Below are positions 1-64,000 of a stretch of DNA of 64,000 bases, piece by piece. The notes below the pieces were generated by a model, which saw only the letters and a program-made list of their open reading frames with translations, was not told the DNA's origin and ran no database searches. Source of the stretch: Planctomycetota bacterium (GTDB taxonomy: Bacteria > Planctomycetota > Phycisphaerae > Phycisphaerales > UBA1924); NCBI GenBank assembly GCA_038521625.1, contig JBCBKP010000001.1, forward strand, positions 75,247 through 139,246, written 5' to 3'. Numbering within the stretch: the stretch's first letter is position 1; each line of letters opens with the position of its first letter. The position numbers and the translations under genes were made by a program.

Positions 1-145
1 CACGGCCGCCGACCCTGGCGGCCGTCTCTGCTGGAATGACAAGGACTTCCAGCGGCGAACGCTATCGGTCGGTCGGTGGATTGCTTGTGGAAATCGCGTG
101 TTTGGTCGGGTCTTCGATCGCCGAAAGCGGGGGCCCGAGCCCGGC

Positions 146-1912
146 TCAATCCGAGGGGCACCCCTCAAAGAACAGCGACACGAATGCGGCGACGTCGAGC
201 TGCGTGACGGAATCGAAGGGCTCGGCCAGGCGCGCGGCGCTCGGGTCGTCCGCGAAGAACAGGCTCACGAACTCCGTCGAGTCTGCCTGGCTGATCAGGC
301 CGAGCGGTTCGGCGAGGTCGGCGGGCGAGCAGCCCAGAGGAGCGACGACCGGCGGGAGCTGCACGAGGTACACGCCGGAGGAAGAGCCCGGCTGCGGCGG
401 CGGGAAGAAATCGAGAACCACCGCCGTGAGCCCCGAGGCGTTGATCCCCTCGGGGACCCGGACGCGCGTGATCGCGACGGTGCGTGTGGCGAACGCGCCG
501 CCGGGATCGGCGAGGATCTGCTGGTTCGGGACGGCGATCGTCTCGACGCCGGCGCCCGGGTTCTGGAAGAAGATTCCCTCGCCGTTCGGGGCGTTCGGGG
601 AGACCTTGAGGTCGGCGGGGAGCAGGACACGGCCCTCTTCGTCCAGCGCGATCTCGAACCGCGCGAGCCCGCGATTGACCGGGTCGTTCGGCGCCGCGTC
701 GGTCTCGCGCGCGACGAGCCCGAGGAGACCGTTGCGCTCGGCATACGCGACCTCGTCGTCGAAGAACTCGAACGTGCCCGAGCCGAACAGGCGGCCCGCG
801 AATGCGACGTTCCCACCGCCGTTGAACGAGAGGCTCCGGAAATCACGGAACCGCGCGCCGGAGCCGAACTCGGGCGAGGGCTCGTCGGTGCGGGCGATCG
901 GCCGGAGATCGCCGTCGGCCTGCTCCGCCAGCACCACGTCGATCAAGTAGTTCCCCGGCACGGTCCGAGGGGCGTCGGTGGCGAAGATGACGGCGGCCCG
1001 GCCTTGGCTGTTGATGCGCGTCTCGATCGGTCTCGTGACCGAGACCGAGGGATCGAAGCCCGGGATCGGCTCGTCGAACCCGTAGATCAACCGGGTCGCG
1101 CCGTCGCGGGCGCCGAAGAGGCCGAGCACCGGATCGTCCGCCGGGATCTCGCCGCCGCTGAAGAGCGCGTAGAAGAGGACGTCGCCGCCGGCGTTGGCGA
1201 CGCGCGACCCACCGTCCGAGGCAAAGACGACCCCATCGGGCATGCCGGGGACCGGCGAGCCCATCAGAGCCTGCCTCTCGACCTGACCGCCCGGCGCGCG
1301 ACGGAACACGAGGAAAGGCCGATCGTCCAGCATGTCCGGGTTCTCGGCGACGGCGGAGAAGTAGACCTCGCCGGGGGCACCGAGCGAGGGCGCCGGGAGG
1401 TTCTGGTCGAAGCGGAAGCCCTCGGGGAGGCCCGGGACGGGCTGACCCGAGTTGAGCAGAACGGTCGTCCGGCCGTCGGGCTCGATGTAGAGCAGCGCCT
1501 CGTCGTTGGTCCCGCGACTGATCGTCGGCCCCGCGAGCCTGGCGACGGTCACGAAGCTCCCGTTCGCTCCGAACGCAGCTTTGCCAACGAGTTCGGCGAC
1601 GAACGCGTCCGCGGGCAGCCCGGCCGGAACGTCGCGCCGGCGGAGCAGCATGCGCGGCTCACCGCCCGCGGGGAAGAGCACCAGCGCCTCGGCGTTCTCG
1701 GGAGTCACCACGGGGTTCTCGGAATTCACGAAGCGCAGCTGCGCGAGCACGTCGGAGGCGTCGTTGACCCACGAAGATTGCACGTCCCCGACGGTGAACG
1801 TCTCCTGCCTCAGTTCCAGCATGTCGCCCGTCAGCACGACCTTGCTGAAGTCGGGTTGAGCGTGCGCGGCGCTCGCGGCGAGCGCAAGAACGGAAAGGAC
1901 TGGCTTGAGCAT
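146..1912 (-). CDS. secreted ~588-aa repeat protein with C-terminal GC-type dockerin-like anchor domain (paralog A)
   Basis: ATG at 1912 opens MLKPVLSVLALAASAAHAQ, a signal peptide. The C-terminal ~60 aa read CSPADLAEPLGLISQADSTEFVSLFFADDPSAARLAEPFDSVTQLDVAAFVSLFFEGCPSD: two AEPxGxxSQxDxxxFV repeats flanked by Cys. I recall this as the GC-type dockerin domain of Planctomycetota. GC3 is high. The plus-strand ORF 98..1993 is the antisense shadow. Confidence 0.75.
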   Translation of the reverse strand: MLKPVLSVLALAASAAHAQPDFSKVVLTGDMLELRQETFTVGDVQSSWVNDASDVLAQLRFVNSENPVVTPENAEALVLFPAGGEPRMLLRRRDVPAGLPADAFVAELVGKAAFGANGSFVTVARLAGPTISRGTNDEALLYIEPDGRTTVLLNSGQPVPGLPEGFRFDQNLPAPSLGAPGEVYFSAVAENPDMLDDRPFLVFRRAPGGQVERQALMGSPVPGMPDGVVFASDGGSRVANAGGDVLFYALFSGGEIPADDPVLGLFGARDGATRLIYGFDEPIPGFDPSVSVTRPIETRINSQGRAAVIFATDAPRTVPGNYLIDVVLAEQADGDLRPIARTDEPSPEFGSGARFRDFRSLSFNGGGNVAFAGRLFGSGTFEFFDDEVAYAERNGLLGLVARETDAAPNDPVNRGLARFEIALDEEGRVLLPADLKVSPNAPNGEGIFFQNPGAGVETIAVPNQQILADPGGAFATRTVAITRVRVPEGINASGLTAVVLDFFPPPQPGSSSGVYLVQLPPVVAPLGCSPADLAEPLGLISQADSTEFVSLFFADDPSAARLAEPFDSVTQLDVAAFVSLFFEGCPSD

Positions 1913-2027
1913 TCGGGTCCCTACTCGTCTCGAAGCGGACGACCGATGTTAACACGGGTTCGGTCCCGCGAGCGCGAAGATCTTGCGAACTAGGGGGGTG
2001 CCTAGGTCAGGGCCCGCGAGGGCGGGT

Positions 2028-3836
2028 CTAGTCCGAGGGACATCCCGCGAAGAAGAGTTCCAGGTATTCCGCGACGTCCAGCTGGCTCACGACCTCGAAC
2101 GGCTCGGCCAGACGCGCGGCCCGCGGGTCGTCCGCGAAGAACCGCGCCACGAACTCCGCGACGTCGAGCTGGCTGAGCACGCCGAACGGGAAGACCAGGT
2201 CCGCCGGGCTGCACTCCGGCTCGATCTGCGCAACGACGAGGGAGCTGGTGTTCGCGTCCTCGAGGAGCGCGAACGAGACCTCGCCGTTGTTGTTGAAGGT
2301 CGTCAGCTCGCGTGTCGCGGAGAAGTCGGTCGCGAGGAACGCGATCTGCGCGACGTCGCGCAGGTCGGCTGTCCCCGGCCGCGGGTCGAGATCGACCGGC
2401 GTGCCGATGACCGCGATCGGCTTGATCGTGCCGTCGGCGGTCGCGGCGAACAGCCCGCCGCTGCTGAGAACCGGCGCGCCCCGGTCGGCGAACGACGCGG
2501 TGAAGACGACCTGGTTCTTGTCGTTGATCTTTGGTGCGCTGATGATGAAGAGAGTCAAGCCGGGCGAGCCGGGCACGGGGTCGCCGGTCTTGGCGAGCAG
2601 CTCGGGCTCTCCGTCCGGCCGCATGCGCCAGACGCCCGTGCCGAAGACGTCGCTCGGTCTCGATCTCGCCTCGAACGACCCGGTGAACGCGAGGTTGCCG
2701 CTCGTCGAGAGCGCCGGGGCGCCGATGGATTGCCAGACGATCGGCTCGCCCTGGAGGATGCCGATGCCCGGGACGTCGCCCTGGTTGCCGGTGACGAAGC
2801 CGACCTCGGGGAGGTTCGGGAACTCCGGTGCGCTCGCGACGAAGATGGCGTCGTCGCTTCGGAACGCGGCGATGCCGTTGTCGGCGAGCCGGATGTTGCC
2901 CGGGCGGTCGTGCCGAAGGGGGGGTATGAACGTGGGGCCGGGCGCGAGCTCGCCGTCGAGCGCGAGCAGCGTGCCCGTGAACTCGAACGCCGGCAGCGAG
3001 GCCACGGTCTCGCCGCGATCCGGCCCGCCGAACCCGGCGCTCGACCTTCCATTGACCAGCAGATTCCCGCCGGCGTCGATCTCGACGCTGTCGGTCTCGC
3101 TGAGGCGGAGGTCCTCGCCTTCGAAGTCGATCTCGAAGAACGGGCCCGACCGCAGCGACAGCCCGGTGCCGATCGTGCCCGTGAAGAACCCGCCCTGCCC
3201 CGAGCCCGGGCCCGTCTGAAGATCACCGGCCACGACGACGCGCCCGCCCGGGCCGAGCGCGAGGTCGTCGAAGTCGACGATGTTCTCCGTGCCCGGCGGT
3301 CCGGCCGGGTTGCCGTCCTGGATGACGAACGGATGCACACGCTCGGACGCGGGCGCCAGAAAGACGGCGCGGTCGTTGTCCGGTCCGACAAGAGCGGTGA
3401 CGCCGAGCGAGCCGTCCAGAGTCGCGAACGGCGCGGCGAGACGGTTGATCGTCACGGTCGGCAGCGCCGGGTGCGCCTGGCCCGCGGCGAGCTGCAGGCG
3501 TCTGGTGCCGTCCGGATCGGCCGTCCAGACCGAGAGGATGGTCCCCTGGAAACTCGGCTGGGTGATCGTCGCGAAGGTGACGCGCCCGTCGTCGTCGATG
3601 ACGTGCAGCGAGAGCTGGCCAGCGAACGGGAACGTGTCGCTCGCCGGGTCGAAGCCCGGCACGCCCGCCGGCACCGCGTCGGTCGACCGCACGACCTCGC
3701 GGTACAGGGCCTGGGCGTCGGCGAGCGCGGCCGCCGCGTGCGCGAGGCCACAGCCCGCCAGAACGATCAGCGGCTTCGGACTTATCACGGCGATTCCCCT
3801 CTTGCTCTCCGGTGCGGACCGAAGATAGCGGATCAC
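2028..3836 (-). CDS. secreted/lipoprotein-like ~600-aa repeat protein with C-terminal GC-type dockerin-like domain (paralog B)
   Basis: GTG start at 3836. The N-terminus ...KPLIVLAGCGL contains a lipobox-like LAGC. The C-terminus CSPADLVFPFGVLSQLDVAEFVARFFADDPRAARLAEPFEVVSQLDVAEYLELFFAGCPSD is the same paired-repeat domain as the neighbouring genes. Confidence 0.7.
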   Translation of the reverse strand: MIRYLRSAPESKRGIAVISPKPLIVLAGCGLAHAAAALADAQALYREVVRSTDAVPAGVPGFDPASDTFPFAGQLSLHVIDDDGRVTFATITQPSFQGTILSVWTADPDGTRRLQLAAGQAHPALPTVTINRLAAPFATLDGSLGVTALVGPDNDRAVFLAPASERVHPFVIQDGNPAGPPGTENIVDFDDLALGPGGRVVVAGDLQTGPGSGQGGFFTGTIGTGLSLRSGPFFEIDFEGEDLRLSETDSVEIDAGGNLLVNGRSSAGFGGPDRGETVASLPAFEFTGTLLALDGELAPGPTFIPPLRHDRPGNIRLADNGIAAFRSDDAIFVASAPEFPNLPEVGFVTGNQGDVPGIGILQGEPIVWQSIGAPALSTSGNLAFTGSFEARSRPSDVFGTGVWRMRPDGEPELLAKTGDPVPGSPGLTLFIISAPKINDKNQVVFTASFADRGAPVLSSGGLFAATADGTIKPIAVIGTPVDLDPRPGTADLRDVAQIAFLATDFSATRELTTFNNNGEVSFALLEDANTSSLVVAQIEPECSPADLVFPFGVLSQLDVAEFVARFFADDPRAARLAEPFEVVSQLDVAEYLELFFAGCPSD

Positions 3837-3898
3837 CGCGTGCGGATCGAGACGAATCGTCGAAGCGAGGGAGGCCCCTCGCGAATCCCCGCCGAGCC

Positions 3899-5701
3899 CT
3901 ACTCCGCCGGGCAGCCCTCGAAGAACAGCCGCACGAACTCGTCGACGTCGGTGTTGGAGACGACGTCGAAGGGCGACGCCAGAGCGGCGACGAGCGGGTC
4001 ATCCGCGAAGAACCGGTTCACGAACGCGCTGACGTCCGCGTTCGAGATCACGCCGAACGGAGCGGAGAGGTCGACTGGTGAGCAGGGGGTCTCGATTGTC
4101 GCGACGATGATCGCTTCAGTACCATCCGTGAAGCTGACATTAAGCGCAAGCTGGCCGAGGTCGTTGAAGCTCCTCGCGCGACCGCCGTCGTCGATCGCAA
4201 ACCCACCGAGCGATGAGATCGTTCGGTTGATCGTGATGTTCGGCTGCGGATTGATGTCGATCACATCTCCTTCGCGGAGGGCCAGCACGAGTTCGCCGTT
4301 GTCGTTCGTCGCCCAGAATCCACGGTCGTTCGCGTCTGTTACACCCGGACCTTCAACTGTCCCGCGGAACGCGAGCTGGCCGGTCCCATTGATCGCCGGC
4401 GGGGAGAGCGTCTGAAATCCGGTCGCGAAGGTCACACCGTCAGCCGTTCCCGGCGCGGGTCGCCCACCAACCGCAATCGGGAGGAGTGTGCCATGCGTGT
4501 CCAGCCAGACGGAGTCAATGAACGTGTCGGGGTCTGACAGCGTCTGCATGTCGGCGGAGAACGCGGCGCGGCCCTCAAGGTCGATGCGCGGTGGCGCGTC
4601 GAAGAACGCGAATCGCATGCCGCTCTCGAGCCCGGGCGCTTGAGTCCCGGAGCGTGCTATCTCCCTGCCGACGACGCCGATCGACCGTTCGTCGTCGAGA
4701 CTGATACCGGGGCCAACGAGCTCCGCTGTGAATCCGAAGCCGCCAAGCAGAGGGTCGATCGACGAACTGAGCGAGAAACCACCGCCCTGGAAGAACCCGA
4801 TGTCGGTGAAGATGGTCCCGTTCGTGATGTCGTAGGCCATATTCCCGGAGAACGCGCCGCCGATCGGCACGATGTTCTCCGGCAGCCCAACGCCCCGCGA
4901 CGCGAAGAGGCCCGTATCCAAGAACGGGTTGATGTTCGGGCCGCCGAGATCTCCACGGAACAGGACCGATCCATTGCTCTCCCGGATGCGAACACCGGAG
5001 AGGGCGTCGAACTCGCTCCCGGGGTCCACATTGGCGACGACCGTGCCTGTGCGCGCGATGAGTTCGGGCGATGCTCCCTCGACGAACCGCCAGATGCTGC
5101 TATCGAAACTGCCCGGGCCGGAGGCATTATCGATGCCGAGGACCATCGCCGTGGTGCCGCTCGAATTCATCGCGATGGCCGGTCCTCGTCCCGAGGCGAC
5201 GTTGAAGGTGATACCAGCCGCCAGCCCCGGCGCCTGCTGCCCGTCTCGCGCGAGCAGCCGCTGGTCCCCGGCAGGGCCGAAGAAGACCGCGTCCCGCGTG
5301 CCGGCCGGAGCGTCCGCGCCTCGGAGATCGGCGAACAAGGCAACATCACCTCTGACGTTCGAGTGAGGCGCCCGCGTCACCGCGAAGCCGTGGAACTGGA
5401 CGTCGCCCGGGATGTCGGGTGGGGTATCGCCGGACTGCGCGACCTTCGTGAGCGCGATGCCGCCGGCCTCGGTCCAGACGCTCTCGCCCAGGCCGAGGTC
5501 GTTCCCGGTATCGCGCAGAAAGGCGAAGAACGTGACATCCCCAGCGTTGTTGATCGTTGGTGTGACGAAGCGATCGAATCGAGCACCCTGAGAAGCGCCG
5601 GGCGCGCGATCGCCGCTCACGGCGACAACCCTCAGCGAGACCTGGCCACCGGCCGCGGCGCACGCGACCGCGAGAACGTTGATCGCTACTGATCGAGTCA
5701 T
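3899..5701 (-). CDS. secreted ~600-aa repeat protein with C-terminal GC-type dockerin-like domain (paralog C)
   Basis: The listed ORF 3899..6310 is over-extended. ATG at 5701 is preceded by GGAGGAGCAACGC and opens MTRSVAINVLAVACAAAGGQ, a signal peptide. C-terminus: CSPVDLSAPFGVISNADVSAFVNRFFADDPLVAALASPFDVVSNTDVDEFVRLFFEGCPAE. The middle carries NGxxVF-type repeats, as in paralogs A and B. Confidence 0.7.
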   Translation of the reverse strand: MTRSVAINVLAVACAAAGGQVSLRVVAVSGDRAPGASQGARFDRFVTPTINNAGDVTFFAFLRDTGNDLGLGESVWTEAGGIALTKVAQSGDTPPDIPGDVQFHGFAVTRAPHSNVRGDVALFADLRGADAPAGTRDAVFFGPAGDQRLLARDGQQAPGLAAGITFNVASGRGPAIAMNSSGTTAMVLGIDNASGPGSFDSSIWRFVEGASPELIARTGTVVANVDPGSEFDALSGVRIRESNGSVLFRGDLGGPNINPFLDTGLFASRGVGLPENIVPIGGAFSGNMAYDITNGTIFTDIGFFQGGGFSLSSSIDPLLGGFGFTAELVGPGISLDDERSIGVVGREIARSGTQAPGLESGMRFAFFDAPPRIDLEGRAAFSADMQTLSDPDTFIDSVWLDTHGTLLPIAVGGRPAPGTADGVTFATGFQTLSPPAINGTGQLAFRGTVEGPGVTDANDRGFWATNDNGELVLALREGDVIDINPQPNITINRTISSLGGFAIDDGGRARSFNDLGQLALNVSFTDGTEAIIVATIETPCSPVDLSAPFGVISNADVSAFVNRFFADDPLVAALASPFDVVSNTDVDEFVRLFFEGCPAE

Positions 5702-5769
5702 GCGTTGCTCCTCCGGGGGAGGAGCGTACTGGCTCGTCGGCGCCGCCGTGACCCGTGTTAACCCCAGAA

Positions 5770-7614
5770 CTACTCCACCGTCACGCTCTTCGCCAGGTTC
5801 CGCGGCTTGTCGACGTCGTGCCCGCGCAGCACCGCCGCGTGGTACGCCATCAGCTGCAGCGGCACCACCGCCAGCATCGGGCTCAACGGCTCCGGCACGT
5901 CCGGGATGTAGAACACGTCCTCGGCGAGCGCGCCGATCTGCGTATCGCCCTCGGTCGCGACCGCGATCACGTGACCGCCGCGGCTGCGGACCTCCTCGAT
6001 GTTGCTCATCACCTTGTCGTACTGGCTGCCGCGCGTCGCGATGAACACCGCCGGCATCCCGTCGTCGATCAGCGCGATCGGCCCGTGCTTCATCTCCGCC
6101 GCCGGCATCCCCTCCGCGTGGATGTACGAGATCTCCTTGAGCTTCAGCGCCCCCTCCAGCGCCGTCGGGTAGTTGTACCCACGCCCCAGGAAAAGCCAGT
6201 TGTCGCGGTCGATGTGCTTGGTCACCACCGTCCGCACGTGCGCGTCGATCGAGAGCAAGCGGTCGATGTGGTCCGGGATCGCCTCCAGGTGACCCATGAG
6301 CTCGGCGCACCGCGCCGAGCTCATGTACCGACGCCGCGCCAGCCAGAGCGCCATCATCGTCAGCACCGTCAGCTGGCCCGTGAACGCCTTCGTGCTCGCG
6401 ACCCCGATCTCCGGCCCGACACGCAGGTACACGCCCGCGTCCGTCTCGCGGCTGATCGTCGAGCCGACCACGTTGATCACGCCCAGCGACAGCGCCCCGC
6501 GGTCCCGGACCTCGTGCAGCGCCGCCAGCGTGTCCGCCGTCTCGCCCGACTGGCTCACGACGATCAGCACCGTCCCCTCGTCCACGATCGGGTTGCGGTA
6601 CCGCAGCTCGCTCGCGTACTCCACCTCGGTCGGGATCGTCGCCAGGTCCTCGAACAGGTACTCGCCCACCATCCCCGCGTGCAGCGCCGTGCCCTGCGCC
6701 GCGATGATGATCCGCTTCGAACGCACCAGCTCCTTGTCGAAGCTGCGCAGCCCGCCGAGCACCACACGCCCCTCGTTGTGGTCCAGCCGGCCACGCAGCG
6801 TGTTGCGCAGCACCCGCGGCTGCTCGAAGATCTCCTTCTGCATGTAGTGCGAGTAGGCGCCCAGCTCGATCTCGCTCAGCTCCAGCTCGAGCTGCATGAT
6901 CTTCGGCGTGATCTCCACGTTGTCGACCGTCGACGTCCGGATCCCGTCCGTCGTGATCCGCGCCACCGTGTAGTCGTCCAGCGTCATCGCACGCGCCGTG
7001 TGCTGGATCACCGCCGAGCCGTCAGAGGCGACCACGTACTCGCCGTCACCCACGCCGATGATCAGCGGGCTGCCCTTGCGCGCGCACACCATCGTCCCCG
7101 GCTCCCGCGTGCTCACCACCGCGATCGCGTACGCGCCCGTCACCTCGCGCAGCGCCGCCTGCACCGCCGTCTCCAGGTCCGTCCCGTTGTCCGGGTCGTA
7201 CAGCTCGGCGATCAGGTTCGCCAAGACCTCCGAGTCGGTCTCGGTGTGGAACGCACGCCCCTTCTCCTTGAGGTAGGTCTTCAGCGCCGCGTAGTTCTCG
7301 ATGATCCCGTTGTGGACCAGCGCGATCGTCTTGCTGTCGTCCGTGTGCGGGTGCGCGTTCGACTCGGTCACCGCGCCGTGCGTCGCCCAACGCGTGTGCG
7401 CCAGCCCGACCGAGCCCGCCAGGTCGCCGTCCCCGTCGATCGCCTCCTCCAGCGCCGAGACCCGCCCGACCGCCTTCCGGATGCTCAGCCGGTCCGCCTC
7501 GTCGACCACCGCGATCCCCGCCGAGTCGTACCCGCGATACTCGAGGCGCTTCAGACCCTCGATCAGGAGTTGCTTGCAGGGGCGTGAGCCCAGATAGGCG
7601 ACGATGCCGCACAT
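5770..7614 (-). CDS. glmS: glutamine--fructose-6-phosphate aminotransferase (isomerizing)
   Basis: Translation from ATG at 7614 begins MCGIVAYLGSRPCKQLLIEGLKRLEYRGYDSAGIAVV, the classic GlmS N-terminal Cys. The 614-aa product has a SIS-domain C-terminus ending ...VTVE. The upstream 39 codons of the listed ORF are spurious. Confidence 0.93.
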   Translation of the reverse strand: MCGIVAYLGSRPCKQLLIEGLKRLEYRGYDSAGIAVVDEADRLSIRKAVGRVSALEEAIDGDGDLAGSVGLAHTRWATHGAVTESNAHPHTDDSKTIALVHNGIIENYAALKTYLKEKGRAFHTETDSEVLANLIAELYDPDNGTDLETAVQAALREVTGAYAIAVVSTREPGTMVCARKGSPLIIGVGDGEYVVASDGSAVIQHTARAMTLDDYTVARITTDGIRTSTVDNVEITPKIMQLELELSEIELGAYSHYMQKEIFEQPRVLRNTLRGRLDHNEGRVVLGGLRSFDKELVRSKRIIIAAQGTALHAGMVGEYLFEDLATIPTEVEYASELRYRNPIVDEGTVLIVVSQSGETADTLAALHEVRDRGALSLGVINVVGSTISRETDAGVYLRVGPEIGVASTKAFTGQLTVLTMMALWLARRRYMSSARCAELMGHLEAIPDHIDRLLSIDAHVRTVVTKHIDRDNWLFLGRGYNYPTALEGALKLKEISYIHAEGMPAAEMKHGPIALIDDGMPAVFIATRGSQYDKVMSNIEEVRSRGGHVIAVATEGDTQIGALAEDVFYIPDVPEPLSPMLAVVPLQLMAYHAAVLRGHDVDKPRNLAKSVTVE

Positions 7615-7864
7615 AGACCAGATCCTCCGGGGGCCGACGCGCATGCTACGGCCCGGCCCGCCCGCGGCCCATGTCGGGTGTACGCCGCCGGCCCGTCCAG
7701 AGTTGGCCCGCCATTCGGACCCGGACGCCACCCCCGATTCTCGATCCCACGCAATCAGAGGGCAGAACCGGCGTTGTGCAGATCAGAGATCCGAAGGACA
7801 CTCGTGGGGCCGGGAGCCGTGGGGGCCCGCCGGCCGGCGACGGACAGGATCGGAGACACAACAG

Positions 7865-8920
7865 ATGAACACATGGACCACGCTCGCCATCGCGGGCCTC
7901 GCCGGCCTCGCCTCGGCGCAGACAACCGACACCACAACCCCGGACGCCGGCCTGCTCTCCGGACCCGAGGTCCGAGAGAACCAGACCGGCGAGAGCCTCG
8001 CCAGCTTCGGCATGACGCCGATGATGCGCGGCCCCGACATGACCCCGGTCGCCGAGCGGGCCCTCGAACGCCTCGAGCTCGACGAGCCCACACGCGCCGA
8101 GATCGACGAGATCCTCGGCGAGCGGGCCGCCGCGATCGACGCCGTCGTCCGCGACAACCTCGACCTCTTCACCCGCCGCTTCGACCAGCGCGGGCTCTCC
8201 AAAGAAGAACGCGAGGCGATCCAGCAGCAGGCCGCCGAGGCGCTCGCCCCCATCACCGAGAACGGCCCGCTGGTCCGCCAGATCGCCCAAGCCCTGCCCG
8301 AAGACCAGCGCGAGCCCTACATCCGCGCGATCGCCGAGCACCGTGACCTGATCCGCCAGCGCCGCGAGATGCGTCGGATGCAGCAGCCCGCCGAGGGCGA
8401 CGCCCAACGCCCGCAGCGCAACCGCGCCGGAGCCCGCGCCGGCGACAGGCCCGAGCCGATGCTCTTCCGCGACGACCCCGCCGCCGCGCCGAAGCGACCG
8501 GAGCGTGCGTCGAACCGCCAAGCCCAGAACCGCCAAGCCCAGAACCGCCAAGCCCAGAACCGCCAGGCCATGCGCCTCATGGGCCAGGTCGCCCGCTCGG
8601 ACACCCAGACCGAACTCCGCCGCTCGCTCGACCGCGTGCTCGGCACCAAGGTCCGCGGCTACGAGCTGCTCGTCAGCGAGCTCGATCTGACGCAGGAGCA
8701 GCAGGCCAAGCTCCGCGAGCTCGGCGAGAAGGGCCTGCTCCGCCCGCCGCCCAGGATGGCCGGACGCAACGGCGACGCCGCACGCCGGGGCGCACGAGAG
8801 GTCCGCCAGCGCGACCGCTTCAACCCCGAGGTCCGCGAGTTCTTCATGAGCCTGAGCCGCGAGCAGCGCCAGCAGATGATCAAGCTGCTCCGAGACGGCG
8901 CGCTGGTCAGCCCCGAGTGA
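7865..8920 (+). CDS. secreted hypothetical protein with LTXXQ-like motifs (Spy/CpxP-like periplasmic protein?)
   Basis: ATG at 7865 opens MNTWTTLAIAGLAGLASAQ, a signal peptide; the listed start at 7604 is upstream junk. The protein is charged and helical, with ELDLTQEQQAKL and LDEPTRAEIDEIL motifs and a 4x NRQAQ repeat. It is divergent from glmS. Confidence 0.55.
   Translation: MNTWTTLAIAGLAGLASAQTTDTTTPDAGLLSGPEVRENQTGESLASFGMTPMMRGPDMTPVAERALERLELDEPTRAEIDEILGERAAAIDAVVRDNLDLFTRRFDQRGLSKEEREAIQQQAAEALAPITENGPLVRQIAQALPEDQREPYIRAIAEHRDLIRQRREMRRMQQPAEGDAQRPQRNRAGARAGDRPEPMLFRDDPAAAPKRPERASNRQAQNRQAQNRQAQNRQAMRLMGQVARSDTQTELRRSLDRVLGTKVRGYELLVSELDLTQEQQAKLRELGEKGLLRPPPRMAGRNGDAARRGAREVRQRDRFNPEVREFFMSLSREQRQQMIKLLRDGALVSPE
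8513..8572 (+). repeat. 15-bp in-frame tandem repeat x~4 (AACCGCCAAGCCCAG) encoding (NRQAQ)4
   Basis: Direct reading: three perfect copies plus one degenerate copy inside the 7865..8920 CDS. Confidence 0.8.
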
Positions 8921-8993
8921 TCCCGGATCTGCCGGAGTGAGAAGCAGGTTGGGCTGATCCCTAGCTCGGGCGCTCGGGCCCGTGCGCACGAGG

Positions 8994-9016
8994 CCGGCCG
9001 CCGACGCGGCCGGTTT
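8994..9016 (+). terminator. GC-rich hairpin between convergent genes (possible intrinsic terminator)
   Basis: CCGGCCG-ccgacg-CGGCCGG, a 7-bp stem, followed by TTT. It lies between the stop of the 7865..8920 (+) gene and the stop of the 9021..9626 (-) gene. Confidence 0.4.
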
Positions 9017-9020
9017 CGAT

Positions 9021-9626
9021 TCAGGCCGTCCCGTCGCCCGCGTTCTGCTGGTCCTCGGCGTCGGCCAGGCTCGTGAACGCCGCGAACCCGAACGGCGTCG
9101 CCGCCGGCTGGTGCGCCCGCTGCATCTGCTGCTGCATCGCCTGCTGCTGCTGGGCCGCCAGGTTCAACCGCTCGATCAGCTGGTCGCTCAGCGCGTGGAA
9201 GCTCGCGATCTCGTGCAGCGGCAGCGTGTAGACCTCGCCGCCCGGCGTGCGGATCTGGAAGACCGTGCAGGTCACGTCGTTGGCGAGCATCTTGTGCCGC
9301 TCGATCGTCTTCTGGTCGTCCGCCGTCGGCTGCTCGTTGCCGATCCCGCACGAGAACACCGGCACGATGTCCGCGATCGGGATCCGCTGCCCCAGCCGCG
9401 TGATGATCGCCAGCCGTCCGTCGAACAGCTCCGATTCCGGGGAGCCGCCCTGGGCCGCCCCCGACGCCGTCGCCGAGAGCCGGCCCCCGCTCGCCGCCGC
9501 CGTCGCCGCCAACGCCGAGAGGATCTCGCGCATCACGTTCTGCCAGAAGGTCTCACGCGTCGCGCCGGGCCCGCCCGCGGGCTTGAACGGCGGCGGCGTG
9601 ATCGCCGGTGGATGGTGCTCGGTCAT
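9021..9626 (-). CDS. hypothetical protein (Gln-rich C-terminus)
   Basis: The minus frame gives a compositionally normal protein: MTEHHPPAITPPPFKPAGG...FSCGIGNEQPTADDQKTIERHKMLANDVTCTVFQIRTPGGEVYTLPLHEIASFHALSDQLIERLNLAAQQQQAMQQQMQRA... The overlapping plus-strand ORF is Arg-rich junk. Start chosen at the ATG at 9626; the start is uncertain. Confidence 0.5.
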   Translation of the reverse strand: MTEHHPPAITPPPFKPAGGPGATRETFWQNVMREILSALAATAAASGGRLSATASGAAQGGSPESELFDGRLAIITRLGQRIPIADIVPVFSCGIGNEQPTADDQKTIERHKMLANDVTCTVFQIRTPGGEVYTLPLHEIASFHALSDQLIERLNLAAQQQQAMQQQMQRAHQPAATPFGFAAFTSLADAEDQQNAGDGTA

Positions 9627-9866
9627 GCCCGAGCGTAGGTGGTGGGCCCGCGCCATCGGCCCCGGGCCCCGGATCAGGACCGCCGGCTCCGGGGACGCCG
9701 GCCTCTCGTGCATCCGGCGAAGCCTGCGCAGCCGGCAGGGTCGGCTCTCGGACCTGACCCCGCAGAAACCACGGGCCACAGTCTTGTGTCAGACGTGCCG
9801 ATCCGAACTCCCGGACCCAGGACGGAGCGCGAGGGTCCGCGGCCGCGTGGCAGGGAGGCGAGTGAG

Positions 9867-10166
9867 ATGGCGGGCGACCCCAAGAGCTTCGAGGACATGC
9901 GTGACATCCTGGGCCGGCTCGACCGTCGCATCAGCGACGCCAGAGAGGCCCGGACAGGCGAGAGCGACGCGGACGAGCCCGCCAGCCCGGTCGACACCGA
10001 GCGACGCATCGGCACCGGCAGCGACGACGCCGAGTCTCGCCCGTCCACCCCCGTCAACGGCATCTGGTCCGCGCGGACCAGCACCGCCGGCTCGCCGACG
10101 CCGCCGGCCCGCTCGCCCTACGGGCGGGCCAAGCCGATCCGTCGCGACGGCGACCAGAGCTGGTAA
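9867..10166 (+). CDS. small acidic/disordered hypothetical protein (~99 aa)
   Basis: ATG at 9867 is preceded by CAGGGAGGCGAGTGAG. Product: MAGDPKSFEDMRDILGRLDRRISDAREARTGESDADEPASPVDTERRIG... GC3 is high. No recognisable domain. Confidence 0.3.
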   Translation: MAGDPKSFEDMRDILGRLDRRISDAREARTGESDADEPASPVDTERRIGTGSDDAESRPSTPVNGIWSARTSTAGSPTPPARSPYGRAKPIRRDGDQSW

Positions 10167-10359
10167 ACCCCACAGCGGGAGGCCGGCGCCAACCGAGGCC
10201 TCGACCTCGAGAGCCCGGAGCGTGGGCGACGGGTTTCCGGCCTCCGGCATACGTCGCGAGACACCGAGCCACCACGCCCCGTTCTTGCGAGCCGGCCGCC
10301 GATCCCCGCCGATCCAAGGCGTATCATCTGTTTCCGCGGGCGAGAGTCCGCGGTGTGTT

Positions 10360-10430
10360 AGGGGATTGGTGTAACGGTAGCACGAATGGTTCTGGTCCAT
10401 TTAGTCGGGGTTCGAATCCCTGATCCCCTG
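10360..10430 (+). tRNA. tRNA-Gln (anticodon CTG)
   Basis: Manually folded, 71 nt. Acceptor AGGGGAT pairs with ATCCCCT. D-stem GTGT/GCAC. Anticodon stem AATGG/CCATT with loop TTCTGGT, giving anticodon CUG. T-arm CGGGG-TTCGAAT-CCCTG. Discriminator G. No encoded CCA. Confidence 0.85.
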
Positions 10431-10515
10431 CTTTAGCCTTCGCGTGCGGCCTCCGCCGCCCGCTCGCTCCTGCACGGCCGCGCGAGATCAACACGCGAGC
10501 CCGAACGGACCGCAG

Positions 10516-10541
10516 GCCCGCCCTTCGGCGGGCTTTCTCTT
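10516..10541 (+). terminator. intrinsic terminator after tRNA-Gln
   Basis: GCCCGCC-cttc-GGCGGGC followed by TTTCTCTT, the canonical stem plus U-run geometry. Confidence 0.55.
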
Positions 10542-10601
10542 GCGCACGCCACGCACGGGCGCCCGAAGCGCCGCGATCCGTGCCCCCAATAAGCTGCCGG
10601 C

Positions 10602-10772
10602 ATGGCCGGCTGGGTCGTCATCCTGATCGTCGGCTTCGTCGTCTTCGACGTCCTGCTCATCGCCGGCCTGTTCATCTGGCTCGGCGCGAGGGCCCGGTCG
10701 GGCGAGGACAACGCCCCCGGCTGGTACCTCATCTGCACCGAGTGCGGGCGGGTATTTCGGCGGTTGCTTTGA
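10602..10772 (+). CDS. small membrane protein (56 aa), below the ORF-track size cutoff
   Basis: ATG at 10602 gives MAGWVVILIVGFVVFDVLLIAGLFIWLGARARSGEDNAPGWYLICTECGRVFRRLL. This is one TM helix. GC3 is almost uniformly G/C, as in the neighbouring real genes. Confidence 0.35.
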   Translation: MAGWVVILIVGFVVFDVLLIAGLFIWLGARARSGEDNAPGWYLICTECGRVFRRLL

Positions 10773-11046
10773 CTCATTCAACGATTGTCTTCGCGGAGAC
10801 TTCGGCGTCGATCCACCTTTCGAGGTTGTCTGGCGGCACGCGTCCCGTTCCCGCGAGACGCTCGGATATCCCGAGACGATCCGCTGGCTTGAGGAACGCG
10901 TCCAGAACTGCCACCCAACCAACCGGGCGATGATGGCAGAGAGGCTCGAGAAGGCGCGTCGCAGCGAGGGTGAGACGGTCTTCGACATCCTGGTCGAACT
11001 CATCGAGGACGCCGACGAGGTGACGCTCAGGTTCGTCGATTGACGA

Positions 11047-13125
11047 TCAGCCCGCCCCCGCGCCCTCGATCTGCAGCCCCAGCAGGTACGCGTACTTCCC
11101 GCCCGCCGCCGCGAGCTCGGCGTGCGTCCCCGTCTCGAGCACGCGCCCCTTCTCCAGCACCACGATCTGGTCCGCGTGGCGGATCGTGCTCAGCCGGTGC
11201 GCGATCACGAAGCTCGTCCGGCCCTTCATCAGCACGTCGAGCGACCGCTGGATCAGCCGCTCGCTCTCGCTGTCCAGGTTGCTCGTCGCCTCGTCCAGAA
11301 TCAAGATCCGCGGGTCGGCCAGCACCGCCCGCGCGATCGCCAGCCGCTGCTTCTGGCCCCCGCTGAGCCGCACGCCGCGCTCGCCGATCAGCGTCTCGTA
11401 CCCGTCCTCGAGCTCCCCGATGAACCCGTCCGCGTTCGCCACCCGCGCCGCCTCGCGGACGTCCTCCATCGTCGCGTCCCGCCGCGCGTACGCGATGTTC
11501 TCCGCCACCGTGCCGTCGAAGAGGAACACGTCCTGCTCGACGATCCCCAGCAGACGCCGGTAGCTGTCGAGCTCGAGCTCGCGCAGGTCGCGGCCGTCCA
11601 GCGTCACGCGGCCCGCGCTCGGGTCGTGGAACCGCGCGATCAGGTTGCACAGCGTCGTCTTCCCGCTGCCCGAGGCCCCGACAAGCGCCACCGTCTGCCC
11701 CGGCTCGGCCACCACGTCGACGCCCGTCAGCACGGGCACCGACTCGAGATGCGCGTCCGCTTCCGCGTCCTCGACGGACTTCTTCGAAACCCGCCGCGGG
11801 TACGCGAACGTCACGCCCTCCAGCGCCACCCGCCCGCGGACCTCGTGCGCCAGCACCTCGATCTTCTCTCGCTCACCCTCGGACCCGCCCTCGAACTCCC
11901 GCGGCTCGTCGAGCAGGTCCAGCGTCCGGTCGAGCCCCGCCAGGTTCGTCTGCATCTGCGCCGACGTGCTCACCAGCGACTCCACCGGCCCCAGCAGCAT
12001 CAGCACGTACGCCGAGAACGCCATCAGGTCACCGACCGAAAGCTCGCCCCCGAGCACCCGCGACCCGCCGTACAGCAGCACCGCCGCCGAGGCCAGCGGG
12101 ATCAGCACCTCCCACGACTGCTCGACCAGCCGCGTCCGCCACCACGCCAGGATCTCCTGGCGCGTCATGTAGTGCGTGTCACGCGTGAACCGCGCCGCCT
12201 CCGCCGCGCCGCGGTGGAAGCCGCGCACCACGCGGATGCCGCCGAAGGCCTCGGTCGCCTGCGCGTCCAGCCGCTGACGCGTCCGCCGGATGTCGCGGTA
12301 GATCGGACGGATCCGCCGGATCCAGAACCGGTCCGTGATGTACACCAGCGGGATCAGCGCCAGCGCGCCGACCAGCATCCGCCAGTCGATCAGCGCGAGG
12401 AAGACCAGCGTCCCGAGCAGCTGCACCACCGCGCGCCACGGGTTATGGATCAGACTGAAGATCAGATCGCCCGCCGCGCCCGCGTCCTCGCGCAGCAGGC
12501 TCGCGACCCCGCCCGACTTCAGCTCGCCGACGCGCCCGACCGGCAGACGCACCGCGTGCTCGAACGCCCGCCGGCGCAGGTTCACCTGCACGCGCTTGGT
12601 CAGCCGCGTCGTGTTCCACCGCGCCCACAGCGCGACGCCGGCCGCGACCACGCTGATCACCAGCACCGCCAGGCCGGTTATCACCAGCAGCGGCGTCCGG
12701 CTCGTCCGGTCCGACTGCATCGCGCCCAGATCCAGCCACTCGACCGCGCCCGAAGGCAGGAACGCCGCCAGCCCCTGCGGCCCCGGCGCATCGGTCAGCA
12801 CATAGTCGATCACGATCTTGGTCGATAGCGGCACCACCAGGCCCAGCCCGGTCGCCACCGTCACCAGCAGCAGGCACCCCCCCAGCAGCCAGCGCTGCCC
12901 CGCCAGGATCGCCCAGATCGACGTGAGCAGCGACCGGAATCCGCGCGTCGGCCCCTTCGCCCGACGCCGATCCGTCGCGTCGATCTCGTGCGGCGACTCC
13001 GCGACCGATTCCTCACGCGCCGCCCTCCGGCGCTTCGTGAGGTACCGCGCGAACCGGACGCTGCTGACCTTGCTCGACCTCCGCACGCACGACGGTAGGT
13101 AGAGCGGGCCGCGGGCATCAGGCAT
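11047..13125 (-). CDS. ABC transporter permease/ATP-binding protein (MsbA-like exporter)
   Basis: Six TM helices then an NBD. Walker A GASGSGKTT, signature LSGGQKQRLAIARA, Walker B ILILDEATSNLD and an H-loop are all present. The listed ATG at 13125 lies at the edge of a heptamer repeat. The true start may be downstream; the N-terminal extension is unusual. Confidence 0.9.
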   Translation of the reverse strand: MPDARGPLYLPSCVRRSSKVSSVRFARYLTKRRRAAREESVAESPHEIDATDRRRAKGPTRGFRSLLTSIWAILAGQRWLLGGCLLLVTVATGLGLVVPLSTKIVIDYVLTDAPGPQGLAAFLPSGAVEWLDLGAMQSDRTSRTPLLVITGLAVLVISVVAAGVALWARWNTTRLTKRVQVNLRRRAFEHAVRLPVGRVGELKSGGVASLLREDAGAAGDLIFSLIHNPWRAVVQLLGTLVFLALIDWRMLVGALALIPLVYITDRFWIRRIRPIYRDIRRTRQRLDAQATEAFGGIRVVRGFHRGAAEAARFTRDTHYMTRQEILAWWRTRLVEQSWEVLIPLASAAVLLYGGSRVLGGELSVGDLMAFSAYVLMLLGPVESLVSTSAQMQTNLAGLDRTLDLLDEPREFEGGSEGEREKIEVLAHEVRGRVALEGVTFAYPRRVSKKSVEDAEADAHLESVPVLTGVDVVAEPGQTVALVGASGSGKTTLCNLIARFHDPSAGRVTLDGRDLRELELDSYRRLLGIVEQDVFLFDGTVAENIAYARRDATMEDVREAARVANADGFIGELEDGYETLIGERGVRLSGGQKQRLAIARAVLADPRILILDEATSNLDSESERLIQRSLDVLMKGRTSFVIAHRLSTIRHADQIVVLEKGRVLETGTHAELAAAGGKYAYLLGLQIEGAGAG

Positions 13126-13211
13126 CAGGCATCAGGCATCAGGCATCAGGCATCAGGCATCGGGCAATAGGCATCAGGCATCGGGCGATAGGCATCAGGC
13201 ATCGGGCACGG
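13114..13211. repeat. heptanucleotide tandem repeat (GGCATCA)6 plus ~8 degenerate units
   Basis: Direct reading: GGCATCA is perfect six times, followed by GGCATCG/GGCAATA/GGCGATA variants in a 21-bp higher-order pattern. It lies between the PEP-CTERM-like gene stop (13264) and the ABC-exporter start. The annotated ATG of the exporter is the last repeat unit. Confidence 0.85.
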
Positions 13212-13263
13212 GGCGCCGACCGGCACCCGCCATTCTCGACGTGAAGGGCGTGACTCAACCGGG

Positions 13264-13791
13264 TCAAGACCGACGCCGACGCACCGCGAACAACCCCGCC
13301 GCGCCGACCGCCAAACCCGCGCCCGGCGACGGCAACGGGCCCGTCGCCACCGGGTCGAACGAGATCTCGTAGACCGCGTCGTTGAAGTCGAAGTCCGACC
13401 GGCGACCACGCAGGTCCTCGACGCCGATCCGGAACCCGCCGACGCCACCGCCGGAGGCCTCGATCGGCGTGAACCAGAAGTTCGTGTCGCCGTCGCGGTC
13501 GCTGAGGAACACGTTCCGGCGCCCGCGCACCACCCGGTACGAGAGCACCAGCTCATCGCCCTCCTGGAATGCGCCGACCTCCAGACGCGTCCCGCGCGCC
13601 GAGTCGTTCCGCAGCAGCGTGATCGGCTCGGGCGAGACCAACGAAAGCTCGCCGATGAAGCCCGCCGATCTCGACACGAACTCGATCGTCATCACCGCGT
13701 CGTACGGCACGATCAGCTCGGGCACCCGAACCGCCTGCGCCGGAGCGCCCCCGGCGACCGCCGCCACCACCATCGCAGCTCTGCGAACCAT
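13264..13791 (-). CDS. small secreted protein with PEP-CTERM-like C-terminal sorting signal (175 aa)
   Basis: Hidden in the last 176 codons of the spurious 815-aa ORF 13264..15711. ATG at 13791 gives MVRRAAMVVAAVAGGAPAQA, a signal peptide. The C-terminus SDFDFNDAVYEISFDPVATGPLPSPGAGLAVGAAGLFAVRRRRS has a Pro-x-Pro, a hydrophobic helix and an Arg cluster, which is PEP-CTERM-like. Confidence 0.55.
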   Translation of the reverse strand: MVRRAAMVVAAVAGGAPAQAVRVPELIVPYDAVMTIEFVSRSAGFIGELSLVSPEPITLLRNDSARGTRLEVGAFQEGDELVLSYRVVRGRRNVFLSDRDGDTNFWFTPIEASGGGVGGFRIGVEDLRGRRSDFDFNDAVYEISFDPVATGPLPSPGAGLAVGAAGLFAVRRRRS

Positions 13792-13983
13792 CGTCCCGGC
13801 CCTCCCCCGCGGGAACGTCCTCCCGCGCACCGGTCTTCGGCCGCGCGGCCCGTTCGGGGTGGTCCCGCCCGCGATCCGGGCAGAGACCCCGCCCGACGGC
13901 GCCGCCGGTGCCGGTTGTTCGTTCGCCCCAGGCCCGATAGCGTGGACCGATCGACCCGCCACAGACGGCGGACGGAGATCCGC

Positions 13984-15672
13984 ATGGCACTCCACTGGAA
14001 GATCCTCATCGGCCTCGTCGTCGGCGTCGTGGTCGGCATCATCATCAACATCGCCTGGGATGCCGAGACCTGGTCCGGCCTGGGCGTCGAGGAGCCCGCC
14101 GCCTTCCTCGAGGGCCAGCAATCCCGCGCCGTCCTGCCCGATGGATTCGACCGCGTCGAGGACCTCGACCCCGCCAACCCCAACCTCCGCGGCAAGACCG
14201 TCGACACGGTCACCATGGCCCAGATCGAGCGATACGGGCTCGAGACCGTCGAGATCAACCCCGACTCCGAGTTCCTCGCCCACGCCGCGCTGTTCCTCCG
14301 CAACCTCAACGACTTCGTCGGTGACCTGTTCATGCGCGGCCTGCGCTTCATCGCCGTGCCGATCGTCCTCTTCAGCCTGATCGTCGGCGGCGCCAGCCTC
14401 GGCGATCTCAACAAGCTCGGACGCGTCGGCGGTAAGACCGTCGGGCTCTACATGCTCACCACCGCCTTCGCCATCACTCTCGGCCTCGGCCTGGCCAACA
14501 TCGTCGGCCCCGGGCGGGGCATCGATCAGACGTTCGTCGACCAGCTCATCGCCGCGACCCAGGCCGACGTCGAGGCGCGCGTCGGCCAGGCCGCCGAGCG
14601 CCCCTCGCCCTGGCAGGTCGCCCTCGACGTCATCCCGCCCAACCCCTTCGGCGCCCTCGCCGCCGCCGAGATGCTCCAGGTCGTCATGACCGGCCTGCTC
14701 ATCGGGCTCGCGCTGACCAAGCTCCCCGAGTCCAAGTCGAGACCGGTCGTCGCGTTCTTCGATGCGATGACCAACGTCATCATCGAGGTCGTCCACTGGG
14801 TGCTCAAGATCGCGCCGGTCGCGGTCTTCGCGCTCATCTGCGGCGTCGTCGCCGAGCTCGGCCTCGACGTCCTCGGCAAGCTCCTCGCCTACAGCCTCAC
14901 GCTGATCGCCGGCCTGCTGATCATGATGTTCGGCATCTACCCGATCTTCCTCAAGCTCTTCACGCCCATCGCCTACCGCCGGTTCTTCAAGGCGATCAGC
15001 CCCGCCCAGCTCCTCGCATTCAGCTCGTCCAGCTCCGGCGCCACCATGCCCGTCACCATGCAGTGCTGCGAGGAACGCCTCGGCATTTCCGAGGAGGTCA
15101 CCAGCTTCGTCATCCCCCTCGGCGCCACCATCAACATGGACGGCACCGCCATGTACCAGGGCGTCGCCGCCGTCTTCATCGCCCAGCTCTTCGGCCAGGA
15201 CCTCACCTTCGCCGACAACCTGACGATCCTCGTCACCGCGACGCTCGCCTCGGTCGGCACCGCCGCCGTGCCCTCCGCCGGCGTCATCATGCTCGTCATC
15301 GTCCTCCAGCAGGTGAACCTGCCGCTCGCCGGCATCGGCGTCATTCTCGGCGTCGACCGCATCCTCGACATGATGCGCACCAGCTGCAACATCACCGGCG
15401 ACTGCATGGTCACCTCCGTCGTCGCCGCCGGCGAGAACGCCATCGGCCCGCCGCCCCGCACCGAGCCGCCCATGCCCGGCGAGACCCCGGACGCCCCGAC
15501 CAACGGATCCCCGCCCCCGACCGAGTCGCAGCCCGAGCCGGCCCCCGAGCCCGCCCCGGCCGACCACCCCCAGGTCTCCGGTCTGCCCGACCTGCCCGAG
15601 ACCGGCGAGCGGCCACCCGCGATCTCGCCCGGCGTCCCGCAGGAGCCGAGCCGCCGCGAGCGGGACCCCTGA
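13984..15672 (+). CDS. dicarboxylate/amino acid:cation symporter (GltP/EAAT family)
   Basis: ATG at 13984 gives MALHWKILIGLVVGVVVGIIINI. The product has the family motifs SSSSGATMPVTMQCCEE, PLGATINMDG and VPSAGVIMLVIVLQ...GVDRILDMMRTSCNITGDC. There is a ~100-aa insertion after TM1 and a Pro-rich C-terminal tail. The antisense ORF 13264..15711 is rejected. Confidence 0.88.
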   Translation: MALHWKILIGLVVGVVVGIIINIAWDAETWSGLGVEEPAAFLEGQQSRAVLPDGFDRVEDLDPANPNLRGKTVDTVTMAQIERYGLETVEINPDSEFLAHAALFLRNLNDFVGDLFMRGLRFIAVPIVLFSLIVGGASLGDLNKLGRVGGKTVGLYMLTTAFAITLGLGLANIVGPGRGIDQTFVDQLIAATQADVEARVGQAAERPSPWQVALDVIPPNPFGALAAAEMLQVVMTGLLIGLALTKLPESKSRPVVAFFDAMTNVIIEVVHWVLKIAPVAVFALICGVVAELGLDVLGKLLAYSLTLIAGLLIMMFGIYPIFLKLFTPIAYRRFFKAISPAQLLAFSSSSSGATMPVTMQCCEERLGISEEVTSFVIPLGATINMDGTAMYQGVAAVFIAQLFGQDLTFADNLTILVTATLASVGTAAVPSAGVIMLVIVLQQVNLPLAGIGVILGVDRILDMMRTSCNITGDCMVTSVVAAGENAIGPPPRTEPPMPGETPDAPTNGSPPPTESQPEPAPEPAPADHPQVSGLPDLPETGERPPAISPGVPQEPSRRERDP

Positions 15673-15726
15673 GGCCCCCGCCGAGACCCGGGATCGGGCG
15701 GTTGAGCCCACCTACACTCGCGTCCC

Positions 15727-16605
15727 ATGGCCAAGAGTCGCGAAATCAAGGGTCGGATGAAGGCGGTCGGAAACATCCAGCGCATCACGCGCACGATGCA
15801 GATGATCGCCACCAGCAAGTTCTCCAAGGCCCAGCAGGCCGCCCTGGCCTCCAAGCCCTACACCGAGGGGCTCTTCGACCTCGTCGCCCAGCTCTCCGAC
15901 GCCGCCGAGGGGGTCGACCACCCCCTGCTTGGCTCGGCCGAGACCGGCGCCGCCAAGGAGCTGACGCTCCTGATCTCCTCCGAGCGCGGCCTCTGCGGCC
16001 CCTACAACGCCAACATCATCCGCACGGGCCTGCACCACTTCCGCGACAGCGAGGCCGCCCGCACCGGCGAGGTGCAGCTCGTCGGCAAGAAGGGCCTCGC
16101 CGCCCTCAGCTTCGCCGGCATCGAGGTCGCCGAGCAGCACGCCGTCGGCGACCAGCCGAAGTACCAGGATGTCGAGCGGATCGCCCAGACCTACATCGAC
16201 CGCTTCAGCGCCGGCGAGCTCTCCGCTGTCCGCGTAATCTACATGCGGTACATCTCCGCCGGCCGTCAGACCCCCGAGGTGCTCCAGCTCCTCCCGTTCA
16301 GCCGCGAGGCCGCCGCCGGCCCGGCGAGCGAGACCGAGGCCTCCAGCGCCGTCTACGAGTTCACGCCCGACGCCGCCGAGCTCATCGGCGAGCTGCTCCC
16401 GGCCGCCGTCAAGGCGACGCTGTTCCAGGCGTTCAACGACGCGGTCGTCTCCGAGCACGTCGCCCGCATGGTCGCCATGAAGGCCGCGAGCGACAACGCC
16501 TCCAAGCTCGGCAAGACGCTGAAGCGTAAGTACAACCGCGCCCGCCAGGCCCAGATCACCACCGAGCTCACCGAGATCATCTCCGGCGCCGCCGCCCTCG
16601 GCTGA
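15727..16605 (+). CDS. atpG: F0F1 ATP synthase subunit gamma
   Basis: MAKSREIKGRMKAVGNIQRITRTMQMIATSKFSKAQ at the N-terminus and ...AQITTELTEIISGAAALG at the C-terminus are the gamma-subunit signatures. 292 aa. No other atp genes are in the window. Confidence 0.85.
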   Translation: MAKSREIKGRMKAVGNIQRITRTMQMIATSKFSKAQQAALASKPYTEGLFDLVAQLSDAAEGVDHPLLGSAETGAAKELTLLISSERGLCGPYNANIIRTGLHHFRDSEAARTGEVQLVGKKGLAALSFAGIEVAEQHAVGDQPKYQDVERIAQTYIDRFSAGELSAVRVIYMRYISAGRQTPEVLQLLPFSREAAAGPASETEASSAVYEFTPDAAELIGELLPAAVKATLFQAFNDAVVSEHVARMVAMKAASDNASKLGKTLKRKYNRARQAQITTELTEIISGAAALG

Positions 16606-17403
16606 GCCGGGAGTCGCGCCGCTCGGGGCGCACAAGACATCCGACGCACTCCATCTTCAGGAATCCGGGAAGGATTGCTTTGCAGTGGATGTATCCCCAG
16701 GCTCCGCTCATGCAGTTCTGGTCAGTCTATAGCATTGACTCGGCCGGTTTATTGTCAGGGGTGCTTCGCAAGCTGCCTGGAGATCTCGTTGCACCCATTG
16801 AGATGATTATTGGAGGAAGGACGGGCGAGCAGCCGGCATCTATCCTTAAGGCGAGTCCGTTCGCAACGCTGCCGACTTCGACATTCGACGGCGCAAGCAT
16901 CGTGCGGCTAGTTGCACGAGTTGACGGCCTTCCTCGTTCGGTAGACGACATCATCTGCCTCGATATCCCGTTCCGTCAGGATGGCTATTCATGGCTCGAT
17001 GTTTCATGGGGGGGGACGACGAGAGGCCGCATACCGACGATGAACGGATCGAGCATCTGAGCGCAGAGCTTGCTATTCGTCTGGGCGCAGTGTGGGGATT
17101 TATCGCTTGCGAGTCGTCCCCTCGATTCGCCGGTGATTCTGGATTCGCCGGTGATGGCGAGTCTGTCGAGATCGATTATGTGGGGGTGGTGAAGATCTGG
17201 GGTGGCGGCGATCGGATCGTGGCCAGCCCAATGTTCGGCAGCGGCCATTCGGCCGAGAAGCGGGCCGCCTGGAACTCGCAGATCAAAGCCTCGCTCCCGA
17301 GCCAGCTTCGTGCTCTCGTTCGGTTTCGCGAATAGTTCGCGCGTCGATCGGGCCGGAGTCATTGCCGACGCCGCACGCCTTGCTCCTCGAGGCTACGTGA
17401 CCG

Positions 17404-17643
17404 ATGGTCTGTAGACTTGCACTCCTAGGAGCTTTGACGATGCTCTCACGGTTTCTGACGCTGTTGTTGGTCTTTTTCGCGTCGGTCGCGGGTGCGCAGA
17501 CGCCGGCGGGCTCGGTCGCCGGGCGTGACGCGCGGGTCTGGTCGGCGGACCCCGACGACTACGCGGCGATCGACCCGGAGACGTGGCGCGCGGTGCGTCT
17601 GGTCCTGCAACGCGGCGACGGCGCGTCACGGACGACATCCTGA
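17404..17643 (+). CDS. small secreted hypothetical protein
   Basis: MVCRLALLGALTMLSRFLTLLLVFFASVAGAQ is a signal peptide; ~50 aa of mature peptide follow. It sits inside a lower-GC islet. Confidence 0.3.
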   Translation: MVCRLALLGALTMLSRFLTLLLVFFASVAGAQTPAGSVAGRDARVWSADPDDYAAIDPETWRAVRLVLQRGDGASRTTS

Positions 17644-17922
17644 TCTTGCACGAGTGGGGGAACGGCGACTTCACCCGGTGGCTTCTCGAGCCGCGGGCCT
17701 TCGGTCGGGCGTTGTGTTCATGAATCACTCACCTGCGCGGGTCTGCCCCGGACTCATGGTCGGGTTCTTGCTACTGACGAATGATCCTCTTGAGTCGGGC
17801 GAGGTTCGCCACCCGCGCGACTGCATCGACGATCCCGGTCTGAGGACCGGCGCGTACGCGGACGTGCGGAATCAGCTTCGCGGCGTCGATCGCGAGCTGT
17901 TTCGCTGATCGGAGCCCCGAAC

Positions 17923-18369
17923 ATGACACCCGTCGACGAATCGCCCATGAAGCTGGACATCCGACTCGAATTCGATGCGGCCTCACCATCCAGCGATCCG
18001 AACACCGGCAACATCTGGGTCGAACTGAATGGCGACGGATTCCCGGAGCGAGGCTGGGCGGACTTCCCGATCGTCGTCCTGGGCTGGTGGAGTGAGGCCC
18101 TCATCTCACAACGGCCGAATCAGCGAATTCAATGGCGATTCATGGACGGACCCTTCGAGTTGTCGTTCGAGCCCGAAAGCCACGACGTGTACCGCGTGCG
18201 ACGATGTGGTCCGGGTGAGGCCGATCCCGGCCAAGCGATGACGCTAGAGGATATCCGACTCGCGCTCATAAGGGCTCTTGAGGAGGCACTGCAGAACAGT
18301 TGGTTGGGCGAGCGAGAGGCGGCAGTGATGCGATATGACCTTGCCGAGCTCCGCGGCGACGCCTGGTAA
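17923..18369 (+). CDS. hypothetical protein (148 aa), immunity-protein-like small alpha/beta protein?
   Basis: Single clean ORF in a lower-GC region. Product: MTPVDESPMKLDIRLEFDAASPSSDPNTGNIWVELNGDGFPERGWADFPIVVLGWWSEALISQRPNQRIQWRFMDGPFELSFEPESHDVYRVRRCGPGEADPGQAMTLEDIRLALIRALEEALQNSWLGEREAAVMRYDLAELRGDAW. No family recognised. Confidence 0.4.
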   Translation: MTPVDESPMKLDIRLEFDAASPSSDPNTGNIWVELNGDGFPERGWADFPIVVLGWWSEALISQRPNQRIQWRFMDGPFELSFEPESHDVYRVRRCGPGEADPGQAMTLEDIRLALIRALEEALQNSWLGEREAAVMRYDLAELRGDAW

Positions 18370-18455
18370 CCCAGCCGACACTCCATCCGGCGCCAACGAC
18401 GAAGGCCGCGTCCCCACGAGGGAACGCGGCCTTCTTTGTTGACGGATCATTTCGG

Positions 18456-18560
18456 ATCAGTCTCGCCGCCGGACGGCGGCGACAGGACCGAGTCTCGCCG
18501 CCGGACGGCGGCGACAGGATCAGGCCCCTTCTCGCCACCGGACGGTGGCGACGAGACCCA
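18456..18560. repeat. three tandem ~33-bp units, each with an 8-bp-stem hairpin (REP/terminator-like)
   Basis: Copies 1 and 2 read TCGCCGCC-ggac-GGCGGCGA. Copy 3 reads TCGCCACC-ggac-GGTGGCGA, so G>A in one arm is compensated by C>T in the other. The array lies between the convergent ends of 17923..18369 (+) and the M16 peptidase gene (-). Confidence 0.7.
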
Positions 18561-18584
18561 GCCCGCCGGAGGGCCGCGACAGGT

Positions 18585-21500
18585 TCAGCCCCCGCCGCCG
18601 GGCGCCGGACCCACCGGGCCCGCGTCGCGCTCCTGGACCTGGCCCGGCAGCACCCGCTTGATCGCCACGTCCACCGTCGGCGAGCCGCGGTAGTACTTGT
18701 TGAACACCTCGACGATCGACTCGGGCGTCTGCTGGGCCATCAGCTCGCCGACGCGGAACACCGTCGCCGGGTCGCGACTCTTGTACGTCAGCTCGGCCAC
18801 CTGCGGCGCGATCGACTGCGGGTTTTCGATGATCCCCTGGATCTCGCCCGCGATGAACGCCAGCAGCTGGCGGCAGCGCTCCCGATCGAACTCGCCCCGC
18901 GAGAACCGCTCGAACGCGTCGCGCACGATCTGCTGGGACTCCTCGACGTTGTGCTCCGGCACCGTCGCGACACCGGCGAACATGCCGTAGCCGGGGATCA
19001 CGCCGCCCTCGAAGTTGTAGATCCCGACCTCGGAGGGCGAGGCGCCCTGCGCCAGCGTCGGGTAGATCACCAGCTCCGGGAGCACCGCGGCGATCGTCTC
19101 CAGCACGCGCGAGTCGACGTACTCCGTCGCGTCGGCGCCGATGAACCCGTGCAGCGCGTACGAGTTCGGGTTCACCGAGACCATCTCGTCCGAGAGCGCC
19201 ACGTCCGTCGTCAGGGGCGGCAGCGAGCGCCGCTCCATGAGGAATTCCGGCGAGATCCGCTCCCGCGCCGGCAGGCCGGCCAGGAACCGCTCGGCCAGGT
19301 CGAAGACCTCCTCGCGGTCGACGTCGCCGACGATCGCGACCTCCATGGGTGCCGTCGACGTGATCCGCTCGAGCCACCGCTCGCTGTCCTCGAGCGTCAG
19401 CCGCTCGATGTCCTCGGCGCTCAGCGGCAGCATCCACGGGGCCGCCTCGCCGAACACCGCCTTCGGCCACGCGTCGTACAGCGCCCCGAGCGAGTCCAGA
19501 CCCGTCCGACGCACGCTCGTGCGAGCCTGCCGCTTCCAGTTCTGGAACAGGTCGGCCTCGATCGAGGGCCGCGTCAGCAGCGCGTACGCCGCCGTCAGCC
19601 CGATGCCCAGGTCCTCGTCGTCGCTGAACATGTCGAGGTAGAGCGCGTCCACCGAGCGGTTGGGGAGGAACCGCACCCGATGCCCGCTGAGCAGCGTAAG
19701 GAACTGCCGGTTGTCCAGCTCGTCGGTCTCGGGCTGGATCCACGACGACAGCGCGCCGTCGGTGATGCCGCGGTTGCCCGCGTCCTCCTCGATCTGGCCG
19801 CCCGCCAGCACGATCCGCGTCGTGACCAAGTCCTGCGAGTTCGGCATGTAGCGGTAGTGCACCCGGACGCCGTTGCTCAGCCACGCCGACCAGACGCCGC
19901 TCTCCGCGTCCTCGGTGATCTCCACCACCGCGCCGCGCTCCGGCGGGTTCGGCAGCAGCGCCTCGGTCCGCAGGCCCGTCCGCTCCGCGTCCTCCAGGCC
20001 CGCGAGGAACGCGTCGCGCACGTCGGTCTCGCTCGGCAGCTCGGCGCCCGCCGGCAGCACCAGCACCAGGCCCGAGCCCTCCGGGTCGATCACCTCGTTG
20101 AACCGCTCGTTGACACGCTCGATCGTCGTCTCGAACGCGCCGCCCTGCATGTGGATCGTCTCCTGGCCCAGGGCGCTGATCACGCGCCCCTCGTCCAGGC
20201 GGTCGATCTGCCACCCGATGCTCTCGCGCGGGTGCACCTTGCCGTGCGCCGCCGCCGCGTCGCCGATGTCCAGCGTGCCCACACGCAGCGCCGTGCCGTA
20301 CTCGTCGGTCAGGAACCCGCCCTCGCGCGCCTGGCCCAGCGCGCTGGCGACGTCGAACACCAGATCACGCCAGCCCGCGGGCTCGCCCTCGGCGACCACG
20401 CGCACGGTCCGCACTTCCGTGCCCAGCCCCTCGATCCGCATCGCCGCGATCTCGGCGCTCAGCTCGCCCGCCTCGATCAGCCGTCGCATCCGCTCGGTCA
20501 TCGTCGTCGCGACCTGACGGTCCTCGCCGTGCGGGATCATCTCGCCGAAGTACGCCGGCACCGGGTGCTGCTCGGTGAACGTCACCACGTTGAACTGCGC
20601 CCGCTCCGCCGCGCTGTCACGCAGCACGGTCACACGCAGCGGCAGGTCACCCAGCACGCCCCGGTCGCTCCGCGACGCGTCCACCACCGGGCCGAGAACG
20701 TTCACGCGCGCGTCGAACTTGAGCAGGTGACGGTTCGGCAGGCCCTTGCCGTACCCGACCGTGCTGATCCGCTTCGGCGTGTACGTCCGCTCGTAGAACC
20801 GCTGCACATCCTCCAGCGTCAGCGATCGAACCGCCTCGGGCGACAGGCCCATCGGCGGGTGCTCGCCCAGCTCGGTCCCCTTCGCGCCCGCGACGATCCA
20901 GTCGTACCGCCCGAGCGAACCGTCCGCCTCGCGCGCGTCGAGCTCACGCGCCAGCGCCTCGCGCTCACGCAGGAAGTCGGCCTCACGGAACTCCAGGTGG
21001 CCCGCGATGTCCCCCATCAGCGTGTAGAGACGGTCGATCTCCTCCTGCGTCGGCTCGAACAGGAAGAAGTTGTACACCGTCTCCGACGGCGACACGAACC
21101 CCGGGTCCTCCTCGGACCACCCGCGCGACGTCAGAAATTCGACCGCCGAGCCGTCCGGGAGGTTCACGGTGTGGTCGAGCGCCAGCCGGTGCACCAGCGC
21201 CGCGGCGCCCGACTCGCCCGGGAGCTCGTCCATCGAGCCCGCGCGGATGTGCAGGGCCACCAGCGAGATGTTGTCCGGGTTGTAGTGCATCCTGTAGCCG
21301 AACATGGCGCCGTTCGAGGTCCTGCTACCGATCAGCAAGGGATCCCAGACGATGACCTCGTCGTCCAGCGGCGTGTCAAGGAACATCTTCAGCTCACGCT
21401 CGCCCTTGCGACGCTCCTCGCGCAGGTTGAAGTCGTCGCCCTGGTCGTTCTTGGTCGGCGTCTCGACGCGCGGGGCCCGCTCCGGCGCCTCCTCGCGAGG

Positions 21501-21596
21501 GTTCTCACGACCGACGCCCGACTCCTGGGCGAGCACCGCGGGCGCCGAGAGCGACACCGCGACCGACACGAGACCACGCGAAAGCATGTTCGACAT
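18585..21596 (-). CDS. M16 (pitrilysin/insulinase) family protein, ~1003 aa, secreted; canonical HxxEH not evident
   Basis: ATG at 21596 with a GGAG RBS gives MSNMLSRGLVSVAVSLSAPAVLAQ, a signal peptide. The length and two-lobed organisation fit an M16 peptidase, with HIRAGSMDELPGESGAAALVHRLALDH in the position of the GSRHE...AHFLEH region. The zinc motif appears degenerate. The listed ORF is 42 codons too long. Confidence 0.45.
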   Translation of the reverse strand: MSNMLSRGLVSVAVSLSAPAVLAQESGVGRENPREEAPERAPRVETPTKNDQGDDFNLREERRKGERELKMFLDTPLDDEVIVWDPLLIGSRTSNGAMFGYRMHYNPDNISLVALHIRAGSMDELPGESGAAALVHRLALDHTVNLPDGSAVEFLTSRGWSEEDPGFVSPSETVYNFFLFEPTQEEIDRLYTLMGDIAGHLEFREADFLREREALARELDAREADGSLGRYDWIVAGAKGTELGEHPPMGLSPEAVRSLTLEDVQRFYERTYTPKRISTVGYGKGLPNRHLLKFDARVNVLGPVVDASRSDRGVLGDLPLRVTVLRDSAAERAQFNVVTFTEQHPVPAYFGEMIPHGEDRQVATTMTERMRRLIEAGELSAEIAAMRIEGLGTEVRTVRVVAEGEPAGWRDLVFDVASALGQAREGGFLTDEYGTALRVGTLDIGDAAAAHGKVHPRESIGWQIDRLDEGRVISALGQETIHMQGGAFETTIERVNERFNEVIDPEGSGLVLVLPAGAELPSETDVRDAFLAGLEDAERTGLRTEALLPNPPERGAVVEITEDAESGVWSAWLSNGVRVHYRYMPNSQDLVTTRIVLAGGQIEEDAGNRGITDGALSSWIQPETDELDNRQFLTLLSGHRVRFLPNRSVDALYLDMFSDDEDLGIGLTAAYALLTRPSIEADLFQNWKRQARTSVRRTGLDSLGALYDAWPKAVFGEAAPWMLPLSAEDIERLTLEDSERWLERITSTAPMEVAIVGDVDREEVFDLAERFLAGLPARERISPEFLMERRSLPPLTTDVALSDEMVSVNPNSYALHGFIGADATEYVDSRVLETIAAVLPELVIYPTLAQGASPSEVGIYNFEGGVIPGYGMFAGVATVPEHNVEESQQIVRDAFERFSRGEFDRERCRQLLAFIAGEIQGIIENPQSIAPQVAELTYKSRDPATVFRVGELMAQQTPESIVEVFNKYYRGSPTVDVAIKRVLPGQVQERDAGPVGPAPGGGG

Positions 21597-21855
21597 CTGA
21601 AAGGCTCCAAGTGGGTCGCCAGAAGAACGAAGAGACCGACGCGACCCCGCAGCAAGACCCGGTCGGGAAACCCTATTCACCACACCCCCCCGGGGTTGCA
21701 GCCGAAATCCCGGATCTCCCAATCTCCCGCCACGAAGCCGCCGCCACCGCTCGCAAACCTCGCCCAGATCCCCAACAACGACGTCCAGTCAGAACGCCGC
21801 CCGCCCAGCCGATCCGGACCCCCAGCGCCGCGAATGCCCCGCCCCCGACCGCCAC

Positions 21856-24800
21856 TCACGGCCCCGAGATCAGCTCGCACAGGCCCCGGCACCCGCGGGC
21901 GTCCCGATCGAACCGGCCCGCCATCATCCCGCGCGCCGCCGTCTCGATCGTCCCGACAGTCTTCTCCGATTTCTCCCGCAGACGATCCAGCGACACCCGC
22001 CCGACCTCGCCGGTCGCGAGCAGCCAGTACTCCGCCTCACCCGACACCTCGCCCTCGAAGTACGCGTCCAGCGCGATCCGGTAGATCCCCAGCTGCAGGT
22101 CCGCCGAAGCGCTCGGCGAGACGTACTTCTTCGACGGCGCGCCCGTCTTGTAGTCGATCAGCCGCACGCCGCCCTCGATCCGGTCCAGCCGGTCGAACTT
22201 CGCCACCAGCGTGTGACGCACCCCGTCCACCTCCAGCGGGACCTCCAGACGCCGCTCGATCTCGAGGATCTCGTCGTCCGCGTCGTGGAACCGCTCCAGA
22301 TAGACCCGCAGCTGCGCCCCGACCTGCGCGAGCTGCTGACCAACCTCGGCCTCGCTCAGGCCCGCCCCGGCCAGCTCGCCCAGCGCCAGCGAACGCCCGA
22401 GCGCGAGCAGGTCCTCGCCGGACGGCGCCGCCCCGCCCTCGGCGTCCGCGAGCCGCTGGCGGAGCAGGAACGCCTCGATCGCCCCGTGCACCACCTTGCC
22501 GACCACCAGCGACGCCCCGCGCGCCTCCTCGATGCCGTACACGTGCCGCGCGTAATAACAACGCGGGCACGCCGTGTACAGGTCAACGTGCGAGAAGCTC
22601 AGACGCAGCGGCGCCTCCAGCGGACGCGTGTACGGGTCGCCCTCCTCCTCGCCGCGCTCGCGCAGCCGCGACGCGATCGCCCGCCCGCGCTCGTCCCCCA
22701 GCCAGCCGGGCAGCTCGTCCCCGCGCGCCCCCCGCGCCGCCGCCGCGATGTCCAGCGTCGCCCGCTCGATCGAACGACGCGCCGCGCCAAGCTCAGCCTC
22801 GCCCGCCGATGGATCGTCCAGCAGGTCCATCGCCTCGGCCGCACGCCGCCGCGCATCACGCCGGATCGCCGCCGCCCGGTCCGCCCGCGTCACCACGTCC
22901 AGCTCGCCGAGCCCGTCGCCGCCGCGACCGGCGACGTAGACGCCCCGCTCCGACGCGTGATCCAGCACCTCCGACGCCGTCCGCACGCGATCCAGCGTCC
23001 CGTCGTCCCGCGCCTCGACGAAGTAGTTCACGCCCGAGCTCTTCGCCCCCGGCAACTTGCCCAGCAGCACCAGCCGACGCTCGGCGCGCGTGCACGCGAC
23101 GTAGAACAGCCGCCGCTCCTCGTCCTCGGTCACCGCCCGCGCCCCGCGCTCGTCCCGCCCGCCATCCGGATCCAACCAGCCGGGCACGATCTCGTCCTCG
23201 CCCCGCCCCTGCAGGTCCGGGTAGCCCTTGTAGCCATAGAGCGCCTCGATCCGCGGCAAGAACACCGTGTCGAATTCCAGCCCCTTCGAGCTGTGCGCCG
23301 TCAGCAGACGCACACCGCCGCCCTGCTCGCCCTCGTCCGCGAGCCCCTCCAGGAAGTCCCCCTCCAGCGACCGCGACGCGAACCCCTTCTCCTCGCCCTC
23401 CAGATCCTCGTGGTACCGCAGGAACTCCGCCGCCCCGCCCGGCGGCTCGAGCCGCGCCTGGCGCTCGCGCGCGAACGCGAGCATCGACATCAGCGCCGTC
23501 ACGCGCCGCGCCCGCGCCCGCCGGTCGAGCGCCTCGGCGTGCGCCAGATCGCACGCCCGGACAACGAGCCCGATCAGCTCGTCCGCACGCTTCGTCGCCG
23601 CCGCCGGGCGCAGCACGCCCAGCAGCGCCCCGAACCGCTCGCCCCGCGCCCGCAGCCCCTCGTCGCGCGCCATCCGCTCCAGCGCGAAGTCCGCGACCGA
23701 GCCGTCACCGGGCAGCGCCCGCGCGCCCTCCTCGCCGTGGCGGAGCGCCCGACGCGCCGCGTCGTACGACGCCTCGATCTCGCCCGCCTCGCCCGCGTTC
23801 AGACCCACCGGCGGGCGGCGCAGCACGCGCGACCACGCGTGCCTGTCCATCGGGCTCGCGAGCGCCCCGAGCCACGCGAACACGTCGCGGACACTGTCCT
23901 CCTCGTGCGCCGCCGGCGGCCGACCGCAACGCGTCGGGATCCCCTGCAGACGCAGCGCCGCGTCGAGCTGGTGCATGTACTTCGTCTTGCGCACGATCAC
24001 CGCGATCCGCGAGAGCTCCAGCCCTGGATCCTCCAGCATCTGCTCGTGGATCATCGCCGCGATCACCACCCCCGCCTCGTCGTAGCGGACGTCCACACCC
24101 TCGCAACCCGCTCCCTTCGCGGCGATCTCGGCGCCCCGCACCGGGTCCGCCTCGATCGTCTTGTCCGCCCGGAACCGCTCGTGCGCCCGCCCGATGATCG
24201 GCGCCGCCAGCTCCAGCACCCGCGGCGCGCTGCGGTAGTTCGTCTCCAGCGAGACCACCCGCACCCCGTTGTGCTCGCCCCACCGGCGCTCGAACCGCTC
24301 GAACGCCCGGTCGTCCGCGCCGCGGAACCCGTAGATCGACTGGTCGTCGTCGCCCACGACCGTCAGCTGCGCCCCCAGACGCTCCGGCGGGACCAACGCC
24401 GCCAGCAGCCCGATCTGCGCCCGGTTCACGTCCTGGAACTCATCGACGAGCACGTGCCGGTGGTCGGTGTGCGCCATCGCCCGCGCCCGGGGCGCGTCCC
24501 GGAGCAGTTCCGTCGCCATCGCGATCTGGTCGTCGAAGTCGATCCAGCCGCGCTCGCGCCGGGCCTCGCTCGCCAGGTGCCACAGCCGGCAGACCTCCAG
24601 CAGCCGGCGGGCTTCCTCACGCGCCGCCGCGGTCTCCTCCGTGTCCTCGGCGTGCTCCAGCTCCTCCAGCCGCGCCGAGACCCGACGGTGCGCTCCGTCC
24701 GGCGTCAACGCCGCGCAGAACATCGCCCGGATCGTCCGCTCCGCCGAGTCGATCGCGCTCTCGATCCCGAGCGCCGCGGCGTGGGCGAACAGCCCGTGCT

Positions 24801-25182
24801 CCTGGACGATCTGGCGGTTCAGCCGCTTCCGCTGCGCGCTGTCCAGCAGCTGCGGCGAGGGCGGCAGCCCCGCCTCGTCGCCGAAGCGTCGCAGCAGCGT
24901 CGCCCCGAACGCGTTGAAGGTGCACGCCGTCAGTGCGCTGGCGTCCTTCAGCCCCATCAGCCCGGTCAGGCGTTCGCGCATCTCCTCGGCCGCCTTGGTC
25001 GTGAAGGTCAGCGCGAGGATCCGGGCCGGGTCGACGCCCCGGTCGCGGACCAGGTGGGCGACGCGGCGCGTCAGGACGCGCGTCTTGCCCGTGCCCGGAC
25101 CGGCCAGGACCGCCAGCGGCCCGCCGTCGTGCGTCACGGCCTCGCGCTGGGCTTGGTTCAGGCCCTCGAGGTGGGTGGTCAC
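21856..25182 (-). CDS. UvrD/Rep-family ATP-dependent DNA helicase fused to C-terminal RecB/Cas4-type PD-(D/E)XK nuclease with 4-Cys cluster (AddA/AdnB-like)
   Basis: GTG start gives MTTHLEGLNQAQREAVTHDGGPLAVLAGPGTGKTRV. That is Walker A, followed by VLVDEFQDVNRAQ (motif II) and TNYRS. The C-terminal nuclease has ...VHGAIEAFL, LVAKFDRLD, RLIDYKTG and QLGIY, the RecB-family motifs, plus Cys at CPRCYY and CRGLC. Confidence 0.85.
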   Translation of the reverse strand: MTTHLEGLNQAQREAVTHDGGPLAVLAGPGTGKTRVLTRRVAHLVRDRGVDPARILALTFTTKAAEEMRERLTGLMGLKDASALTACTFNAFGATLLRRFGDEAGLPPSPQLLDSAQRKRLNRQIVQEHGLFAHAAALGIESAIDSAERTIRAMFCAALTPDGAHRRVSARLEELEHAEDTEETAAAREEARRLLEVCRLWHLASEARRERGWIDFDDQIAMATELLRDAPRARAMAHTDHRHVLVDEFQDVNRAQIGLLAALVPPERLGAQLTVVGDDDQSIYGFRGADDRAFERFERRWGEHNGVRVVSLETNYRSAPRVLELAAPIIGRAHERFRADKTIEADPVRGAEIAAKGAGCEGVDVRYDEAGVVIAAMIHEQMLEDPGLELSRIAVIVRKTKYMHQLDAALRLQGIPTRCGRPPAAHEEDSVRDVFAWLGALASPMDRHAWSRVLRRPPVGLNAGEAGEIEASYDAARRALRHGEEGARALPGDGSVADFALERMARDEGLRARGERFGALLGVLRPAAATKRADELIGLVVRACDLAHAEALDRRARARRVTALMSMLAFARERQARLEPPGGAAEFLRYHEDLEGEEKGFASRSLEGDFLEGLADEGEQGGGVRLLTAHSSKGLEFDTVFLPRIEALYGYKGYPDLQGRGEDEIVPGWLDPDGGRDERGARAVTEDEERRLFYVACTRAERRLVLLGKLPGAKSSGVNYFVEARDDGTLDRVRTASEVLDHASERGVYVAGRGGDGLGELDVVTRADRAAAIRRDARRRAAEAMDLLDDPSAGEAELGAARRSIERATLDIAAAARGARGDELPGWLGDERGRAIASRLRERGEEEGDPYTRPLEAPLRLSFSHVDLYTACPRCYYARHVYGIEEARGASLVVGKVVHGAIEAFLLRQRLADAEGGAAPSGEDLLALGRSLALGELAGAGLSEAEVGQQLAQVGAQLRVYLERFHDADDEILEIERRLEVPLEVDGVRHTLVAKFDRLDRIEGGVRLIDYKTGAPSKKYVSPSASADLQLGIYRIALDAYFEGEVSGEAEYWLLATGEVGRVSLDRLREKSEKTVGTIETAARGMMAGRFDRDARGCRGLCELISGP

Positions 25183-25390
25183 GGGTGGAGCGTAGCGATC
25201 GATTCACCGAAGGCCGGCGGCGACGGCCCGCGAATCTGCGCCCGCGTCCGGTTCTTCGCGGCTTCGCGTTCGTGTGATCGGGGGTCGCTCCCTCGCGGTC
25301 GCGGCTTGCTTGGAACACAGGCGAGACGCCTGTGCCACGGGTCTGTTGTGATGACGGGCAAGACGTCCGTCCCAGTGGCCCCTGTTCCAC

Positions 25391-25592
25391 AGCGGCGGAG
25401 GCCGCGAGCGAGCGTTCGAGTTCAGGCTTCGATCAGGCCCGCCGGGTTCAGCCCGGCGCGGCCGTACGAGAGCGAACGAGCGGCGGAGGCCGCGAGCGAG
25501 CGTTCGAGTTCAGGCTCCGATCAGGCCCGCCGGGTTCAGCCCGGCGCGGCCGTACGAGAGCGAACGAGCGGCGGAGGCCGCGAGTGAGCGCT
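25391..25592. repeat. 88-bp tandem direct repeat x2.3 (1 mismatch between full copies), each unit containing a CGCCGGG-ttcag-CCCGGCG hairpin
   Basis: Units at 25391-25478, 25479-25566 and a partial 25567-~25592. They lie between the stop of the 25597..26778 (-) gene and the GTG start of the helicase-nuclease gene. Confidence 0.8.
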
Positions 25593-25596
25593 CAAA

Positions 25597-26778
25597 CTAG
25601 TTCACCGCGTGCTGCAGCGCGATCAGGCAGTAGGCGGTGATCAGCACGTCGTTGTTCTCGAGCCAGCGGTCGGAGCGCACGCGGAAGCTGCCGTCGGGCT
25701 CTTGCAGGTCGGCGAGCGTGTCGATCAGGTCGGCCGCCCAGGCGCGGTCGCCGGCGCTGGTCTCGAGGGTGTTGACGCCGAAGGCGTCGAGGGCGCGGGC
25801 GAAACTCAGGACGTAGTAGTAGTAGCCGTCGTCGCCGAGGCCGGGGTTCTCGGTGAGGTCGTAGTTGTCGGTGATCCAGCCGAGCGCCGCGGTGACGCGG
25901 ATGTCGTCGGGCGCGAGGTCGGCGAAGATCAGGCTCTTGAAGCCGGCGTAGGTAATCGAGCCGTAGGCGCGGAGGCGCGAGGCGCGGGTGCCGTCGCTGA
26001 GCGTCTCGACGATCTCGCCCGCCTGGGACTGGCCGGCGAAGGCGTCGACCGACTGGGCGTTGGGGACGGTGGCGTAGATGAAGCCGCCCTGGCGGCTGCC
26101 GCGGGCGTAGCCGCGCGGGTTGACGCGTTCGTCCATCTGCGTGCGCTCGAGGAAGACGAGTGCCTTCTGGATGGCGGGGTCTTCGGATGAGACGCCGGCG
26201 TCGTGCAGGGCCTGCATGAAGAACTGCATGTTGGACATGTCGGGTCGGCCGTTGTTGCCGTAGCCGACGCCGCCGTAGAACGGGTGGTCCTCGTCGACGG
26301 GCTCGTTGAAGGTGGGGGCCTCGGGGCTGGGGTTTCGCGTCGGGTCGAAGGCGCCCCACTGGACGGAGCGGAGCAGCACGACGCCGGATTGGATGGCGTC
26401 CGCGGCGTCGGGCGTGGGGACGTGGCTGAGGGCGCTGACGCAGATGGCGGTGTTGTACGTGGGCAGGATGCCGTCGTGGATGCCGCCGTCGAGCTTTTTG
26501 AAGCCGAGGATGTAGTCGATGCCGCGTGCGACGTCGTCGTCGGTGTGGTCGATGCGTGGGTCGAGCAGCATGCCGTTCAGAACCAGCCCGCTGATGGCGG
26601 GGAGGTTCGGTCCCTGCGGGTTGTGGGCCCAGCCGCCGGTGGCGTGGTCCTGGGCGCCGCGGAGGAACCCGATCGCGCGGTCGATGGTGGCGCGGCCGCG
26701 GTTGTAGGTCTCGGCGTCGAGCGGTTGGGCGAGGCCGGTCTGCGTGAGGGCGGCGAGGGCGGTGATGAGCGTGCGCAT
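25597..26778 (-). CDS. secreted prenyltransferase/squalene-oxidase-repeat (alpha/alpha-toroid) family protein
   Basis: MRTLITALAALTQTGLAQ is a signal peptide. QW-type repeats are present: QDHATGGWAH, VQWGAF, QEPDGSF. GGFIY is also present. 393 aa. Confidence 0.55.
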   Translation of the reverse strand: MRTLITALAALTQTGLAQPLDAETYNRGRATIDRAIGFLRGAQDHATGGWAHNPQGPNLPAISGLVLNGMLLDPRIDHTDDDVARGIDYILGFKKLDGGIHDGILPTYNTAICVSALSHVPTPDAADAIQSGVVLLRSVQWGAFDPTRNPSPEAPTFNEPVDEDHPFYGGVGYGNNGRPDMSNMQFFMQALHDAGVSSEDPAIQKALVFLERTQMDERVNPRGYARGSRQGGFIYATVPNAQSVDAFAGQSQAGEIVETLSDGTRASRLRAYGSITYAGFKSLIFADLAPDDIRVTAALGWITDNYDLTENPGLGDDGYYYYVLSFARALDAFGVNTLETSAGDRAWAADLIDTLADLQEPDGSFRVRSDRWLENNDVLITAYCLIALQHAVN

Positions 26779-26817
26779 GCCCGAGCCTACGGCGGGGCGG
26801 GCGGTGCGGATGCGGGC

Positions 26818-27501
26818 CTAGGCACGCAATCGCACCGCCGCGGCGACCGCGGCGGTTTCGATGCGCATGACGTGCGGTCCGAGGTGCGTCGGGACGGCGC
26901 CGGCGTCGCGGCAGGCGTCGAGCTCGGCGTCGGTAAGGCCGCCCTCGGGGCCGAGCAGCACCTGGACCTGTCCGGAGAGTTCGGTCGGGGCTGCGTCGCC
27001 CCCGGCATCGGCGAGCAGGCGCCGCTCGTGGGGCCGTGCGAGGAGGTCGGCGAGGGCGAGGGGCTCGAGGATCTCGAGGCGGTGTGCGCGGCCGCACTGC
27101 TTCATGGCCTCGTCGGCGATGCGGTGCAGGCGGTCGAGCTTGTTCTGGCGCGGCTCGACGACGGAGCGTTCGGTCTGGAGCGGTCGCCAAGCCGCGGCGC
27201 CGCACTGGCTGAGCTGGTCGATCATCTGGGCGAGCCGGTCGCCCTTGGGCGCCGGGCAGGCGATCTCGATCGCGGGGTCGGGCGTCGGCTCGATCGAGAA
27301 CGCGACGAGGATCGCGCCCTGCCCCTCGAGCTCGGCGGTGGCACGCCAGCCGGCGCCATCAAGGAGCTCGATCGGATCGCCGTCGGCGAGGCGTTTGACG
27401 CGGCGGGCGTGGCGGGCCTCGGTCTCGGAGAGGGCGATGCGGTCGCCGACCTGCCGATCGCGAGCGCCGGGTTCGTTGATGATCGATCGGTGGATACCCA
27501 T
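26818..27501 (-). CDS. rsmE: 16S rRNA (uracil1498-N3)-methyltransferase
   Basis: 227 aa. LLGPEGGLTDAELDA and the N-terminal PUA-like region (RIALSETEARHARRVKRLADGDPIELLDGAG) are the RsmE family signatures. Confidence 0.8.
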   Translation of the reverse strand: MGIHRSIINEPGARDRQVGDRIALSETEARHARRVKRLADGDPIELLDGAGWRATAELEGQGAILVAFSIEPTPDPAIEIACPAPKGDRLAQMIDQLSQCGAAAWRPLQTERSVVEPRQNKLDRLHRIADEAMKQCGRAHRLEILEPLALADLLARPHERRLLADAGGDAAPTELSGQVQVLLGPEGGLTDAELDACRDAGAVPTHLGPHVMRIETAAVAAAVRLRA

Positions 27502-27610
27502 TGTGGGTGGGGGTTTAGGGCCTGGATCGGGCGGTTCGGATCATGCGGATCGTGCGGATCCGCCGACCTTACTGCAGTCGGTCGGCATTTGACTCGATGT
27601 GGGGCTCGCG

Positions 27611-28999
27611 ATGAGCGGCACCTTCCCGGATCTGGACAAGTGGCAGGAGGAGGCCGAGTCGCTCGGTGCGCAGGTCGACGAGCTGCTCGGGAATCTCTCC
27701 TCGCTCTGCCAGCGGCTCGTCGAGGGCGAGGGCGAGACCGAGGGCAGCGGAGAGGCCGGGATCGAGGCCGGCGCCGCGATCGGCGACGAGGGCGAGGTCG
27801 CCGCGAAGGCGTCGGCGGAATCCGAGGCCTCCGGGGAGCCGTCGAGGATCGATGCGATCCCCGATCCGCCGACCGATCCGCTCACCGACCAGCCGACCGA
27901 GTCGGCGTCGGAGGAAGCGCCGGATGACTCGGCGGACGACGCGGCGGACGGAGCCGGTGACGCCGAGGCGAGCGAATCGAGCGGAGAAGACGCGGCCCCG
28001 GCCGTCGAGGCCGAGTCGGCTGCGCCGGCCGAGGGGGCCGCTGAGGATGCGCCGGCGGCAACGGACCCGGAGACCTCGCCGGAGGAATCGAAGGTCGACG
28101 CGGAGCTGGACGATCTCGATCGTGAGCTGGCGGCGCTCGATGAGGGAGAGCTCGGCGACGATCAGGGCCAGGTCGAAGCGACCGCGGACATCAGCCTCGA
28201 TCCGGCGGACGAGCTCGAGACGGACGTGGCCGACGACGAGCTCGCGGAGCTCGACGAGGCGTTGGCGGCGCCCGGGTCGGACCCGACGGGCGTGGCCGAC
28301 GAGCTGGAGCGTGAGTTCGGCGGTGAGGCCGAGAGCGAGATCGCGGCCGATCTCGACGGGGCGGGGGAGCTCGACGATGCGCCGGGGGGCGACGCGCCCG
28401 AGCCGTCGTCGTCGGTCCCGCCGCCGCCCGCCGACGAGGATCCCCAGCTGGACCCGGTGCCGACGCTGGATTCGTTCGGCGGGCCGCAGCTCGAGGCGGA
28501 GGCCGCGGATCGCTCGAAGCAGCTCGACGCGGTGCCGTCGAGCGTCGGCTTCGATTTCGCGGCCTGGTGCAGCGAGACCTCCGACGAGTTCCGGGAGCGC
28601 GTGCGGGAGAAGCTGCCGCCGCGCCCGGAGGCGGACTGGTCGGGCCGGTTCGGCTGGCTGCGGACGCTGCTGGCATGGTTCGGCTGGTTCACCCCGCCGG
28701 TCGCGACGGTCGGCGGTTCGATCACGTACCGCGAGTCGAAGAAGCTCACTCTGTGGTCGCTGGCGCGGCTGGACCCGGTGGTCGCGCGGCTGATCAACAC
28801 GGCGTACCGGCCGATCAACGCGCAGCCCGCGCAGGTGCGATCGGCGCTCGGCTGGATCGGGCTCTACACGCTGTTCATCGCGATGTGCGTGTGGATGTTC
28901 GTGCTGTTCTTCCGGGCGCCGAACGTGCCGGAGGTCGACGGCGGCGTGTTCCTGAACAGCGGCGAGCCGGGCGTGCAGCAGGTCTCCGCCGGCGAGTGA
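27611..28999 (+). CDS. hypothetical acidic low-complexity protein with C-terminal membrane domain
   Basis: ATG at 27611; an in-frame GTG lies at 27599. About 300 aa of D/E/A/S-rich disordered sequence is followed by WSGRFGWLRTLLAWFGWFTPP...LYTLFIAMCVWMFVLFF, two TM segments. The antisense ORFs 27541..27885 and 27569..29500 are rejected. Confidence 0.5.
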   Translation: MSGTFPDLDKWQEEAESLGAQVDELLGNLSSLCQRLVEGEGETEGSGEAGIEAGAAIGDEGEVAAKASAESEASGEPSRIDAIPDPPTDPLTDQPTESASEEAPDDSADDAADGAGDAEASESSGEDAAPAVEAESAAPAEGAAEDAPAATDPETSPEESKVDAELDDLDRELAALDEGELGDDQGQVEATADISLDPADELETDVADDELAELDEALAAPGSDPTGVADELEREFGGEAESEIAADLDGAGELDDAPGGDAPEPSSSVPPPPADEDPQLDPVPTLDSFGGPQLEAEAADRSKQLDAVPSSVGFDFAAWCSETSDEFRERVREKLPPRPEADWSGRFGWLRTLLAWFGWFTPPVATVGGSITYRESKKLTLWSLARLDPVVARLINTAYRPINAQPAQVRSALGWIGLYTLFIAMCVWMFVLFFRAPNVPEVDGGVFLNSGEPGVQQVSAGE

Positions 29000-29075
29000 T
29001 CTCGTTCGTTCGAAATGCCGGACGCGATCGTTGGATCGCGGCCGGCGGGGCTCGTCCGGTGCGGGGCCGTCTGCC

Positions 29076-29285
29076 TTAGTAGTCGTCGTTGCTGACGCCG
29101 ACGCCGGAGGCCGAGGCCGCGGCGAAGGCTTCCGCCGAGAACGAGAACGAGTCGTTCTCTCGGACGACGGGCTGCGCCGCCGGCGGCTGGTTGTCGGTCT
29201 CGAGTGACCGGTTCTGGTTGGCCGGCTGGGGGGCGGCGGCCTGGATGGCGTTGGCCCCGGCGTTGATCGAAGCGATCCCTGGCAT
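29076..29285 (-). CDS. small hypothetical protein (69 aa)
   Basis: ATG at 29285 is preceded by GGGAGATCACGC. Product: MPGIASINAGANAIQAAAPQPANQNRSLETDNQPPAAQPVVRENDSFSFSAEAFAAASASGVGVSNDDY. It is downstream of asnS. Confidence 0.35.
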   Translation of the reverse strand: MPGIASINAGANAIQAAAPQPANQNRSLETDNQPPAAQPVVRENDSFSFSAEAFAAASASGVGVSNDDY

Positions 29286-29507
29286 GCGTGATCTCCCTTC
29301 ACGGAACGGCTGGATCGGGCCATGCCGCACGCCGACGCGGCGTGGGGCATAGCCGATCCCCGAGGGAGAACGGTCGCGGGTGGGGCGTCGATTCCGGTGC
29401 GGCGCGTTCGAGAGCAGATCCTGAGCGGGCTGCGAGCTTCGTTCCGAGCGCGTGCGGGATCCCCCGGATTCGGAACGGTCCGCCCGGATCTCGGACTCAA
29501 GTCGGAC

Positions 29508-30974
<1,467 letters not shown>

Positions 30975-31178
30975 CTGGCGCGTTCCTCGGGTCTCGGAGT
31001 CTGGGCGGAGATCGTAGATGGCTCCCGGGAACGCGGGGCGGGGCAAAGAGTTCGCCGGTTTCCCGAACTACGATCTCGGCGGGCGGGTCTCGCCCATGCG
31101 ACCGGGGAACGGGCTGCGACAGCGCCCGCGGCGGGACCCATCCGGGGTCGCAGTCGTCGCCGGTCGCGGGGGAACCAC

Positions 31179-32822
31179 ATGAGCATGCTGATCCTGCTGG
31201 CCGGTCTCGTCATCGCGGCGACCATCCTCGGCTACGCGATGAAGGCGCCGGAGAAGGTCCGGACGGCCGCGATCGCAACCTCGCTGGTCGCGGGTCTGCT
31301 GATCGTGTTCGGCTCGGCGGCGCTGGGCTCGGTGCGGTTCGTGGGCGCGAGCCAGATCGGCATCGTCACCAAGAACGCGCTGGGGCCGAAGCTCGCGGGC
31401 GGCAAGATCATCGCGACCGAGGGGGAGATGGGCGTGCAGGCGGAGGTCCTGAGCCCGGGCTGGCACTTCTGGTACTGGCCGGTGCTGTACGACGTGCGGA
31501 CCGAGCCCTTGATCGAGATCCCCGAGGGCAAGGTCGGGCTGGTCGAGGCGCGCGACGGTGCGCCGCTGGGCCAGGGGCAGCTGTTCGCGCCCGAGGAGAC
31601 GTCGGCCGAGTTCAAGAAGATGGTCGAGGACGCGGGGTACTTCCTGGGCGGCGCGGGGCGGAAGGGGCCGCAGTCCAACGTTCTGACGCCGGGCCGGTAC
31701 CGCCTGAACACGCAGCTCTTCGAGGTGACGCTCGTCGACCGGATCGACGTCCCGCAGGCGTTCGTCGGCGTGGTCAAGTCGAACGTGGGCGGCGAGCCCT
31801 CGGTCGAGGTGCGCGCGACCGACAGCGAGGACCCGGTGGTCCTGGCGGGCCCCAACGAGAAGGGCATCCGCGCGCAGCCGCTGCCCGAGGGCCCGCACCC
31901 CCTGAGCCCGAGCGCGTTCGAGGTGACGATGGTCTCGACCGCGAAGCGCGTGATCCGCTTCACCGAGGACCGCCAGCTGGCGAACGACGCGACCGAGGAG
32001 GAGCAGCCGATCGAGGTGCGCACGAGCGACGGCTTCACGTTCCCGGTCGACGTACGCGTCGTTTACCGCATCGACCCGGCGAACGCGCCGATCGTGATCC
32101 GCGAGCTCAAGGACGACGAGAAGAACCTGCTCGACAACCTCAACTCCGCGATCCGCGCGATCTTCCGGAACAACGCCGAGAGCGTGAAGGCGCTCGACTA
32201 CGTCAACCAGCGCAGCCAGCAGGAGCAGCAGTCGCTCGAGATGCTCCGGATCGCGATGCGCTCGGTCGGCGTGACCGTCGACGCGGTGTACATCGGCGAC
32301 GTCGGCAACGAGCAGACGCTCGGCGACCTGCTGAAGACCCAGACCGACCGCGAGATCGCGCGACAGGAGCTGGAGACCTTCCGCCAGCAGCAGCTCGCCG
32401 CGGAGCAGCAGAAGGAGCTGGAGCGGACGCGCCAGGAGGCCCAGGAAGAGCGGCGCCTCGCGACCGCGAGCTACGAGGTGCAGATCGCCGAGCAGGCCCA
32501 GCAGCGCCGGATCATCGAGGCGCAGGCGACGGCCGAGGCGATCAAGATCGAGGCGGCGGCGCAGGCGGACGCGTACCGGCTGATCGCGACGCAGGTCGGC
32601 CCGGGCAACGCGGCTCTGCTAGAACTGCTGCGGATCGTCGGCGAGCGCGGGATCGAGATCACGCCCCGCGTGATGGTCGCGGGCGGCGGCGCGGCCGCGC
32701 CGGGCGGCGTGCCGGGCTCGCCCGAGACGGTGGCGCTGATCGGGACGATGCTGGACAGCATGCTGAGCCGGCAGGAGCCGGGTGAGGCTGGCGTCCCGGC
32801 ACGCGCGGCCAACCAGGAGTGA
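31179..32822 (+). CDS. SPFH/band-7 (flotillin/YqiK-like) domain protein
   Basis: ATG at 31179 gives MSMLILLAGLVIAATILGYAM, a TM anchor. An SPFH core follows, then a long EA/Q-rich coiled coil: RQELETFRQQQLAAEQQKELERTRQEAQEERR... The upstream 1857 nt of the listed ORF 29322..32822 is antisense to asnS. Confidence 0.8.
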   Translation: MSMLILLAGLVIAATILGYAMKAPEKVRTAAIATSLVAGLLIVFGSAALGSVRFVGASQIGIVTKNALGPKLAGGKIIATEGEMGVQAEVLSPGWHFWYWPVLYDVRTEPLIEIPEGKVGLVEARDGAPLGQGQLFAPEETSAEFKKMVEDAGYFLGGAGRKGPQSNVLTPGRYRLNTQLFEVTLVDRIDVPQAFVGVVKSNVGGEPSVEVRATDSEDPVVLAGPNEKGIRAQPLPEGPHPLSPSAFEVTMVSTAKRVIRFTEDRQLANDATEEEQPIEVRTSDGFTFPVDVRVVYRIDPANAPIVIRELKDDEKNLLDNLNSAIRAIFRNNAESVKALDYVNQRSQQEQQSLEMLRIAMRSVGVTVDAVYIGDVGNEQTLGDLLKTQTDREIARQELETFRQQQLAAEQQKELERTRQEAQEERRLATASYEVQIAEQAQQRRIIEAQATAEAIKIEAAAQADAYRLIATQVGPGNAALLELLRIVGERGIEITPRVMVAGGGAAAPGGVPGSPETVALIGTMLDSMLSRQEPGEAGVPARAANQE

Positions 32823-33298
32823 GCGAGAGCTCGCGCCATCCGCAAGACCTGGCGCCGGGCGAGTGGCACCGCGTCCGGCGCTCTTGGCGAGACGCGCCGC
32901 ACCACATGCGGATGGTGGACATCTCCTTGGCGTTCTCCTGCGTCGCGTTAACGATCGTGATCGCGATTGATGGTGCGAGCTGGTGGTCGCTCGGTGTCCT
33001 GGTATCTGTCGCGAGCGCTCTCACGGCGACTTCGTACACGCCCGAGTTCCTGCACGACTGCTACGCCAATTCACGCGCGATCCGATACAGCGACATCCGG
33101 GGCGAGGTCGTCTTCCGAAAGGGCGACTCGGTCGTGGAAGCGAGCCCGCCGCCGGATCGGATTCGTCCGTGCGGGGTCCGGCTCCGCCGAATCGACGGTC
33201 GGAAGAGGTCTCTCTTGGTCTATCGGTCGGGGTACGCGTCGCTCCGTGCGCTCGGCTGGCTCGGCCCGGAGCCGTCTACCGTTCGGCGTGACGCCTGA
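32819..33298 (+). CDS. hypothetical membrane protein, possibly translationally coupled to the SPFH gene
   Basis: The GTG start overlaps the SPFH TGA as GTGA. There is one TM segment (MVDISLAFSCVALTIVIAIDGASWWSLGVLVSVASAL). GC3 is moderately high. Weak call. Confidence 0.35.
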   Translation: MSESSRHPQDLAPGEWHRVRRSWRDAPHHMRMVDISLAFSCVALTIVIAIDGASWWSLGVLVSVASALTATSYTPEFLHDCYANSRAIRYSDIRGEVVFRKGDSVVEASPPPDRIRPCGVRLRRIDGRKRSLLVYRSGYASLRALGWLGPEPSTVRRDA

Positions 33299-33317
33299 GC
33301 CGCTCAACCCGTTCTCG

Positions 33318-34442
33318 ATGCCGCTGGACGGCTTCCGGGCCGCCGCGGTCGAGCGCGGCTTCGGCCCGGGGCAGGCCGAGCGGGCGTATCGCGAGGTCTT
33401 CCGGGGCGGACGCCTCGAGCGGGTCGTCACAACCCAACTCGGGAGCGGCGGCCGCGGGCGGGCGGCGATCGCGCGGGCGTCGATCGCGCCGATCGTGCGG
33501 GAGATGGCCGAGGCCGGCGACGAGGGCACGACCATCAAGTTCGTCCAGCGCGTCGGGCGCGGCGGTGCGAGGCTCGAGTCGGAGCACCTGGACATCGAGT
33601 CGGTGATCATCCCGATGGTCGGGATGCGCGGGCGGCGGACGCACACGCTGTGCGTCTCAAGCCAGGTCGGCTGCGCGATGGGCTGCGGGTTCTGCGAGAC
33701 GGCGCAGATGGGGCTGGTGCGGCACCTGACGGCCGAGGAGATCGTCGGCCAGTGGTTCGCCGCGACGCATCTCAAGGGCGCCCGGATCGACAACATCGTC
33801 TTCATGGGCATGGGCGAGCCCCTGGACAACGCGGCCGAGGTCCTGCGGGCGATCTCGGTGCTGGCCGACCACAACGGGCCGGCGGTGCCGATGGCGAACA
33901 TCACGATCTCGACGGTGGGGCGGATCGACGGGCTGCGGATGCTCGACGAGGTCGTGAAGCAACGCGGCTGGAAGCGGCTCGGGCTGGCGATCAGCATCAA
34001 CGCGCCCAACGACGAGATCCGCAGCAAGATCATGCCGATCAACCGCGCGATGCCGATGGCCGAGCTGCGCGAGGCGCTGCTGGGATTCCGGCGCGGCAGC
34101 AACCGCAAGCTGTGCTTCGAGTACGTGCTGATCCCGGGCGTGAACGACAGCGCGGACAACGCCCGGGAGCTGGCGGACTACCTCGCGCCGTTCGGGCCCA
34201 AGGACGGCCGGAGCGCGACGGGGCTGGTGAATGTGATCCCGTACAACCCGCGGCGCGACTCGCCCTGGCCGGCGCCCGAGGAGGCGCAGGTCGATCGCTT
34301 CATCGGGTGGCTCCGGGATCGCGGGATGTTCGTGAAGCGCCGGCGGACGAAGGGGCGCGACATGATGGGCGCGTGCGGCCAGCTCGGCACGGCGGAGATC
34401 CGCGGGCGGAGGCTGGTGGGGGCGACCATCGGGGCGACTTAA
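33318..34442 (+). CDS. rlmN: 23S rRNA (adenine2503-C2)-methyltransferase, radical SAM
   Basis: CxxxCxxC appears as SQVGCAMGCGFCETAQ. FMGMGEPLDN and a C-terminal Cys in GACGQLG are present. ATG at 33318 is chosen; an in-frame GTG at 33288 is an alternative. The upstream 117 codons of the listed ORF are junk. Confidence 0.88.
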   Translation: MPLDGFRAAAVERGFGPGQAERAYREVFRGGRLERVVTTQLGSGGRGRAAIARASIAPIVREMAEAGDEGTTIKFVQRVGRGGARLESEHLDIESVIIPMVGMRGRRTHTLCVSSQVGCAMGCGFCETAQMGLVRHLTAEEIVGQWFAATHLKGARIDNIVFMGMGEPLDNAAEVLRAISVLADHNGPAVPMANITISTVGRIDGLRMLDEVVKQRGWKRLGLAISINAPNDEIRSKIMPINRAMPMAELREALLGFRRGSNRKLCFEYVLIPGVNDSADNARELADYLAPFGPKDGRSATGLVNVIPYNPRRDSPWPAPEEAQVDRFIGWLRDRGMFVKRRRTKGRDMMGACGQLGTAEIRGRRLVGATIGAT

Positions 34443-34502
34443 CCGACCTCTCGAGTACAATCCCAGTCGGGGCATTCGGCCTGGTCAGGCGGGAGGATCC
34501 GA

Positions 34503-35042
34503 GTGAATCAATCGATCCAGCGTGAGGCCTTGAGGACGCCGAGCATCGGCGGGGTGTTCGAGATAGGGGCCGAGGGAGCGCGGCAGGCGGACGACAAGGC
34601 CCGCCGTCCAGATTCGCAGCTGGCGCTCAGGACGAAGGACGCTCGAATCAAGGACACGGACATCGAAGATGAATCGTCTTGGTTCCGGAACTTCGCGACG
34701 TTCAAGATCGTAAGTGCTTCAGCTCGCGAGTTGCTGGCGTACGAGAGCTCGGGCAATCTGCCCTCGGCCCCGGGGACGGTGAACGACACCTGTCTCGGTA
34801 TCCATTCCGAGGGCTGGCTCAGCGACCGGCTGCAGAAGCTGCGTCGCATGCACGGCGAGCTTGTCGTGAGCGAGATGTTCTCGGAACGCAAGCCGTGCGC
34901 AGAATGCATTCAGCTTTTGAAGTTCCAGCCGGCGTGCCGGGGTGTCTTCGTTGCATTCGCGGTGAGTCACGCCGGAAACGCGTCTGGTCGCAAGAACGCC
35001 GGGGAGATGGCGGCTCGGCTTCGTCGGGCGTACGGGCTCTAG
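34503..35042 (+). CDS. deaminase-fold protein (CDA superfamily HxE...PCxxC signature), orphan, lower GC
   Basis: GTG at 34503 is preceded by GGGAGGATCCGA. The product has TCLGIHSEGWLSDRLQKL, then 27 aa, then KPCAECIQLL, then GVFVAF. That is the spacing and secondary-structure order of TadA/cytidine-deaminase zinc sites. About 60% GC against ~70% in the flanks. Confidence 0.55.
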   Translation: MNQSIQREALRTPSIGGVFEIGAEGARQADDKARRPDSQLALRTKDARIKDTDIEDESSWFRNFATFKIVSASARELLAYESSGNLPSAPGTVNDTCLGIHSEGWLSDRLQKLRRMHGELVVSEMFSERKPCAECIQLLKFQPACRGVFVAFAVSHAGNASGRKNAGEMAARLRRAYGL

Positions 35043-35632
35043 CCCCGCTCGCCGAACTTCCTCGCCATCACCTCGGCGCGGAATCGGAAGATGTTCCGCA
35101 CGTCCCGCTCGACCAGCAGCGAGTTGACGACCGGCGCCAGGAACAGGCCCGGCACCTCGTAGTGGACGATGTCGCCGCAGAGCGTCTCGACGCCCGACCC
35201 GGTCCGGCGTTCGACGAACGTGTGCTCGTGGTGCCAGCGCACATACGGACCCTTGATCTGGTTGTCGATGAAGCGGGCGGTGCGGGCGTCGCGCTCCGCG
35301 GCGCGGGCCGGCGGCTCCCAGGCGAGGATCTCTGTCTTCCACTTCACGGGCACGCCGCGGATCCGGATCTTGTAGTCGATCAGCGCGCCGGCGCGCATCT
35401 CGATCGGGCGCGGCGTCAGCACGTTGAAGCGCAGCAGCGGTGGGGTCAGCTCGCCGAGGTTGTGGGCGTCGGCGAAGAATGGCCAAAGCTCGTCGAGCGA
35501 GCGCGGCAGCGTCTGCTCGGCGCGGAGGACCCAGCCGCGGCCCTCGCGTGAGACGGTCACGGACTGCCCGGGATCGGTGGGCGCGGTGCGGGTCGTGGAG
35601 GTCGTGGGCGGCTCGGCGGACATCGTGGTCAT
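35039..35632 (-). CDS. SRPBCC (START/Bet v1-like, polyketide cyclase/COQ10-like) family protein
   Basis: WPFFADAHNLGELTPPLLRFNVLT...IDYKIRIRGVPVKWKTEILAWEPP...FIDNQIKGPYVRWHHEHTFV is the family pattern. Start chosen at the ATG at 35632 (MTTMSAEPP); the listed 35719 start would collide with the RBS of the divergent DM13 gene. Confidence 0.7.
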   Translation of the reverse strand: MTTMSAEPPTTSTTRTAPTDPGQSVTVSREGRGWVLRAEQTLPRSLDELWPFFADAHNLGELTPPLLRFNVLTPRPIEMRAGALIDYKIRIRGVPVKWKTEILAWEPPARAAERDARTARFIDNQIKGPYVRWHHEHTFVERRTGSGVETLCGDIVHYEVPGLFLAPVVNSLLVERDVRNIFRFRAEVMARKFGERG

Positions 35633-35733
35633 GGTTGGCTGATCGGCGGTCTGCGTCGGTCGGATTCGAGGGGTTTGCAATGCGGGCGGCGATCGGTTCA
35701 GATGGGGACGCACCGGCAAAGGAGGCCTCGGTC

Positions 35734-36534
35734 ATGAATCGCGTCGCCCGCTCGCTGCTCGCCGTGGCCGTTCTGTGCATCGTCGTCTCGGGTGTGGCCT
35801 CGGGCGTCGCTCGTGCGCAGGAGGTCCTGTACTCGAGCTCGATCTGGTTCGAGGGCCGCGAGGAGATCTCGGGGGCCTACCGGATCGTGCGGGCCGAGGA
35901 GGGCCTGCTGCTGGAGCTCTCGCGTTCGTTCCGCACGAAGGACGCGCCGGACCTCAAGGTCGTCCTGAGCCCGCATCGGATGGAGGACTCGGCGCGGAGC
36001 GCGGGCTCGCAGGCCTCGAACCGCAACGCGCTCGAGGGCGGGCTTGTGCTCGGGCTGCTGAGCTCGAGCCGGGGCGCGGCGCGGTTCGAGATCCCGGCGG
36101 GGACCGACTTCACGCGCTACCGCAGCGTGCTGATCCACTGCGAGGAGTACAGCCTGGTCTGGGGCGGGGCGGACCTGGTCGAGGGCCGGCTCGTGCACGC
36201 CGGCTCGAGCTGGGTGCGCAAGACCAACCGCATCCGAGGTCGCTGGGAGATCGTCGCGGCGGGGAACACCGTGCGCGTGCGCACGGGCGAGGACTTCGAC
36301 ACGCGGAACGCGCCGGATCTCAAGTTCGTGCTCAGCCCGCGGAGCGCCTCGGACAACACCGACCGGACGGCCTTGCAGGGCGGGCGGATCCTCGGGCTGC
36401 TCTCGGACCACGAGAAGGCGCAGGAGGTCACCGTCAGCGGCGTGGACCTCTCGGGGTTCCGGTCGCTGCTGATCCACTGCCAGCAGTACACGAAGCTGTG
36501 GGGCGGCGCGGAACTGGGCGGCTTCGAGTTCTGA
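35734..36534 (+). CDS. secreted tandem DM13-domain protein
   Basis: ATG at 35734 is preceded by AAAGGAGG and gives MNRVARSLLAVAVLCIVVSGVASGVARAQE. Two repeats each have APDLKVVLSP...ALEGG(L/R)(V/I)LGLLS...RSVLIHCEEYSLVWGGADL / LIHCQQYTKLWGGAEL, which I recall as the DM13 motif. Confidence 0.65.
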   Translation: MNRVARSLLAVAVLCIVVSGVASGVARAQEVLYSSSIWFEGREEISGAYRIVRAEEGLLLELSRSFRTKDAPDLKVVLSPHRMEDSARSAGSQASNRNALEGGLVLGLLSSSRGAARFEIPAGTDFTRYRSVLIHCEEYSLVWGGADLVEGRLVHAGSSWVRKTNRIRGRWEIVAAGNTVRVRTGEDFDTRNAPDLKFVLSPRSASDNTDRTALQGGRILGLLSDHEKAQEVTVSGVDLSGFRSLLIHCQQYTKLWGGAELGGFEF

Positions 36535-36548
36535 GCGTGCCGGACGGG

Positions 36549-36902
36549 CTAATAGATCAGTATCTGATCGCCGACGCAGATGTGGAAGCTCTCCGGCACC
36601 CCGCCTCTGCAGATCAGCATCCGAGGACCATCGTCGAAGCAGATCTCTAGCCCGTTGTCGTCGACGAAACGAGCTGAGGCGACTTGCTGGTACACCCGTT
36701 GCCGCAGCCCGAGCGGTTCGTCCATCGCACCCCACGCCGGGGCGTTTCCGATCGTCACCGTGCAGTGGGGTTGAAGATCGATCTGCGCCCGATCACCGAA
36801 GTAGAGCGTGATCATGGACGGGTGCACGTGGTAGCTCATGAGCTGGGTCGAGACGAGCACGGCACCGACGTCGAATCCGCTGTCGCCGTACTGGTAGCGC
36901 AT
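36549..36902 (-). CDS. hypothetical protein (117 aa)
   Basis: Clean ORF with high GC3. Product: MRYQYGDSGFDVGAVLVSTQLMSYHVHPSMITLYFGDRAQIDLQPHCTVTIGNAPAWGAMDEPLGLRQRVYQQVASARFVDDNGLEICFDDGPRMLICRGGVPESFHICVGDQILIY. No family recognised. Confidence 0.5.
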   Translation of the reverse strand: MRYQYGDSGFDVGAVLVSTQLMSYHVHPSMITLYFGDRAQIDLQPHCTVTIGNAPAWGAMDEPLGLRQRVYQQVASARFVDDNGLEICFDDGPRMLICRGGVPESFHICVGDQILIY

Positions 36903-36943
36903 CCGTTCGACCTAGTCCTCGCTGTCTTTAGTCCGCGTGCGGC

Positions 36944-38374
36944 TCAGGTGTTCGCGCCGGCGTGCTTCCGCGCGTCGGTGCGGGCGATGATGTCGCTGAC
37001 GCCGGTCTGGTTGAAGCCCTTGAACCCGTCGTTGCGCTCGAGGTTCTCGAGGTGGCTGCCCAGGGCGCCGTCCTTGCGGAAGCTGTCCGCCTGCTCGCGG
37101 GTGATCCAGCCCTTGTCGACGCAGAGCCCGAGCCGCTGCTCGACGGGGATCCACAGCTCGCCCTCTGTGAACGCCTGGCGGAGGTAGGGGAAGGTCGTGA
37201 ACGGGGCCATGGTCTTGATGCCCGACTCACGCTCGAGCTGGTTGACCAGCGAGGCGTGGTCGAACTGGCACTCGAGGTGGTGCATGCCCGCCTGGAGCAT
37301 GCTCTCGCCGTGCAGGGCGGTCCACAGGCCGACGGTGCCGACGCTCTCGGCGTCGGAGACCTCGAAGCCCTCGTGGGCGAAGTCGCCGTGGATCTCCTCG
37401 GCGGACATGTCGACGTCGGCGAAGACCACGATCTTGGTGACCGGCTGCTCGAGGACCTGGGCGCCCCAGTTCGCCTCGGCGCCGGCGTAGAAGCGCTCGC
37501 GGCAGTGCAGGCCGAGCTTCTCGAGGATCTCGATGACACGCGGGAAGTTCTGGCGGCTGCAGCGGTAGGTGTGGTGGTCGTGGTTGGCCCAGCCGAGGCC
37601 GAGCTTCTGCTGGCGGGCGTACTGGACCTGCGCGGCGCGGTTGCGGCGCTGCCAGTACTCGCGCTCGGTGCGGAAGAAGATGTCGCAGGCCCAGTCGCGG
37701 CCCAGCTCCTCGACGGCGGCGTCGACCATGTTGCTCAGGTCGTCGAAGCCGCGGGTGTCGGCCTCGGCGCCGACGCCGAAGTCGCGCGGGCGGCTGCGGA
37801 GCCGCTCGGCGTGGTGCGCCGCGGCGATCCGGTCCTCGGGCAGGTCCTCGGTGAGGCCGAAGCCGTCGTAGCCGCGCCGGGCCATGACCCACAGCGCCGC
37901 GCGGTCGCCCATCATCGCCGGGGCCCAGCGGGCGCGGCTGAGCGGCTCGCCCTGGGCGTGCTCGATGCCGGGGATCTGCTGCGCGGCGAAGAAGTCGCTG
38001 ACGCGCTCGACCTTGACGCCGACCGACATGCGGTCGCTCTCGGTGAGCAGGACGTCGCAGAACAGTCCTTTGCGCTGCTCGAAGGCGTAGCCGATGTCCT
38101 CGTCGGCGAACTCGGTGGTCTTGGGCGTGAAGCCGGCGGCCTCGAGCTGCCCGCGGATCTCGTCGTTGTTGGGCGTGAGGATGACGCCGACCCAGTCCTT
38201 GAACCGCGTGCCGGTCTCGTCACGCATGCGGTCGGCGAGCCGCTGCGCGTCGGGGCAGCGGGCGAGGAACGTCGTCAGGAGCGAATCGATGAGCTTCTGC
38301 GCCTCGGGCTGCGGCTCCCACTGCCAGTTGCCCACGGTCGGATCGGCGGCGGGCTGGGACGGGGCGGTTGTCAT
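36944..38374 (-). CDS. DUF1338/YdcJ-like (HglS-family 2-oxoadipate dioxygenase/decarboxylase?) protein, tentative
   Basis: 476 aa. His-rich segments GWANHDHHTYRCSRQNFPRV and ALHGESMLQAGMHHLECQFD; length and motif order resemble my memory of E. coli YdcJ. Recalled from memory, so hedged. Confidence 0.35.
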   Translation of the reverse strand: MTTAPSQPAADPTVGNWQWEPQPEAQKLIDSLLTTFLARCPDAQRLADRMRDETGTRFKDWVGVILTPNNDEIRGQLEAAGFTPKTTEFADEDIGYAFEQRKGLFCDVLLTESDRMSVGVKVERVSDFFAAQQIPGIEHAQGEPLSRARWAPAMMGDRAALWVMARRGYDGFGLTEDLPEDRIAAAHHAERLRSRPRDFGVGAEADTRGFDDLSNMVDAAVEELGRDWACDIFFRTEREYWQRRNRAAQVQYARQQKLGLGWANHDHHTYRCSRQNFPRVIEILEKLGLHCRERFYAGAEANWGAQVLEQPVTKIVVFADVDMSAEEIHGDFAHEGFEVSDAESVGTVGLWTALHGESMLQAGMHHLECQFDHASLVNQLERESGIKTMAPFTTFPYLRQAFTEGELWIPVEQRLGLCVDKGWITREQADSFRKDGALGSHLENLERNDGFKGFNQTGVSDIIARTDARKHAGANT

Positions 38375-38599
38375 CGGGCTCTCCTTCGGGCGCGGCTCCG
38401 GCCGAGATGGGGATCGCGGCCTCCGCAGGCATCATTCGCAGCCCGATCGACCCACCTCAAGCGCCGGCGACCAACTCTCGGCCCGCCCGGCTTCAGGCTG
38501 CACCGGGGCGGGCGATCCGGACGATGCATACCACTGCCGGGCGGCCGTCGCGGCCGTTCGACTGTCAAGCGGCCTCGCGGCCAGCGGGAGGGCCCGGAG

Positions 38600-39919
38600 A
38601 TGGATCGGTTCGTGATCGAGGGCGGGCGCCGGCTCGAGGGGCGGCTGACGGTCAACGGCTCCAAGAACGCGGCGCTGCCGCTGATGGCCGCGCCGCTGCT
38701 GACCGACCGGGCGGTGACGCTGCGGGGCGTGCCGGGGCTGGCGGACATCGCGAACATGCGTCGGCTCCTCGCCGAGCTGGGGGTGGAGATCGGCGCCGCC
38801 GCCGAGCGGCCGACCGACCCGCCCGGCGCGGGCGTGACGCTGCGGTCGGCCGACGAGACCCGGTCCCACGCGCGGTACGACATCGTCCGGACCATGCGGG
38901 CGAGCATCTGCGTTCTCGGACCGCTGCTGGCGCGGCGCGGCTCGGCGAAGGTCTCGATGCCCGGCGGCTGCGCGATCGGGCAGCGCCCGGTCGACCTGCA
39001 CCTGCGCGGGCTGCGGGCGCTCGGGGCGACGATCGAGCTCGACGGGGGCGACATCGTCGCCGAGGCGCCCGGCGGGAAGCTGCGGGGCGACACGATCTTC
39101 ATGGGCGGCCCGTTCGGCAGCACGGTGCTCGGGACGGCCAACGTGCTCAGCGCCGCGACGCTGGCCGAGGGCACCACGGTGATCGAGGCGGCCGCCTGCG
39201 AGCCCGAGATCGTCGACCTGGCCAAGCTGCTGACGGCGATGGGCGCGCGGATCGAGGGCGCCGGCTCGCCCCGGATCACGGTCCACGGCGTCGACGAGCT
39301 CGGCGGCGCCGAGCACGCGGTCATGCCCGACCGGATCGAGGCGGCGACCTACATGTGCGCCGCGGCGATCACCGGCGGCGACGTGCTGCTCGAGCGGTGC
39401 CCGCTCGACGCGCTGCTCGCCGTGGTCGATCGGCTGCACGCGATCGGCGTGAAGGTCGAGCGGGCGCGCCCGGACCAGGACGCGATCGCCTGCGACGTGC
39501 GTGTGACCGCCGGGCACGAGCTCAGGCCCGTCGAAGTGACGACACAGCCGCACCCCGGCTTTCCGACCGACGCGCAGGCGCAGCTGATGGCGCTGCTGTG
39601 TCTGGCGGACGGCAACAGCGTGGTGACCGAGAAGATCTTCCCCGAGCGGTTCATGCACGTCGCCGAGCTGAGCCGCATGGGCGCCAGCCTGTTCCGCCAG
39701 GGCGCGACCGTGGTCGTCTCGGGCGTGCGGGGATTGACGGGGGCGCCGGTGATGGCGAGCGACCTGCGGGCCTCGGCCGGGCTGGTGCTGGCGGGTCTGG
39801 CGGCTCGCGGCACGACGATCGTCAACCGCGTGTACCACCTCGACCGCGGCTACGAGCAGATGGAAGAACGCCTCGCCAAGCTGGGCGCCGCGATCGAGCG
39901 GACGGGCGAGAGCGACTGA
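38600..39919 (+). CDS. murA: UDP-N-acetylglucosamine 1-carboxyvinyltransferase
   Basis: ATG at 38600 is preceded by GGGAGG. Product begins MDRFVIEGGRRLEGRLTVNGSKNAALPLMAA. Active-site PGGCAIGQRPVDLH is present and the C-terminus ...VYHLDRGYEQMEERL. The listed ORF 36962..39919 is over-extended through antisense DNA. Confidence 0.93.
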   Translation: MDRFVIEGGRRLEGRLTVNGSKNAALPLMAAPLLTDRAVTLRGVPGLADIANMRRLLAELGVEIGAAAERPTDPPGAGVTLRSADETRSHARYDIVRTMRASICVLGPLLARRGSAKVSMPGGCAIGQRPVDLHLRGLRALGATIELDGGDIVAEAPGGKLRGDTIFMGGPFGSTVLGTANVLSAATLAEGTTVIEAAACEPEIVDLAKLLTAMGARIEGAGSPRITVHGVDELGGAEHAVMPDRIEAATYMCAAAITGGDVLLERCPLDALLAVVDRLHAIGVKVERARPDQDAIACDVRVTAGHELRPVEVTTQPHPGFPTDAQAQLMALLCLADGNSVVTEKIFPERFMHVAELSRMGASLFRQGATVVVSGVRGLTGAPVMASDLRASAGLVLAGLAARGTTIVNRVYHLDRGYEQMEERLAKLGAAIERTGESD

Positions 39920-39920
39920 G

Positions 39921-40340
39921 TCAGCGCCTCAGCGTCAGACGCCCGAGGCTGCGCAGGCCGTCGGTTCCGGCCCCGAACTCGAGCCCCGCGACGCGGCGAC
40001 CCAGTCCGAGGTCGAGCAGCGACGAGCCGGCCGGCCACGCGGGCCGCGGCGGCGTGATCCAGGCGATCTTCGCGTGCCGTGTCGAATCGGGGGCGATCCC
40101 GGTCGCGGCCCGACGCGTGGCGCGGGCGTCGTCTTCCTCCGCGAGCGACTCGCCCGTGAACGACCCCGCGGCCGGGATCCTCATCGATGTGACCGCGGCC
40201 CGGGCCGAGCGCGGGTACTCGAACGGCGCGGCGAGCAGCGAGCGCGAGGCGCCGCCCATCGCGGACGTCCGGAACAGGTGCGTCTGGGCGGGCGCGGCGC
40301 CGGCGCACAGGATGACGGCGAGCATCGCGGTTCGTCGCAT
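39921..40340 (-). CDS. small secreted hypothetical protein (139 aa)
   Basis: ATG at 40340 gives MRRTAMLAVILCAGAAPAQTHLF, a signal peptide. The stop is 2 bp from the murA stop, so the two genes converge. Confidence 0.4.
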   Translation of the reverse strand: MRRTAMLAVILCAGAAPAQTHLFRTSAMGGASRSLLAAPFEYPRSARAAVTSMRIPAAGSFTGESLAEEDDARATRRAATGIAPDSTRHAKIAWITPPRPAWPAGSSLLDLGLGRRVAGLEFGAGTDGLRSLGRLTLRR

Positions 40341-40561
40341 GACAGAGCCCCCTCTACGAGACCGGATCTTCCGTGGGGCCGCACGCGGCCCCGACCGGAC
40401 TCGCGACAAGTCCAGCCGATCGCCGCCGCGCGTTCAAGAGGGGTGGTTCGATGTAACGCGTTTCTTCAGCGCTCGCTCACACGAGAGCGTTTACATCGTG
40501 CAGTTATTCACACGAGATCGGACCATCGGGCCGCTCTGCGCGGCCCCCGATCAGGCAGGAC

Positions 40562-41164
40562 TCAGTCCGGCAGGCCGCGCGCGTCCAGGTCTTCGAGCCG
40601 ATCGACGAACGCGGCGCCGCACTCCGGGCAGGTCGTGGCGCCGGGCGCGCGCCCATAGCCGCACTCGATGCACTGGTTGCGTTCGAGGCGGACGACGATC
40701 CGGTAGCGGCGGTAGAGCGTCGCGGCGCCGACCGCGACAACGGCCAAGACGAGCAGCGCGCTGAGCACACCCGCCGCGAACTCGGCGACGCCGGTCCAGA
40801 CGATCTCGCTCGAGATGACGTGCTCGCGTCGCCCCATCCCGGTCAGCAGCGTGCGCGGGGCGCCGGCCGGCCACTCGATCTCGAGCGTCGCGAGGTCGTT
40901 GGCGGTGAGCGTGAGCAGCTCGGAGGTATCGACGACGATCACCTCCTCGGTCAGGAACCGCCCGCGGCAGAAGGGCAGCTCGCGCCCGCGTGCGAGATGG
41001 CTGACCCGCACGCTGACGCCGAGCGGGCTGATTTCCCTGACGTCGAGACCGTTCTGGATGAGTCGGTCCGGCCGGAAGCCGGGCATGGCGGCGGAGACGC
41101 GCCAGAGTCCGAGCGCGAGGAAGAGCAATACGCCGGCGAGCCACCATCCGCGGGGACGCTTCAC
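40562..41164 (-). CDS. membrane protein with C-terminal zinc ribbon (paralog 1 of 3)
   Basis: The GTG at 41164 overlaps the TGA of paralog 2 as GTGA. Product begins KRPRGWWLAGVLLFLALGLW, a TM helix. A ~130-aa variable periplasmic domain follows, then a second TM helix, then CIECGYGRAPGATTCPECGAAF. The listed upstream 27 codons are the alternate-frame reading of the paralog-2 tail. Confidence 0.6.
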   Translation of the reverse strand: MKRPRGWWLAGVLLFLALGLWRVSAAMPGFRPDRLIQNGLDVREISPLGVSVRVSHLARGRELPFCRGRFLTEEVIVVDTSELLTLTANDLATLEIEWPAGAPRTLLTGMGRREHVISSEIVWTGVAEFAAGVLSALLVLAVVAVGAATLYRRYRIVVRLERNQCIECGYGRAPGATTCPECGAAFVDRLEDLDARGLPD

Positions 41165-41775
41165 GCGTCGGTCCTCGTCGGGTTCGAGGATCCCGGCTCT
41201 GCGGACGAGGCGACCGGCCTGATCGGATAGGCCTCGCCGCACTCGGGGCAGCTATCGGTGCCCTCAGCGAGCGCATAGCCGCATGCCGGGCATTCGAATC
41301 GCGACCATCTCGCCGCACCGGTTGAACGTCGGATCTCTCGATAAGACCAGATCGAGAGCGACGCCAACGCGAGCGCGATCGCGATGAGGTAGAGGCCCGG
41401 CTCGACGAAGCCGAGCACCCAGAGCTGTTCATCTTGAGCATGCTCGTGCCGGCCTGCCGTTGTGAGCATCGCCTCGGGGAGGTTGCCCGCGGTTGTGACG
41501 CCCGATCGCCGAAGCATCGTCCTCGAGATCGGCATGTCATAGTTCTGCGAGACGACGGTCACGAACTCGCTGCTGTACGCTCCTCGTGCGAGGATGAACC
41601 GACGCTCTCGCACGCCGCCGACGACCTCGACTCGCCAGCCGAACAGCTCGCTTGCGTGGTCGAATGAATCTCGTGCGGGTCGCTCCGTTGGCAGCGCAAG
41701 ACCGGCCGAGCTGAACAACACGGCAAGACTCAATAGGAAGAAGCTGGGGAGCCGGCATCTACGGGGGCGATTCAC
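41161..41775 (-). CDS. membrane protein with C-terminal zinc ribbon (paralog 2 of 3)
   Basis: The GTG at 41775 overlaps the TGA of paralog 3. Product begins NRPRRCRLPSFFLLSLAVLF, a TM helix. The tail CPACGYALAEGTDSCPECGEAYPIRPVASSAEPGSSNPTRTDA is almost identical to that of paralog 3. Confidence 0.6.
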   Translation of the reverse strand: MNRPRRCRLPSFFLLSLAVLFSSAGLALPTERPARDSFDHASELFGWRVEVVGGVRERRFILARGAYSSEFVTVVSQNYDMPISRTMLRRSGVTTAGNLPEAMLTTAGRHEHAQDEQLWVLGFVEPGLYLIAIALALASLSIWSYREIRRSTGAARWSRFECPACGYALAEGTDSCPECGEAYPIRPVASSAEPGSSNPTRTDA

Positions 41776-42557
41776 GGGTCTGTCCTCGTCGGGTTCGAGG
41801 ATACCGGCTCTGCGGAGGAGGCGACCGGCCTGATCGGATAGGCCTCGCCGCACTCGGGGCAGGAGGTCCGGTCGGTCACCATCGGGTAGTCGCACGAGGG
41901 GCATCGACGCATCGCGATCCGGCCCGCGCGCGATCGGAGCCGATCGCTGGTCAGAAAGATCGCGATCAGCGAGAGGAGCGCGAGGCCGTACAACGCCCAG
42001 GATCCGTACCCCGCCAGCGCGGGACGCCAGCTGAACTCGGTGCGTCGGACCGTTGTCGTGCCCGGCTGGAAGCCGCGCTCGAGGCGCCACAGGTAGCTGA
42101 GGTGCCGGTAGCTGAACCAATTGATCGACGACCCGTCGCCGACTCGGTGCTCCAGGAGCGCGGCGTATAGCGCGTCGGACGCGATCGAGTGCTGCGTTCT
42201 GTTGTCGATGTCGACCGCGAGCTCGGTCCGCCAGAGCCCCGGCAGGAAGGTCTCGTCATGGCCGATGCTGACGTCGTACAGGACGTCGGCGTTCGGATCG
42301 CGAACCGGTGCGGCGGGCCAGGCACCCCGCGGCGCCACCGCGAGCGTTCCGTCCTCGCGGAGCATCAGCGATTCGGACGATGTGCCTGCGGTGCTGAGAT
42401 ACCTGCCCTCGCTCCGCGAAGCCCAGTCGCCCAGCGCCATCGCGAACGCGAGCGAGCCGAGCATGACGACGAGCAGGATCGCCAGGCGGATCCGGCGCCG
42501 GGGGAGAACGCGGGAGTTCGCGCGGATGAGGCGGTTGCTAGTCCTCGTCAAACCCAT
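41772..42557 (-). CDS. membrane protein with C-terminal zinc ribbon (paralog 3 of 3)
   Basis: ATG at 42557 gives MGLTRTSNRLIRANSRVLPRRRIRLAILLVVMLGSLAFAMALG, overlapping the HPr stop by 20 bp. The listed TTG at 42566 is an alternative. Tail: CPSCDYPMVTDRTSCPECGEAYPIRPVASSAEPVSSNPTRTDP. Confidence 0.6.
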   Translation of the reverse strand: MGLTRTSNRLIRANSRVLPRRRIRLAILLVVMLGSLAFAMALGDWASRSEGRYLSTAGTSSESLMLREDGTLAVAPRGAWPAAPVRDPNADVLYDVSIGHDETFLPGLWRTELAVDIDNRTQHSIASDALYAALLEHRVGDGSSINWFSYRHLSYLWRLERGFQPGTTTVRRTEFSWRPALAGYGSWALYGLALLSLIAIFLTSDRLRSRAGRIAMRRCPSCDYPMVTDRTSCPECGEAYPIRPVASSAEPVSSNPTRTDP

Positions 42558-42813
42558 GGTTGACAAGCTCTTTGAGGGCCTTGCAGCAGGCCGCGGCGTC
42601 CTCGCCCTCGGCGATGATCTCCAGGACGGTGCCCTTGGTCGCCGCCAGCATCATCATCGACATGATCGAGGAGGCGTCGGCTTCTTCGGCGCCCTTACGG
42701 ACCGTCACCTTGCTCTGGAAGCCCTGCGCGACATCGACGAACAGCATCGCCGGGCGCGCGTGCATCCCGAGCGGGTTGCTGATCGTGACCGTGATGGCGC
42801 AGCGCTCGGGCAC
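42538..42813 (-). CDS. HPr-family phosphocarrier protein (NPr/PtsH-like)
   Basis: 91 aa. ITVTISNPLGMHARPAMLFV places the active-site His in the GxHARPA context. Confidence 0.85.
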   Translation of the reverse strand: MPERCAITVTISNPLGMHARPAMLFVDVAQGFQSKVTVRKGAEEADASSIMSMMMLAATKGTVLEIIAEGEDAAACCKALKELVNHGFDED

Positions 42814-42902
42814 GCGGGCTTTCCGTTCGGGTCTGGTCGAGGTCGATCCGAACAGCGTCGACCCGGTCTTTTTCGATGCGGCGGGGCTCGAGTGGGCCTC
42901 GC

Positions 42903-43379
42903 CTAGCCGGCGAGCTGCTGCGCGTCGGCCTCTTTGAGCAGGTCGATGACCTCCTCGGCGGTCGAGGCCTGGCGCAGGAACCTCCGGAACGTGTCCTTGC
43001 TCAGGCTCTTGAAGATCACCTCCATCGCCTGCAGGTGCTCCTCCGGCCGGTCGGCGGGGCTCAGGAGCAGGACGATCGAGTAGACCGGCTGGCGGTCGAG
43101 GGCGGCGAACTCCACCCCGTTCGAGCTCAGGCCGATCGCCGCAGAGATCCGATCGATCTCCGGGTGCTTGACGTGCGGGACGGCGACGCCGCGCCCGAAG
43201 CCGGTCGAGCCCTTCTTCTCGCGTTCGATCATGAGACCGAGCAGGTCGCCGCGCCGCTCGGCGGGGGTGGCGCCCGATTCGATGAGCCTGTCGAGCAACT
43301 CCGCGAGCGCGTCGTCGCGCTCGGTGGCCCGCAGGTCTGTCACGATCGCGCCCTCTACGGCGATCTCCGTCAGCTTCAT
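42903..43379 (-). CDS. ptsN: PTS EIIA (fructose/mannitol/nitrogen-type, PtsN-like)
   Basis: ATG at 43379 is preceded by GGAGG and gives MKLTEIAVEGAIVTDL. GFGRGVAVPHVKHP places the active-site His as in EIIA-Ntr. 158 aa. The upstream 57 codons of the listed ORF are junk. Confidence 0.8.
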   Translation of the reverse strand: MKLTEIAVEGAIVTDLRATERDDALAELLDRLIESGATPAERRGDLLGLMIEREKKGSTGFGRGVAVPHVKHPEIDRISAAIGLSSNGVEFAALDRQPVYSIVLLLSPADRPEEHLQAMEVIFKSLSKDTFRRFLRQASTAEEVIDLLKEADAQQLAG

Positions 43380-43405
43380 ATCGGCCTCCGAGCGTCGGGC
43401 GCGCC

Positions 43406-43705
43406 TCAGCGTCGCTCGAGCTTGAGCTTCTCCTTGAAGTCCGTGAGCTGGCGGGTGGCCTTGTGGGTCGCGTCGTCGATCGCCTTGATCAGCGTCTCGC
43501 CGCGCCCGTGGGCCACGAAGTCGTCGTGCGTCTCGACATCGACGATGCACTCGGCGTGGAACTCGTGGTCGTTCGCACGGCTCAGCGTGTAGGTGATCTG
43601 CTGCGTCCGGTCGAAGTACTTCGTCAGCTTCGTGCCGGTCTCCTCGCAGCGGGCCTTGGCCTCATCACGCACGTCCAGATCCCGCCCGACCACATCGATC
43701 CGCAT
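43406..43705 (-). CDS. hpf: ribosome hibernation-promoting factor (short HPF/RaiA)
   Basis: ATG at 43705 is preceded by GGGAGG. Product: MRIDVVGRDLDVRDEAKARCEETGTKLTKYFDRTQQITYTLSRANDHEFHAECIVDVETHDDFVAHGRGETLIKAIDDATHKATRQLTDFKEKLKLERR. 99 aa. The rest of the 415-aa ORF 43406..44653 is antisense junk. Confidence 0.85.
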   Translation of the reverse strand: MRIDVVGRDLDVRDEAKARCEETGTKLTKYFDRTQQITYTLSRANDHEFHAECIVDVETHDDFVAHGRGETLIKAIDDATHKATRQLTDFKEKLKLERR

Positions 43706-43770
43706 CCGATTTCCCTCCCGCGAGTCCGTCATGGGCCAACAACCCCCGACCACACCACAGTCTAACAGAC

Positions 43771-44733
43771 TTAGGACGCCTCGCGATCCGAAAGCCCCGT
43801 CTTGGTGGGTGTGCGGGCCGATTCGTGCGCCGACTCGGCGTCGGCCACGAGCGAGCCCTCGCGGTCCGCCTTCACCGCCGGCTTTGGCAGGCTCGGGGCG
43901 TCGCTGTTCTCCTCGGTCGATTCGGGCGTCAGGACGCCGGCGGTGATCACGAACCGCAGCGCCTGCTCGACGGTCATGTCGAGCTTCTTGACCTCGTCGC
44001 GCCGGGCGTTGATCACGAAGCCGGTCATCGGCGTCGGCGAGGTCGGGACGAAGATCGAGACCATCTCGCCGCCGCCGGCCTCCCGCACCGCCTTGAAGCT
44101 GTTGCCGGTGACCAGGCCGACAGTCCAGACGCCCTCGCGGGGGTACTGGACGAGGACGACCTCGCTGAACGCCTTCATCGGGCTGTCGCCGAAGATCAGA
44201 TCGACGACCTGTTTGACGTGCGGGTAGACCTGCTTGAACCCGGGGATCCGGGCGATGAGCTTCTCGAGCCGGGTGTAGAGCTGCCTGCCGAGATAGTTGC
44301 TCAGCAGCAGGCCCGCGAGGTAGATCAGGACGATCGCGACCACGAGGCCGGTGGCGCCGAGGTACCAGTGCTTCTCCCACTCGCCCCGGAACTGATCGGC
44401 GCGGATGTCGTCGCGTGTTCTGGAGCGGAGCGAGGCGAGTTCTGCCTCGGTCTCGACCTCGCGGAGGACGCCCTCCTCCTGCTCCCGCGCGATGCGCCGG
44501 TCGATCTGCTCGTCGGTGACCTGGAACCACGTCGGCAGGTCGGTCTCTTCGACGAGCACCGGCGTGCCCCAGAGCACGGCGGCGCGGATGCCGGTGTTGA
44601 TCGGCTGCGCGACGTTGTTGTAGAGGAAGACCGAGACCTGGAAGAGCAGCCACAGGGTCACGATCGAGGGCAGCAGGATCGCCAGCCCTCGCCCGAAGAA
44701 CCGCTTGAAATCACCGCTGAACGACGAACTCAT
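43771..44733 (-). CDS. DUF502-family membrane protein
   Basis: N-terminal FGRGLAILLPSIVTLWLLFQV, then RIPGFKQVYPHVKQVVDLI, then GFVINARRDEVKKLDMTVEQALRFVITAGV, all as in DUF502. There is a ~70-aa insertion between the TM helices. 320 aa. Confidence 0.65.
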   Translation of the reverse strand: MSSSFSGDFKRFFGRGLAILLPSIVTLWLLFQVSVFLYNNVAQPINTGIRAAVLWGTPVLVEETDLPTWFQVTDEQIDRRIAREQEEGVLREVETEAELASLRSRTRDDIRADQFRGEWEKHWYLGATGLVVAIVLIYLAGLLLSNYLGRQLYTRLEKLIARIPGFKQVYPHVKQVVDLIFGDSPMKAFSEVVLVQYPREGVWTVGLVTGNSFKAVREAGGGEMVSIFVPTSPTPMTGFVINARRDEVKKLDMTVEQALRFVITAGVLTPESTEENSDAPSLPKPAVKADREGSLVADAESAHESARTPTKTGLSDREAS

Positions 44734-44853
44734 GCCGAGGCCGATGCCCTTCTCGATCGCCCGATGGGCCGGATAGTCCTACCCGGCGGGCCGCCGACAA
44801 GTTCATTCGTGCGCCGCAGCCCACGCTTCCATCGGCCGCCGCGTGTCCGCCAA

Positions 44854-44927
<74 letters not shown>

Positions 44928-45041
44928 CGGATGTCTCCGGCCCCGGGCGTCGCCCGGGCCGGCCCCAACGGTAGCCGCCCACGGACTCCGCTTCCAACAC
45001 GCGGACGGCCGGCTGCCGTGGCCGGACAGTCGCGACCCGCT

Positions 45042-46382
45042 TCAGTCGTGGGCGGTCTCGCGAAGCAGCCTGCCGGGCAGGAAGAGCCCGAGCGCCGAGG
45101 CGGCGGAGAGCACGACCGCCGCGATCAGGAAGGCGTGCTCGAGGTTGGCGTCGTTATCGGCGTGGATCGCCTCGGCGACCAGCGCGCCCACGATCGCGAA
45201 CATCCAGGCGCCGCCGAGCATCATGCCGCTGGCCAGCCCGGTCCGGTGGGGCAGGAGCCGCTGCGCGATCGAGAGGCTGACCGGGATCAGCGCGCCGAAG
45301 CCGATGCCGCCGAGAACGGCGATGGTGAACGCGGCGGGCAGCGTCGCCCAAGCCGCGGAGGATTCGAGACGGTCGGCGTAGGGGAAGCTCGCGACGACGA
45401 GCGTGCCGACCATCGGGATCACAATGAACGACAGCTTCTCGAGCCGGCGCCCGAGGCCGCTGACGAGCAAGGCGCCCAGGCCGATGCCGCCGATCCCCAT
45501 GCCGAGCTGCATCGCGGCCTGCAGCGGCCCGCTGGTCGCCGAGGCCTTGAGCCCGAGCTGCTCGTCGAGCGTGGTCACGCCGGCGCGGGCGGCGGTCAAC
45601 CGCTCGGACCACTCAATAAAGAGGTAGATCAGGGCGTTGTTGACGGCGAACCGGATGACGTTGGCGAAGTAGAGCAGCCAGACCGCGCCCCAGCGTCGCC
45701 TCTTCTCGGTCGCCGAGAGCGCGTGGTGGTCGTCGTGCGCGGTCGCGTGGCGGTGCGGGGTGTTGTGGATCGCGCGCCCGAGCACCATCGCCGTGAGCAG
45801 GCCGAGGGGCAGCAGGCCGATCAGCGCGTGGAGGCCGAAGGTGATCTGCGCAGCCTCGTCGCCGCCCGAAAGGGCGCCGGCGCCGCGGACGAACTGGGGC
45901 GTCAGCGCGTTGCCGACCATCCCGCCGAGCATGCCGGACATGAAGAACACGTTGAGCATGACCGAGCGCCGGCGCTTGCCGGCGAGCGTGCCGACGGTCG
46001 CCGCGGCGGGAGGGTGGAACGCCCCGACGCCCATCGAGCCGAGCAGGAAGAGCGTGAGCAAGACCGGGAAGTTGGGGGCGAAGCCGACGAGCGCGACGCA
46101 GACCGTCGCGACGACGACGCCCGCGGTGCCGAGCCAGCGGCTGTCGTGCCGGTCGGAAAGCCAGGCGACGACCGGCTGGACCGACCCGGAGGCGACGATG
46201 CCGAGGCCGATCAGCAGGGACTTCTCCTGGGTTGTGATGCCGAGGCGGACAGAGAGCAGCGGGAGCAGCGAGATCGTGATGAACTGGAGGAAGTCGACGC
46301 CGGTGTGGGCCCCGATCGGGATCCAGAGGCGTGGCGTTCGGGCCTCGATCGGGTGGTCCTTGGTCGCGGGGATCGTCGTCAA
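45042..46382 (-). CDS. MFS transporter
   Basis: 12 predicted TM helices and a Gly-rich MFS signature. 446 aa. The listed start is TTG; the exact start is uncertain. Confidence 0.8.
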   Translation of the reverse strand: MTTIPATKDHPIEARTPRLWIPIGAHTGVDFLQFITISLLPLLSVRLGITTQEKSLLIGLGIVASGSVQPVVAWLSDRHDSRWLGTAGVVVATVCVALVGFAPNFPVLLTLFLLGSMGVGAFHPPAAATVGTLAGKRRRSVMLNVFFMSGMLGGMVGNALTPQFVRGAGALSGGDEAAQITFGLHALIGLLPLGLLTAMVLGRAIHNTPHRHATAHDDHHALSATEKRRRWGAVWLLYFANVIRFAVNNALIYLFIEWSERLTAARAGVTTLDEQLGLKASATSGPLQAAMQLGMGIGGIGLGALLVSGLGRRLEKLSFIVIPMVGTLVVASFPYADRLESSAAWATLPAAFTIAVLGGIGFGALIPVSLSIAQRLLPHRTGLASGMMLGGAWMFAIVGALVAEAIHADNDANLEHAFLIAAVVLSAASALGLFLPGRLLRETAHD

Positions 46383-46481
46383 GCCGAGTTGTAGCAGGGA
46401 GTCCCCCGCGGGTCGCAGGGCGGATCGGTCCTTCGCGGAATTCGATTGCGGGCGGCCCGACCGCGGGGCATGATCTGGGTC

Positions 46482-48710
46482 ATGCCCGAGAAATCCCGAG
46501 CCGCATCCGTTCTCTCGCGACTCGCCGCGGGCGCTGGCTTCTTGATCGCGACCGGCCCGCTGCTGGCCCAGGCCCCGGCCCTGGAGCGTCGCTACGACGG
46601 CTCAAAGCTGGTCGAGGTGGTGCCGGATGGGGCCAGCCAGGTCCGCTGGCTGTCGACGCTCGAGGCCGCCGAGCCCGGGCTGCTGTTCGCCGGGGAGCGG
46701 ATCGGGCCGGGCGAGCCGGCGTGGTTCGTCGCGTCGCCGGCGGCGCTCGTGATGCTGGCCGAGCTCGGGCTCGAGGCGGACGTGCTCGCCGAGGACGTGC
46801 AGGAGCTGATCGACCAAGAGCGGGCGCCGCGTCCCGGCGCGCTGCTCCGGGCCTCGACCGACCCGTACTTCGACGACTACCGCAGGCCGGCGGAGATCGA
46901 CGCGTTCCTCGATCAGATCGCCGGCGCGCCGATCGCCGTGCGTTCGGTCATCGGGGCGACGCACGAGAGCCGCGAGATCGATCTGATCACGCTGACCGGC
47001 GCGGGGGATCCGGCCTCGAAGCCGAGCCTTCTGCTGACGTTCGGCTGCCACGCGCGCGAGTGGATCAGCGTCGCGTCCGGCAACTTCCTGCTCGACCGGC
47101 TGGTCACGGCCTACGGCAGCGACCCGCGGGTCACCGCGGCGCTCGACCGCGTGAACATCCTGCTCGTGCCGGTGGCGAACCCCGACGGGTACTCGTACAC
47201 GCACACGAACGATCGGCTGTGGCGCAAGAACCGGCGTCCGGTCATGAACGAGAACGGCGCCGATATCGGCGTCGATTGGAACCGAAACTTCGACGCCGGC
47301 TGGGGCGAGGGGATCGAGTCGGGGCTGGTCTTCCCCCAGAGCACGGCCTATGCCGGGCCGTCGGCGTTCAGCGAGCTGGAGACGCAGGCGATCCGGGACC
47401 TGGTGTTGGCGACGCCAGACCTGATCGGGCACATCGACGTCCACAGCTTCAAGCAGGTGATCTTCACGCCGACCGCGGGCCTGCCGGGCGGGATCGATCC
47501 GCTGGAGAACGCGCTGCACCGCGACATCGCGACCGACGCGATCGAGGGGATCAAGGCGGTCTCGGACACGATCCCGCAGTTCGAGAACTACACGGTGGAC
47601 GACTCGTATCTCTCCGGTGGGATGGGCTACGACTGGACGTACGCCGTCACGCAGGGCGGCTCGGATGCGCGCACGTACCTGCTCGAGCTGCCGCCGACCT
47701 CGAGCAACCCGGGGTTCCTGCTGCCGCCGGAATTCATCCGCCCGGTGGGCGAGCAGATGGTCGAGTCGGTGCTGCGGACGATCGAGACGATCGTCGACGG
47801 CGCCGGTGCTCGCGGCACATTGCCCGACGCGTCGGGTCAGATGTTCAAGGCCAGCGTGACGGCGGCCGCCGGCCCGGTCTCCGGCGTCCGCCTGGTGACC
47901 GACGTCGGCGGGGTGCGCAGCTCGAGCGCGATGGACGGCGTCGACGTGATGGCGGACACCGCAAGCGGCGGCTACGACGCGCCGCTCCCCAGCGCCGCGT
48001 GCGGCGTGCCAGTCGGTGTCTCGGTCGAGGCGACGGTGAACGGCGGCACGGTGGAGTTGCCGCAGGGCGTCGTCGAGGGGCGAGGGCGGGCGCGATGGTT
48101 CCGCGACGAGATCGAGAGCGACCAGGGATGGTCGTTCGGGCTGCCCGGCGAGGTCGTCGAGGCCTGGGGCCTCGGCCAGAGCTGGATCGCGACCTTCAAC
48201 GAGACCGGCGTCAGCTCGCTGAAGACCTACCCGATCTCGTTCGATGTCGGCGAGTTCGCGGGCGGCTCGGCCGAGCTGCGCTACACGATCCGATTCCTCG
48301 AGGGCACCGACGCGGACAAGCTCGAGGTGGGCTACCTGGATATCGACCGCGGCGACTTCTTCCCGACGACCATCGATCGCGTGCGCCCCTCGGCGACGAC
48401 GCTGACACGGACGATCCCGCTGCCGACGGACCTGCGCCGCGCGCAGATCGTCTTCCGGGCCCGGAACGTGGGCGGCGGCTTCCGCGTGGCGCTCGATTCG
48501 TTCGAGGTCGCGCTGCGGACGTGCCCGCCGGCGGCGGGCGCGGCGGACCGGGCGGTGCCGCTGGGCGTGATCTCGCAGCTGGACGTCGCGCTGTTCCTCG
48601 AGCGTTTCTTCGCGGACGACCCCGGGGCCGACCTCGCGGCGCCGTTCGGCGTGATCAGCCAGACCGACGTGGAGGCATTCGTGGACGCGTTCTTCGGTGC
48701 GGGCCAGTGA
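46482..48710 (+). CDS. secreted M14 zinc carboxypeptidase with C-terminal GC-type dockerin-like domain (paralog 1)
   Basis: ATG at 46482 gives MPEKSRAASVLSRLAAGAGFLIATGPLLAQA. The zinc site TFGCHAREWIS (HxxE) and NPDGY are present. C-terminus: CPPAAGAADRAVPLGVISQLDVALFLERFFADDPGADLAAPFGVISQTDVEAFVDAFFGAGQ. Confidence 0.85.
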   Translation: MPEKSRAASVLSRLAAGAGFLIATGPLLAQAPALERRYDGSKLVEVVPDGASQVRWLSTLEAAEPGLLFAGERIGPGEPAWFVASPAALVMLAELGLEADVLAEDVQELIDQERAPRPGALLRASTDPYFDDYRRPAEIDAFLDQIAGAPIAVRSVIGATHESREIDLITLTGAGDPASKPSLLLTFGCHAREWISVASGNFLLDRLVTAYGSDPRVTAALDRVNILLVPVANPDGYSYTHTNDRLWRKNRRPVMNENGADIGVDWNRNFDAGWGEGIESGLVFPQSTAYAGPSAFSELETQAIRDLVLATPDLIGHIDVHSFKQVIFTPTAGLPGGIDPLENALHRDIATDAIEGIKAVSDTIPQFENYTVDDSYLSGGMGYDWTYAVTQGGSDARTYLLELPPTSSNPGFLLPPEFIRPVGEQMVESVLRTIETIVDGAGARGTLPDASGQMFKASVTAAAGPVSGVRLVTDVGGVRSSSAMDGVDVMADTASGGYDAPLPSAACGVPVGVSVEATVNGGTVELPQGVVEGRGRARWFRDEIESDQGWSFGLPGEVVEAWGLGQSWIATFNETGVSSLKTYPISFDVGEFAGGSAELRYTIRFLEGTDADKLEVGYLDIDRGDFFPTTIDRVRPSATTLTRTIPLPTDLRRAQIVFRARNVGGGFRVALDSFEVALRTCPPAAGAADRAVPLGVISQLDVALFLERFFADDPGADLAAPFGVISQTDVEAFVDAFFGAGQ

Positions 48711-48793
48711 GCGGAGTGTGAAGACGGCCGATTCTCGGCGATTCGGCGTTCGAATCTCTTGGCGCGCGCGATCCTCGTTGCTTTACTCCGTCC

Positions 48794-51043
48794 ATGCCGA
48801 GAGCGCTTCTTTCCATACTTGCGGGTCTGTTTGTCGCCTCGTCGGCCGCCGCGCAGGTCGCGGGCCCTTCGCCGGCGGCGCAGCGTTACGACGGCTACCG
48901 GCTCGTCGAGGTCACCGCGGAGGATGCGCGCCAGGTGCTCGCGCTGGCGAGCTTCGACGCGACGGGCGGCCCGCTCGTGTTCGCTGGCGAGCAGGTCGCC
49001 GCGGGCATCCCCCTGCAGTTCGCGGCCGACGCGGCGGGCCTGGAGATCCTCGCGTCACTGGGGCTGGAGCCCGAGGTGGTGTTCGAGGATCTCGGCGCGG
49101 CGATCCAGCTCGAGCGCGACCGTTCGGTGGACGCGCTGCGTGCGAGCTCGGACACGTTCTTCGACGCGTACCGGACGTTCGACGAGATCCGCGCGCGGCT
49201 GGCTGAGATCGACGCGTCGTCGGGGCTGGTCTCGATCGAGCAGATCGGAGAGAGCTTCGAGGGGCGGCCGATCGAGCTCGTGCGGGTGTCGGGCGCGGGG
49301 GACGCGCTGACGAAGCCGACGATCTTCATGACGTTCGGGTGCCACGCGCGGGAGTGGATCAGCGCGTCTTCGGCGCCGTTCCTGGTCGACGCGTTGGCGT
49401 CGCGGTACGGGCAGGACGCTCGTGTGACGCGGCTGCTGGACCTGGCGACGGTGGCGATCGTGCCGCAGGCGAACCCGGACGGCTACGAGTTCACCTGGAC
49501 AGACGATCGATTCTGGCGGAAGACGCGTCGCCCGCTGGAGGACGGCGTGAACGTCGGCGTCGACTGGAACCGGAACTTCAGTGAGCGTTGGCTCACCGGG
49601 CTCATCAGCGGGCCGAGCGAGGGGTTGTACGCGGGGCCGGAGCCATTCAGCGAGCCGGAGACCAGAGCGGTGCGCGACGCGGGCCTCGCGATCGCCAACC
49701 CGCTCGCGTTCATCGACTGGCACAGCTTCACGCAGCAGATCATCCCGCCGAGGTATGGCGCGGGCTCGACGTTGGCCGACGACTCGGAGCCGCTCACGCC
49801 TATCGAGGCCGCGGTGCATCGAAGCGTCTCGAACTATCTGATCCAGGGGGCGAGAACTCTGCCGGACGGCGCCGCGGCCGAGTACGCGCATTGGGACCTG
49901 TACAGCTTCGGCGGCGGTGCGCTAGATTGGGCCCACGCCGAGCTCGGGGTTATCTCTCTGCTCGTCGAGCTCCCACCCACGGGGAGCCCGGGATTCCTGA
50001 TCGGGCCGGAGTCGATCCGCCCGGTCGGGGAGCAGGTCCTCGAGATGACGCTCTCGAAGCTGGAGATCCTGCTCGGCGATGGGATCGAGGCGGTGCTGAG
50101 CCCGAGATCGTTCGCCGGCGAGACGGTCGAGGTGACGGTGCACTCCACCGGGCCCGAGGTCGCTGGAGTCTCGCTCATCAGCGGCTCCGGCGTCGATGCG
50201 CGTACGACGCCGATGGGATCGTTTCCCGATGCACTCCCGTTCGAGTCCTTCATCGAGAATCCGCTGGGAACGGGGCCGTTCCTGGCGGAAACCGAGTTTG
50301 TGCCGTGCGGCGAGGCTCTGGCTCTTGCGGTCGACATCGAGTTGGACGACGGTTCGGTCGTGCGGCGGCCGCTCGATCCGATCAGCGGCGTGGAGTTCGG
50401 AACACTCCAGAACGGGGGCCAGGACTCGCGGGATGGGATCGAAGCCTCGCCGCCCTGGCGCTTCGGGGTGGCGCCGATCAGCGGCGAGGTCGGGTGGAGC
50501 GCCAACGGAGTTCGATCCGCGGTGTTCCGTTCGCGTGTATTCGACGTGGACGCCTGGGATCCTCTGATTCAGCAGGAGATCTGGCTGGCGATCGACTCCT
50601 TCGTGCTATGGATTCAGGAGTTCTCGGGTGTTCGGGTCTGGCTTGAGTCTCCCGACCGTGGCCGGTCGGTCGAGGTGCCGATCTCACGCCTGGTCTCCGA
50701 GACTGAGTTGAACCAGATCGTCGGCGAGCGACACAGCATTCGCGTGCCGCTCGACGATGCGCTGCGAGAACTCACGCCGAGCTTCCGCGTTCGCGCCGCG
50801 TTCTTCGGACGTGACCCGATGCTCTTTGAGCTCCGCGACATCCGCATCGAGGCGCGCGGCTGCCCGGTCCCCCTCGGCCCGGCCGATCTCGCCGTGCCCT
50901 TCGGTGTGATGACGGCCAACGACATCCAGGCGTTCCTCGACGCGTTCCAGAGCGGCTCCCTGGCGGCCGACCTGGCCGAGCCGTACGGCGTGGTCTCGCA
51001 GCTGGACATCGCCGAGTTCGTCGGCCAGTTCTTCGGCTTCTGA
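48794..51043 (+). CDS. secreted M14 zinc carboxypeptidase with C-terminal GC-type dockerin-like domain (paralog 2)
   Basis: MPRALLSILAGLFVASSAAAQ is a signal peptide. MTFGCHAREWIS and NPDGYEF are present. The C-terminus CPVPLGPADLAVPFGVMTANDIQAFLDAFQSGSLAADLAEPYGVVSQLDIAEFVGQFFGF is the same anchor domain. Confidence 0.85.
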   Translation: MPRALLSILAGLFVASSAAAQVAGPSPAAQRYDGYRLVEVTAEDARQVLALASFDATGGPLVFAGEQVAAGIPLQFAADAAGLEILASLGLEPEVVFEDLGAAIQLERDRSVDALRASSDTFFDAYRTFDEIRARLAEIDASSGLVSIEQIGESFEGRPIELVRVSGAGDALTKPTIFMTFGCHAREWISASSAPFLVDALASRYGQDARVTRLLDLATVAIVPQANPDGYEFTWTDDRFWRKTRRPLEDGVNVGVDWNRNFSERWLTGLISGPSEGLYAGPEPFSEPETRAVRDAGLAIANPLAFIDWHSFTQQIIPPRYGAGSTLADDSEPLTPIEAAVHRSVSNYLIQGARTLPDGAAAEYAHWDLYSFGGGALDWAHAELGVISLLVELPPTGSPGFLIGPESIRPVGEQVLEMTLSKLEILLGDGIEAVLSPRSFAGETVEVTVHSTGPEVAGVSLISGSGVDARTTPMGSFPDALPFESFIENPLGTGPFLAETEFVPCGEALALAVDIELDDGSVVRRPLDPISGVEFGTLQNGGQDSRDGIEASPPWRFGVAPISGEVGWSANGVRSAVFRSRVFDVDAWDPLIQQEIWLAIDSFVLWIQEFSGVRVWLESPDRGRSVEVPISRLVSETELNQIVGERHSIRVPLDDALRELTPSFRVRAAFFGRDPMLFELRDIRIEARGCPVPLGPADLAVPFGVMTANDIQAFLDAFQSGSLAADLAEPYGVVSQLDIAEFVGQFFGF

Positions 51044-51146
51044 GAGCGGTTCGCGGCGCGGGCGGGCCGCCCGGCTTGACGCGGCCCCGGGGTCGGCCCA
51101 CGATCGGGCGAGGACGGCGCGGGGCAGCGCCGCCAGGAGCCAGTCG

Positions 51147-51797
51147 ATGACCGACCCACGCCCGCTCAGCGCGAGGCTCAAGGAAGACAACTGGGATCTG
51201 CACGAGCAGGCCGAGCGCGACACGCTCCCGCAGCACCTCGTCCGCGGCACGCTCCCGCGCGAGGCCTACGTCGAGATGCTCGGGCAGATGTACCTGGCCA
51301 ACCGGGTGCTCGACGCGCGGATCACCGAGGCCCGGGGCGACGTCCCGATCCTCAACGAGCTGGTCGGCGACCGCCAGCTCCAGGGCCCGTACCTGCTCGA
51401 GGACCTCGCGTTCTTCGGGGTCGAGGCCGGCTCGCTCGAGCCCCGGCCCGGGACCGCGGCGCTGATCGCCGAGATCGAGCGCGCGGCCAGCGAGGAGCCG
51501 ATCGCCCTGTTCGGCCTGCACTACGTCCGCGAGGGCGCGAACAACGGCAACCGCTTCGTCGCGATGAAGGTCCGCGCGGCGTACGGGCTCGAGGGCACCG
51601 ACGGCACGCGATACCTCGACCCCTACGGCGGCGACCAGCGGCGCCTGTGGGACGAGTTCAAGACGCGGCTCGACGAGCAGGCCCTCTCCGAGGACGAGAA
51701 ATCGTCGATCGTCGCCTCGGCGCGGCGCATGTTCGAGCTGATCATGGCGACCCACCGCGATCACGACCTGCCCGAGCCCGCCGGCACCGCCGGCTGA
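51147..51797 (+). CDS. heme oxygenase (HO/HmuO family)
   Basis: ATG is preceded by AGGAG. LSARLKEDNWDLHEQAERDT carries the proximal His in the position of HO-1 His25 (EAHDRAE). YVREGANNG corresponds to the GDLSGGQ region. 216 aa. Confidence 0.6.
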   Translation: MTDPRPLSARLKEDNWDLHEQAERDTLPQHLVRGTLPREAYVEMLGQMYLANRVLDARITEARGDVPILNELVGDRQLQGPYLLEDLAFFGVEAGSLEPRPGTAALIAEIERAASEEPIALFGLHYVREGANNGNRFVAMKVRAAYGLEGTDGTRYLDPYGGDQRRLWDEFKTRLDEQALSEDEKSSIVASARRMFELIMATHRDHDLPEPAGTAG

Positions 51798-51809
51798 GGG
51801 AGCGACACG

Positions 51810-52490
51810 ATGACAACCGCCGTCCCCGAGCCGAGCACCGAGGTGCGGCCGCTCAGCCGCGTGCTCGGCGAGGCCTGCGTCGATGGCTTCGCCGCGCTCG
51901 ACGCCTCGCCCGTCGTCCAGGGCCTCCTCCAGGGCACGCTGCCGCGCGAGAGCTACGCCTCCTGGGTCGCCGCGATGCACGCGTTCGACCGCGAGCTCGA
52001 CGGGCTGCTGATCGGGCGACGCGACGAGGCCCTGATCCTCGCGACCACGGCCGGGGATAGCCGGCTGCACGGCCCGCTCGGGGAGCCGGACCTCCACGAC
52101 CTGGGCATCGACCGCGGCGCCGTGGCTCTGCCCGAGGCGGCGGCGCGGTTCTTCGAGGGCCTGCGCGCGGGCGAGGCGTACGAGCTGATGTCGGCGCACT
52201 TCGCCCGCTCGGCGCTGCGCAACGCGCACCGCTACCTCGCGGCGCACGCCCGCCGGACCTTCGGCTTCGAGGACCGCGAGGGCACGCGCCTGCTCGACCC
52301 GTACGGGCTCGGCCAGCGGGCGCTCTGGGAGCGGTTCCGGCGCGACGTGGACCGGCACCGCCTGCACGACGACGACCTCGAGAAGCTCAAGACCCGCGCC
52401 TGCGACGCGCTCGCCGCGCTGCTGCCGCTGCACGAGCCCGAGGGCGTCGCCTCGCCCGCCGAGACCCGCCCCGTGCTCGCGACGCTGTAA
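51810..52490 (+). CDS. heme-oxygenase-like paralog lacking the proximal His
   Basis: 13 bp after the previous gene, with a GAGGGAG RBS. It shares GTLPRE(S/A)Y and TRLLDPYG..QR.LWE.F with the upstream HO. The His position reads GEACVDGF. Confidence 0.5.
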   Translation: MTTAVPEPSTEVRPLSRVLGEACVDGFAALDASPVVQGLLQGTLPRESYASWVAAMHAFDRELDGLLIGRRDEALILATTAGDSRLHGPLGEPDLHDLGIDRGAVALPEAAARFFEGLRAGEAYELMSAHFARSALRNAHRYLAAHARRTFGFEDREGTRLLDPYGLGQRALWERFRRDVDRHRLHDDDLEKLKTRACDALAALLPLHEPEGVASPAETRPVLATL

Positions 52491-52511
52491 CGAGCGGGTA
52501 CGCTCCCGGCG

Positions 52512-53855
52512 ATGCCGCCCTTCCAGTATCTCGACGGCGAGCTCATGGCCGAGCGGGTCCGAGTCGCCGACGTCGCCGACCGCTTCGGCACGCCGCTGAT
52601 CGTGCACTCGGCCCGATCGCTGGCTCGGCACCACGAGCGGATCCAGTCGGCGCTCACGCCGATCGGGGCCTCGGTCCATTTCGCGGTCGACGCCTGCCCC
52701 GACCTTGGCGTGCTCCGCGCCCTCGCGGAGCGGGGGGCCGGCTTCTACGCCGGCGGGGGGCTGCACCTCGAGCGGGCCTGGCTGGCCGGCGCCTCGATGC
52801 AGCGTGTCGTCCTCGCCGGTGTCGGCAAGTCCGACGAGGTGCTGCGGGCCGCCGTGGACGGCGTCTACAGCCCGATGTTCGGCCTGGGGACGCTCGTCGG
52901 CGACAAGCCCGCGTCTTACCGCGGCCCGGTCGGGCTGCTCAGCCTCGACAACCCGCTCGAGCTCGAGCGCCTCCGCCGCGCAGCTTCCGGGCTCCGCGTG
53001 AACTGCCGCGCGATGATCCGCGTGGCGATCGACCCCGACGGCGAGGGCGAGACCAAGTTCGGCGTCTCGCCCGACGACGTCGAGCTGTTCCTCTCGAGAC
53101 ACGACCCCGCCGGGCCCGTGAAGATCGTCGGCCTGCACGCGCACACGCCGCCCGGCGGTCGCGACGCCGCCCGCATCGGGCGCACGGCGTCGCTGCTGTG
53201 CGAGCTGGGGCTCGGGCTGCGGGCGCGCCACGAGCACATCGACACGATCGACGTCGGCGGCGGCTGGGCCGCGGTCGGCCTCTCGCGGCGCGTCGAGCTC
53301 CCGGAGACCTACGCCGACGCGGTCTCGGGCGCGACGCACCGGTGGGTGGCCGAGGGCGGCTCGGTGATCGTCGAGCCCGGTCGCGCGATCTCCGCCTCGG
53401 CCGGGATCCTCGTCACGCGCGTGCTCGACGTGAAGCGCCTGCACGGGCGAGACATCGCCTACTGCGACGCCGGGCTCGAGGAGCGCCTCCGCCCGAGCGA
53501 CGCCGGCGGATTCCGCCTCGCGTGGCCGGTCTCGGTCGACTCGGGGCAGGAGCCGCCGAGCGACGAGGACTCGAGGATCGACAGCCGGAACATGCACTGG
53601 GCCGATCTCGCCGGGCCGACCGGTCGTGAGCGCGACGCGCTCGCCCGCGGTCGCCTGCTCCCGAAGATCGAGTCGGGCGACCTCATCGCGGTCTTCGGCG
53701 CGGGCGCCTACGCGAGCCGCTGCGTGCTCACGCAGTCCGGGCGCGACGGCTGCGCCCGCATCATCGTCGACGAATACTCGGCCCGGCTCACGCGCGCCAA
53801 GGGCGACGGCCCCGCCTCGCTGCGCCCCGAGCTCGACACCGGGAGCCCCGCTTGA
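52512..53855 (+). CDS. type-III PLP-fold (Orn/DAP/Arg decarboxylase family) protein with PLP-Lys replaced by Asp
   Basis: FGTPLIVHSARSLARHHERIQ, IDVGGGW, EPGRAIS and FGAGAYAS match the LysA-family motif order. At the Schiff-base position LysA has FAQKACSN; here it reads FAVDACPD. 447 aa. Confidence 0.6.
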   Translation: MPPFQYLDGELMAERVRVADVADRFGTPLIVHSARSLARHHERIQSALTPIGASVHFAVDACPDLGVLRALAERGAGFYAGGGLHLERAWLAGASMQRVVLAGVGKSDEVLRAAVDGVYSPMFGLGTLVGDKPASYRGPVGLLSLDNPLELERLRRAASGLRVNCRAMIRVAIDPDGEGETKFGVSPDDVELFLSRHDPAGPVKIVGLHAHTPPGGRDAARIGRTASLLCELGLGLRARHEHIDTIDVGGGWAAVGLSRRVELPETYADAVSGATHRWVAEGGSVIVEPGRAISASAGILVTRVLDVKRLHGRDIAYCDAGLEERLRPSDAGGFRLAWPVSVDSGQEPPSDEDSRIDSRNMHWADLAGPTGRERDALARGRLLPKIESGDLIAVFGAGAYASRCVLTQSGRDGCARIIVDEYSARLTRAKGDGPASLRPELDTGSPA

Positions 53856-56800
53856 GTCGTCGCCGCTGGCTCGTCGCCGGCGCGGCGGTCGCGGCGTACC
53901 TCCTGGCCGTCGTCGTGTCGAACCTCGTCACCGACCCCGCATCGGGCACCCTCTCGCGCTCGTCGGCCCGCAGCTCGTTCGTGGAGACGCCGGTCTTCGA
54001 TCGCGACGGCGTGGTCGCGGGCGGCGCGACGACACGGATCCATCTCGAGCACGCGCGTGCCGAGGCCGAGAACCCGCGCCCCACCGCGGTCTTGATCCAC
54101 GGCTCGCCCGGCGGGCTGGGCAGCTTCGGACCGCTCGCGCCGCTGCTGCGCGATGCCGGCTACGACACGCTCGCGATCGACCTCGCCGGCTTCGGGCGAT
54201 CCGACGCCGACGTCCCCGACTATGGCTCGCGGGCCCAGGCCCGCTACGTCCTGGCCGTCATGGACGAGCTCGGCGTCGATCGGGCCCACGCGGCCGGCTT
54301 CTCGCTCGGCGGCGCCGTCGCGATGCACATGGCGGACATGCGTCCGCAGGCCGTCGCGACCGTCACGCTGCTCGCGTCGGTCGGCCTGCAGGAGACCGAG
54401 GGCTCGGGCTCGCACCTGCTCGAGCAGGCGCGCTACCGCATCGCGACGATCGGACCAAGTCTCCTCCCGCACTTCGGCGCGATCGATGTCAGCGACCGCT
54501 CGCTCGCGTGGGCGCTCTACTTCTGCCACACCGACCAGCGGCTGCTCGGGCCGATCATGCGCGCGCTGGAGACCCCGACGCTGATCCTCCACGGGCGCAG
54601 CGACCCGCTCGTGACGCACCACGCGGCCGAACGCCACCACGCGGTCATGCCCTCGGCCCGATTGGTCATGACGGACCTAGCGGGCTCGGACCTCGCGCCG
54701 ATCGGGCACTTCCTGCCGTTCCTCCAGCCCGAGCGGTCGGCGCCGATCCTGACCGGCTTCTTCGCGCGCCACGACGAGCCCGGCGTCCGCCCGCTGACCC
54801 ATGTCAGCGATCTCGTCCCCGCGCGCGACCGCGGGCTGCTGACACCGGCGCTGCGCGGGCTGTGGTCGCTGCCATGGTGGGCGGTGCTGCTCGGCTTCGC
54901 GCTGCTCGCGCGCTGGTCTCCGACGACCGCGATCGTCCTCGGCGGTCTGGGCAAGGCGACGCTCAGCCTCGACTTCGGCCTGACCGCGCTCGCGGTGACG
55001 CTCGGGCGCCTGAGCGCCCGCGCTCCGGACGGGCTCAAACGCCCCGCGGCGCGCGTGCTGCAGCGTCTGCTCTGGCCGACCCCGCTCCTGCTGATCTCGA
55101 CACTCGGCTGGGTCGCGATCGAGTTCGCGTTCGAGGATGCGCGGGTCGGCCCGCTCACGCTCGTCGCCGCGACGGTTTTCGCGGTCCTGCTCGTGCTCGG
55201 CGTGCGCCGGCTGACGCGCCTCTGGTCCCGCCGCCCGATCGCGTTCGGCGCGGTCCTGGTCGCGCTCGTCGCCAGCCACATCGTCGCGCTCGCGGTGCCC
55301 GACCGCGCCTGGCTGATGCCGGCCGACGCCGTGCGTGCGACGACCGAGATCCCGCTCGGACCGACCGCCGATCTGACGCGGGCTCGCAGCGCCCGTCTGT
55401 CATACCTCGCCTGGCCCACCGCCGGGCCGAGCGAGCGCCCGCCGGTCGTCCTCCTGCACGGCTCGCCCGGCCTCGCCACCGACTGGTCGAACCTCGGCCC
55501 GCTGCTCGAAGCGCAGGGCCGGGACGTCTACGCGCTCGATCTGCCCGGCTTCGGGCTCTCGGAAGCCTGGCTGCACGACTACTCGGCACGGACCTACGCG
55601 GAGATCGTGCTCGCCTGGATGGACGCCCGCGGCATCCGCCGCGCCCATCTCGTCGGCTGGTCGAACAGCGGCAACCTCGTGATCCATGCGGCCGACCTGG
55701 CGCCCGAGCGCCTCGCCTCGATCACCATGCTCGCCGCGACCGGGCCGCAGGAGACCGAGGGCTCCGGCGTGCGCGCGTTCGAGCACGCCAAGTACCTCGT
55801 CGGCTACCTGGGCGTCGTGGCCCTCCCCGAGGTCGTCCCGCCGCTGCAGAACGCCTTCCCGCGCGCGTGGCGCCACGCCTTCATCCGCAACTTCATCGAC
55901 ACCGACCAGCGGCTCGCCGGCCCGATCATGCGACGCATCGAGACCCCGACGCTGGTGCTCCAGGGGCGGGCCGACTTCCTGCTCGCCGACTGGGCCGCCG
56001 AACAGCACCACGAGGTCCTGCCGGCCAGCCGCCTCGTGGTCACCGCCGACGGGCACATGATGCCGTTCTTGAACCCCGGCAACGTCGCCGCCGCGCTCGC
56101 GCCGTTCCTCGAGCGCCACGACCCGCCGGGCGTCGCCGCCCTGACCCACACGTCCGACCTGGCGCCCAGGCCCGACCGCGGCGTGCTCGACCAACTGCTG
56201 CGGGCCGTGCGCGATGCGCCGTGGTGGATCCCGATCCCGGTGCTCTTCGTGCTCGCCTGGCTGCGCCCCGAGACGACGACCGCGATCGCCGCGGTCTTCA
56301 CGAGCGCCATGTCGCTCGACTTCGGCGTCGCCTTCTGCGGGCTGCTCCCCGCCAGGCTGCTCCGAGCGCGCCGCCCGTGGGAGCCCGCCGGCCGCACGAG
56401 GCTCGAGGATCTCGCGTGGACGCCGATCGCGCTGCTGATCGCGCAGCCGCTTTCGGCCGTGGGACCGGTCTACGACGCGGCCGGGCTCCTCGGAGTCGTC
56501 GCCCAGATCGCGGCGGTGACGCCGATCGCGCTGCTGATCGCACAGCCGCTTTCGGCCGTGGGACCGGTCTACGACGCGGCCGGGCTGCTCGGCGTCGTCG
56601 CCCAGGTCGCGGCGGTGACGCTCGCGCTTCATCTCGCCCGGCGCGCGGTCACACGCGAGGGCCGCCAGCGGATCCGCGCCGGCTTCGTCCGGACCGTCTC
56701 GCACGAGTGGTGGCCGACGTGGACGTTCTACCTCCCGATCACGCCCGTGATCATCGCGCGCGCGTTGAAGCACCGCTCGCTGCTGCTGCCGACCGCGATC

Positions 56801-57694
56801 AACCCCGGCATGCCCGCCGGCGGCGGCGTGGTGGGGGAGAGCAAGTCGGAGATCATCCGCGCGATGGACCACCCCGCCGTGCTCGCGTGTGCGCTCTTCG
56901 AGCCCGGCGACGCGCCCGGTGCGCTCGCGGCGCTGCGAGACCGGCCCGAGCTCGCCGGTCTCCCGATCATCTGCAAGCCCGACGCCGGCGAGCGCGGGCG
57001 CGGCGTGCGGCTCGTCCGGTCCGAGGCCGATGTCGGGCGGCACGCGCGCCACGCCGACGCCCCGTTCGTACTCCAGCGGTTCCACGCCGGCCCCGAGGAG
57101 TGCGGCATCATGTGGGCGAGGTCGCTCGCTCCGGCGGATGCGCTCACCGGTCGGATCACCGGCGTCGTGCGCAAGACATTCCCGGTCGTCGTCGGCGACG
57201 GGGAGCGCACGCTGCGCCGGCTCATCATGGAGCACCCGCGGTACCGGCTGCAGCGTGATCTCTTCTTCGGCCGCTTCGCCGGCCGCCTCGCCGAGATCGT
57301 GCCCGAGGGCGAGCGCGTCCCGCTCGGGCACGCGGGCAACCACAGCCAGGGCTGCCTGTTCACCGACGGCGCCGACCTGATCACGCCCGAGCTGGAGGCC
57401 GCGATCGACGAGATCGCCCGCGGCTTCGAGGGCGGGCTCGACCTCGGCCGCTTCGACGTCCGCTACGAGACCGACGAGAAGCTCCGTCGCGGCGAGGGCC
57501 TCGCGATCGTCGAGCTCAACGGCCTGACCAGCGAGCCGACGCAGATGTACGACCCGGCCTGGTCGGCCGCGCGCATGTGGCGCGAGCTCGCGGACCACTG
57601 GCGCACCGCGTACGAGCTCGGCGCGTGGCGGCGCGAGCGGGGCGGCCGCCCGATGAAGCTCGGTGCGCTCTCGCGGTTGCTCTTCGGGAGATGA
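53852..57694 (+). CDS. 1280-aa membrane fusion protein: alpha/beta-hydrolase x2 + multi-TM segments + C-terminal ATP-grasp ligase domain
   Basis: The TTG start overlaps the upstream TGA as cTTGA. Hydrolase 1 has VLIHGSPGG...GFSLGG; hydrolase 2 has VLLHGSPGL...GWSNSG. Hydrophobic blocks follow each hydrolase. The C-terminus has IICKPDAGERGRGVRLV, VLQRF and AIVELNGLTSEP, which is the ATP-grasp K/G-loop plus E-x-N. Confidence 0.65.
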   Translation: MSRRRWLVAGAAVAAYLLAVVVSNLVTDPASGTLSRSSARSSFVETPVFDRDGVVAGGATTRIHLEHARAEAENPRPTAVLIHGSPGGLGSFGPLAPLLRDAGYDTLAIDLAGFGRSDADVPDYGSRAQARYVLAVMDELGVDRAHAAGFSLGGAVAMHMADMRPQAVATVTLLASVGLQETEGSGSHLLEQARYRIATIGPSLLPHFGAIDVSDRSLAWALYFCHTDQRLLGPIMRALETPTLILHGRSDPLVTHHAAERHHAVMPSARLVMTDLAGSDLAPIGHFLPFLQPERSAPILTGFFARHDEPGVRPLTHVSDLVPARDRGLLTPALRGLWSLPWWAVLLGFALLARWSPTTAIVLGGLGKATLSLDFGLTALAVTLGRLSARAPDGLKRPAARVLQRLLWPTPLLLISTLGWVAIEFAFEDARVGPLTLVAATVFAVLLVLGVRRLTRLWSRRPIAFGAVLVALVASHIVALAVPDRAWLMPADAVRATTEIPLGPTADLTRARSARLSYLAWPTAGPSERPPVVLLHGSPGLATDWSNLGPLLEAQGRDVYALDLPGFGLSEAWLHDYSARTYAEIVLAWMDARGIRRAHLVGWSNSGNLVIHAADLAPERLASITMLAATGPQETEGSGVRAFEHAKYLVGYLGVVALPEVVPPLQNAFPRAWRHAFIRNFIDTDQRLAGPIMRRIETPTLVLQGRADFLLADWAAEQHHEVLPASRLVVTADGHMMPFLNPGNVAAALAPFLERHDPPGVAALTHTSDLAPRPDRGVLDQLLRAVRDAPWWIPIPVLFVLAWLRPETTTAIAAVFTSAMSLDFGVAFCGLLPARLLRARRPWEPAGRTRLEDLAWTPIALLIAQPLSAVGPVYDAAGLLGVVAQIAAVTPIALLIAQPLSAVGPVYDAAGLLGVVAQVAAVTLALHLARRAVTREGRQRIRAGFVRTVSHEWWPTWTFYLPITPVIIARALKHRSLLLPTAINPGMPAGGGVVGESKSEIIRAMDHPAVLACALFEPGDAPGALAALRDRPELAGLPIICKPDAGERGRGVRLVRSEADVGRHARHADAPFVLQRFHAGPEECGIMWARSLAPADALTGRITGVVRKTFPVVVGDGERTLRRLIMEHPRYRLQRDLFFGRFAGRLAEIVPEGERVPLGHAGNHSQGCLFTDGADLITPELEAAIDEIARGFEGGLDLGRFDVRYETDEKLRRGEGLAIVELNGLTSEPTQMYDPAWSAARMWRELADHWRTAYELGAWRRERGGRPMKLGALSRLLFGR
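56419..56616 (+). repeat. 99-bp in-frame tandem duplication (2 copies, ~5 mismatches) inside the 53852..57694 CDS
   Basis: It duplicates the 33-aa segment TPIALLIAQPLSAVGPVYDAAGLLGVVAQ(I/V)AAV, a hydrophobic helix. Confidence 0.85.
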
Positions 57695-57728
57695 TCCGAC
57701 CGGCCCGGACGGCGGGCCGCCGCCGCGT

Positions 57729-60700
57729 CTAGCCGACCACCAGATTCACGAGCCGCCCCGGCACGACGATGACCTTGCGCACCGTCTTGCCCTCGATCAG
57801 CTCCTTGATCCGCTCGTCCGCGAGCGCGGCCGTCTCCATGGCCTTCTTGTCGGCGTCCGCCGGGACGGTTACCTTGCTCCGCAGCTTGCCCAGGATCTGG
57901 ACCGGGATCTCGATCGAGTCGTCCACGAGCTTGGATTCGTCGACCTCGGGCCACGCCTGGCGGTGCACGCTGCCGCGCTGGTCGAACCTGCCCAGCCGCG
58001 ACCAGATCTCCTCGCTCAGGTGCGGCGCGAACGGCGCCAGCGTGCGCACGAACCGGTCGATCTGATCGGCGGTCAGCGTCGGCGTCCCGTCCTTCGAGAG
58101 CGCGGCGTTCTTGAACTCGATCATCGCCGCGATCGCGGTGTTGAACGCCAGCCGCTCGATGTCGCCGCCGACCTTGTCGACCGTCCGGTGCAGCCTCTTC
58201 TCGAGATCCCCGTTCTCCGCATCGGCGACCCGCGGCTCGCCCGTCGCGTCGTCGATGCACAGCCGCCAGACATCGCGGAGGAACCGGAACATGCCCTCGA
58301 TCGCGCGGGTGTCCCACGGCTTCTGCTGGTCGAGCGGGCCCATGTACATCTCGTAGAGCCGGAAGGTGTCGGCGCCGTGGTCGGCGATCACGTCGTCGGG
58401 GTTGACGACGTTCTTCAGGCTCTTGCTCATCTTGGCGATGATCTGCGCGACGCGCTCGCCCGTCGCGGTCTCGACGAACTCGTCCTCGCCCCGCTCTTCG
58501 ACCTGGTCGACCGGCACGAGGCTCTTGTCGGCGCGCTGGAAGGCGTGGCTCAGGATCAGGCCCTGGTGGAAGAGCTTGCGGTAGGGCTCGTTCGTCGAGA
58601 CGTGCCCGAGGTCGAACAGCGTCTTGTGCCAGAACCGCGCGTAGAGCAGGTGCAGCACCGCGTGCTCGGCGCCGCCGACGTACAGGTCCACGCCGCCGAG
58701 CTCCCGATCCGGCTGCCGGCCCATCCAGTACGACTCGGCGTCTTCCGAGGCCAGCCGGTCGGTGTTCCCGGGGTCCGTGTACCGCAGGTGATACCAGCAC
58801 GAGCCCGCCCAGCCCGGCATCGTGTTCGACTCGCGCGTCACGCCGGCGCCGGGGTCGAGCCCCTCGGCGCCCGCCTCGCCAGCCGTCGTGCGCAGCCATG
58901 CGCCCGCCTTGGCGAGCAGCGGCTTCGGCTCGTCCGACTCCTCGGGCGTGTAGTCGGTCATCTCGGGCAGCGTCACCGGCAGCGCGTCGTCCGAGACCGC
59001 GTGGTGACGCCCCGCCTCGTCGAAGACGATCGGGAACGGCTCGCCCCAGTACCGCTGGCGGCTGAACAGCCAGTCGCGCAGACGGAACTGCACCTTCTTC
59101 TGGCCCAGGCCCTCGGACTCGAGCCACCCGACGATCTGCCGCTTGGCCTCGGGGACCGCGAGCCCGTTCAGGCTGATCCCCGCGTTGGCCGAGTGCCACA
59201 GGCGGCCGTCGCCCGCGAACGCCTCGCCCCGGGCCCGGTGCACACGCCCGCGCTCGATCACGTCCCGCGCGCCGTCGCCGCCGGCATCGTCGCCGGCCAG
59301 ACCGTCCAGCAGACCGAGCCACTCCTCCGCGACCGGCGTCACCGGCGCCGTCTCGTCGCCCGCGGACCGCACGCGGGCCCGCTCGATGATCGAATCAAAA
59401 TCGCGAGGCTCGGTGTTCTCGCTGGTCACCATCGAGAGCACGTCGGAGAGCTCCGCCCGCCACTTCTCCCCGGCGTTCGGCCGCCTCTTAAAGTACCGCG
59501 AGGCCGCGAGCAGCGGCTTTGGGTAGACGACGTCCTGGATCGGCAGGCCGAACTTCTCCGCGAACTCGAAGTCGCGCTGGTCGTGCGCCGGCACGGCCAT
59601 GATCGCGCCCGAGCCGTAGCCCATCAGCACGTAGTCGGAGGTCCAGACCGGGATCCGCTCGCCCGTCGCGGGGTTGACCGCGCGCAGGCCGGTGTCGCAG
59701 CCGGTCTTGTCCTTCGACTCCTGCCGCTCGACGTCCGAGCGGTTGCGGGCCCACTCGACGTACTCGCGCAGCCCGCCCGGTGCGCCGTCGTCCTTCAGCA
59801 CCGCATCGACCAGCGGGTGCTCGGGCGCGACGACCATGTACGTCGCGCCGAAGATCGTGTCAGGACGCGTGGTGTAGACCCGCAGCGCCGCGGCGCCGAC
59901 GCCCATCGGCGCCTCGGGCAGCCCGAAGTCGATCTCGGCGCCCTCGCTCCGCCCGATCCACTCACGCTGCTGCGTCAGCGTGCTCTCGGGCCAGTCCAGG
60001 CCCTCGAGGTCCGCCAGCAGCCGATCGCCGTAGGCCGTGATCCGCAGCATCCACTGGCGCAGCGGCCTGCGGAAAACCGGGAACCCGCCGCGCTCGCTCT
60101 TGCCGTCGATGACCTCCTCGTTGGCCAGCGCGGTGCCGAGCTTCGGGCACCAGTTGACCGTCTGCTCGCCCAGGTACGCCAGGCGGTAGCTGTCGAGGAC
60201 GTCGCGCCGGGCGCCCGCGTCCAGCTCGTCCCAGCTCTCGTAGGTCCGGGCCTTCAGCGCGTCGGCGACCTCCGCCGCCAGCGGGTTGAATCGCACCGGC
60301 CGCGCTCCGGAGGCGAACTCGGCCTCGAGCTCGGCGATCGGGCGGGCCCGCCCGGGCGAACGGACAGTCGCGTCCCGCGGCTCGGCCTCGGGGTCGTACC
60401 AGGACTTGTACAGCCGCAGGAAAACCCACTGCGTCCAGCGGTAGTAGCCCTCGTCGATCGTGCCGAACTCGCGCGACCAGTCGTAGCAGAACCCGAAGCG
60501 CCGCAGCTGACGCCGGAAGTTGTCGATCGCCTCGCGCGTCGTGATCGCCGGGTGCACGCCGGTCTGGATCGCGTACTGCTCGGCCGGCAGGCCGAAGGCG
60601 TCCCAGCCCATCGGGTGCAGCACGTTGAACCCGCTCATCCGCTTGTAGCGGCAGATGATGTCGGTCGCGGTGTAGCCCTCGGGGTGCCCGACGTGCAGGC

Positions 60701-60893
60701 CCGCGCCCGACGGGTACGGGAACATGTCGAGGCAGTAGAACTTCGGCCTGGAAGCGTCGAAGCCGGCCTCGCCCGGGTTGGGCTGGCGGTCGATGCCCAG
60801 CTCGGCCCACCGCGCCTGCCAACGCGGCTCGATCTCGTTCGCCAGGGCCGCCGTGTAGCGGTGGGACGCGCTCTGCCGGGGTTCGTCGCTCAC
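57729..60893 (-). CDS. leuS: leucine--tRNA ligase
   Basis: HVGHPEGYTATD is the HIGH motif, KMSKSLKNVVNPDD is KMSKS, and the N-terminus is YTAALANEIEPRWQARW. 1054 aa with GTG start. This is longer than the typical ~860 aa, so insertions are present. The plus-strand 1130-aa ORF 57663..61055 is antisense. Confidence 0.93.
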   Translation of the reverse strand: MSDEPRQSASHRYTAALANEIEPRWQARWAELGIDRQPNPGEAGFDASRPKFYCLDMFPYPSGAGLHVGHPEGYTATDIICRYKRMSGFNVLHPMGWDAFGLPAEQYAIQTGVHPAITTREAIDNFRRQLRRFGFCYDWSREFGTIDEGYYRWTQWVFLRLYKSWYDPEAEPRDATVRSPGRARPIAELEAEFASGARPVRFNPLAAEVADALKARTYESWDELDAGARRDVLDSYRLAYLGEQTVNWCPKLGTALANEEVIDGKSERGGFPVFRRPLRQWMLRITAYGDRLLADLEGLDWPESTLTQQREWIGRSEGAEIDFGLPEAPMGVGAAALRVYTTRPDTIFGATYMVVAPEHPLVDAVLKDDGAPGGLREYVEWARNRSDVERQESKDKTGCDTGLRAVNPATGERIPVWTSDYVLMGYGSGAIMAVPAHDQRDFEFAEKFGLPIQDVVYPKPLLAASRYFKRRPNAGEKWRAELSDVLSMVTSENTEPRDFDSIIERARVRSAGDETAPVTPVAEEWLGLLDGLAGDDAGGDGARDVIERGRVHRARGEAFAGDGRLWHSANAGISLNGLAVPEAKRQIVGWLESEGLGQKKVQFRLRDWLFSRQRYWGEPFPIVFDEAGRHHAVSDDALPVTLPEMTDYTPEESDEPKPLLAKAGAWLRTTAGEAGAEGLDPGAGVTRESNTMPGWAGSCWYHLRYTDPGNTDRLASEDAESYWMGRQPDRELGGVDLYVGGAEHAVLHLLYARFWHKTLFDLGHVSTNEPYRKLFHQGLILSHAFQRADKSLVPVDQVEERGEDEFVETATGERVAQIIAKMSKSLKNVVNPDDVIADHGADTFRLYEMYMGPLDQQKPWDTRAIEGMFRFLRDVWRLCIDDATGEPRVADAENGDLEKRLHRTVDKVGGDIERLAFNTAIAAMIEFKNAALSKDGTPTLTADQIDRFVRTLAPFAPHLSEEIWSRLGRFDQRGSVHRQAWPEVDESKLVDDSIEIPVQILGKLRSKVTVPADADKKAMETAALADERIKELIEGKTVRKVIVVPGRLVNLVVG

Positions 60894-60919
60894 GAGGCGA
60901 GTTTAGACGGGCCGCCGGC

Positions 60920-61693
60920 TCAGGCCTCGATCGCGTGGCGGTCCTGCTCCTCCTTCTCGCGCTCATGGCGGGCCACCGATTCGGCCCGCTCGCGCTCGCC
61001 CTCGGCGTCGCGCTGCCGCCGCTGGAGCTCCCGGAGCGTCGCCTCCCGCCCGTAGATGACCAGCTTGTCGCCGGACGCGATCCGGTAGCCGCCGCGCGGG
61101 GCGCCGATGAACGTCCCACCCGGACGCTCGATCGCGAGCACCAGCACGCCCTCCTCAGGCAGGTCGAGGTCCGTGAGCGTGCGACCCTCGATCCATTCGC
61201 CCGGCTTGATCGTCACCTCGTGGACCTCGTAGTCCTCGTAGAGGTGGAACATCGAGTGGTAGTCGGCCACCTGCAGCTTGGTGAAACGACGCAGGCCCCA
61301 CTTGGTGACCGGCGCGATCACCGCGTCGAACACCGGGCTCATCGCGACCAGATAGATGGCGATCATCCCGCCGATGCCGCCCGCGAGCTTGATCTCGGCG
61401 GTCAGCCACTCCACGTCGTCGTCCGCCTGGATGCCCGTGACGAGCGCCGCGATCATCGTGACGAATCCGGCGCCGCGAACCATCATCAGCATCTGCAGGA
61501 TCTGACGCCGCATCGGGTGCGCCACGATCTGCTCGGCCTCGCCCGTCGTGAAGCCCGTGCCGGTCCACGCGCTGCGCGCCTGGAACCGCGCTGCCTGTCG
61601 GGTCATCCCGGTCTGCACCAGCGCCAGGATCGCCGCCCGCTCGACGATGAGCGAAAGCACGACGATCAGCAGGAAGGTGCCCAGCGCCAGCAC
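60920..61693 (-). CDS. TrkA-C (RCK_C) domain-containing membrane protein
   Basis: N-terminal TM helices are followed by VHEVTIKPGEWIEGRTLTDLDLPEEGVLVLAIERPGGTFIGAPRGGYRIASGDKLVIYG, the RCK_C motif pattern. 257 aa. GTG start. Confidence 0.55.
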   Translation of the reverse strand: MLALGTFLLIVVLSLIVERAAILALVQTGMTRQAARFQARSAWTGTGFTTGEAEQIVAHPMRRQILQMLMMVRGAGFVTMIAALVTGIQADDDVEWLTAEIKLAGGIGGMIAIYLVAMSPVFDAVIAPVTKWGLRRFTKLQVADYHSMFHLYEDYEVHEVTIKPGEWIEGRTLTDLDLPEEGVLVLAIERPGGTFIGAPRGGYRIASGDKLVIYGREATLRELQRRQRDAEGERERAESVARHEREKEEQDRHAIEA

Positions 61694-61749
61694 GACACGA
61701 GCCTATCGCCGATCGCCGCCGGTCTGCTACGGAGCGATCGAATCGGCTC

Positions 61750-62523
61750 TCAGAATCCCTCGGGCAGCTCGAACAGCGCCTCGTCGAGCCCCCGGTTGAT
61801 CAGCACGCGCTGCACCGTCAGCACCTGGCGGGCGCCGCCGTCGCCCGCGATCTGCCGGAACGGGATCTTCATCCCGTCGACGTCGCGGTAGTCCTCGAAC
61901 AGCGCCGGCGAATCGATCTCCTGACCGGTCGGGAGCAGCCGCTTCTGGATCGTCCGCACCAGGTAGCCGCTCTCGCCGTCGTAGTCCCGCAGCTCGGCCA
62001 GGCCCGTGAGCCCGTCGGTCCGGCGCACGCGGTGCGCCGTGCCGCCGCCGAACTCGACCGTGCCGAGGTACTCGCACGACGGGAAGTACTTGCGGTAGTC
62101 CACCTCGGTGTAGAGGTCGGCCAGGCGACGGATCGCGAGCTGGTCCTCGCCGACGATGCGGCGCGACTCGCCGCCGTTGAACCGGATCCAGTACGTCTCG
62201 CCGTCGCCGCCGCGCTCCTGCAGACGACCGCCGACCGCCTCGACACGCTCGTAGACCCGCCCGTCCGACGCACGGACGAGCGTGTACTTCGCCGAATCGC
62301 CGCTCGCCGGGAAGCTCAGCGTCGCCTCGATCGTCATCGACTCGAGCGTCCGGTTCGTCGCGATGTCGCCCCAGGTCTTCTCGATCGAGAACGCCAGCAC
62401 GTCCCACCCCGAATCGAACGCCGACACCATCTCGGCGGGCTCGGGCTGGGCGGCCGCGGAAGCCTGAATCGGCGCGCCCACGAGCGCGGCGGCGAGAGCG
62501 AGAGAAGCGGGACCGGATCGCAT
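61750..62523 (-). CDS. LolA-like/outer-membrane lipoprotein-sorting fold protein (tentative)
   Basis: Signal peptide MRSGPASLALAAALVGAPIQASA. The C-terminus ...EALFELPEGF is typical of LolA/DUF4292-like proteins. 257 aa. Confidence 0.4.
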   Translation of the reverse strand: MRSGPASLALAAALVGAPIQASAAAQPEPAEMVSAFDSGWDVLAFSIEKTWGDIATNRTLESMTIEATLSFPASGDSAKYTLVRASDGRVYERVEAVGGRLQERGGDGETYWIRFNGGESRRIVGEDQLAIRRLADLYTEVDYRKYFPSCEYLGTVEFGGGTAHRVRRTDGLTGLAELRDYDGESGYLVRTIQKRLLPTGQEIDSPALFEDYRDVDGMKIPFRQIAGDGGARQVLTVQRVLINRGLDEALFELPEGF

Positions 62524-62714
62524 CAGAAGAACCTCCCTGGACCGTCAACCGTGCATCGGCGGGCGGCGATATCCGACCAAAGACCGATCGGCCGGCTCGC
62601 CCATCCGGGAACACTACCCGCGAGCCCGCCCGTGGTTCCATCCATCGGGCCGTCCGGGCCACGGGATCACCCCGAACACAACGCCAGAGCGGCCCGATCG
62701 CGGGCCCGCGGGCG

Positions 62715-64000
62715 CTAGGACGAGACCGCCTCGGCGTCGCGGGACCGCTTGGCGTCGAGCAGCGCCTTGGCCTCGCCGGCGAGCAGGAACGAGCCGGTCA
62801 CCACGATCAGGTCCTCGCGTGTGACCGCGCGGGCGGCGGCGTTGATCGCGTCCCGCACCGTCGGCTCGACCTGGGCCATCTTCTCGCAACGCCGCTCGTA
62901 CTCCGACGCCAGCGCCGCGGGCTCCGCCGAGCGCTGCGAGTCGCTCGACCGCGTGAAGATCACCTTGTCGGCGCCGCGCGCGATCTCGTCCAGCATCGGC
63001 CCGACCTGCTTGTCCGACGCGCAGCCGAAGATCAGCACCGTCGAGTCCGTCTTGATGCTCGCCCCGATCGCCTGGATCACCGCGCGCACGCTCTCCGGCG
63101 TGTGCGCGCCGTCGATCAGCACGCGCGGCTGCTCGTGCACGATCTCCAGCCGCCCGCGCCGCGGTGTGTCCGCCAGGCCCCGCGCGACGTCCCGCTCCGG
63201 CGCGTCGAAGCCGCGCTCCTTCAAACGGTCCAGCGCCGCGAGCACCAGCCCGCAGTTGGGCGCCTGGTGCTCGCCGGGCAGCGGCACCGCCAGGTGCTCG
63301 TACTCGCTGCGCGCCGTCGTCACGCTCACCCGCGCGTGCGGGCCCATGCCGTGCGCCGCCTCGAAACGGCTCGTGAACTCCACGTCCTCGCCCAGCACCG
63401 AGACCGCGACGCCGACCGCCTCGGCCCGCGAACGCAGCGCATCCATCGCCTCCTCGGTCTGACGCACGCTGATCGCCGGCACGCCCGGCTTGAAGATCCC
63501 CGCCTTCTCGGCCGCGATCTCCGCCAGCGTCTCGCCGAGCAGGTCCGTGTGCTCCAGCTGGATCTCGCTCACCAGGCACAGCTCCGGCTCGATCACGTTC
63601 GTCGCGTCAAGCCGACCGCCCAGCCCGACCTCCGCGATCACCACGTCCACCGCCTGATCGGCGAAGTGGCGGAAGGCCGCGGCGATCATCGCCTCGAAGT
63701 ACGTCGGCTGGCCCAGCTTCTTCGGCAGCGACTCGGCCGCGTCGCGAACCTTGCTCATCACGAGCTGGAACTCGCGCTCGCCGATCATCTCGCCGCCGAC
63801 CCGGATCCGCTCGCGCAGATCGATCAGGTGCGGGCTCGTCGTCATCCCGACCGCGTACCCGCACTCGCGCAGGCAACTCGCCAGCATCTCGCAGACGCTG
63901 CCCTTGCCCTTGCTCCCCGCGACGTGCACGAACTTCAGCGAGTCCTGCGGGCGGCCCAGCTCGTCCAGCATCGCCCGGATCCGGTCGAGCTTGAACGCCT
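62715..64000 (-). CDS. folC: bifunctional folylpolyglutamate synthase/dihydrofolate synthase (5'-truncated by window end)
   Basis: FVHVAGSKGKGSV is the P-loop, and VVIAEVGLGGRLDATNV and LIDGAHTPES are family motifs. The reading frame is open to position 64000, so the true N-terminus lies beyond the window. Confidence 0.85.
   Translation of the reverse strand, partial: AFKLDRIRAMLDELGRPQDSLKFVHVAGSKGKGSVCEMLASCLRECGYAVGMTTSPHLIDLRERIRVGGEMIGEREFQLVMSKVRDAAESLPKKLGQPTYFEAMIAAAFRHFADQAVDVVIAEVGLGGRLDATNVIEPELCLVSEIQLEHTDLLGETLAEIAAEKAGIFKPGVPAISVRQTEEAMDALRSRAEAVGVAVSVLGEDVEFTSRFEAAHGMGPHARVSVTTARSEYEHLAVPLPGEHQAPNCGLVLAALDRLKERGFDAPERDVARGLADTPRRGRLEIVHEQPRVLIDGAHTPESVRAVIQAIGASIKTDSTVLIFGCASDKQVGPMLDEIARGADKVIFTRSSDSQRSAEPAALASEYERRCEKMAQVEPTVRDAINAAARAVTREDLIVVTGSFLLAGEAKALLDAKRSRDAEAVSS

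Follow-up and report, generated by a model that had tools for sequence, protein, structure and literature searches.

The gene at the centre of this study, deposited as 'hypothetical protein AAFR38_00465 [Planctomycetota bacterium]' and lying in a 64-kb stretch of planctomycete DNA that was analysed as a whole (hereafter the window), raises the question of what its small product is and, should it be an unguarded polynucleotide deaminase, how the cell tolerates such an enzyme and what purpose it serves. The gene, the signal in front of it and its junction with the next gene lie at the following positions.

34503 to 35042, plus strand: coding sequence of a predicted stand-alone XOO_2897-like (helix-4 division) zinc deaminase, 540 nt and 179 aa with a GTG start, assigned from homologs and a fold model
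34491 to 34496, plus strand: Shine-Dalgarno-like GGGAGG, read from the sequence, 6 nt before the GTG
35039 to 35042, no strand: CTAG, in which the stop codons of the deaminase gene (plus strand) and the SRPBCC gene (minus strand) overlap, read from the sequence

The open reading frame is a real gene, as evidenced by its GC content at the three codon positions, the Shine-Dalgarno site and the full-length match to homologs. Coding in this frame is supported by the order GC3 > GC1 > GC2, and the GGGAGG hexamer is probably a genuine Shine-Dalgarno-like site, since it is under-represented in the window (27 copies observed against 66 ± 8 expected) and recurs just upstream of genes, for example at positions 38586-38591 ahead of the murA-like ORF region. 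Moreover, the protein is identical across three independent assemblies, while neither a sigma-70-like promoter nor a terminator was found for the gene. The first-pass annotation of this DNA had described a 179-residue ORF behind GGGAGG with about 60% GC against about 70% in the neighbouring genes, and both observations were borne out, the measured GC being 62.8% against a window mean of 70.3% (a deficit given as 7.6 points). At third codon positions the gene reaches 0.778 compared with 0.91-0.98 in its neighbours, which is the lowest value among the 40 ORFs called in the window.

The surroundings of the gene were also as first described, with rlmN (TIGR00048, E 1e-68) ending 60 bp upstream on the same strand and a convergent SRPBCC/Polyketide_cyc gene following it. 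As the two convergent genes share CTAG for their stop codons, a co-transcribed gene cannot fit in downstream, and the earlier remark that no cognate immunity gene follows is confirmed, the convergent SRPBCC gene being all that does. Comparison of 36 window proteins with Pfam returned matches to housekeeping or uncharacterised families throughout (including asnS, Band_7, rlmN, murA-like, leuS, ATP synthase gamma, an AddAB-like helicase-nuclease, ABC transporters and peptidases), and none to T6SS, eCIS, phage, transposase, SUKH or Imm families. No gene of the 64-kb window carries eCIS_core/DUF4157, no complete toxin gene stands beside the deaminase gene within it, and no immunity gene of the SUKH4 or Imm3/4/5 types expected for its clade adjoins it. 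The single-domain 179-aa protein itself contains no trafficking or delivery module (RHS, PAAR, PT-HINT, eCIS core or signal peptide). An Rfam search of 32.5-37.5 kb with permissive settings was empty, so that no known RNA antitoxin is present around the gene, and no flanking direct or inverted repeats suggestive of a mobile-element scar were found around it.

Two nearby genes were considered as immunity candidates and rejected. The SRPBCC gene has a host-like GC3 (0.91), has an ortholog in a relative that lacks the deaminase and is absent from other deaminase loci. As for orf117 (36549-36902), two genes and 1.5 kb separate it from the deaminase gene, and none of the other deaminase loci contains a homolog of it. 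Like the deaminase gene, orf117 is low in GC and lineage-specific.

Comparison with related genomes bears on the history of the locus. The window RlmN is 67-72% identical to RlmN of Phycisphaerae-type MAGs, and in one of these relatives (L048, GCA_038746265.1) the gene order is asnS, Band_7, rlmN, a first slot, an SRPBCC gene (62% identical), two further slots, a gene for a 478-aa protein 71% identical to the product of a 476-aa ORF of the window, and murA. In that genome rlmN is followed not by a deaminase gene but by one for an unrelated secreted protein of 336 aa, and in two other relatives the next gene is priA or hydrolase-like. The deaminase gene is therefore lineage-specific and placed in a variable slot. 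Together with the GC deficit, this variable position indicates a fairly recent acquisition, and the gene would thus have been inserted fairly recently in a Phycisphaerae-like planctomycete, as judged from gene order and composition.

Regarding the family of the protein, the Pfam scan gave a sole match, to XOO_2897-deam (PF14440), over residues 95-141 with 19.1 bits and an E-value of 1.4e-3, the gathering score of that model being 27 bits. No PADLOC model or NCBIfam family matched the ORF, and a match to EtpA in a PDB sequence search was rejected as spurious and low in complexity, leaving no other match. A word-indexed search of 5.8 billion proteins with the window protein found only the protein itself, and the same type of search with a family profile returned only 5 proteins. 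Nevertheless, exhaustive phmmer against 1.84 billion cluster representatives recovered seven homologs with 29-38% identity (E 1e-17 to 2e-4). The term 'orphan' used for this ORF at first therefore applies to close relatives, the word-indexed search having shown none with more than about 33% identity, but is otherwise too strong, since distant homologs exist in the phmmer results and in the genome and metagenome scans.

Six of the seven homologs score 27.7-49.3 bits on PF14440 and pass the 27-bit threshold, and the remaining one scores 26.8. In addition, hhalign placed the window clade (alignment A1) and C-terminal domains of RHS toxins (alignment A7) together over 104 columns with a probability of 99.1% and an E-value of 6.6e-19, the latter domains, from RHS/PT-HINT toxins, scoring 38.6-50.9 bits on PF14440. 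Both results agree with the initial suggestion of a nucleic-acid-deaminase toxin-like domain. Residues H101, S102, E103, S127, E128, R129, P131, C132 and C135 are invariant across the window protein and its seven homologs, so that the H/E/C residues on which the first assignment depended are indeed conserved. In a wider set of 107 relatives, gathered by a SERIPC pattern of which the HxE motif is not part, HxE occurs in 101 members, DxE in five and RxE in one, and the glutamate is kept in all 107. The HxE...PCxxC signature reported from the first inspection is accordingly present, as H101-S-E103 and P131-C132-A-E-C135, while the 27-residue spacing from H to P given with it needs correction: H101 and P131 are 30 positions apart, and 27 corresponds to the gap between E103 and P131.

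The XOO_2897-like clade was described in 2011 and belongs, with AID/APOBEC, to the helix-4 division of deaminases (Iyer, Zhang, Rogozin & Aravind, PMC3239186). Its listed signatures are a glutamate within the segment inserted between strand 3 and helix 3 and a chain that stops after helix 4, without strand 5 (PMC3239186, Table 1). In the window protein, E128 lies inside the invariant S127-E-R129, right before P131-C132, and the last elements of the model are a strand at 149-154 and a helix at 166-176, the protein ending at residue 179. We are therefore highly confident that the window protein is, by fold and family, a deaminase of the XOO_2897 clade, and the idea of a novel enzyme raised in the first-pass annotation gives way to this known clade. 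Pfam has included the family ever since it was classified in 2011, and most of the stand-alone homologs already carry a PF14440 tag in the database.

The structural model, built with AlphaFold2 (AF2) from a 7-sequence alignment (mean pLDDT 78.5, pTM 0.79), allowed the protein to be divided into the following parts.

34503 to 34586, plus strand: residues 1-28, N-terminal helix and beta-hairpin before the canonical core (AF2 DSSP helix 3-9, strands 17-22 and 25-28)
34614 to 34754, plus strand: residues 38-84, first part of the deaminase core with helix 1 and strands 1 and 2 (alignment and AF2 DSSP)
34758 to 34802, plus strand: residues 86-100, variable loop from strand 2 to the catalytic helix (pLDDT <50; length differs among homologs)
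34803 to 34811, plus strand: H101-S102-E103, His (zinc ligand) and Glu (catalytic), both predicted, at the N-terminus of helix 2 (invariant in 8/8 sequences)
34881 to 34907, plus strand: S127-E-R-K-P131-C132-A-E-C135, SER motif followed by the two predicted zinc-ligand Cys (S127, E128, R129, P131, C132 and C135 invariant)
34947 to 35030, plus strand: residues 149-176, strand 4, loop and terminal helix 4 (AF2 DSSP strand 149-154, helix 166-176)

The complete DSSP assignment comprises helices at 3-9, 38-51, 57-61, 102-117, 133-141 and 166-176 and strands at 17-22, 25-28, 64-71, 77-84, 120-129 and 149-154, after which the chain ends. The modelled topology is a1-b1-b2-a2(HSE)-b3-a3(PCxxC)-b4-a4-end, with HSE and PCxxC both at the N-termini of helices, and the predicted fold is thus a deaminase core that lacks the fifth strand and carries a short helix and a hairpin in front. 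The helix-strand-helix-strand order noticed at the outset is reproduced by the elements 102-117, 120-129, 133-141 and 149-154. However, the accompanying view that some 100 N-terminal residues are foreign to deaminases does not hold, since helix 1, strand 1 and strand 2 of the canonical fold are found at residues 38-84, and the additional part is limited to roughly residues 1-28. This N-terminal region also occurs in fused toxin relatives, the alignment with the C-terminal module of one of them (P0008) starting there and P13 being invariant. Within residues 38-84, N63 and A65 are invariant in the homolog alignment, as are N85 and P87 just past them. The loop at 86-100, which is not reliably modelled, is a putative substrate-contact loop, and a subset of the XOO_2897 clade has an insert at its position (Iyer 2011, PMC3239186). 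At the other end, F152 sits in the end part of strand 4, in or next to a column with F or Y in the homologs (VFF, VFY, WYYYY), and the protein stops 3 residues past helix 4 with a conserved Y177-G-L179, all homologs having the same YGL end.

A structure search, the check proposed in the first-pass annotation, recovered the deaminase fold: the AF2 model matched deaminase-fold structures only, and the top Foldseek matches in the PDB were all APOBEC3G/3B/AID (probability about 1, E 2e-3, TM 0.35-0.41), with DddB (BaDTF3) further down the list.

The relatives of the window protein show two kinds of architecture. The stand-alone form is the commonest in the SER-PC subgroup: among the 34 loci of the genome scan, which used an alignment without the window protein (A3) and matched the pattern in about 30 of 185,579 species genomes, 27 are stand-alone, with ORFs of about 157-190 aa that come largely from Acidobacteriota and in one case from Planctomycetota. 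Similarly, about 56 of the 70 complete ORFs in the metagenome scan are stand-alone (<260 aa; forms of 156-190 aa, mostly from Acidobacteriota), and seven ORFs of 557-1176 aa have the domain at the C-terminus. A scan of viral contigs returned no relatives of the deaminase.

The fused forms combine eCIS_core (formerly DUF4157) with XOO_2897 (P0008, 635 aa; L016, 624 aa) or RHS and PT-HINT with XOO_2897 (L042, 2171 aa; L037, at least 2754 aa), and one 980-aa protein (L045) has the deaminase domain at its extreme C-terminus. Such layouts are classical for polymorphic toxins and eCIS effectors. Apart from the RHS and L045 types, seven of the eight fused forms have eCIS_core at their locus, which was not detected in L058. 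Matches to eCIS_core in tblastn occurred only at loci with the long fused form, either inside the fused protein or in an adjacent gene, and no DUF4157/eCIS_core gene lies next to any stand-alone homolog. The toxin ancestry of the window domain is clear. The homologs closest to the window protein (P0002-P0004) are stand-alone, and the further stand-alone ones (P0005-P0007) and the nearest eCIS-type fused forms are about equally distant from it, with about 30-33% identity. Gene GC is host-like in most stand-alone relatives, and within the acidobacterial stand-alone clade, members from Bryobacterales share about 62% identity with those from Terriglobales. The long residence and purifying selection suggested by such identity across two orders are atypical of fast-evolving polymorphic toxins and speak against an effector reading.

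The first-pass annotation had also asked for immunity-like genes beside relatives, and the neighbourhoods of the family contain no conserved neighbour of any kind. The contexts of the seven close homologs share no gene, all-against-all BLAST of the ORFs within ±3 kb of 40 loci picked up nothing beyond local synteny between genomes that are nearly identical, and when the two closest ORFs on either flank of the gene were tallied by Pfam at 28 stand-alone loci, 101 neighbours fell into 101 families, none of them present at more than 3 loci. Homologs of rlmN, SRPBCC, DM13 and orf117 are absent from the other deaminase loci, and nothing homologous to the ORFs that follow the fused toxins is present in the window. 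Individual contexts include one stand-alone homolog directly after PAAR and Tae4 genes (P0005) and another in a defence-island-like setting beside UvrD-helicase, REase-ARP and N6_N4 methyltransferase genes (P0003). The next downstream gene is convergent in 21 of the 28 stand-alone loci, often within 60 bp (from crude ORF calls), so that the absence of a co-transcribed downstream gene appears to be a family trait. The unrelated housekeeping contexts of the stand-alone relatives and the host-like GC of most of them, the lack of a signal peptide or trafficking domain in the window protein, its PF14440 score below the threshold, and the absence of T6SS, eCIS, phage, transposase and immunity families among the 36 window proteins compared are further observations at odds with an effector reading.

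Overall, we consider it probable that the gene encodes a conflict-type effector module of the XOO_2897 clade, of toxin ancestry, acting as a zinc-dependent polynucleotide cytosine deaminase. All catalytic residues are kept and, judging from the sequence, the enzyme is predicted to be catalytically intact. H101, C132 and C135 would hold a zinc ion and thereby activate a water molecule, E103 would serve as the proton shuttle, and the clade-specific E128 together with the variable loop 86-100 may line the substrate pocket. The predicted reaction is the conversion of C to U in a polynucleotide, with ssDNA as the best guess. Members of the XOO_2897 clade deaminate cytidine in ssDNA when tested as Cas9 (base-editor) fusions (bioRxiv 10.1101/2023.05.21.541555). 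Because of this activity and the placement of the clade with AID/APOBEC, we lean slightly towards polynucleotide cytosine as the substrate.

The biological role is less certain than the chemistry, and an effector or toxin function of the window protein itself is plausible while falling somewhat short of probable. A conflict-type effector is preferred to a housekeeping enzyme because the gene is a bare module of a toxin family, fairly recently inserted in a variable slot and with no immunity or delivery genes nearby. It would represent the bare 'toxin module' of a family otherwise fused to RHS/PT-HINT or eCIS-core (DUF4157) delivery regions. PF14440 is enriched in eCIS operons, in which DUF4157 is a toxin marker, and the DUF4157-deaminase toxin EAT11 kills both E. 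coli and yeast, many such toxins being encoded without immunity genes (Geller et al. 2021, PMC8213781). Versions of XOO_2897 without immunity genes had already been noted in 2011 (PMC3239186). The host might tolerate the protein through low or conditional expression, through its export as a separate cargo, or because its target is absent from the producer.

Among the alternatives, the one that survives best is domestication, in which the stand-alone forms have a non-lethal target within the producing cell, for instance a particular RNA, modified base or free nucleoside or nucleotide, or a nucleoside antibiotic (as for blasticidin-S deaminase), so that neither immunity nor export is needed. The dominance of stand-alone forms in both scans, the lack of a conserved partner, delivery gene or immunity gene, the agreement of gene GC with host GC at most loci and the identity retained by the acidobacterial clade from Bryobacterales to Terriglobales are all consistent with it. 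However, the window gene is lineage-specific and compositionally foreign, the family is sporadic among the species genomes scanned, and the clade belongs to the helix-4/APOBEC branch, with predicted polynucleotide substrates and active tested members, rather than to the CDA/BSD branch. The nearest fused relatives, moreover, are bona fide toxins no more distant than the farther stand-alone homologs, even if the closest homologs are stand-alone. Domestication is thus considered unlikely for this gene. Quite unlikely, too, is that the stand-alone XOO_2897-like deaminases (the planctomycete gene and the acidobacterial clade of about 160 aa) are intracellular APOBEC-like enzymes for hypermutation of phage or plasmid DNA or for programmed self-editing or mutagenesis, tolerated through control of substrate or expression.

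Anti-phage defence, by an APOBEC-like restriction or abortive-infection deaminase that is kept silent or inactive in uninfected cells and mutates phage or host nucleic acid once infection occurs, would suit a single accessory gene of foreign composition without an immunity partner, and it draws on the defence-island-like setting of one homolog and on the antiviral APOBEC3 enzymes as structural neighbours. Yet the PADLOC models did not match, defence families are not enriched near the 28 stand-alone homologs, the 179-aa single-domain protein has no sensor or regulatory domain, viral contigs hold no relatives, and no published precedent was found for the XOO_2897 clade, all of which make defence an improbable explanation.

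The gene could also be a stranded, inert toxin cassette, that is, the unexpressed or unused remnant of a polymorphic-toxin or eCIS locus. Polymorphic toxin loci do carry stand-alone cassettes without trafficking modules (PMC3239186), and the window, with no apparatus or full-length toxin gene in its 64 kb and no sigma-70-like promoter or terminator found for the gene, would accord with that. This is nevertheless very improbable given that the frame is intact and full-length, that no catalytic residue has been lost, that the gene has a start codon of its own behind a well-placed Shine-Dalgarno site and that three independent assemblies contain an identical protein; besides, such cassettes usually adjoin a complete toxin gene and immunity genes, of which none is present here.

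A TadA-like housekeeping role tied to rlmN in an RNA modification operon is essentially excluded: the location on the rlmN strand, 60 bp behind that gene, and an HxE-to-PCxxC spacing close to that of TadA are outweighed by the lack of a TadA or Cdd NCBIfam match, by the absence of rlmN from all other family loci, by three relatives whose RlmN is 67-72% identical but whose rlmN is not followed by the deaminase gene, and by a model without strand 5 or the C-terminal tRNA-binding helix of TadA. The housekeeping editing enzyme entertained in the first-pass annotation is disfavoured by the same observations, the slot differing in the closest relatives and the adjacency to rlmN being unique.

What is new here is modest, namely a very divergent Planctomycetota member that is missed by current annotation, and a survey in which partner-less modules are dominant in the subgroup among free-living soil and marine bacteria. 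The record can be changed from 'hypothetical protein' to XOO_2897-like deaminase domain protein. In this subgroup, from soil and marine Acidobacteriota and Planctomycetota, the domain as a rule occurs bare, with neither a delivery region nor an immunity gene nor a conserved neighbour. If active, the protein would be among the smallest self-contained deaminases of the APOBEC branch (179 aa, with no partner protein), a size class that is wanted for base editors.

Among known systems, the XOO_2897-like domain itself (PF14440, PMC3239186) shares with the window protein the HxE...PCx(2-6)C zinc site, the glutamate in the SER-PC insert and the end after helix 4 without strand 5. The window protein differs from it in being very divergent (19 bits) and free-standing, with no RHS, PAAR, eCIS-core or signal region, no toxin neighbourhood and no SUKH4 or Imm gene, and in its host, a free-living planctomycete whose phylum was missing from those given for the clade in 2011 (PMC3239186). 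The eCIS toxins that join DUF4157 to a C-terminal deaminase have the architecture of the nearest fused relatives (P0008, L016, L128 and L051-53), whereas DUF4157 is absent from the window protein and the 64-kb window; EAT11, whose deaminase may belong to PF14440, is one example of these toxins.

Unlike the window protein, the T6SS toxins DddA, SsdA and DddB (SCP1.201-like and BaDTF families) belong to the C-terminal-hairpin division, are joined to delivery regions and have immunity proteins of their own (DddI and others). TadA, a universal and essential enzyme with five strands and an RNA-binding helix at its C-terminus, is matched by NCBIfam models; none of this is true of the window protein. 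Compared with AID/APOBEC, the window protein is bacterial, half the size of APOBEC3G, devoid of strand 5 and of the extra C-terminal helices, and only 12-18% identical with a TM of about 0.4; even so, these enzymes are its best Foldseek matches, fall in the same helix-4 division and have the same predicted reaction, the conversion of C to U in ssDNA or RNA.

The deaminase gene lies close to other small genes of restricted distribution, which are listed here with the gene that takes the place of the deaminase gene in a related planctomycete (L048, GCA_038746265.1) and a gene pair from elsewhere in the window.

Window 36549-36902, minus strand: 117-aa ORF (orf117), GC 61%, GC3 0.80
Window 32906-33298, plus strand: 130-aa ORF between Band_7 and rlmN
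L048 7228-8238, plus strand: gene for a 336-aa protein, placed after rlmN and before the SRPBCC gene
Window 146-1912 and 2028-3836, both minus strand: two neighbouring ORFs of about 600 aa each, with DUF7453 matches

The orf117 gene is located 1.5 kb from the deaminase gene and, like it, has an atypically low GC content. Its sole Pfam match, DUF6188, is weak (E 0.11), no homolog was found at the other deaminase loci, and the 120-aa gene in the equivalent slot of L048 showed no homology to it (E 0.28). Hence orf117 is a second lineage-specific and compositionally foreign small gene near the deaminase. The 130-aa ORF lies in a stretch of lower GC (0.65-0.67) and encodes a protein that is hydrophobic in its N-terminal part and belongs to no Pfam family; in the related planctomycetes L046 and L048, Band_7 is followed directly by rlmN across a gap of 98-280 bp without a called gene. 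This ORF is a third lineage-specific insertion within a 5-kb stretch around the deaminase gene.

The 336-aa protein of L048 starts with a signal peptide and ends in an Asp-rich, dockerin/EF-hand-like repeat (DIDRDGDVDSDD...DFNDDGAIDVFD), with no Pfam match on record. The ORFs at 146-1912 and 2028-3836 are paralogs sharing 34% identity, each with a match to DUF7453, the better of which has E 1e-29.

Based on crude longest-ORF calls, the next gene after the deaminase was convergent in 21 of the 28 stand-alone loci (L004-L041 and the window), often at a distance of 60 bp or less or overlapping (window -4, L040 -3, L027 6, L005 7, L036 7, and L017 9 bp). This arrangement may reflect insertion at the ends of convergent genes or antisense control. 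The surroundings of the stand-alone homolog P0003 are defence-island-like, with a convergent block after the deaminase gene:

L004 8677-15632: UvrD-like helicase, 262-aa unknown protein, REase-ARP, and 999-aa N6_N4 methyltransferase

The 167-aa stand-alone homolog P0005 (Logan SRR26421370; also L006) has PAAR_motif (97 aa) and Tae4 (185 aa) genes directly upstream, being the only stand-alone member seen adjoining secretion-system genes, on a contig of just 2.5 kb.

The zinc site varies within the subgroup: DSE replaces HSE in five metagenomic relatives (L054-L056, L058, and L059) and RSE in one (L070), while the cysteine spacing is PCx2C (n=14), PCx3C (n=90), or PCx6C (n=3). Acidobacteriota (Terriglobales and Bryobacterales; genome loci L013-L041 and most of the metagenome loci L060-L129) form a coherent clade of stand-alone XOO_2897-like deaminases of 157-176 aa, with the consensus MPKxPSSxP..CDxRLP...NVTAWLY...GxHSE...VLQIFSERIPCxxMCxP...PGVPWYYYYD...YGL. 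No neighbour is conserved across these loci, the GC of the deaminase gene tracks that of the host, and identity between the two orders averages 62%. Overall, the acidobacterial deaminases seem closer to a long-resident enzyme than to a fast-evolving toxin.

Follow-up and report, generated by a model that had tools for sequence, protein, structure and literature searches.

The hpf, ptsN, and HPr genes of a Planctomycetota bacterium (Phycisphaerales; UBA1924) are followed by three overlapping genes for zinc-ribbon membrane proteins, which raises the question of whether this array, here P1, P2, and P3, takes part in the nitrogen-PTS (PTS-Ntr) or is an addition to its operon. The window, that is, the whole stretch of DNA analyzed, comprises 64,000 nt of contig JBCBKP010000001.1 (assembly GCA_038521625.1). 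ORF and Pfam scans gave the minus-strand order DUF502, hpf, ptsN, HPr, P1, P2, and P3, with ptsN (EIIA-Ntr) at 42903..43379 (PTS_EIIA_2, E 3.9e-24) and the HPr/NPr gene at 42538..42813 (PTS-HPr, E 2.2e-29). All three ORFs were found at the coordinates given in the initial annotation, and the Pfam matches agree with its placement of hpf, ptsN, and HPr upstream on the same strand. On ORF and hydropathy evidence, P1 (261 aa, ATG start, GC3 0.88) occupies 41772..42557, P2 (204 aa, GTG start, GC3 0.76, also called independently) 41161..41775, and P3 (200 aa, GTG start, GC3 0.91, NCBI AAFR38_00500) 40562..41164. The lower GC3 of P2 than that of its neighbors could mean relaxed constraint. The P1-P3 sequence is 100% identical in two further public assemblies (L001, Logan SRR22824296; L002, GCA_039820845.1), which rules out an assembly artifact.

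Beyond P3 lie orf139 (39921..40340, minus strand, GC3 0.91; gene called in L001), an orphan with a signal-peptide-like N-terminus and no match in Pfam, NCBIfam, PADLOC, or PHROG, and the convergent murA (38600..39919, plus strand; EPSP_synthase, E 2e-93). A GC-rich hairpin without a U-tract (GGGCCGC-GCAGA-GCGGCCC; 40528..40546, minus strand), found in the predicted fold of 40440-40570, begins 16 nt past the P3 stop and is a possible candidate for the transcript end; a simple terminator scan gave no match on the minus strand, and a consensus scan for promoters and terminators told little in DNA of 70% GC. The Rfam scan of the window returned two tRNAs and nothing else.

The genes are chained by their start and stop codons. 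The plus-strand “tcac” at 41772-41775 and 41161-41164 is GTGA on the minus strand, and the GTG codons of P2 and P3 each overlap the upstream TGA by 4 nt, as had been proposed. The 20-bp overlap with HPr was likewise borne out, the P1 ATG at 42557 lying 20 nt within HPr, the stop codon of which is at 42538-42540. This ATG, derived from CAT GGG, sits within native HPr codons, since 78 relatives conserve GFDE[DE] at the C-terminus of HPr. A GAGGA motif precedes the GTG of both P2 (41783-41787) and P3 (41172-41176) by 7 nt; a random 12-nt window contains such a 5-mer Shine-Dalgarno (SD)-like core in only 2.6% of cases, and ptsN, murA, orf476, and orf139 of this genome all carry GGAGG, AGGAG, or GAGG upstream. 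Both junctions thus combine a stop/start overlap with an SD inside the upstream gene at 5-9 nt, the sequence signature of translational coupling. The GTG starts are further favored by the GC3 of the tails (0.83-0.86 in the frame of the upstream gene vs 0.69-0.73 in the alternative frame), by an independent gene caller, which in L001 gave 204 aa for P2, 200 aa for P3, and overlaps of 4 nt, and by the P2/P3 alignment, which begins at residue 1 of both proteins. The GTGs in the GTGA overlaps are therefore the best start models for P2 and P3 that the sequence offers. A small hairpin, UCCUCG-AACCCGA-CGAGGA, is predicted by the MFE and centroid folds at either junction, before P2 (41783..41801, minus strand) and, with identical sequence, before P3 (41172-41190). 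Its 3' arm is the SD-like GAGGA, which makes it a candidate SD-sequestering element, although the fold z-scores of the two whole segments (−0.5 and −2.7) do not mark it as statistically distinctive. Since one junction is a copy of the other, the SD, GTGA, and hairpin provide a single observation rather than two.

All three proteins consist of an Arg-rich N-terminus, a hydrophobic segment, a loop, a second transmembrane segment (TM2), an Arg-rich linker, and a CxxC-x10-CPEC motif, and each has two hydrophobic segments by Kyte-Doolittle peaks. In P1 the first of these spans aa 25-43 and TM2 about aa 185-207, with a loop of ~140 aa; the CPSC-x10-CPEC motif at aa 219-236 (nt 41850-41903) is followed by a 25-aa P/S-rich tail. 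P2 has a loop of ~90 aa, its zinc-ribbon motif at nt 41239-41292, and a tail nearly identical to that of P1, while P3 has a loop of ~100 aa, its motif at nt 40619-40672, and a short tail unlike those of P1 and P2 (AAFVDRLEDLDARGLPD). The common layout described initially therefore holds for the Arg-rich N-terminus, the two hydrophobic segments, and the zinc motif, but not for a uniform loop of ~130 aa. Similarly, the Cys4 motif is found in all three proteins, whereas its proposed form, CPxCG-x8-CPECG, is not: the first knuckle reads CPSCD in P1 and CIECG in P3, and the G is followed by a spacer of 9 residues instead of 8. Candidate signal-peptide cleavage sites were noted by eye at AMA|LG (P1), GLA|LP (P2), and SAA|MP (P3). 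AlphaFold2 models had a mean pLDDT of 50.8 (P1 alone) and 59.1 (P3, three-sequence alignment), the loop domains staying below about 60.

The description of the trio as three paralogs needs qualification. P2 and P3 are paralogs over their full length (29% identity, E 4e-14) and the only such pair of the three; P1 matches them over the TM2/zinc-ribbon module (E 0.046 and 1e-5 with P2 and P3, respectively) and in the tail, and its loop has no detectable similarity to theirs. Likewise, the N-termini of P2 and P3 align with each other, while that of P1 has no clear alignment. The loop domain has a sole outside homolog, a single metagenomic protein (P0029), which is the nearest outside relative of P3 and is encoded by a stand-alone 203-aa gene with a short N-terminus. 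Word-index searches with extended P2, with a P3/P0029/P2 profile, and with P1 recovered only the window's own proteins and P0029. P1 is an orphan that matches only itself and, through the tail, P2; it had no relative in a metagenome contig scan, and a profile scan of the contigs gave two single-copy proteins of the same layout that match over TM2 and the zinc ribbon only. Consistent with the earlier statement that these proteins fit no known family, comparison with Pfam, NCBIfam, PADLOC, PHROGs, and PDB sequences gave only sub-threshold matches to generic zinc ribbons.

The similarity of P1 and P2 at their 3' ends has a different history from that of the gene bodies. A direct repeat of 131 nt, 88% identical, occurs at the P1-P2 junction (41732..41862) and at the P2-P3 junction (41121..41251), both on the minus strand and 611 nt apart. 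This cassette contains the CPECG knuckle, the 24-codon tail, GAGGA, GTGA, and the first ~13 codons of the downstream gene, and its 101-nt core (41762-41862 vs 41151-41251) is 94% identical. The near-identical 3' ends of ~90 bp seen earlier were confirmed, with 93, 93, and 100% identity between P1 and P2 in the last three 30-nt bins and ~37% beyond; the repeat continues, however, ~40 nt into the downstream gene. In the common tail 14 of 16 four-fold sites are identical, compared with 17/34 and 13/41 in the gene bodies (Fisher p 0.013 and 0.0002). Synonymous sites nearly unchanged in the tail and at chance level elsewhere point to recent gene conversion acting on old paralogs, and the sharp boundary, with synonymous divergence far below that of the flanks, is that of a conversion tract. 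Judged by these comparisons, the cassette is shown to be young and sharply bounded and the gene bodies to be anciently diverged, which supports the initial proposal that the 3' ends underwent gene conversion or were duplicated recently.

Is the array, then, a component of PTS-Ntr? Its position had been taken as a hint of a regulatory or signaling role linked to the PTS genes, and the copy number of the array near hpf-ptsN-npr in relatives had been suggested as a check. We sampled 80 related Phycisphaerales loci (877 kb) with ptsN as the probe. The hpf-ptsN-HPr block is kept in 78 of them, while homologs of P1, P2, or P3 occur in none (0/80), and the same is true of orf139. The array is thus a lineage-specific insertion and not a member of the conserved PTS-Ntr (hpf-ptsN-npr) operon, and the idea that placement after HPr points to a PTS-linked role finds no support here. 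In about 40 of the 80 loci the convergent murA comes next after HPr, mostly within 20-300 nt, so that murA marks the far edge of the insertion, which amounts to ~2.6 kb with the three chained genes and orf139. GC content falls across P2. No integrase, tRNA, or flanking repeat was found at the insertion. Elsewhere the HPr-murA gap takes unrelated insertions, such as two genes for ~600-aa secreted proteins in locus L015. Only three CxxC..CPEC ORFs occur in the 877 kb, two of them directly after HPr (L011, 6892-7257; L081, 7008-7994); this gives a weak residual hint of a link to HPr (binomial p ~0.04, resting on three events), and the two proteins have only the zinc motif in common with P1-P3.

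P1, P2, and P3 are ordinary, lineage-specific members of a large uncharacterized protein class. We define this class operationally by a C-terminal Cys4 knuckle pair no more than ~15-20 aa from a transmembrane segment, with an Arg-rich linker between them (TM + Arg-rich linker + CxxC[G/D]Y-x8-CPECG), a definition that fits all three. The module is predicted from sequence to run from a basic N-terminus through a hydrophobic anchor (or signal peptide) and a periplasmic domain that evolves fast to a transmembrane segment, the Arg-rich linker, and a cytoplasmic Cys4 knuckle. A HMMER profile matched 1,225 clusters (50% identity) at E<=1e-3, the matches covering TM2 and the zinc ribbon except in the window's own proteins and P0029. 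Among the best 150 clusters, 19-25 have the identical two-TM layout and 95 have two or more zinc-ribbon motifs, a figure that overstates the frequency of fusion because HMMER ranking favors multi-module proteins. Fused or adjacent modules nevertheless recur in the class, as is best seen in locus L086 (8001-10840). There four modules of the same layout (basic N-terminus, TM, ~150-aa loop, TM, Arg-rich linker, CxxCGY...CPECG) stand in tandem, two of them as a single fused protein of 468 aa; a further gene follows without a gap at TGAATG, and the last lies 41 nt beyond it. The linker of the fused protein (zinc ribbon, 24 aa, KRTKR, TM) has a geometry like that of the P1-P3 junctions (zinc ribbon, 24 aa, stop/start, KRPR, TM). 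The L086 array differs from P1-P3 in its neighborhood, in its loops, which are unrelated in sequence, and in having TGAATG or true fusion in place of GTGA, and no repeated junction cassette was seen in it.

Tandem organization is not universal, and no conserved partner indicates a function, since single-copy members of the same layout lie in unrelated, conserved contexts: between gatC and VTT/DedA in L083, L089, and L090, and between MoxR and VTT in L085. Pfam matches of the class relatives are to zinc-ribbon families only (73 of 135 match DZR), and cluster look-ups for ten members gave only metagenomic “hypothetical protein” entries. The literature on the motif and on zinc-ribbon membrane proteins of Planctomycetes yielded no description of the class, the only precedent being ZitP/GltJ. 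The C-terminal module, with at least 1,225 clusters lacking a name, a curated family, or a known function and often fused or in tandem, merits definition as a family, given its size, its conserved zinc site close to the membrane, and its hypervariable periplasmic domains.

Several known systems resemble the array in part. The Pfam families DZR (PF12773), Zn_Ribbon_1 (PF13240), and Zn_ribbon_3 (PF13248) have in common with it two CxxC knuckles ~10 residues apart beside a transmembrane segment; P1-P3 miss their gathering thresholds (best 17-19 bits vs 25-27; DZR 18.5 vs 27.3), and these families cover only the ~20-aa metal site, not the TM/loop architecture or a function. ZitP of Caulobacter and GltJ of Myxococcus are membrane proteins in which a small cytoplasmic Cys4 zinc ribbon binds PopZ and MglB, respectively (PMC11135422). 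In joining a periplasmic region to a minimal Cys4 zinc ribbon anchored at the inner membrane, they offer by analogy the best functional precedent for the knuckle as a cytoplasmic interaction handle. Their zinc ribbon, of the MJ0042 type, lies at the N-terminus, whereas that of P1-P3 is C-terminal; P1-P3 are without a GYF or DUF3426 domain, and TIGR02098 matched P3 only, below its cutoff (E 0.14, 11.9 bits vs 20.9). Anti-sigma factors were named in the initial annotation as a match that would overturn its reading. Those of the ZAS/zf-HC2 type likewise combine, in one membrane protein, a zinc site in the cytoplasm with a domain in the periplasm, but their anti-sigma domain (HxxxCxxC) is N-terminal and an ECF sigma gene lies next to theirs, whereas the site in P1-P3 is a C-terminal Cys4. 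P1-P3 gave no zf-HC2 (PF13490) match at E<=1, and there is no sigma-factor gene among those identified between DUF502 and murA (DUF502, hpf, ptsN, HPr, murA). Membrane-proximal CxxC...CxxC metal sites also occur in the envelope-related proteins LapB/YciM, which is membrane-anchored and ends in a rubredoxin-like domain, and TcaA, with an N-terminal zinc ribbon, a transmembrane segment, and an extracellular domain; only the metal knuckles align with P1-P3 (LapB, E 0.21; TcaA, E 0.41), which have no TPRs and another domain order.

The reading that we favor, with a probability of roughly 60%, is that in this lineage alone the array extends the hpf-ptsN-HPr transcription unit, with coupled translation, a homogenized junction cassette, and products that assemble in the membrane as a hetero-oligomer. 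P1, P2, and P3 would be cotranscribed with HPr, and their translation would be coupled by termination-reinitiation, the upstream ribosome opening the small hairpin that pairs the SD and thereby setting a roughly fixed stoichiometry. The cassette may have been homogenized by gene conversion or, alternatively, copied during growth of the array through unequal exchange, with the conserved 16-mer encoding CPECG as the site of exchange. The hetero-oligomer would be the equivalent of the fused multi-module proteins, its variable periplasmic domains binding or sensing an envelope ligand and its zinc knuckles serving as cytoplasmic handles for protein interaction. It is thus tempting to regard P1-P3 as a coexpressed, hetero-oligomeric envelope receptor or scaffold.

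A direct tie to the nitrogen-PTS, in which NPr/EIIA-Ntr would dock on or regulate the membrane-anchored knuckles, or the knuckles would pass periplasmic information on to the pathway, appears unlikely. The start of P1 inside the HPr coding sequence makes cotranscription almost unavoidable, and the recurrence of CxxC..CPEC ORFs behind HPr would fit such a tie; the lack of the array in every relative sampled, where HPr often abuts murA, the acceptance of unrelated genes in the same gap, and the small number of events behind the recurrence, in proteins with nothing but the zinc motif in common, argue against it. An extended version, in which the TM-hairpin + CxxCGY...CPECG module defines a large and undescribed modular family of envelope receptors and the three-subunit form found here is wired onto the nitrogen-PTS with its knuckles docking NPr/EIIA-Ntr, is more speculative still and deserves little credence. 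If true, it would mean that interchangeable, fast-evolving periplasmic domains signal via a membrane-tethered zinc knuckle, with a start-in-stop fusion to the NPr gene. We also think it very doubtful that the trio consists of accessory genes for conflict or surface variation, with products such as phage-related, immunity, or recognition proteins. Orphan, fast-evolving loop domains on a conserved anchor, the lineage-specific insertion, and the GC dip across P2 are what such genes might display, but PADLOC and PHROG gave no meaningful match, tblastn matched P3 to no plasmid and P1 to no phage, the insertion has none of the mobile-element signs sought, and some members of the class occur as conserved single-copy genes in housekeeping neighborhoods.

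Two further readings concern the gene boundaries. The trio could be the remains of an ancestral, fused three-module ORF that underwent fission through frameshifts and may be decaying, its tails being former linkers and its downstream parts poorly or not expressed. Fused multi-module relatives are common, the linker geometry is that of the fused L086 protein, the P2 and P3 frames are open far upstream of their GTGs, and the GC3 of P2 is reduced; against this stand, at both junctions, an intact GAGGA with proper spacing and a start codon that sits right on the stop, coding-type GC3 in all three frames (0.76-0.91), a sequence identical in three assemblies, and the stand-alone gene of P0029, so that fission is improbable. 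Programmed −1 frameshifting that would fuse the genes seems unlikely, as inspection of the junction sequence by eye revealed no slippery heptamer, which also weighs against fission. Alternatively, P2 and P3 might start at GTGs within the upstream CPECG codons (41853 and 41242), in which case the overlaps would be 78 nt long and dual coding would conserve the cassette and account for its few synonymous changes. This alternative frame is open in both copies, begins with GTG, and encodes VRRGLSDQAGRL[LV]RRAG, which weakly resembles MGLTRTSNRLIRAN of P1 (GL....RL.R). The resemblance is not significant (shuffle p 0.05-0.10), the tail GC3 favors the frame of the upstream gene, no SD precedes the GTGs at 41853 and 41242 while GAGGA precedes the GTGA starts, gene callers pick the short forms, and the N-terminus of P0029 is short; the extension was therefore rejected as the primary model, and we regard it as very improbable.

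The result for the locus itself is modest and bears on no long-standing open question, yet the locus is a clean example of chained GTGA overlaps, of a conversion tract confined to a junction, and of an accessory cassette joined to a conserved regulatory operon at its 3' end. It also corrects the annotation of P2: the start chosen in the PGAP model, of 186 aa, cuts into the first hydrophobic segment, which the 204-aa form retains.

The genes concerned lie on the minus strand, where Pfam assigns a DUF502 gene (43771-44733), hpf (Ribosomal_S30AE; about 43406-43750), ptsN (EIIA_2; 42903-43379), and HPr (42538-42813). Directly after HPr come three chained open reading frames for small zinc-ribbon membrane proteins, P1 (41772-42557; 261 aa, ATG start), P2 (41161-41775; 204 aa, GTG start), and P3 (40562-41164; 200 aa, GTG start). 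The ATG of P1 is positioned 20 nt into HPr, and at both junctions (41772-41775 and 41161-41164) the minus strand carries GTGA (tcac on the plus strand), in which the downstream GTG overlaps the upstream TGA. In Kyte-Doolittle profiles all three products follow a common plan. A basic N-terminus and a hydrophobic segment lead into a loop that varies in length (P1, ~140 aa; P2, ~90 aa; P3, ~100 aa), and beyond it lie another strongly hydrophobic helix (TM2), an Arg-rich linker, and a CxxC-x10-CPEC zinc ribbon. GC3 in their own frames (0.88, 0.76, and 0.91, respectively) matches the expectation for real genes of this genome, and the locus sequence is 100% identical in two further public assemblies; in the NCBI annotation of a Planctomycetota MAG, the window's own proteins are the hypothetical proteins AAFR38_00500, _00505, and _00510. 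The trio, layout, overlaps, and near-identical 3' ends described in the initial annotation were all confirmed at the locus. The architecture of the locus rests on good evidence: the operon continues as a chain from HPr to P3, with GTGA starts that are probably coupled, a junction cassette that has probably undergone conversion, an old P2/P3 paralogy, and a lineage-specific insertion. The window is 70% GC overall, and the P2 region at 41300-41750 (GC, 63-66%; GC3, 0.76) falls below its neighbors (~70% and ~0.9), which could reflect relaxed constraint or a different history. RNA folding places a GC-rich hairpin without a U-tract 3' of the P3 stop.

A GAGGA stands before each GTGA start, separated from it by a 7-nt spacer. 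Shine-Dalgarno sequences are in use here, with GGAGG, AGGAG, or GAGG found before ptsN, murA, orf476, and orf139, and only 2.6% of random 12-nt windows contain a 5-mer core of this kind. Through the tail of each upstream gene, GC3 is 0.83 to 0.86 in that gene's own frame versus 0.69 to 0.73 in the alternative frame. An independent gene caller arrived at the same lengths, 204 aa for P2 and 200 aa for P3, and at overlaps of 4 nt, and the NCBI annotation likewise gives P3 200 aa. The PGAP model of P2 (AAFR38_00505) has 186 aa, and its start, which falls within the first hydrophobic segment, is probably wrong; the GTG start of the 204-aa form gives P2 back a basic N-terminus and an anchor homologous to those of P3 and P0029, a metagenomic protein. 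The proposal that translation is probably coupled is supported by the GTGA overlaps and by the GAGGA 7 nt before each start. RNA folding of both junctions also puts GAGGA in a predicted 6-bp hairpin (UCCUCG-N7-CGAGGA), within its 3' arm. Such a hairpin would suit termination-reinitiation coupling, a step that we infer, given unremarkable z-scores and two identical copies of the hairpin. In the HPr C-terminus, which is conserved and reads NHGFDED before the stop (42538-42560, minus strand), the His and Gly codons CAT GGG supply the ATG of P1. Since GFDE[DE] is kept at the HPr C-terminus in relatives, this ATG arose inside native HPr codons. The 9-mer GACGAGGAC of the HPr 3' end is present in both junction cassettes too, probably by chance.

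The junction cassette is the single direct repeat found, 131 nt at 88% identity (41121-41251 and 41732-41862; 611-nt spacing) with a 101-nt core at 94% identity. It runs from the CPECG codons of the second zinc knuckle through a 24-codon P/S-rich tail common to P1 and P2, the stop/start overlap, and ~13 downstream codons. Counted back from the stop in 30-nt bins, P1 and P2 are 93, 93, and 100% identical and then drop to ~37%. Among four-fold degenerate sites within identical amino acids, 14/16 are identical in the tail, versus 17/34 in the P1/P2 body and 13/41 in the P2/P3 body (Fisher p, 0.013 and 0.0002), composition alone predicting ~36%. It follows that the gene bodies are old duplicates, saturated at synonymous sites, and that the cassette is young. 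Judged from these sequences, it would have been either homogenized by gene conversion or copied recently, as had been proposed for the 3' ends; the four-fold sites of the tail bear that proposal out. P3, with no downstream paralog, has its own short, different tail, like that of P0029, which fits the cassette as a unit that lies between genes.

The earlier description of the trio as three paralogs is not supported as it stood. The alignment of P2 with P3 spans 190 aa, from end to end, at 29% identity (E, 4e-14), whereas P1 without its tail matches P2 over only 36 residues, in TM2 and the first knuckle (E, 0.046), and P3 in the zinc ribbon only (E, 1e-5). No similarity was found between the P1 loop domain and the other two loops. 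P2 and P3 are thus clear paralogs, and P1 shares with them the anchor/zinc module and, through conversion, its tail with P2.

In word-index searches of 5.8 billion clusters, the only matches were the window's own proteins and P0029, a 203-aa protein encoded on a 780-bp contig. For the loop domain, which P0029 shares with P3 and P2, a full HMMER scan of 1.84 billion representatives added nothing further; all other matches among the 1225 at E<=1e-3, the window's own proteins aside, are confined to TM2, the linker, and the zinc ribbon. Among the best 150 of these 1225, the identical layout of two TMs and a C-terminal ribbon is seen in 19 to 25, and at least two ribbon motifs are present in 95, the latter a count that exaggerates the frequency of fusion because HMMER ranking favors multi-module proteins. 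In Pfam these hits match only zinc-ribbon families, and those with a source name are metagenomic "hypothetical proteins." One metagenomic contig (L086), unrelated to the window, has a tandem of four modules with this layout. Two are joined in a single 468-aa protein, the next gene follows at TGAATG without a gap, and the last begins 41 nt further on. Its fused linker (ribbon, 24 aa, KRTKR, TM) parallels the P1-P3 junctions (ribbon, 24 aa, stop/start, KRPR, TM). In the same region of that contig (4087-10840), upstream and on the opposite strand, a gene encodes a polytopic membrane protein whose N-terminus bears a CPRCGYNL..CPECG ribbon. Further members occur as single-copy genes whose surroundings are conserved yet unrelated to this locus. 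One such subfamily with the same layout adjoins a VTT/DedA-domain gene, lying between gatC and a VTT/DedA-domain gene (L083, 2978-3844; L089, 943-1662; L090, 485-1261) or between a MoxR-type AAA gene and a VTT/DedA-domain gene (L085, 8001-8816). P1 to P3 are new orphan-domain members of this very large, undescribed membrane class with a C-terminal zinc knuckle.

A set of 80 Phycisphaerales loci (60 to 69% identity), retrieved with a ptsN probe, was used for comparison. HPr follows ptsN in 78 of the 80, and convergent murA follows HPr in ~40, mostly 20 to 300 nt away. None of the 80 has a homolog of P1, P2, P3, or orf139, an orphan open reading frame 220 nt after P3 (39921-40340, minus strand; GC3, 0.91) with a signal-peptide-like N-terminus, MRRTAMLAVILCAGAAPAQT, and no family match; the 2.6 kb between HPr and murA, orf139 included, is therefore a lineage-specific insertion here. 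The initial annotation had taken the placement of the array as a hint of a regulatory or signaling role; a PTS link is not supported as stated, the array being absent from all 80 relatives, 78 of which keep HPr next to ptsN. In other genomes the gap between HPr and murA is occupied by unrelated insertions, and it is a variable insertion spot. In another Phycisphaerales MAG (L015, 6982-10959) it holds two paralogous secreted ~600-aa proteins with dockerin-like C-termini. Elsewhere in 877 kb of related loci there are only three CxxC..CPEC reading frames (L011, 6892-7257; L081, 7008-7994; L079, 2539-2595), two of which are immediately downstream of HPr (binomial p, ~0.04), which weakly suggests that zinc-ribbon genes are inserted at this spot repeatedly. 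As to other features of the window, tRNA-Ile(GAT) (44854-44927, minus strand), just upstream of the DUF502 gene, and tRNA-Gln(CTG) (10360-10431, plus strand), elsewhere in the window, do not flank the insertion. A 476-aa open reading frame (36944-38374, minus strand) without a Pfam match gave tblastn matches in just two of the 80 related loci, L003 and L070.

A match to a known family such as the anti-sigma factors was looked for and not found. P1 to P3 score below the threshold of every Pfam zinc-ribbon family, and anti-sigma factor identity was rejected, as there is neither a zf-HC2 match nor a sigma factor gene among the identified neighbors. ZitP/GltJ-type, LapB, and TcaA identities were rejected as well, since the metal knuckles alone align and the scores are under the cut-offs. 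The zinc ribbons of ZitP and GltJ are cytoplasmic interaction handles (PMC11135422); although unrelated to those of P1 to P3, they offer a functional precedent for a Cys4 knuckle. The most economical reading is that the three products would form a membrane hetero-oligomer, the counterpart of the fused multi-module relatives, in which the variable periplasmic domains may bind something in the envelope and the Cys4 knuckles, like those ribbons, would be handles for interaction in the cytoplasm. Overall, the locus is ordinary biology with a tidy architecture. A cytoplasmic ribbon is suggested by the positive-inside rule, given the Arg-rich flank after TM2, and by the need for reduced cysteines. 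Possible signal-peptidase sites come after the first hydrophobic segment in P1 (aa 38-45, AMA/LG), P2 (aa 23-28, GLA/LP), and P3 (aa 22-28, SAA/MP). That segment might be a cleavable signal peptide, in which case mature P1 to P3 could be single-pass type I rather than two-TM proteins.

Follow-up and report, generated by a model that had tools for sequence, protein, structure and literature searches.

The 64,000-nucleotide stretch of DNA analysed here (the window) comes from an uncultured marine-type planctomycete (Planctomycetota bacterium, GCA_038521625.1). At positions 51147–57694 it holds four co-directional ORFs on the plus strand. Genes 1 and 2 are separated by a gap of 12 bp (GGGAGCGACACG) and genes 2 and 3 by a gap of 21 bp, while genes 3 and 4 overlap by 4 bp, with TTG and TGA sharing the sequence gcTTGAg. 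GC3 is 0.94–0.97 across all four ORFs, and hence each carries a strong coding signature. These ORF coordinates confirm the arrangement given in an earlier note on this DNA (four tightly packed genes, gaps of 12 and 21 bp, a cTTGA overlap), which had argued from the spacing for a single transcript; the spacing is compatible with co-transcription, as judged from the sequence. The domain calls made there for all four genes proved correct. Of the profile matches it had anticipated, those to PF01126, PF02784/PF00278 and PF12697 were obtained, but no Pfam ATP-grasp model matched.

Gene 1 (51147..51797, plus strand; 216 aa) encodes a heme oxygenase (HO). The protein matches PF01126 with an E value of 2.7e-22 and 80.1 bits (cutoff 23) over residues 6–202 of 216, and aligns end to end with the solved HOs 5kzl, 1wov and 1iw0, His19 falling on the ligand (proximal) His in helix 1 of these structures. 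A proximal His is found in 136 of ~145 members of the HO family. In the family to which gene 1 belongs (group A), this single His and the HO motifs are the only conserved features, and orthologs with 40–73% identity to gene 1 are present on related contigs L012, L034–L051 and L053. The distal helix (HYVREGANNGNRF) reads GANNGN rather than GDLSGG, which presumably fits bacterial HOs of the HemO/PigA/BphO type. The description of gene 1 as a canonical HO is therefore upheld with respect to PF01126 and the proximal His but not with respect to the distal helix. Based on its family membership and retained His, we take gene 1 to be a putative working HO, which would convert heme to biliverdin, iron and CO.

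Gene 2 (HO′; 51810..52490, plus strand; 226 aa) shares 33% identity with gene 1 (E = 5e-32) and has Phe in the His column. Its sequence finds no match in Pfam, NCBIfam or the PDB, with no hit to PF01126 at E < 0.1, and no ortholog above ~39% identity was found among 1.84 billion representatives. The AF2 model (pLDDT 91.3) has the all-helical HO fold, and its top 50 Foldseek matches are all genuine HOs (TM-score 0.75–0.84, rmsd ~2.5 Å). Catalytic HOs have a proximal His and a flexible, Gly-rich distal helix; gene 2 has neither, its distal helix reading RSALRNAHRY with no Gly-Gly. The loss of the proximal His noted previously for this paralog is real, but it is not a one-off, as gene 2 belongs to a rare His-less subfamily (group B) made up of six clusters at 50% identity. 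Members share the C-terminal tail PV(x)(T/S)(L/F) and a set of invariant residues that includes R13, D64, D83, R133, Y142, W173, R175, F176, R178 and D179, with zero invariant His or Glu in the group alignment. These substitutions suggest that gene 2 would be a non-catalytic HO-fold partner (a pseudo-HO), unable to ligate heme iron. Most likely, it would act as an accessory or regulatory subunit that binds a tetrapyrrole or HO itself.

Gene 3 (LysA′; 52512..53855, plus strand; 447 aa) is a divergent diaminopimelate-decarboxylase (DAPDC) paralog. It matches both PF02784 and PF00278, as expected for the N-terminal barrel and C-terminal sheet of the type-III (alanine-racemase-like) PLP fold, and scores 160.9 bits against TIGR01048 (lysA), below the cutoff of 297.9. 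Alignment and the GAC codon at 52689–52691 verify the earlier observation that Asp replaces the catalytic Schiff-base Lys (AVKAN to AVDAC). In addition, CE(S/T)xD is changed to GRERD (GPTGRERD for GPxCE(S/T)xD), and the MNxLxRPALY substrate loop is lost, this segment reading LEERLRPSD. The contacts to the PLP phosphate and pyridine (GGG, EPGR, HxH and GAY) are kept, and G249–251, E288–G290, H211 and Y400 are invariant columns in LysA′ alignments. Gene 3 also contains a clade-specific insertion, DGVYSPMF...YRGPVG. Across the 5–6 lineages of the LysA′ clade, this insertion is shared, CE(S/T) is lost and the PLP-contact motifs are kept; identity among the window, L008 and L053 lineages is ~46–51%, and the LysA′ of L016 is more degraded. 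A protein identical to gene 3 is present in three independent assemblies. The Lys is kept in the closest relatives; its loss is lineage-specific, with one other lineage having lost it independently. We suppose that gene 3 descended from a lysA that flanks the ligase in some relatives, losing its DAPDC determinants. Because the catalytic Lys is lost in this genome, the protein probably does not act as a decarboxylase but serves as a subunit for ligand binding or regulation.

Gene 4 (53852..57694, plus strand; 1280 aa) consists of a TM–hydrolase–TM block, present twice, followed by an ATP-grasp ligase module, all in agreement with the earlier description of two alpha/beta hydrolases, membrane segments and an ATP-grasp domain, which Pfam, hydropathy and AF2/Foldseek bear out. 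Hydrolase domain 1 (~aa 70–310; 54059..54781, plus strand) matches PF00561 (166 bits) and PF12146 and has HG, the nucleophile motif GFSLG, Asp and His; domain 2 (~aa 520–760; 55409..56131, plus strand) matches PF12697 (90 bits) and has HG, the nucleophile motif GWSNSG, Asp and His. The Ser-Asp-His triad and the HG oxyanion motif are intact in both, and no ortholog has lost the triad; comparison with 11 orthologs shows GFSLG/GWSNS, GRSD/GRAD, GH and HG to be conserved there as well as between the two copies. Hydropathy predicts TM block 1, together with the TM helix that opens the second module, at aa 340–486 (54869..55309, plus strand; segments 344–363, 429–457 and 461–486) and TM block 2 at aa 790–930 (56219..56641, plus strand). 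The two hydrolase domains are 43% identical, and residues 10–444 are 42% identical to the single-module ortholog of L008; the single-module orthologs, of ~820–840 aa, are found in Phycisphaerae MAGs (L016–L031). By sequence comparison, the hydrolase modules represent an old internal duplication. TM block 2 also holds a 99-bp in-frame tandem duplication (56419–56616; TRF period 99, 2.1 copies), the copies of which differ at 4 nt, 3 of these differences being synonymous.

The ligase module (aa 931–1280; 56642..57694, plus strand) was identified by AF2/Foldseek and by a profile match to CphA1. No Pfam ATP-grasp model matches the C-terminus of gene 4, the best being TTL with a sub-cutoff E value of 0.03, and no Pfam model exists for this family. 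In a profile search of the PDB, the match is the G domain of cyanophycin synthetase CphA1 (1e-7). The top Foldseek matches of the AF2 model (pLDDT 90.1) are CphA1, GshF, CphA2 and Ddl, with a probability of 1.00 for CphA1, GshF and Ddl. As modelled, then, the C-terminus has the ATP-grasp fold and is closest to cyanophycin synthetase. The module has an N-terminal pair of basic/hydrophobic helices (HEWWPxWxFYxP) and an invariant NPG...GG.VGESK motif. All 25 aligned ligase-module sequences have K112 (KPD), E291 and N293 (ELN); by analogy, K112 would be the ATP-binding Lys and E291/N293 (E-x-N) would be Mg ligands. There are more than 230 homologs of the module, mostly DedA fusions. The fused DedA domains resemble UptA/COG0586, which are DedA lipid-carrier transporters (PMC10127716), weakly, at 27–37 bits and far below the cutoffs.

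Upstream of gene 1 lie two paralogous genes for M14 zinc carboxypeptidases, both on the plus strand. Paralog 1 (754 aa; 46446..48710; PF00246, E = 3.3e-55) and paralog 2 (749 aa; 48794..51043; PF00246, E = 2.7e-60) are 36% identical, and paralog 2 ends 103 bp upstream of gene 1. Together with an MFS gene (45042–46382), paralog 1 belongs to a conserved MFS–M14(–M14)–HO neighbourhood, and the tandem order M14–M14–HO is also seen in L035. In fact, no neighbour recurs as often beside HOs of the gene-1 clade as an upstream M14 peptidase. It precedes HO in L012, L035–L038, L049, L050 and L052 and HO′ in L054, and M14–HO adjacency occurs in at least nine independent loci. HO′ directly follows a gene-1-type HO in five contig families (including L010/L011, L013/L014, L015 and L053), whereas L054 has HO′ with no neighbouring HO. 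A tRNA_bind gene comes after HO′ in L010 and L013. Gene-1 orthologs were examined at 19 further loci: none of the 19 has HO′, LysA′, a hydrolase or an ATP-grasp gene in its vicinity, and in many an M14 gene lies upstream.

The hydrolase–TM–ATP-grasp protein has ~13 full-length orthologs in Phycisphaerae MAGs, and its usual upstream gene is the housekeeping gene for RlmN. A LysA-like gene is found directly upstream of the ligase in five lineages (the window, L008/L023, L016, L018 and L028), and that of L028 is a bona fide LysA (428.8 bits versus the TIGR01048 cutoff of 297.9). Of 14 loci encoding the hydrolase–TM–ATP-grasp protein, ~9 lack a LysA-like gene and ~12 lack an HO. Given that the ligase gene has variable neighbours, chiefly housekeeping genes (RlmN, DnaB, PrkA, MurG, ComEC), the adjacency of lysA could be historical rather than functional. 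In the window, RlmN lies 19 kb from the ligase gene and there is no second ligase copy, indicating that the ligase gene has left its usual context.

The two sets of genes, M14–HO–HO′ on the one hand and LysA′–ligase on the other, lie side by side in just two places, the window and L008, the order in L008 being HO–LysA′–hydrolase/ATP-grasp. L053 has the order HO–HO′–LysA′ and ends before any ligase gene; the related contigs are mostly short MAG or metagenome fragments. The upstream flank of the window matches L012 (MFS–M14–HO) and the downstream flank matches L008 (LeuRS–TrkA_C–FolC), as expected if two syntenic blocks abut. The earlier note had proposed one four-gene system, to be abandoned if the genes scattered independently in relatives, and largely they do: genes 1-2-3 stay together in L053 and genes 1-3-4 in L008, but the grouping is absent from the 19 HO loci, from L012 and from ~9–12 of 14 ligase loci. 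Our preferred reading, held with evenly balanced confidence, is that the cluster comprises two separate gene modules, adjacent only in a small group of relatives, and not one proven new pathway. On this reading, the modules became neighbours in a single sub-clade of the Phycisphaerae (Planctomycetota), in which, from the spacing, they are probably co-transcribed. Some functional coupling of HO to LysA′/ligase is possible, as the adjacency is seen in the window, L008 and L053 despite LysA′ identities of ~46–51%. The components are known folds in new variants. Their four-gene combination is without counterpart among known pathways, and here the earlier note was right, none having been found to match.

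If the four genes instead formed one operon for one pathway, HO would make a linear tetrapyrrole and HO′ would hold it, LysA′ would present an amino acid or an amine, which the ATP-grasp module would attach, at the membrane, to a propionate of the bilin or to a similar carboxylate, and the hydrolases would process the ligated product. The tight co-directional spacing and start/stop overlap are in line with this, as are the occurrence of HO–HO′–LysA′ in L053 and HO–LysA′–ligase in L008 (despite ~46% LysA′ identity) and the fact that ATP-grasp enzymes join carboxylates to amines. However, LysA′ and ligase are absent from 19 of 19 other gene-1-clade loci and from L012, HO is absent from ~12 of 14 ligase loci, and the ligase family occurs in unrelated contexts across the Planctomycetota. 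The tRNA_bind gene after HO′ in L010 and L013 and the missing catalytic Lys of gene 3 in this genome likewise argue against a common pathway, which we regard as improbable. The absent Schiff-base Lys also bears on whether the region is an iron-acquisition locus, in which HO would free heme iron while the DAPDC-like enzyme and the ATP-grasp ligase build a carboxylate-type siderophore. Pathways of the vibrioferrin type do use an ATP-grasp enzyme (PvsA) and a DAPDC-like decarboxylase (PvsE), gene 3 has a weak match to the rhizoferrin decarboxylase FslC (E = 8e-4), and both an HO and a nearby MFS gene (45042–46382) are present. Yet the scanned genes of the cluster and the 64-kb window include no IucA/IucC-type synthetase or TonB receptor, and gene 3 groups by its insertion with Phycisphaerae LysA, not with siderophore decarboxylases. 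Moreover, the ligase family normally follows rlmN, and the MFS–M14–HO unit also occurs without genes 3 and 4. A siderophore locus is thus very improbable.

The loss of the catalytic His of gene 2 and the catalytic Lys of gene 3 could also mean that these two genes no longer have any function, one being the remnant of an HO duplication and the other a redundant lysA, both in the course of being lost, with only genes 1 and 4 mattering. In keeping with this, HO′ and LysA′ evolve much faster than HO (39%, 46% and 73% identity, respectively, between the window and L053), and the LysA′ of L016 is degraded further, with EPGW and deletions. However, both genes keep a full-length, uninterrupted ORF in which GC3 is 0.95–0.97; the HO′ subfamily has a confidently modelled fold and retains invariant residues and a C-terminal tail across six clusters; and the LysA′ clade retains the PLP-contact motifs and the insertion across 5–6 lineages. 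These data make decay a decidedly unlikely explanation. The earlier note had also pointed out that HO-fold proteins serve as diiron oxidases, and in the Bes pathway such a heme-oxygenase-like diiron oxidase (HDO) occurs with a PLP enzyme and an ATP-grasp enzyme. Only two features would favour HDOs here, with an amino acid as their substrate in a natural-product pathway: the helical fold that they have in common with HOs, and the presence of a PLP-fold protein and an ATP-grasp module alongside. HDOs are defined by 3His/3carboxylate (or 3H/4C) metal ligands on core helices 1–3 (PMC13108848). The 3His/3carboxylate set is absent from both groups: no His or Glu is invariant in group B, and group A retains just the one proximal His along with the HO motifs. 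Gene 1 passes PF01126, and the 50 best structural hits for the model of gene 2 are all genuine HOs. We therefore rejected an HDO identity for genes 1 and 2, giving it almost no credence.

Returning to the reading of two separate modules, gene 4 would be a membrane-anchored carboxylate–amine ligase, with its ATP-grasp module placed on the cytoplasmic side because ATP is found there. By analogy to cyanophycin synthetase, GshF and Ddl, it would activate a carboxylate as an acyl-phosphate and then join it to an amino group. Most likely, we infer, an amino acid would be added onto a membrane- or lipid-carrier-associated molecule of the envelope, given that most other planctomycetes carry this ligase module as a fusion to UptA-like DedA transporters. 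The hydrolases, in turn, might trim, transfer or reverse the modification made by the ligase, a role proposed purely by analogy to the synthase-plus-hydrolase pairs that control aminoacylated lipids.

Compared with known systems, gene 1 resembles the bacterial PF01126 HOs (HmuO, Leptospira HO, cyanobacterial HO) in being a full-length member with a proximal His and distal-helix Gly. It differs from them in lacking the Asp of GDLSGG in the distal helix and in having an M14 carboxypeptidase as genomic partner, not a phytochrome or a heme-uptake operon. Gene 2 is comparable to the pseudo-HOs AtHO2 of Arabidopsis and PfHO of Plasmodium, in which the His ligand and distal Gly-Gly are likewise absent from an HO fold (PMC11634067). 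Unlike these, gene 2 is bacterial and is encoded directly after an active-type HO; a hydrophobic residue takes the place of the His, and its C-terminal tail is conserved. Nothing points to common descent of gene 2 with the eukaryotic pseudo-HOs. A non-exhaustive search of HO-related full-text literature returned no description of a bacterial pseudo-HO subfamily. Gene 3 shares the type-III PLP fold of LysA (TIGR01048; PDB 3n2b and 2p3e), to which it can be aligned from end to end (E = 1e-33 for 3n2b), as well as the insertion of Phycisphaerae LysA. In contrast to LysA, it has a sub-cutoff score, is without the Schiff-base Lys, CE(S/T) and the substrate loop, and belongs to a fast-evolving clade located upstream of the ligase (the L053 contig stops before the ligase).

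For the ligase module, the best profile and structure matches are to CphA1 (7lg5, 7wae), CphA2, GshF and D-Ala-D-Ala ligases, all of which have the ATP-grasp fold in common with gene 4, and the GDG..T..LI insert region of the CphA1 G domain aligns with it. Identity to these enzymes is only 12–21%, however, with a TM-score of ~0.5. Their usual N-terminal alpha/beta subdomain is replaced in gene 4 by membrane-proximal helices and NPG...GESK, and the module would be tethered to the membrane through the hydrolase/TM part (DedA in relatives). Compared with CphA, gene 4 is without both the Mur-ligase-like M domain and the N domain. Its identification as a full cyanophycin synthetase was rejected, the match being to part of the G domain, with 27–32 bits versus cutoffs of 850–877.

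MprF, an aminoacyl-phosphatidylglycerol synthase/flippase, has partner hydrolases VirJ, AhyD and PesT (PMC6103681). The logic in common with gene 4 would be that of a membrane-tethered, cytoplasmic amino-acid-adding enzyme whose product level is kept in check by a serine-type hydrolase (PMC6103681). Gene 4 is not homologous to these systems, the known ones being tRNA-dependent and without ATP-grasp, and a lipid substrate for gene 4 is purely hypothetical. Gene 4 can also be compared with the uncharacterised DedA(VTT)–ATP-grasp fusions of Planctomycetota, such as the 'VTT domain-containing protein' of Frigoriglobus tundricola, whose ligase module, preceding helix included, is 43–52% identical to that of gene 4. 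Phycisphaerae proteins carry a serine hydrolase and TM block in place of DedA, and this hydrolase/TM module, single in the Phycisphaerae orthologs, is duplicated in gene 4.

The four plus-strand ORFs were found exactly where the earlier note had placed them: gene 1 (HO, 51147-51797, a match to PF01126), gene 2 (HO', 51810-52490, with the HO fold in its AlphaFold2 (AF2) model), gene 3 (LysA', 52512-53855, with a type-III PLP fold) and gene 4 (hydrolase/TM/ATP-grasp, 53852-57694, with hydrolase domain matches and an AF2 model of the ATP-grasp). The spacing is also as described, with a 12-bp gap between genes 1 and 2 (GGGAGCGACACG, RBS-like), a 21-bp gap between genes 2 and 3, and a gene 3/4 junction in which the TTG start overlaps the TGA stop (gcTTGAg). 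All four ORFs carry a strong signature of coding sequence, with GC3 at 0.94–0.97 in a window of ~72% GC. Support for the upstream TTG as the start of gene 4 comes from the N-terminal TM helix that it retains, which can be aligned with orthologs. Sequencing error does not account for the unusual residues, since identical proteins are present in independent Logan assemblies. A promoter and terminator scan, with a tool not tuned for planctomycetes and hence uninformative, gave no promoter-like site and a single terminator-like one, which falls within the convergent gene leuS. An Rfam scan of the window found no riboswitch or sRNA near the cluster, its only two matches being tRNA genes at 10360-10430 (+) and 44854-44927 (-).

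Gene 1 had been called a canonical heme oxygenase. It passes PF01126 with 80 bits (cutoff 23) and can be aligned with solved HOs along its entire length, which places His19 at the proximal ligand. In the distal helix GANNGN stands in place of GDLSGG; among ~145 members of the HO family the consensus at this helix is EG(S/A)xNG, and the proximal His is kept in 136. We take this distal-helix pattern to fit bacterial HOs of the HemO/PigA/BphO type. Gene 1 would degrade heme.

Gene 2, 33% identical to gene 1, has Phe in the His column, consistent with its description as a paralog that has lost the proximal ligand. It has no sequence match in Pfam, NCBIfam or the PDB; its AF2 model (pLDDT 91.3) matches genuine HOs only, with TM-scores of 0.75–0.84. 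A word-index homolog search returned only gene 2 itself, and no close ortholog came out of an exhaustive HMMER scan of 1.84 billion representatives, in which the next match had E=3e-25 and 36% identity. Five of the best matches (P0197-P0200 and P0212) are also His-less, the residue being L, M, I or V; the distal Gly-Gly is missing from them too, and they have in common the C-terminal tail PV(x)(T/S)(L/F) and invariant residues such as R133, Y142 and WxRFxRD. Members of this His-less group were drawn from Logan, ENA and NCBI MAG data, and a scan with the group alignment found nothing in species-representative genomes or JGI metagenomes. In P0212 a His (RDHVVDY) lies two positions before the column that normally holds the ligand. 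The idea that gene 2 is a private, decaying duplicate was dropped because a His-less subfamily exists and the position of HO' recurs. For gene 2 the most apt description is a bacterial 'pseudo-HO', a kind of protein of which literature searches returned no account. It should be incapable of ligating heme iron, and may act as an accessory that binds a tetrapyrrole or HO.

The recurrent position of HO' is directly after a gene-1-type HO (HYVREGANNGNRF), as seen in L010/L011, L013/L014, L015 and L053. The gene after HO' varies, being LysA' in L053 and tRNA_bind in L010 and L013; the latter is a small, CsaA/Trbp111-like gene (L010 985-1383, L013 1225-1536), with a gap or overlap of 1–4 bp. At three other loci HO' follows an M14 peptidase, with no canonical HO adjoining (P0212 in L054, 6769-7449; also L055 and L056). 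Upstream of HO in the window lie tandem M14 zinc-carboxypeptidase paralogs (46446-48710 and 48794-51043; ~750 aa, 36% identical). M14 genes are linked to HO or HO' in L012, L035-L038, L049, L050, L052 and L054, and no neighbourhood of the gene-1 HO clade is better conserved than MFS(-)-M14(-M14)-HO. The closest gene-1 ortholog (66% identity) lies in such a setting, MFS-M14-HO-PALP (L012). In 19 further metagenomic loci with gene-1 orthologs (40–67%), the flanks lack HO', LysA', hydrolase and ATP-grasp; M14 is close by in 8 of these, and L035 has the tandem M14-M14-HO order of the window. A C-terminal segment of ~55 aa (44–51% identity, tblastn) recurs in both M14 peptidases and in three minus-strand ORFs (146-1912, 2028-3836 and ~3920-4090), two of which encode DUF7453 proteins; it may be a common domain for sorting or anchoring. 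In L054, too, the M14-HO' pair has a DUF7453 gene in its vicinity.

Gene 3 is a type-III PLP-fold protein in which, as had been noted, Asp replaces the catalytic Lys (AVKAN to AVDAC, codon GAC). LysA is closest (E=1e-33 to PDB 3n2b); the TIGR01048 score is 160.9 bits, under the 297.9 cutoff. Also lost are CE(S/T)xD (now GRERD) and the MNxLxRPALY loop; GGG, EPGR, HxH and GAY are retained. The change to Asp is lineage-specific, with the Lys kept in P0123 (L008), P0124 and the proteins of L018 and L053 and lost independently, to Ala, in L016. Together these proteins form a clade, LysA', marked by the insertion DGxYSPLF...YRGPVG and by the absence of CE(S/T). Gene 3 may derive from a neighbouring lysA. 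It would no longer be a DAP decarboxylase and, in this genome, is probably a non-catalytic ligand-binding partner.

Gene 4 comprises two successive units of TM helix, serine hydrolase and TM block, followed by ATP-grasp, which bears out the proposed fusion of two alpha/beta hydrolases, membrane segments and a ligase. The HG motif and Ser-Asp-His are kept in both hydrolase copies and in 11 orthologs. With no more than 43% identity between the two modules, the internal duplication is old, and both copies have been maintained. The second TM block also contains a 99-bp (33-codon) in-frame tandem duplication (56419-56616, +) of the hydrophobic segment PIALLIAQPLSAVGPVYDAAGLLGVVAQ(I/V)AAVT. Four nucleotide differences separate its copies (3 synonymous, 1 Ile/Val), and hence the duplication is real rather than an assembly artefact. 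L001, an independent Logan contig, terminates within this repeat. A cryptic DedA domain in the TM block was considered and rejected, as BLAST similarity to DedA fusions is confined to the ligase module.

Among the domain matches anticipated in the earlier note, PF01126 on gene 1 and hydrolases on gene 4 were obtained, and those to ATP-grasp models were not: no curated Pfam or NCBIfam model scored above threshold on the gene 4 C-terminus, and a single-sequence PDB search reached only E ~0.16. Identification therefore needed a profile and a structure model. A 25-sequence profile of the module matches the G domain of cyanophycin synthetase (1e-7), and the AF2 model (pLDDT 90.1), searched with Foldseek, matches CphA1, GshF, CphA2 and Ddl at 12–21% identity and a TM-score of ~0.5. 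The Lys and E-x-N residues assigned by analogy to ATP and Mg binding show no variation.

The ligase module has >230 relatives, almost all of them from planctomycetes. The majority are fusion proteins of ~530 aa that carry a DedA/VTT domain, for which literature searches found no description, and some stand alone; the hydrolase-TM-ATP-grasp architecture is kept in ~13 Phycisphaerae MAGs. Gene 4 and the DedA fusions have only the ligase module and the preceding helix in common. RlmN lies directly upstream of the ligase gene in L017, L019, L024 and L025, and of the stand-alone form in L004 and L006, often with a 4-bp overlap and with class-II aaRS and DnaB close by. This radical-SAM partner was considered as a lysine aminomutase-like pathway enzyme, an idea rejected on its identification as RlmN. 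The window's own RlmN (32967-34442; 491 aa, with a long N-terminal extension) has no ligase gene beside it, the ligase gene being 19 kb away; it follows a 1166-aa Band_7/SPFH protein (29322-34442 for the pair), an order also seen in relatives. Other ligase neighbours are PrkA, NIF3, MurG, ComEC and a GT2 glycosyltransferase. In a Phycisphaerales MAG (L026, 6326-7468), a MurG-like glycosyltransferase gene (GT28 N+C) immediately precedes the hydrolase-TM-ATP-grasp gene, and ComEC lies downstream; the MurG neighbour is an isolated hint at a context of peptidoglycan precursors. In the cultured gemmatal planctomycete Frigoriglobus tundricola (CP053452.2; L007, 7105-9593), DedA-ATP-grasp overlaps a third kind of upstream partner, a 299-aa gene with only a faint TANGO2 match. 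The window also encodes a MurA (36962-39919; TIGR01072, 497 bits on residues 547-980) with an unannotated N-terminal extension of ~546 aa that has no Pfam or NCBIfam match.

A LysA-like gene is directly upstream of the ligase in five lineages (the window, L008/L023, L016, L018 and L028), and in L028 this gene is an intact LysA (428.8 bits). The window order is M14-M14-HO-HO'-LysA'-ligase-LeuRS. L008 has HO-LysA'-ligase...LeuRS-TrkA_C-FolC, with the same downstream synteny as the window, and L053 has HO-HO'-LysA', where the contig ends. These three lineages are well separated (LysA' 46–51% identical; window versus L053, HO 73%, HO' 39%, LysA' 46%). Adjacency in relatives holds for HO-HO'-LysA' in L053 and for HO-LysA'-ligase in L008, and fails in the 19 further HO loci. 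The four genes are best read as an HO module (M14, HO and HO') and a ligase module (LysA' and gene 4) that have come to lie side by side in one sub-clade, and whose parts have independent histories elsewhere. Co-transcription within the sub-clade is plausible; the cluster is probably a lineage-restricted arrangement rather than a widespread new system, and the case for one new 'system' from four genes is weak.

Given adjacency in L053 and L008 on the one side and the 19 HO loci on the other, we consider a single tetrapyrrole-conjugating operon unlikely. Genes 2 and 3, each without its key residue, might instead be relics; with a His-less subfamily in a recurrent position and several motifs retained in gene 3, we hold this to be very unlikely. 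A vibrioferrin-like siderophore or iron locus is more improbable still. The cluster matches no characterised pathway, in agreement with the earlier note, and literature searches returned no account of the ligase fusions. The suggestion that HO-fold proteins here could be diiron oxidases was rejected because neither HO-like group carries the 3His/3carboxylate ligand set that defines such enzymes (PMC13108848), and an HDO pathway is extremely improbable.

As to the two modules, their proposed working as a whole, which assigns functions from the folds, motifs and neighbourhoods observed, has about an even chance of being right. The gene 4 ATP-grasp would act in the cytoplasm, forming an acyl-phosphate and ligating an amine, as in CphA, GshF and Ddl. 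Its substrate is probably associated with the membrane or a lipid carrier, since the module is always membrane-tethered and since the partner to which it is most often fused has a weak resemblance to the undecaprenyl-phosphate transporter UptA (27–37 bits; DedA subfamilies, PMC10127716). Editing, transfer or reversal of the ligase's modification would fall to the intact hydrolases. A more specific proposal, quite unlikely in our view, is that the module is an unrecognised tRNA-independent amino-acid (DAP/Lys-like) ligase acting on a polyprenyl- or lipid-linked envelope precursor and wired here to HO. The lipid would be handled by DedA or the TM block, the product edited by the fused serine hydrolases, and the amino acid delivered or sensed by the LysA-derived pseudoenzyme; in this sub-clade, co-transcription with HO and pseudo-HO would couple the process to heme or iron status.

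The main interest of the locus is three uncharacterised variants of known folds, with candidate functions. If the two-module reading is true, the locus points to a planctomycete-wide family of membrane-anchored ATP-grasp ligases, related to cyanophycin synthetase and without a domain model, which sits among cell-envelope and housekeeping genes and bears on the poorly understood planctomycete envelope. It also points to a LysA-derived clade, a candidate bacterial pseudoenzyme, in which the catalytic Lys was lost repeatedly and the PLP pocket kept, and to a bacterial His-less HO partner adjoining an active-type HO, which offers a tractable parallel to the puzzling pseudo-HOs of eukaryotes. As a pseudo-HO, gene 2 can be likened to AtHO2 and PfHO (PMC11634067), with no specific relatedness to either; the pairing of ligase and hydrolase in gene 4 is analogous, not homologous, to that of aminoacyl-lipid synthases and hydrolases (PMC6103681).
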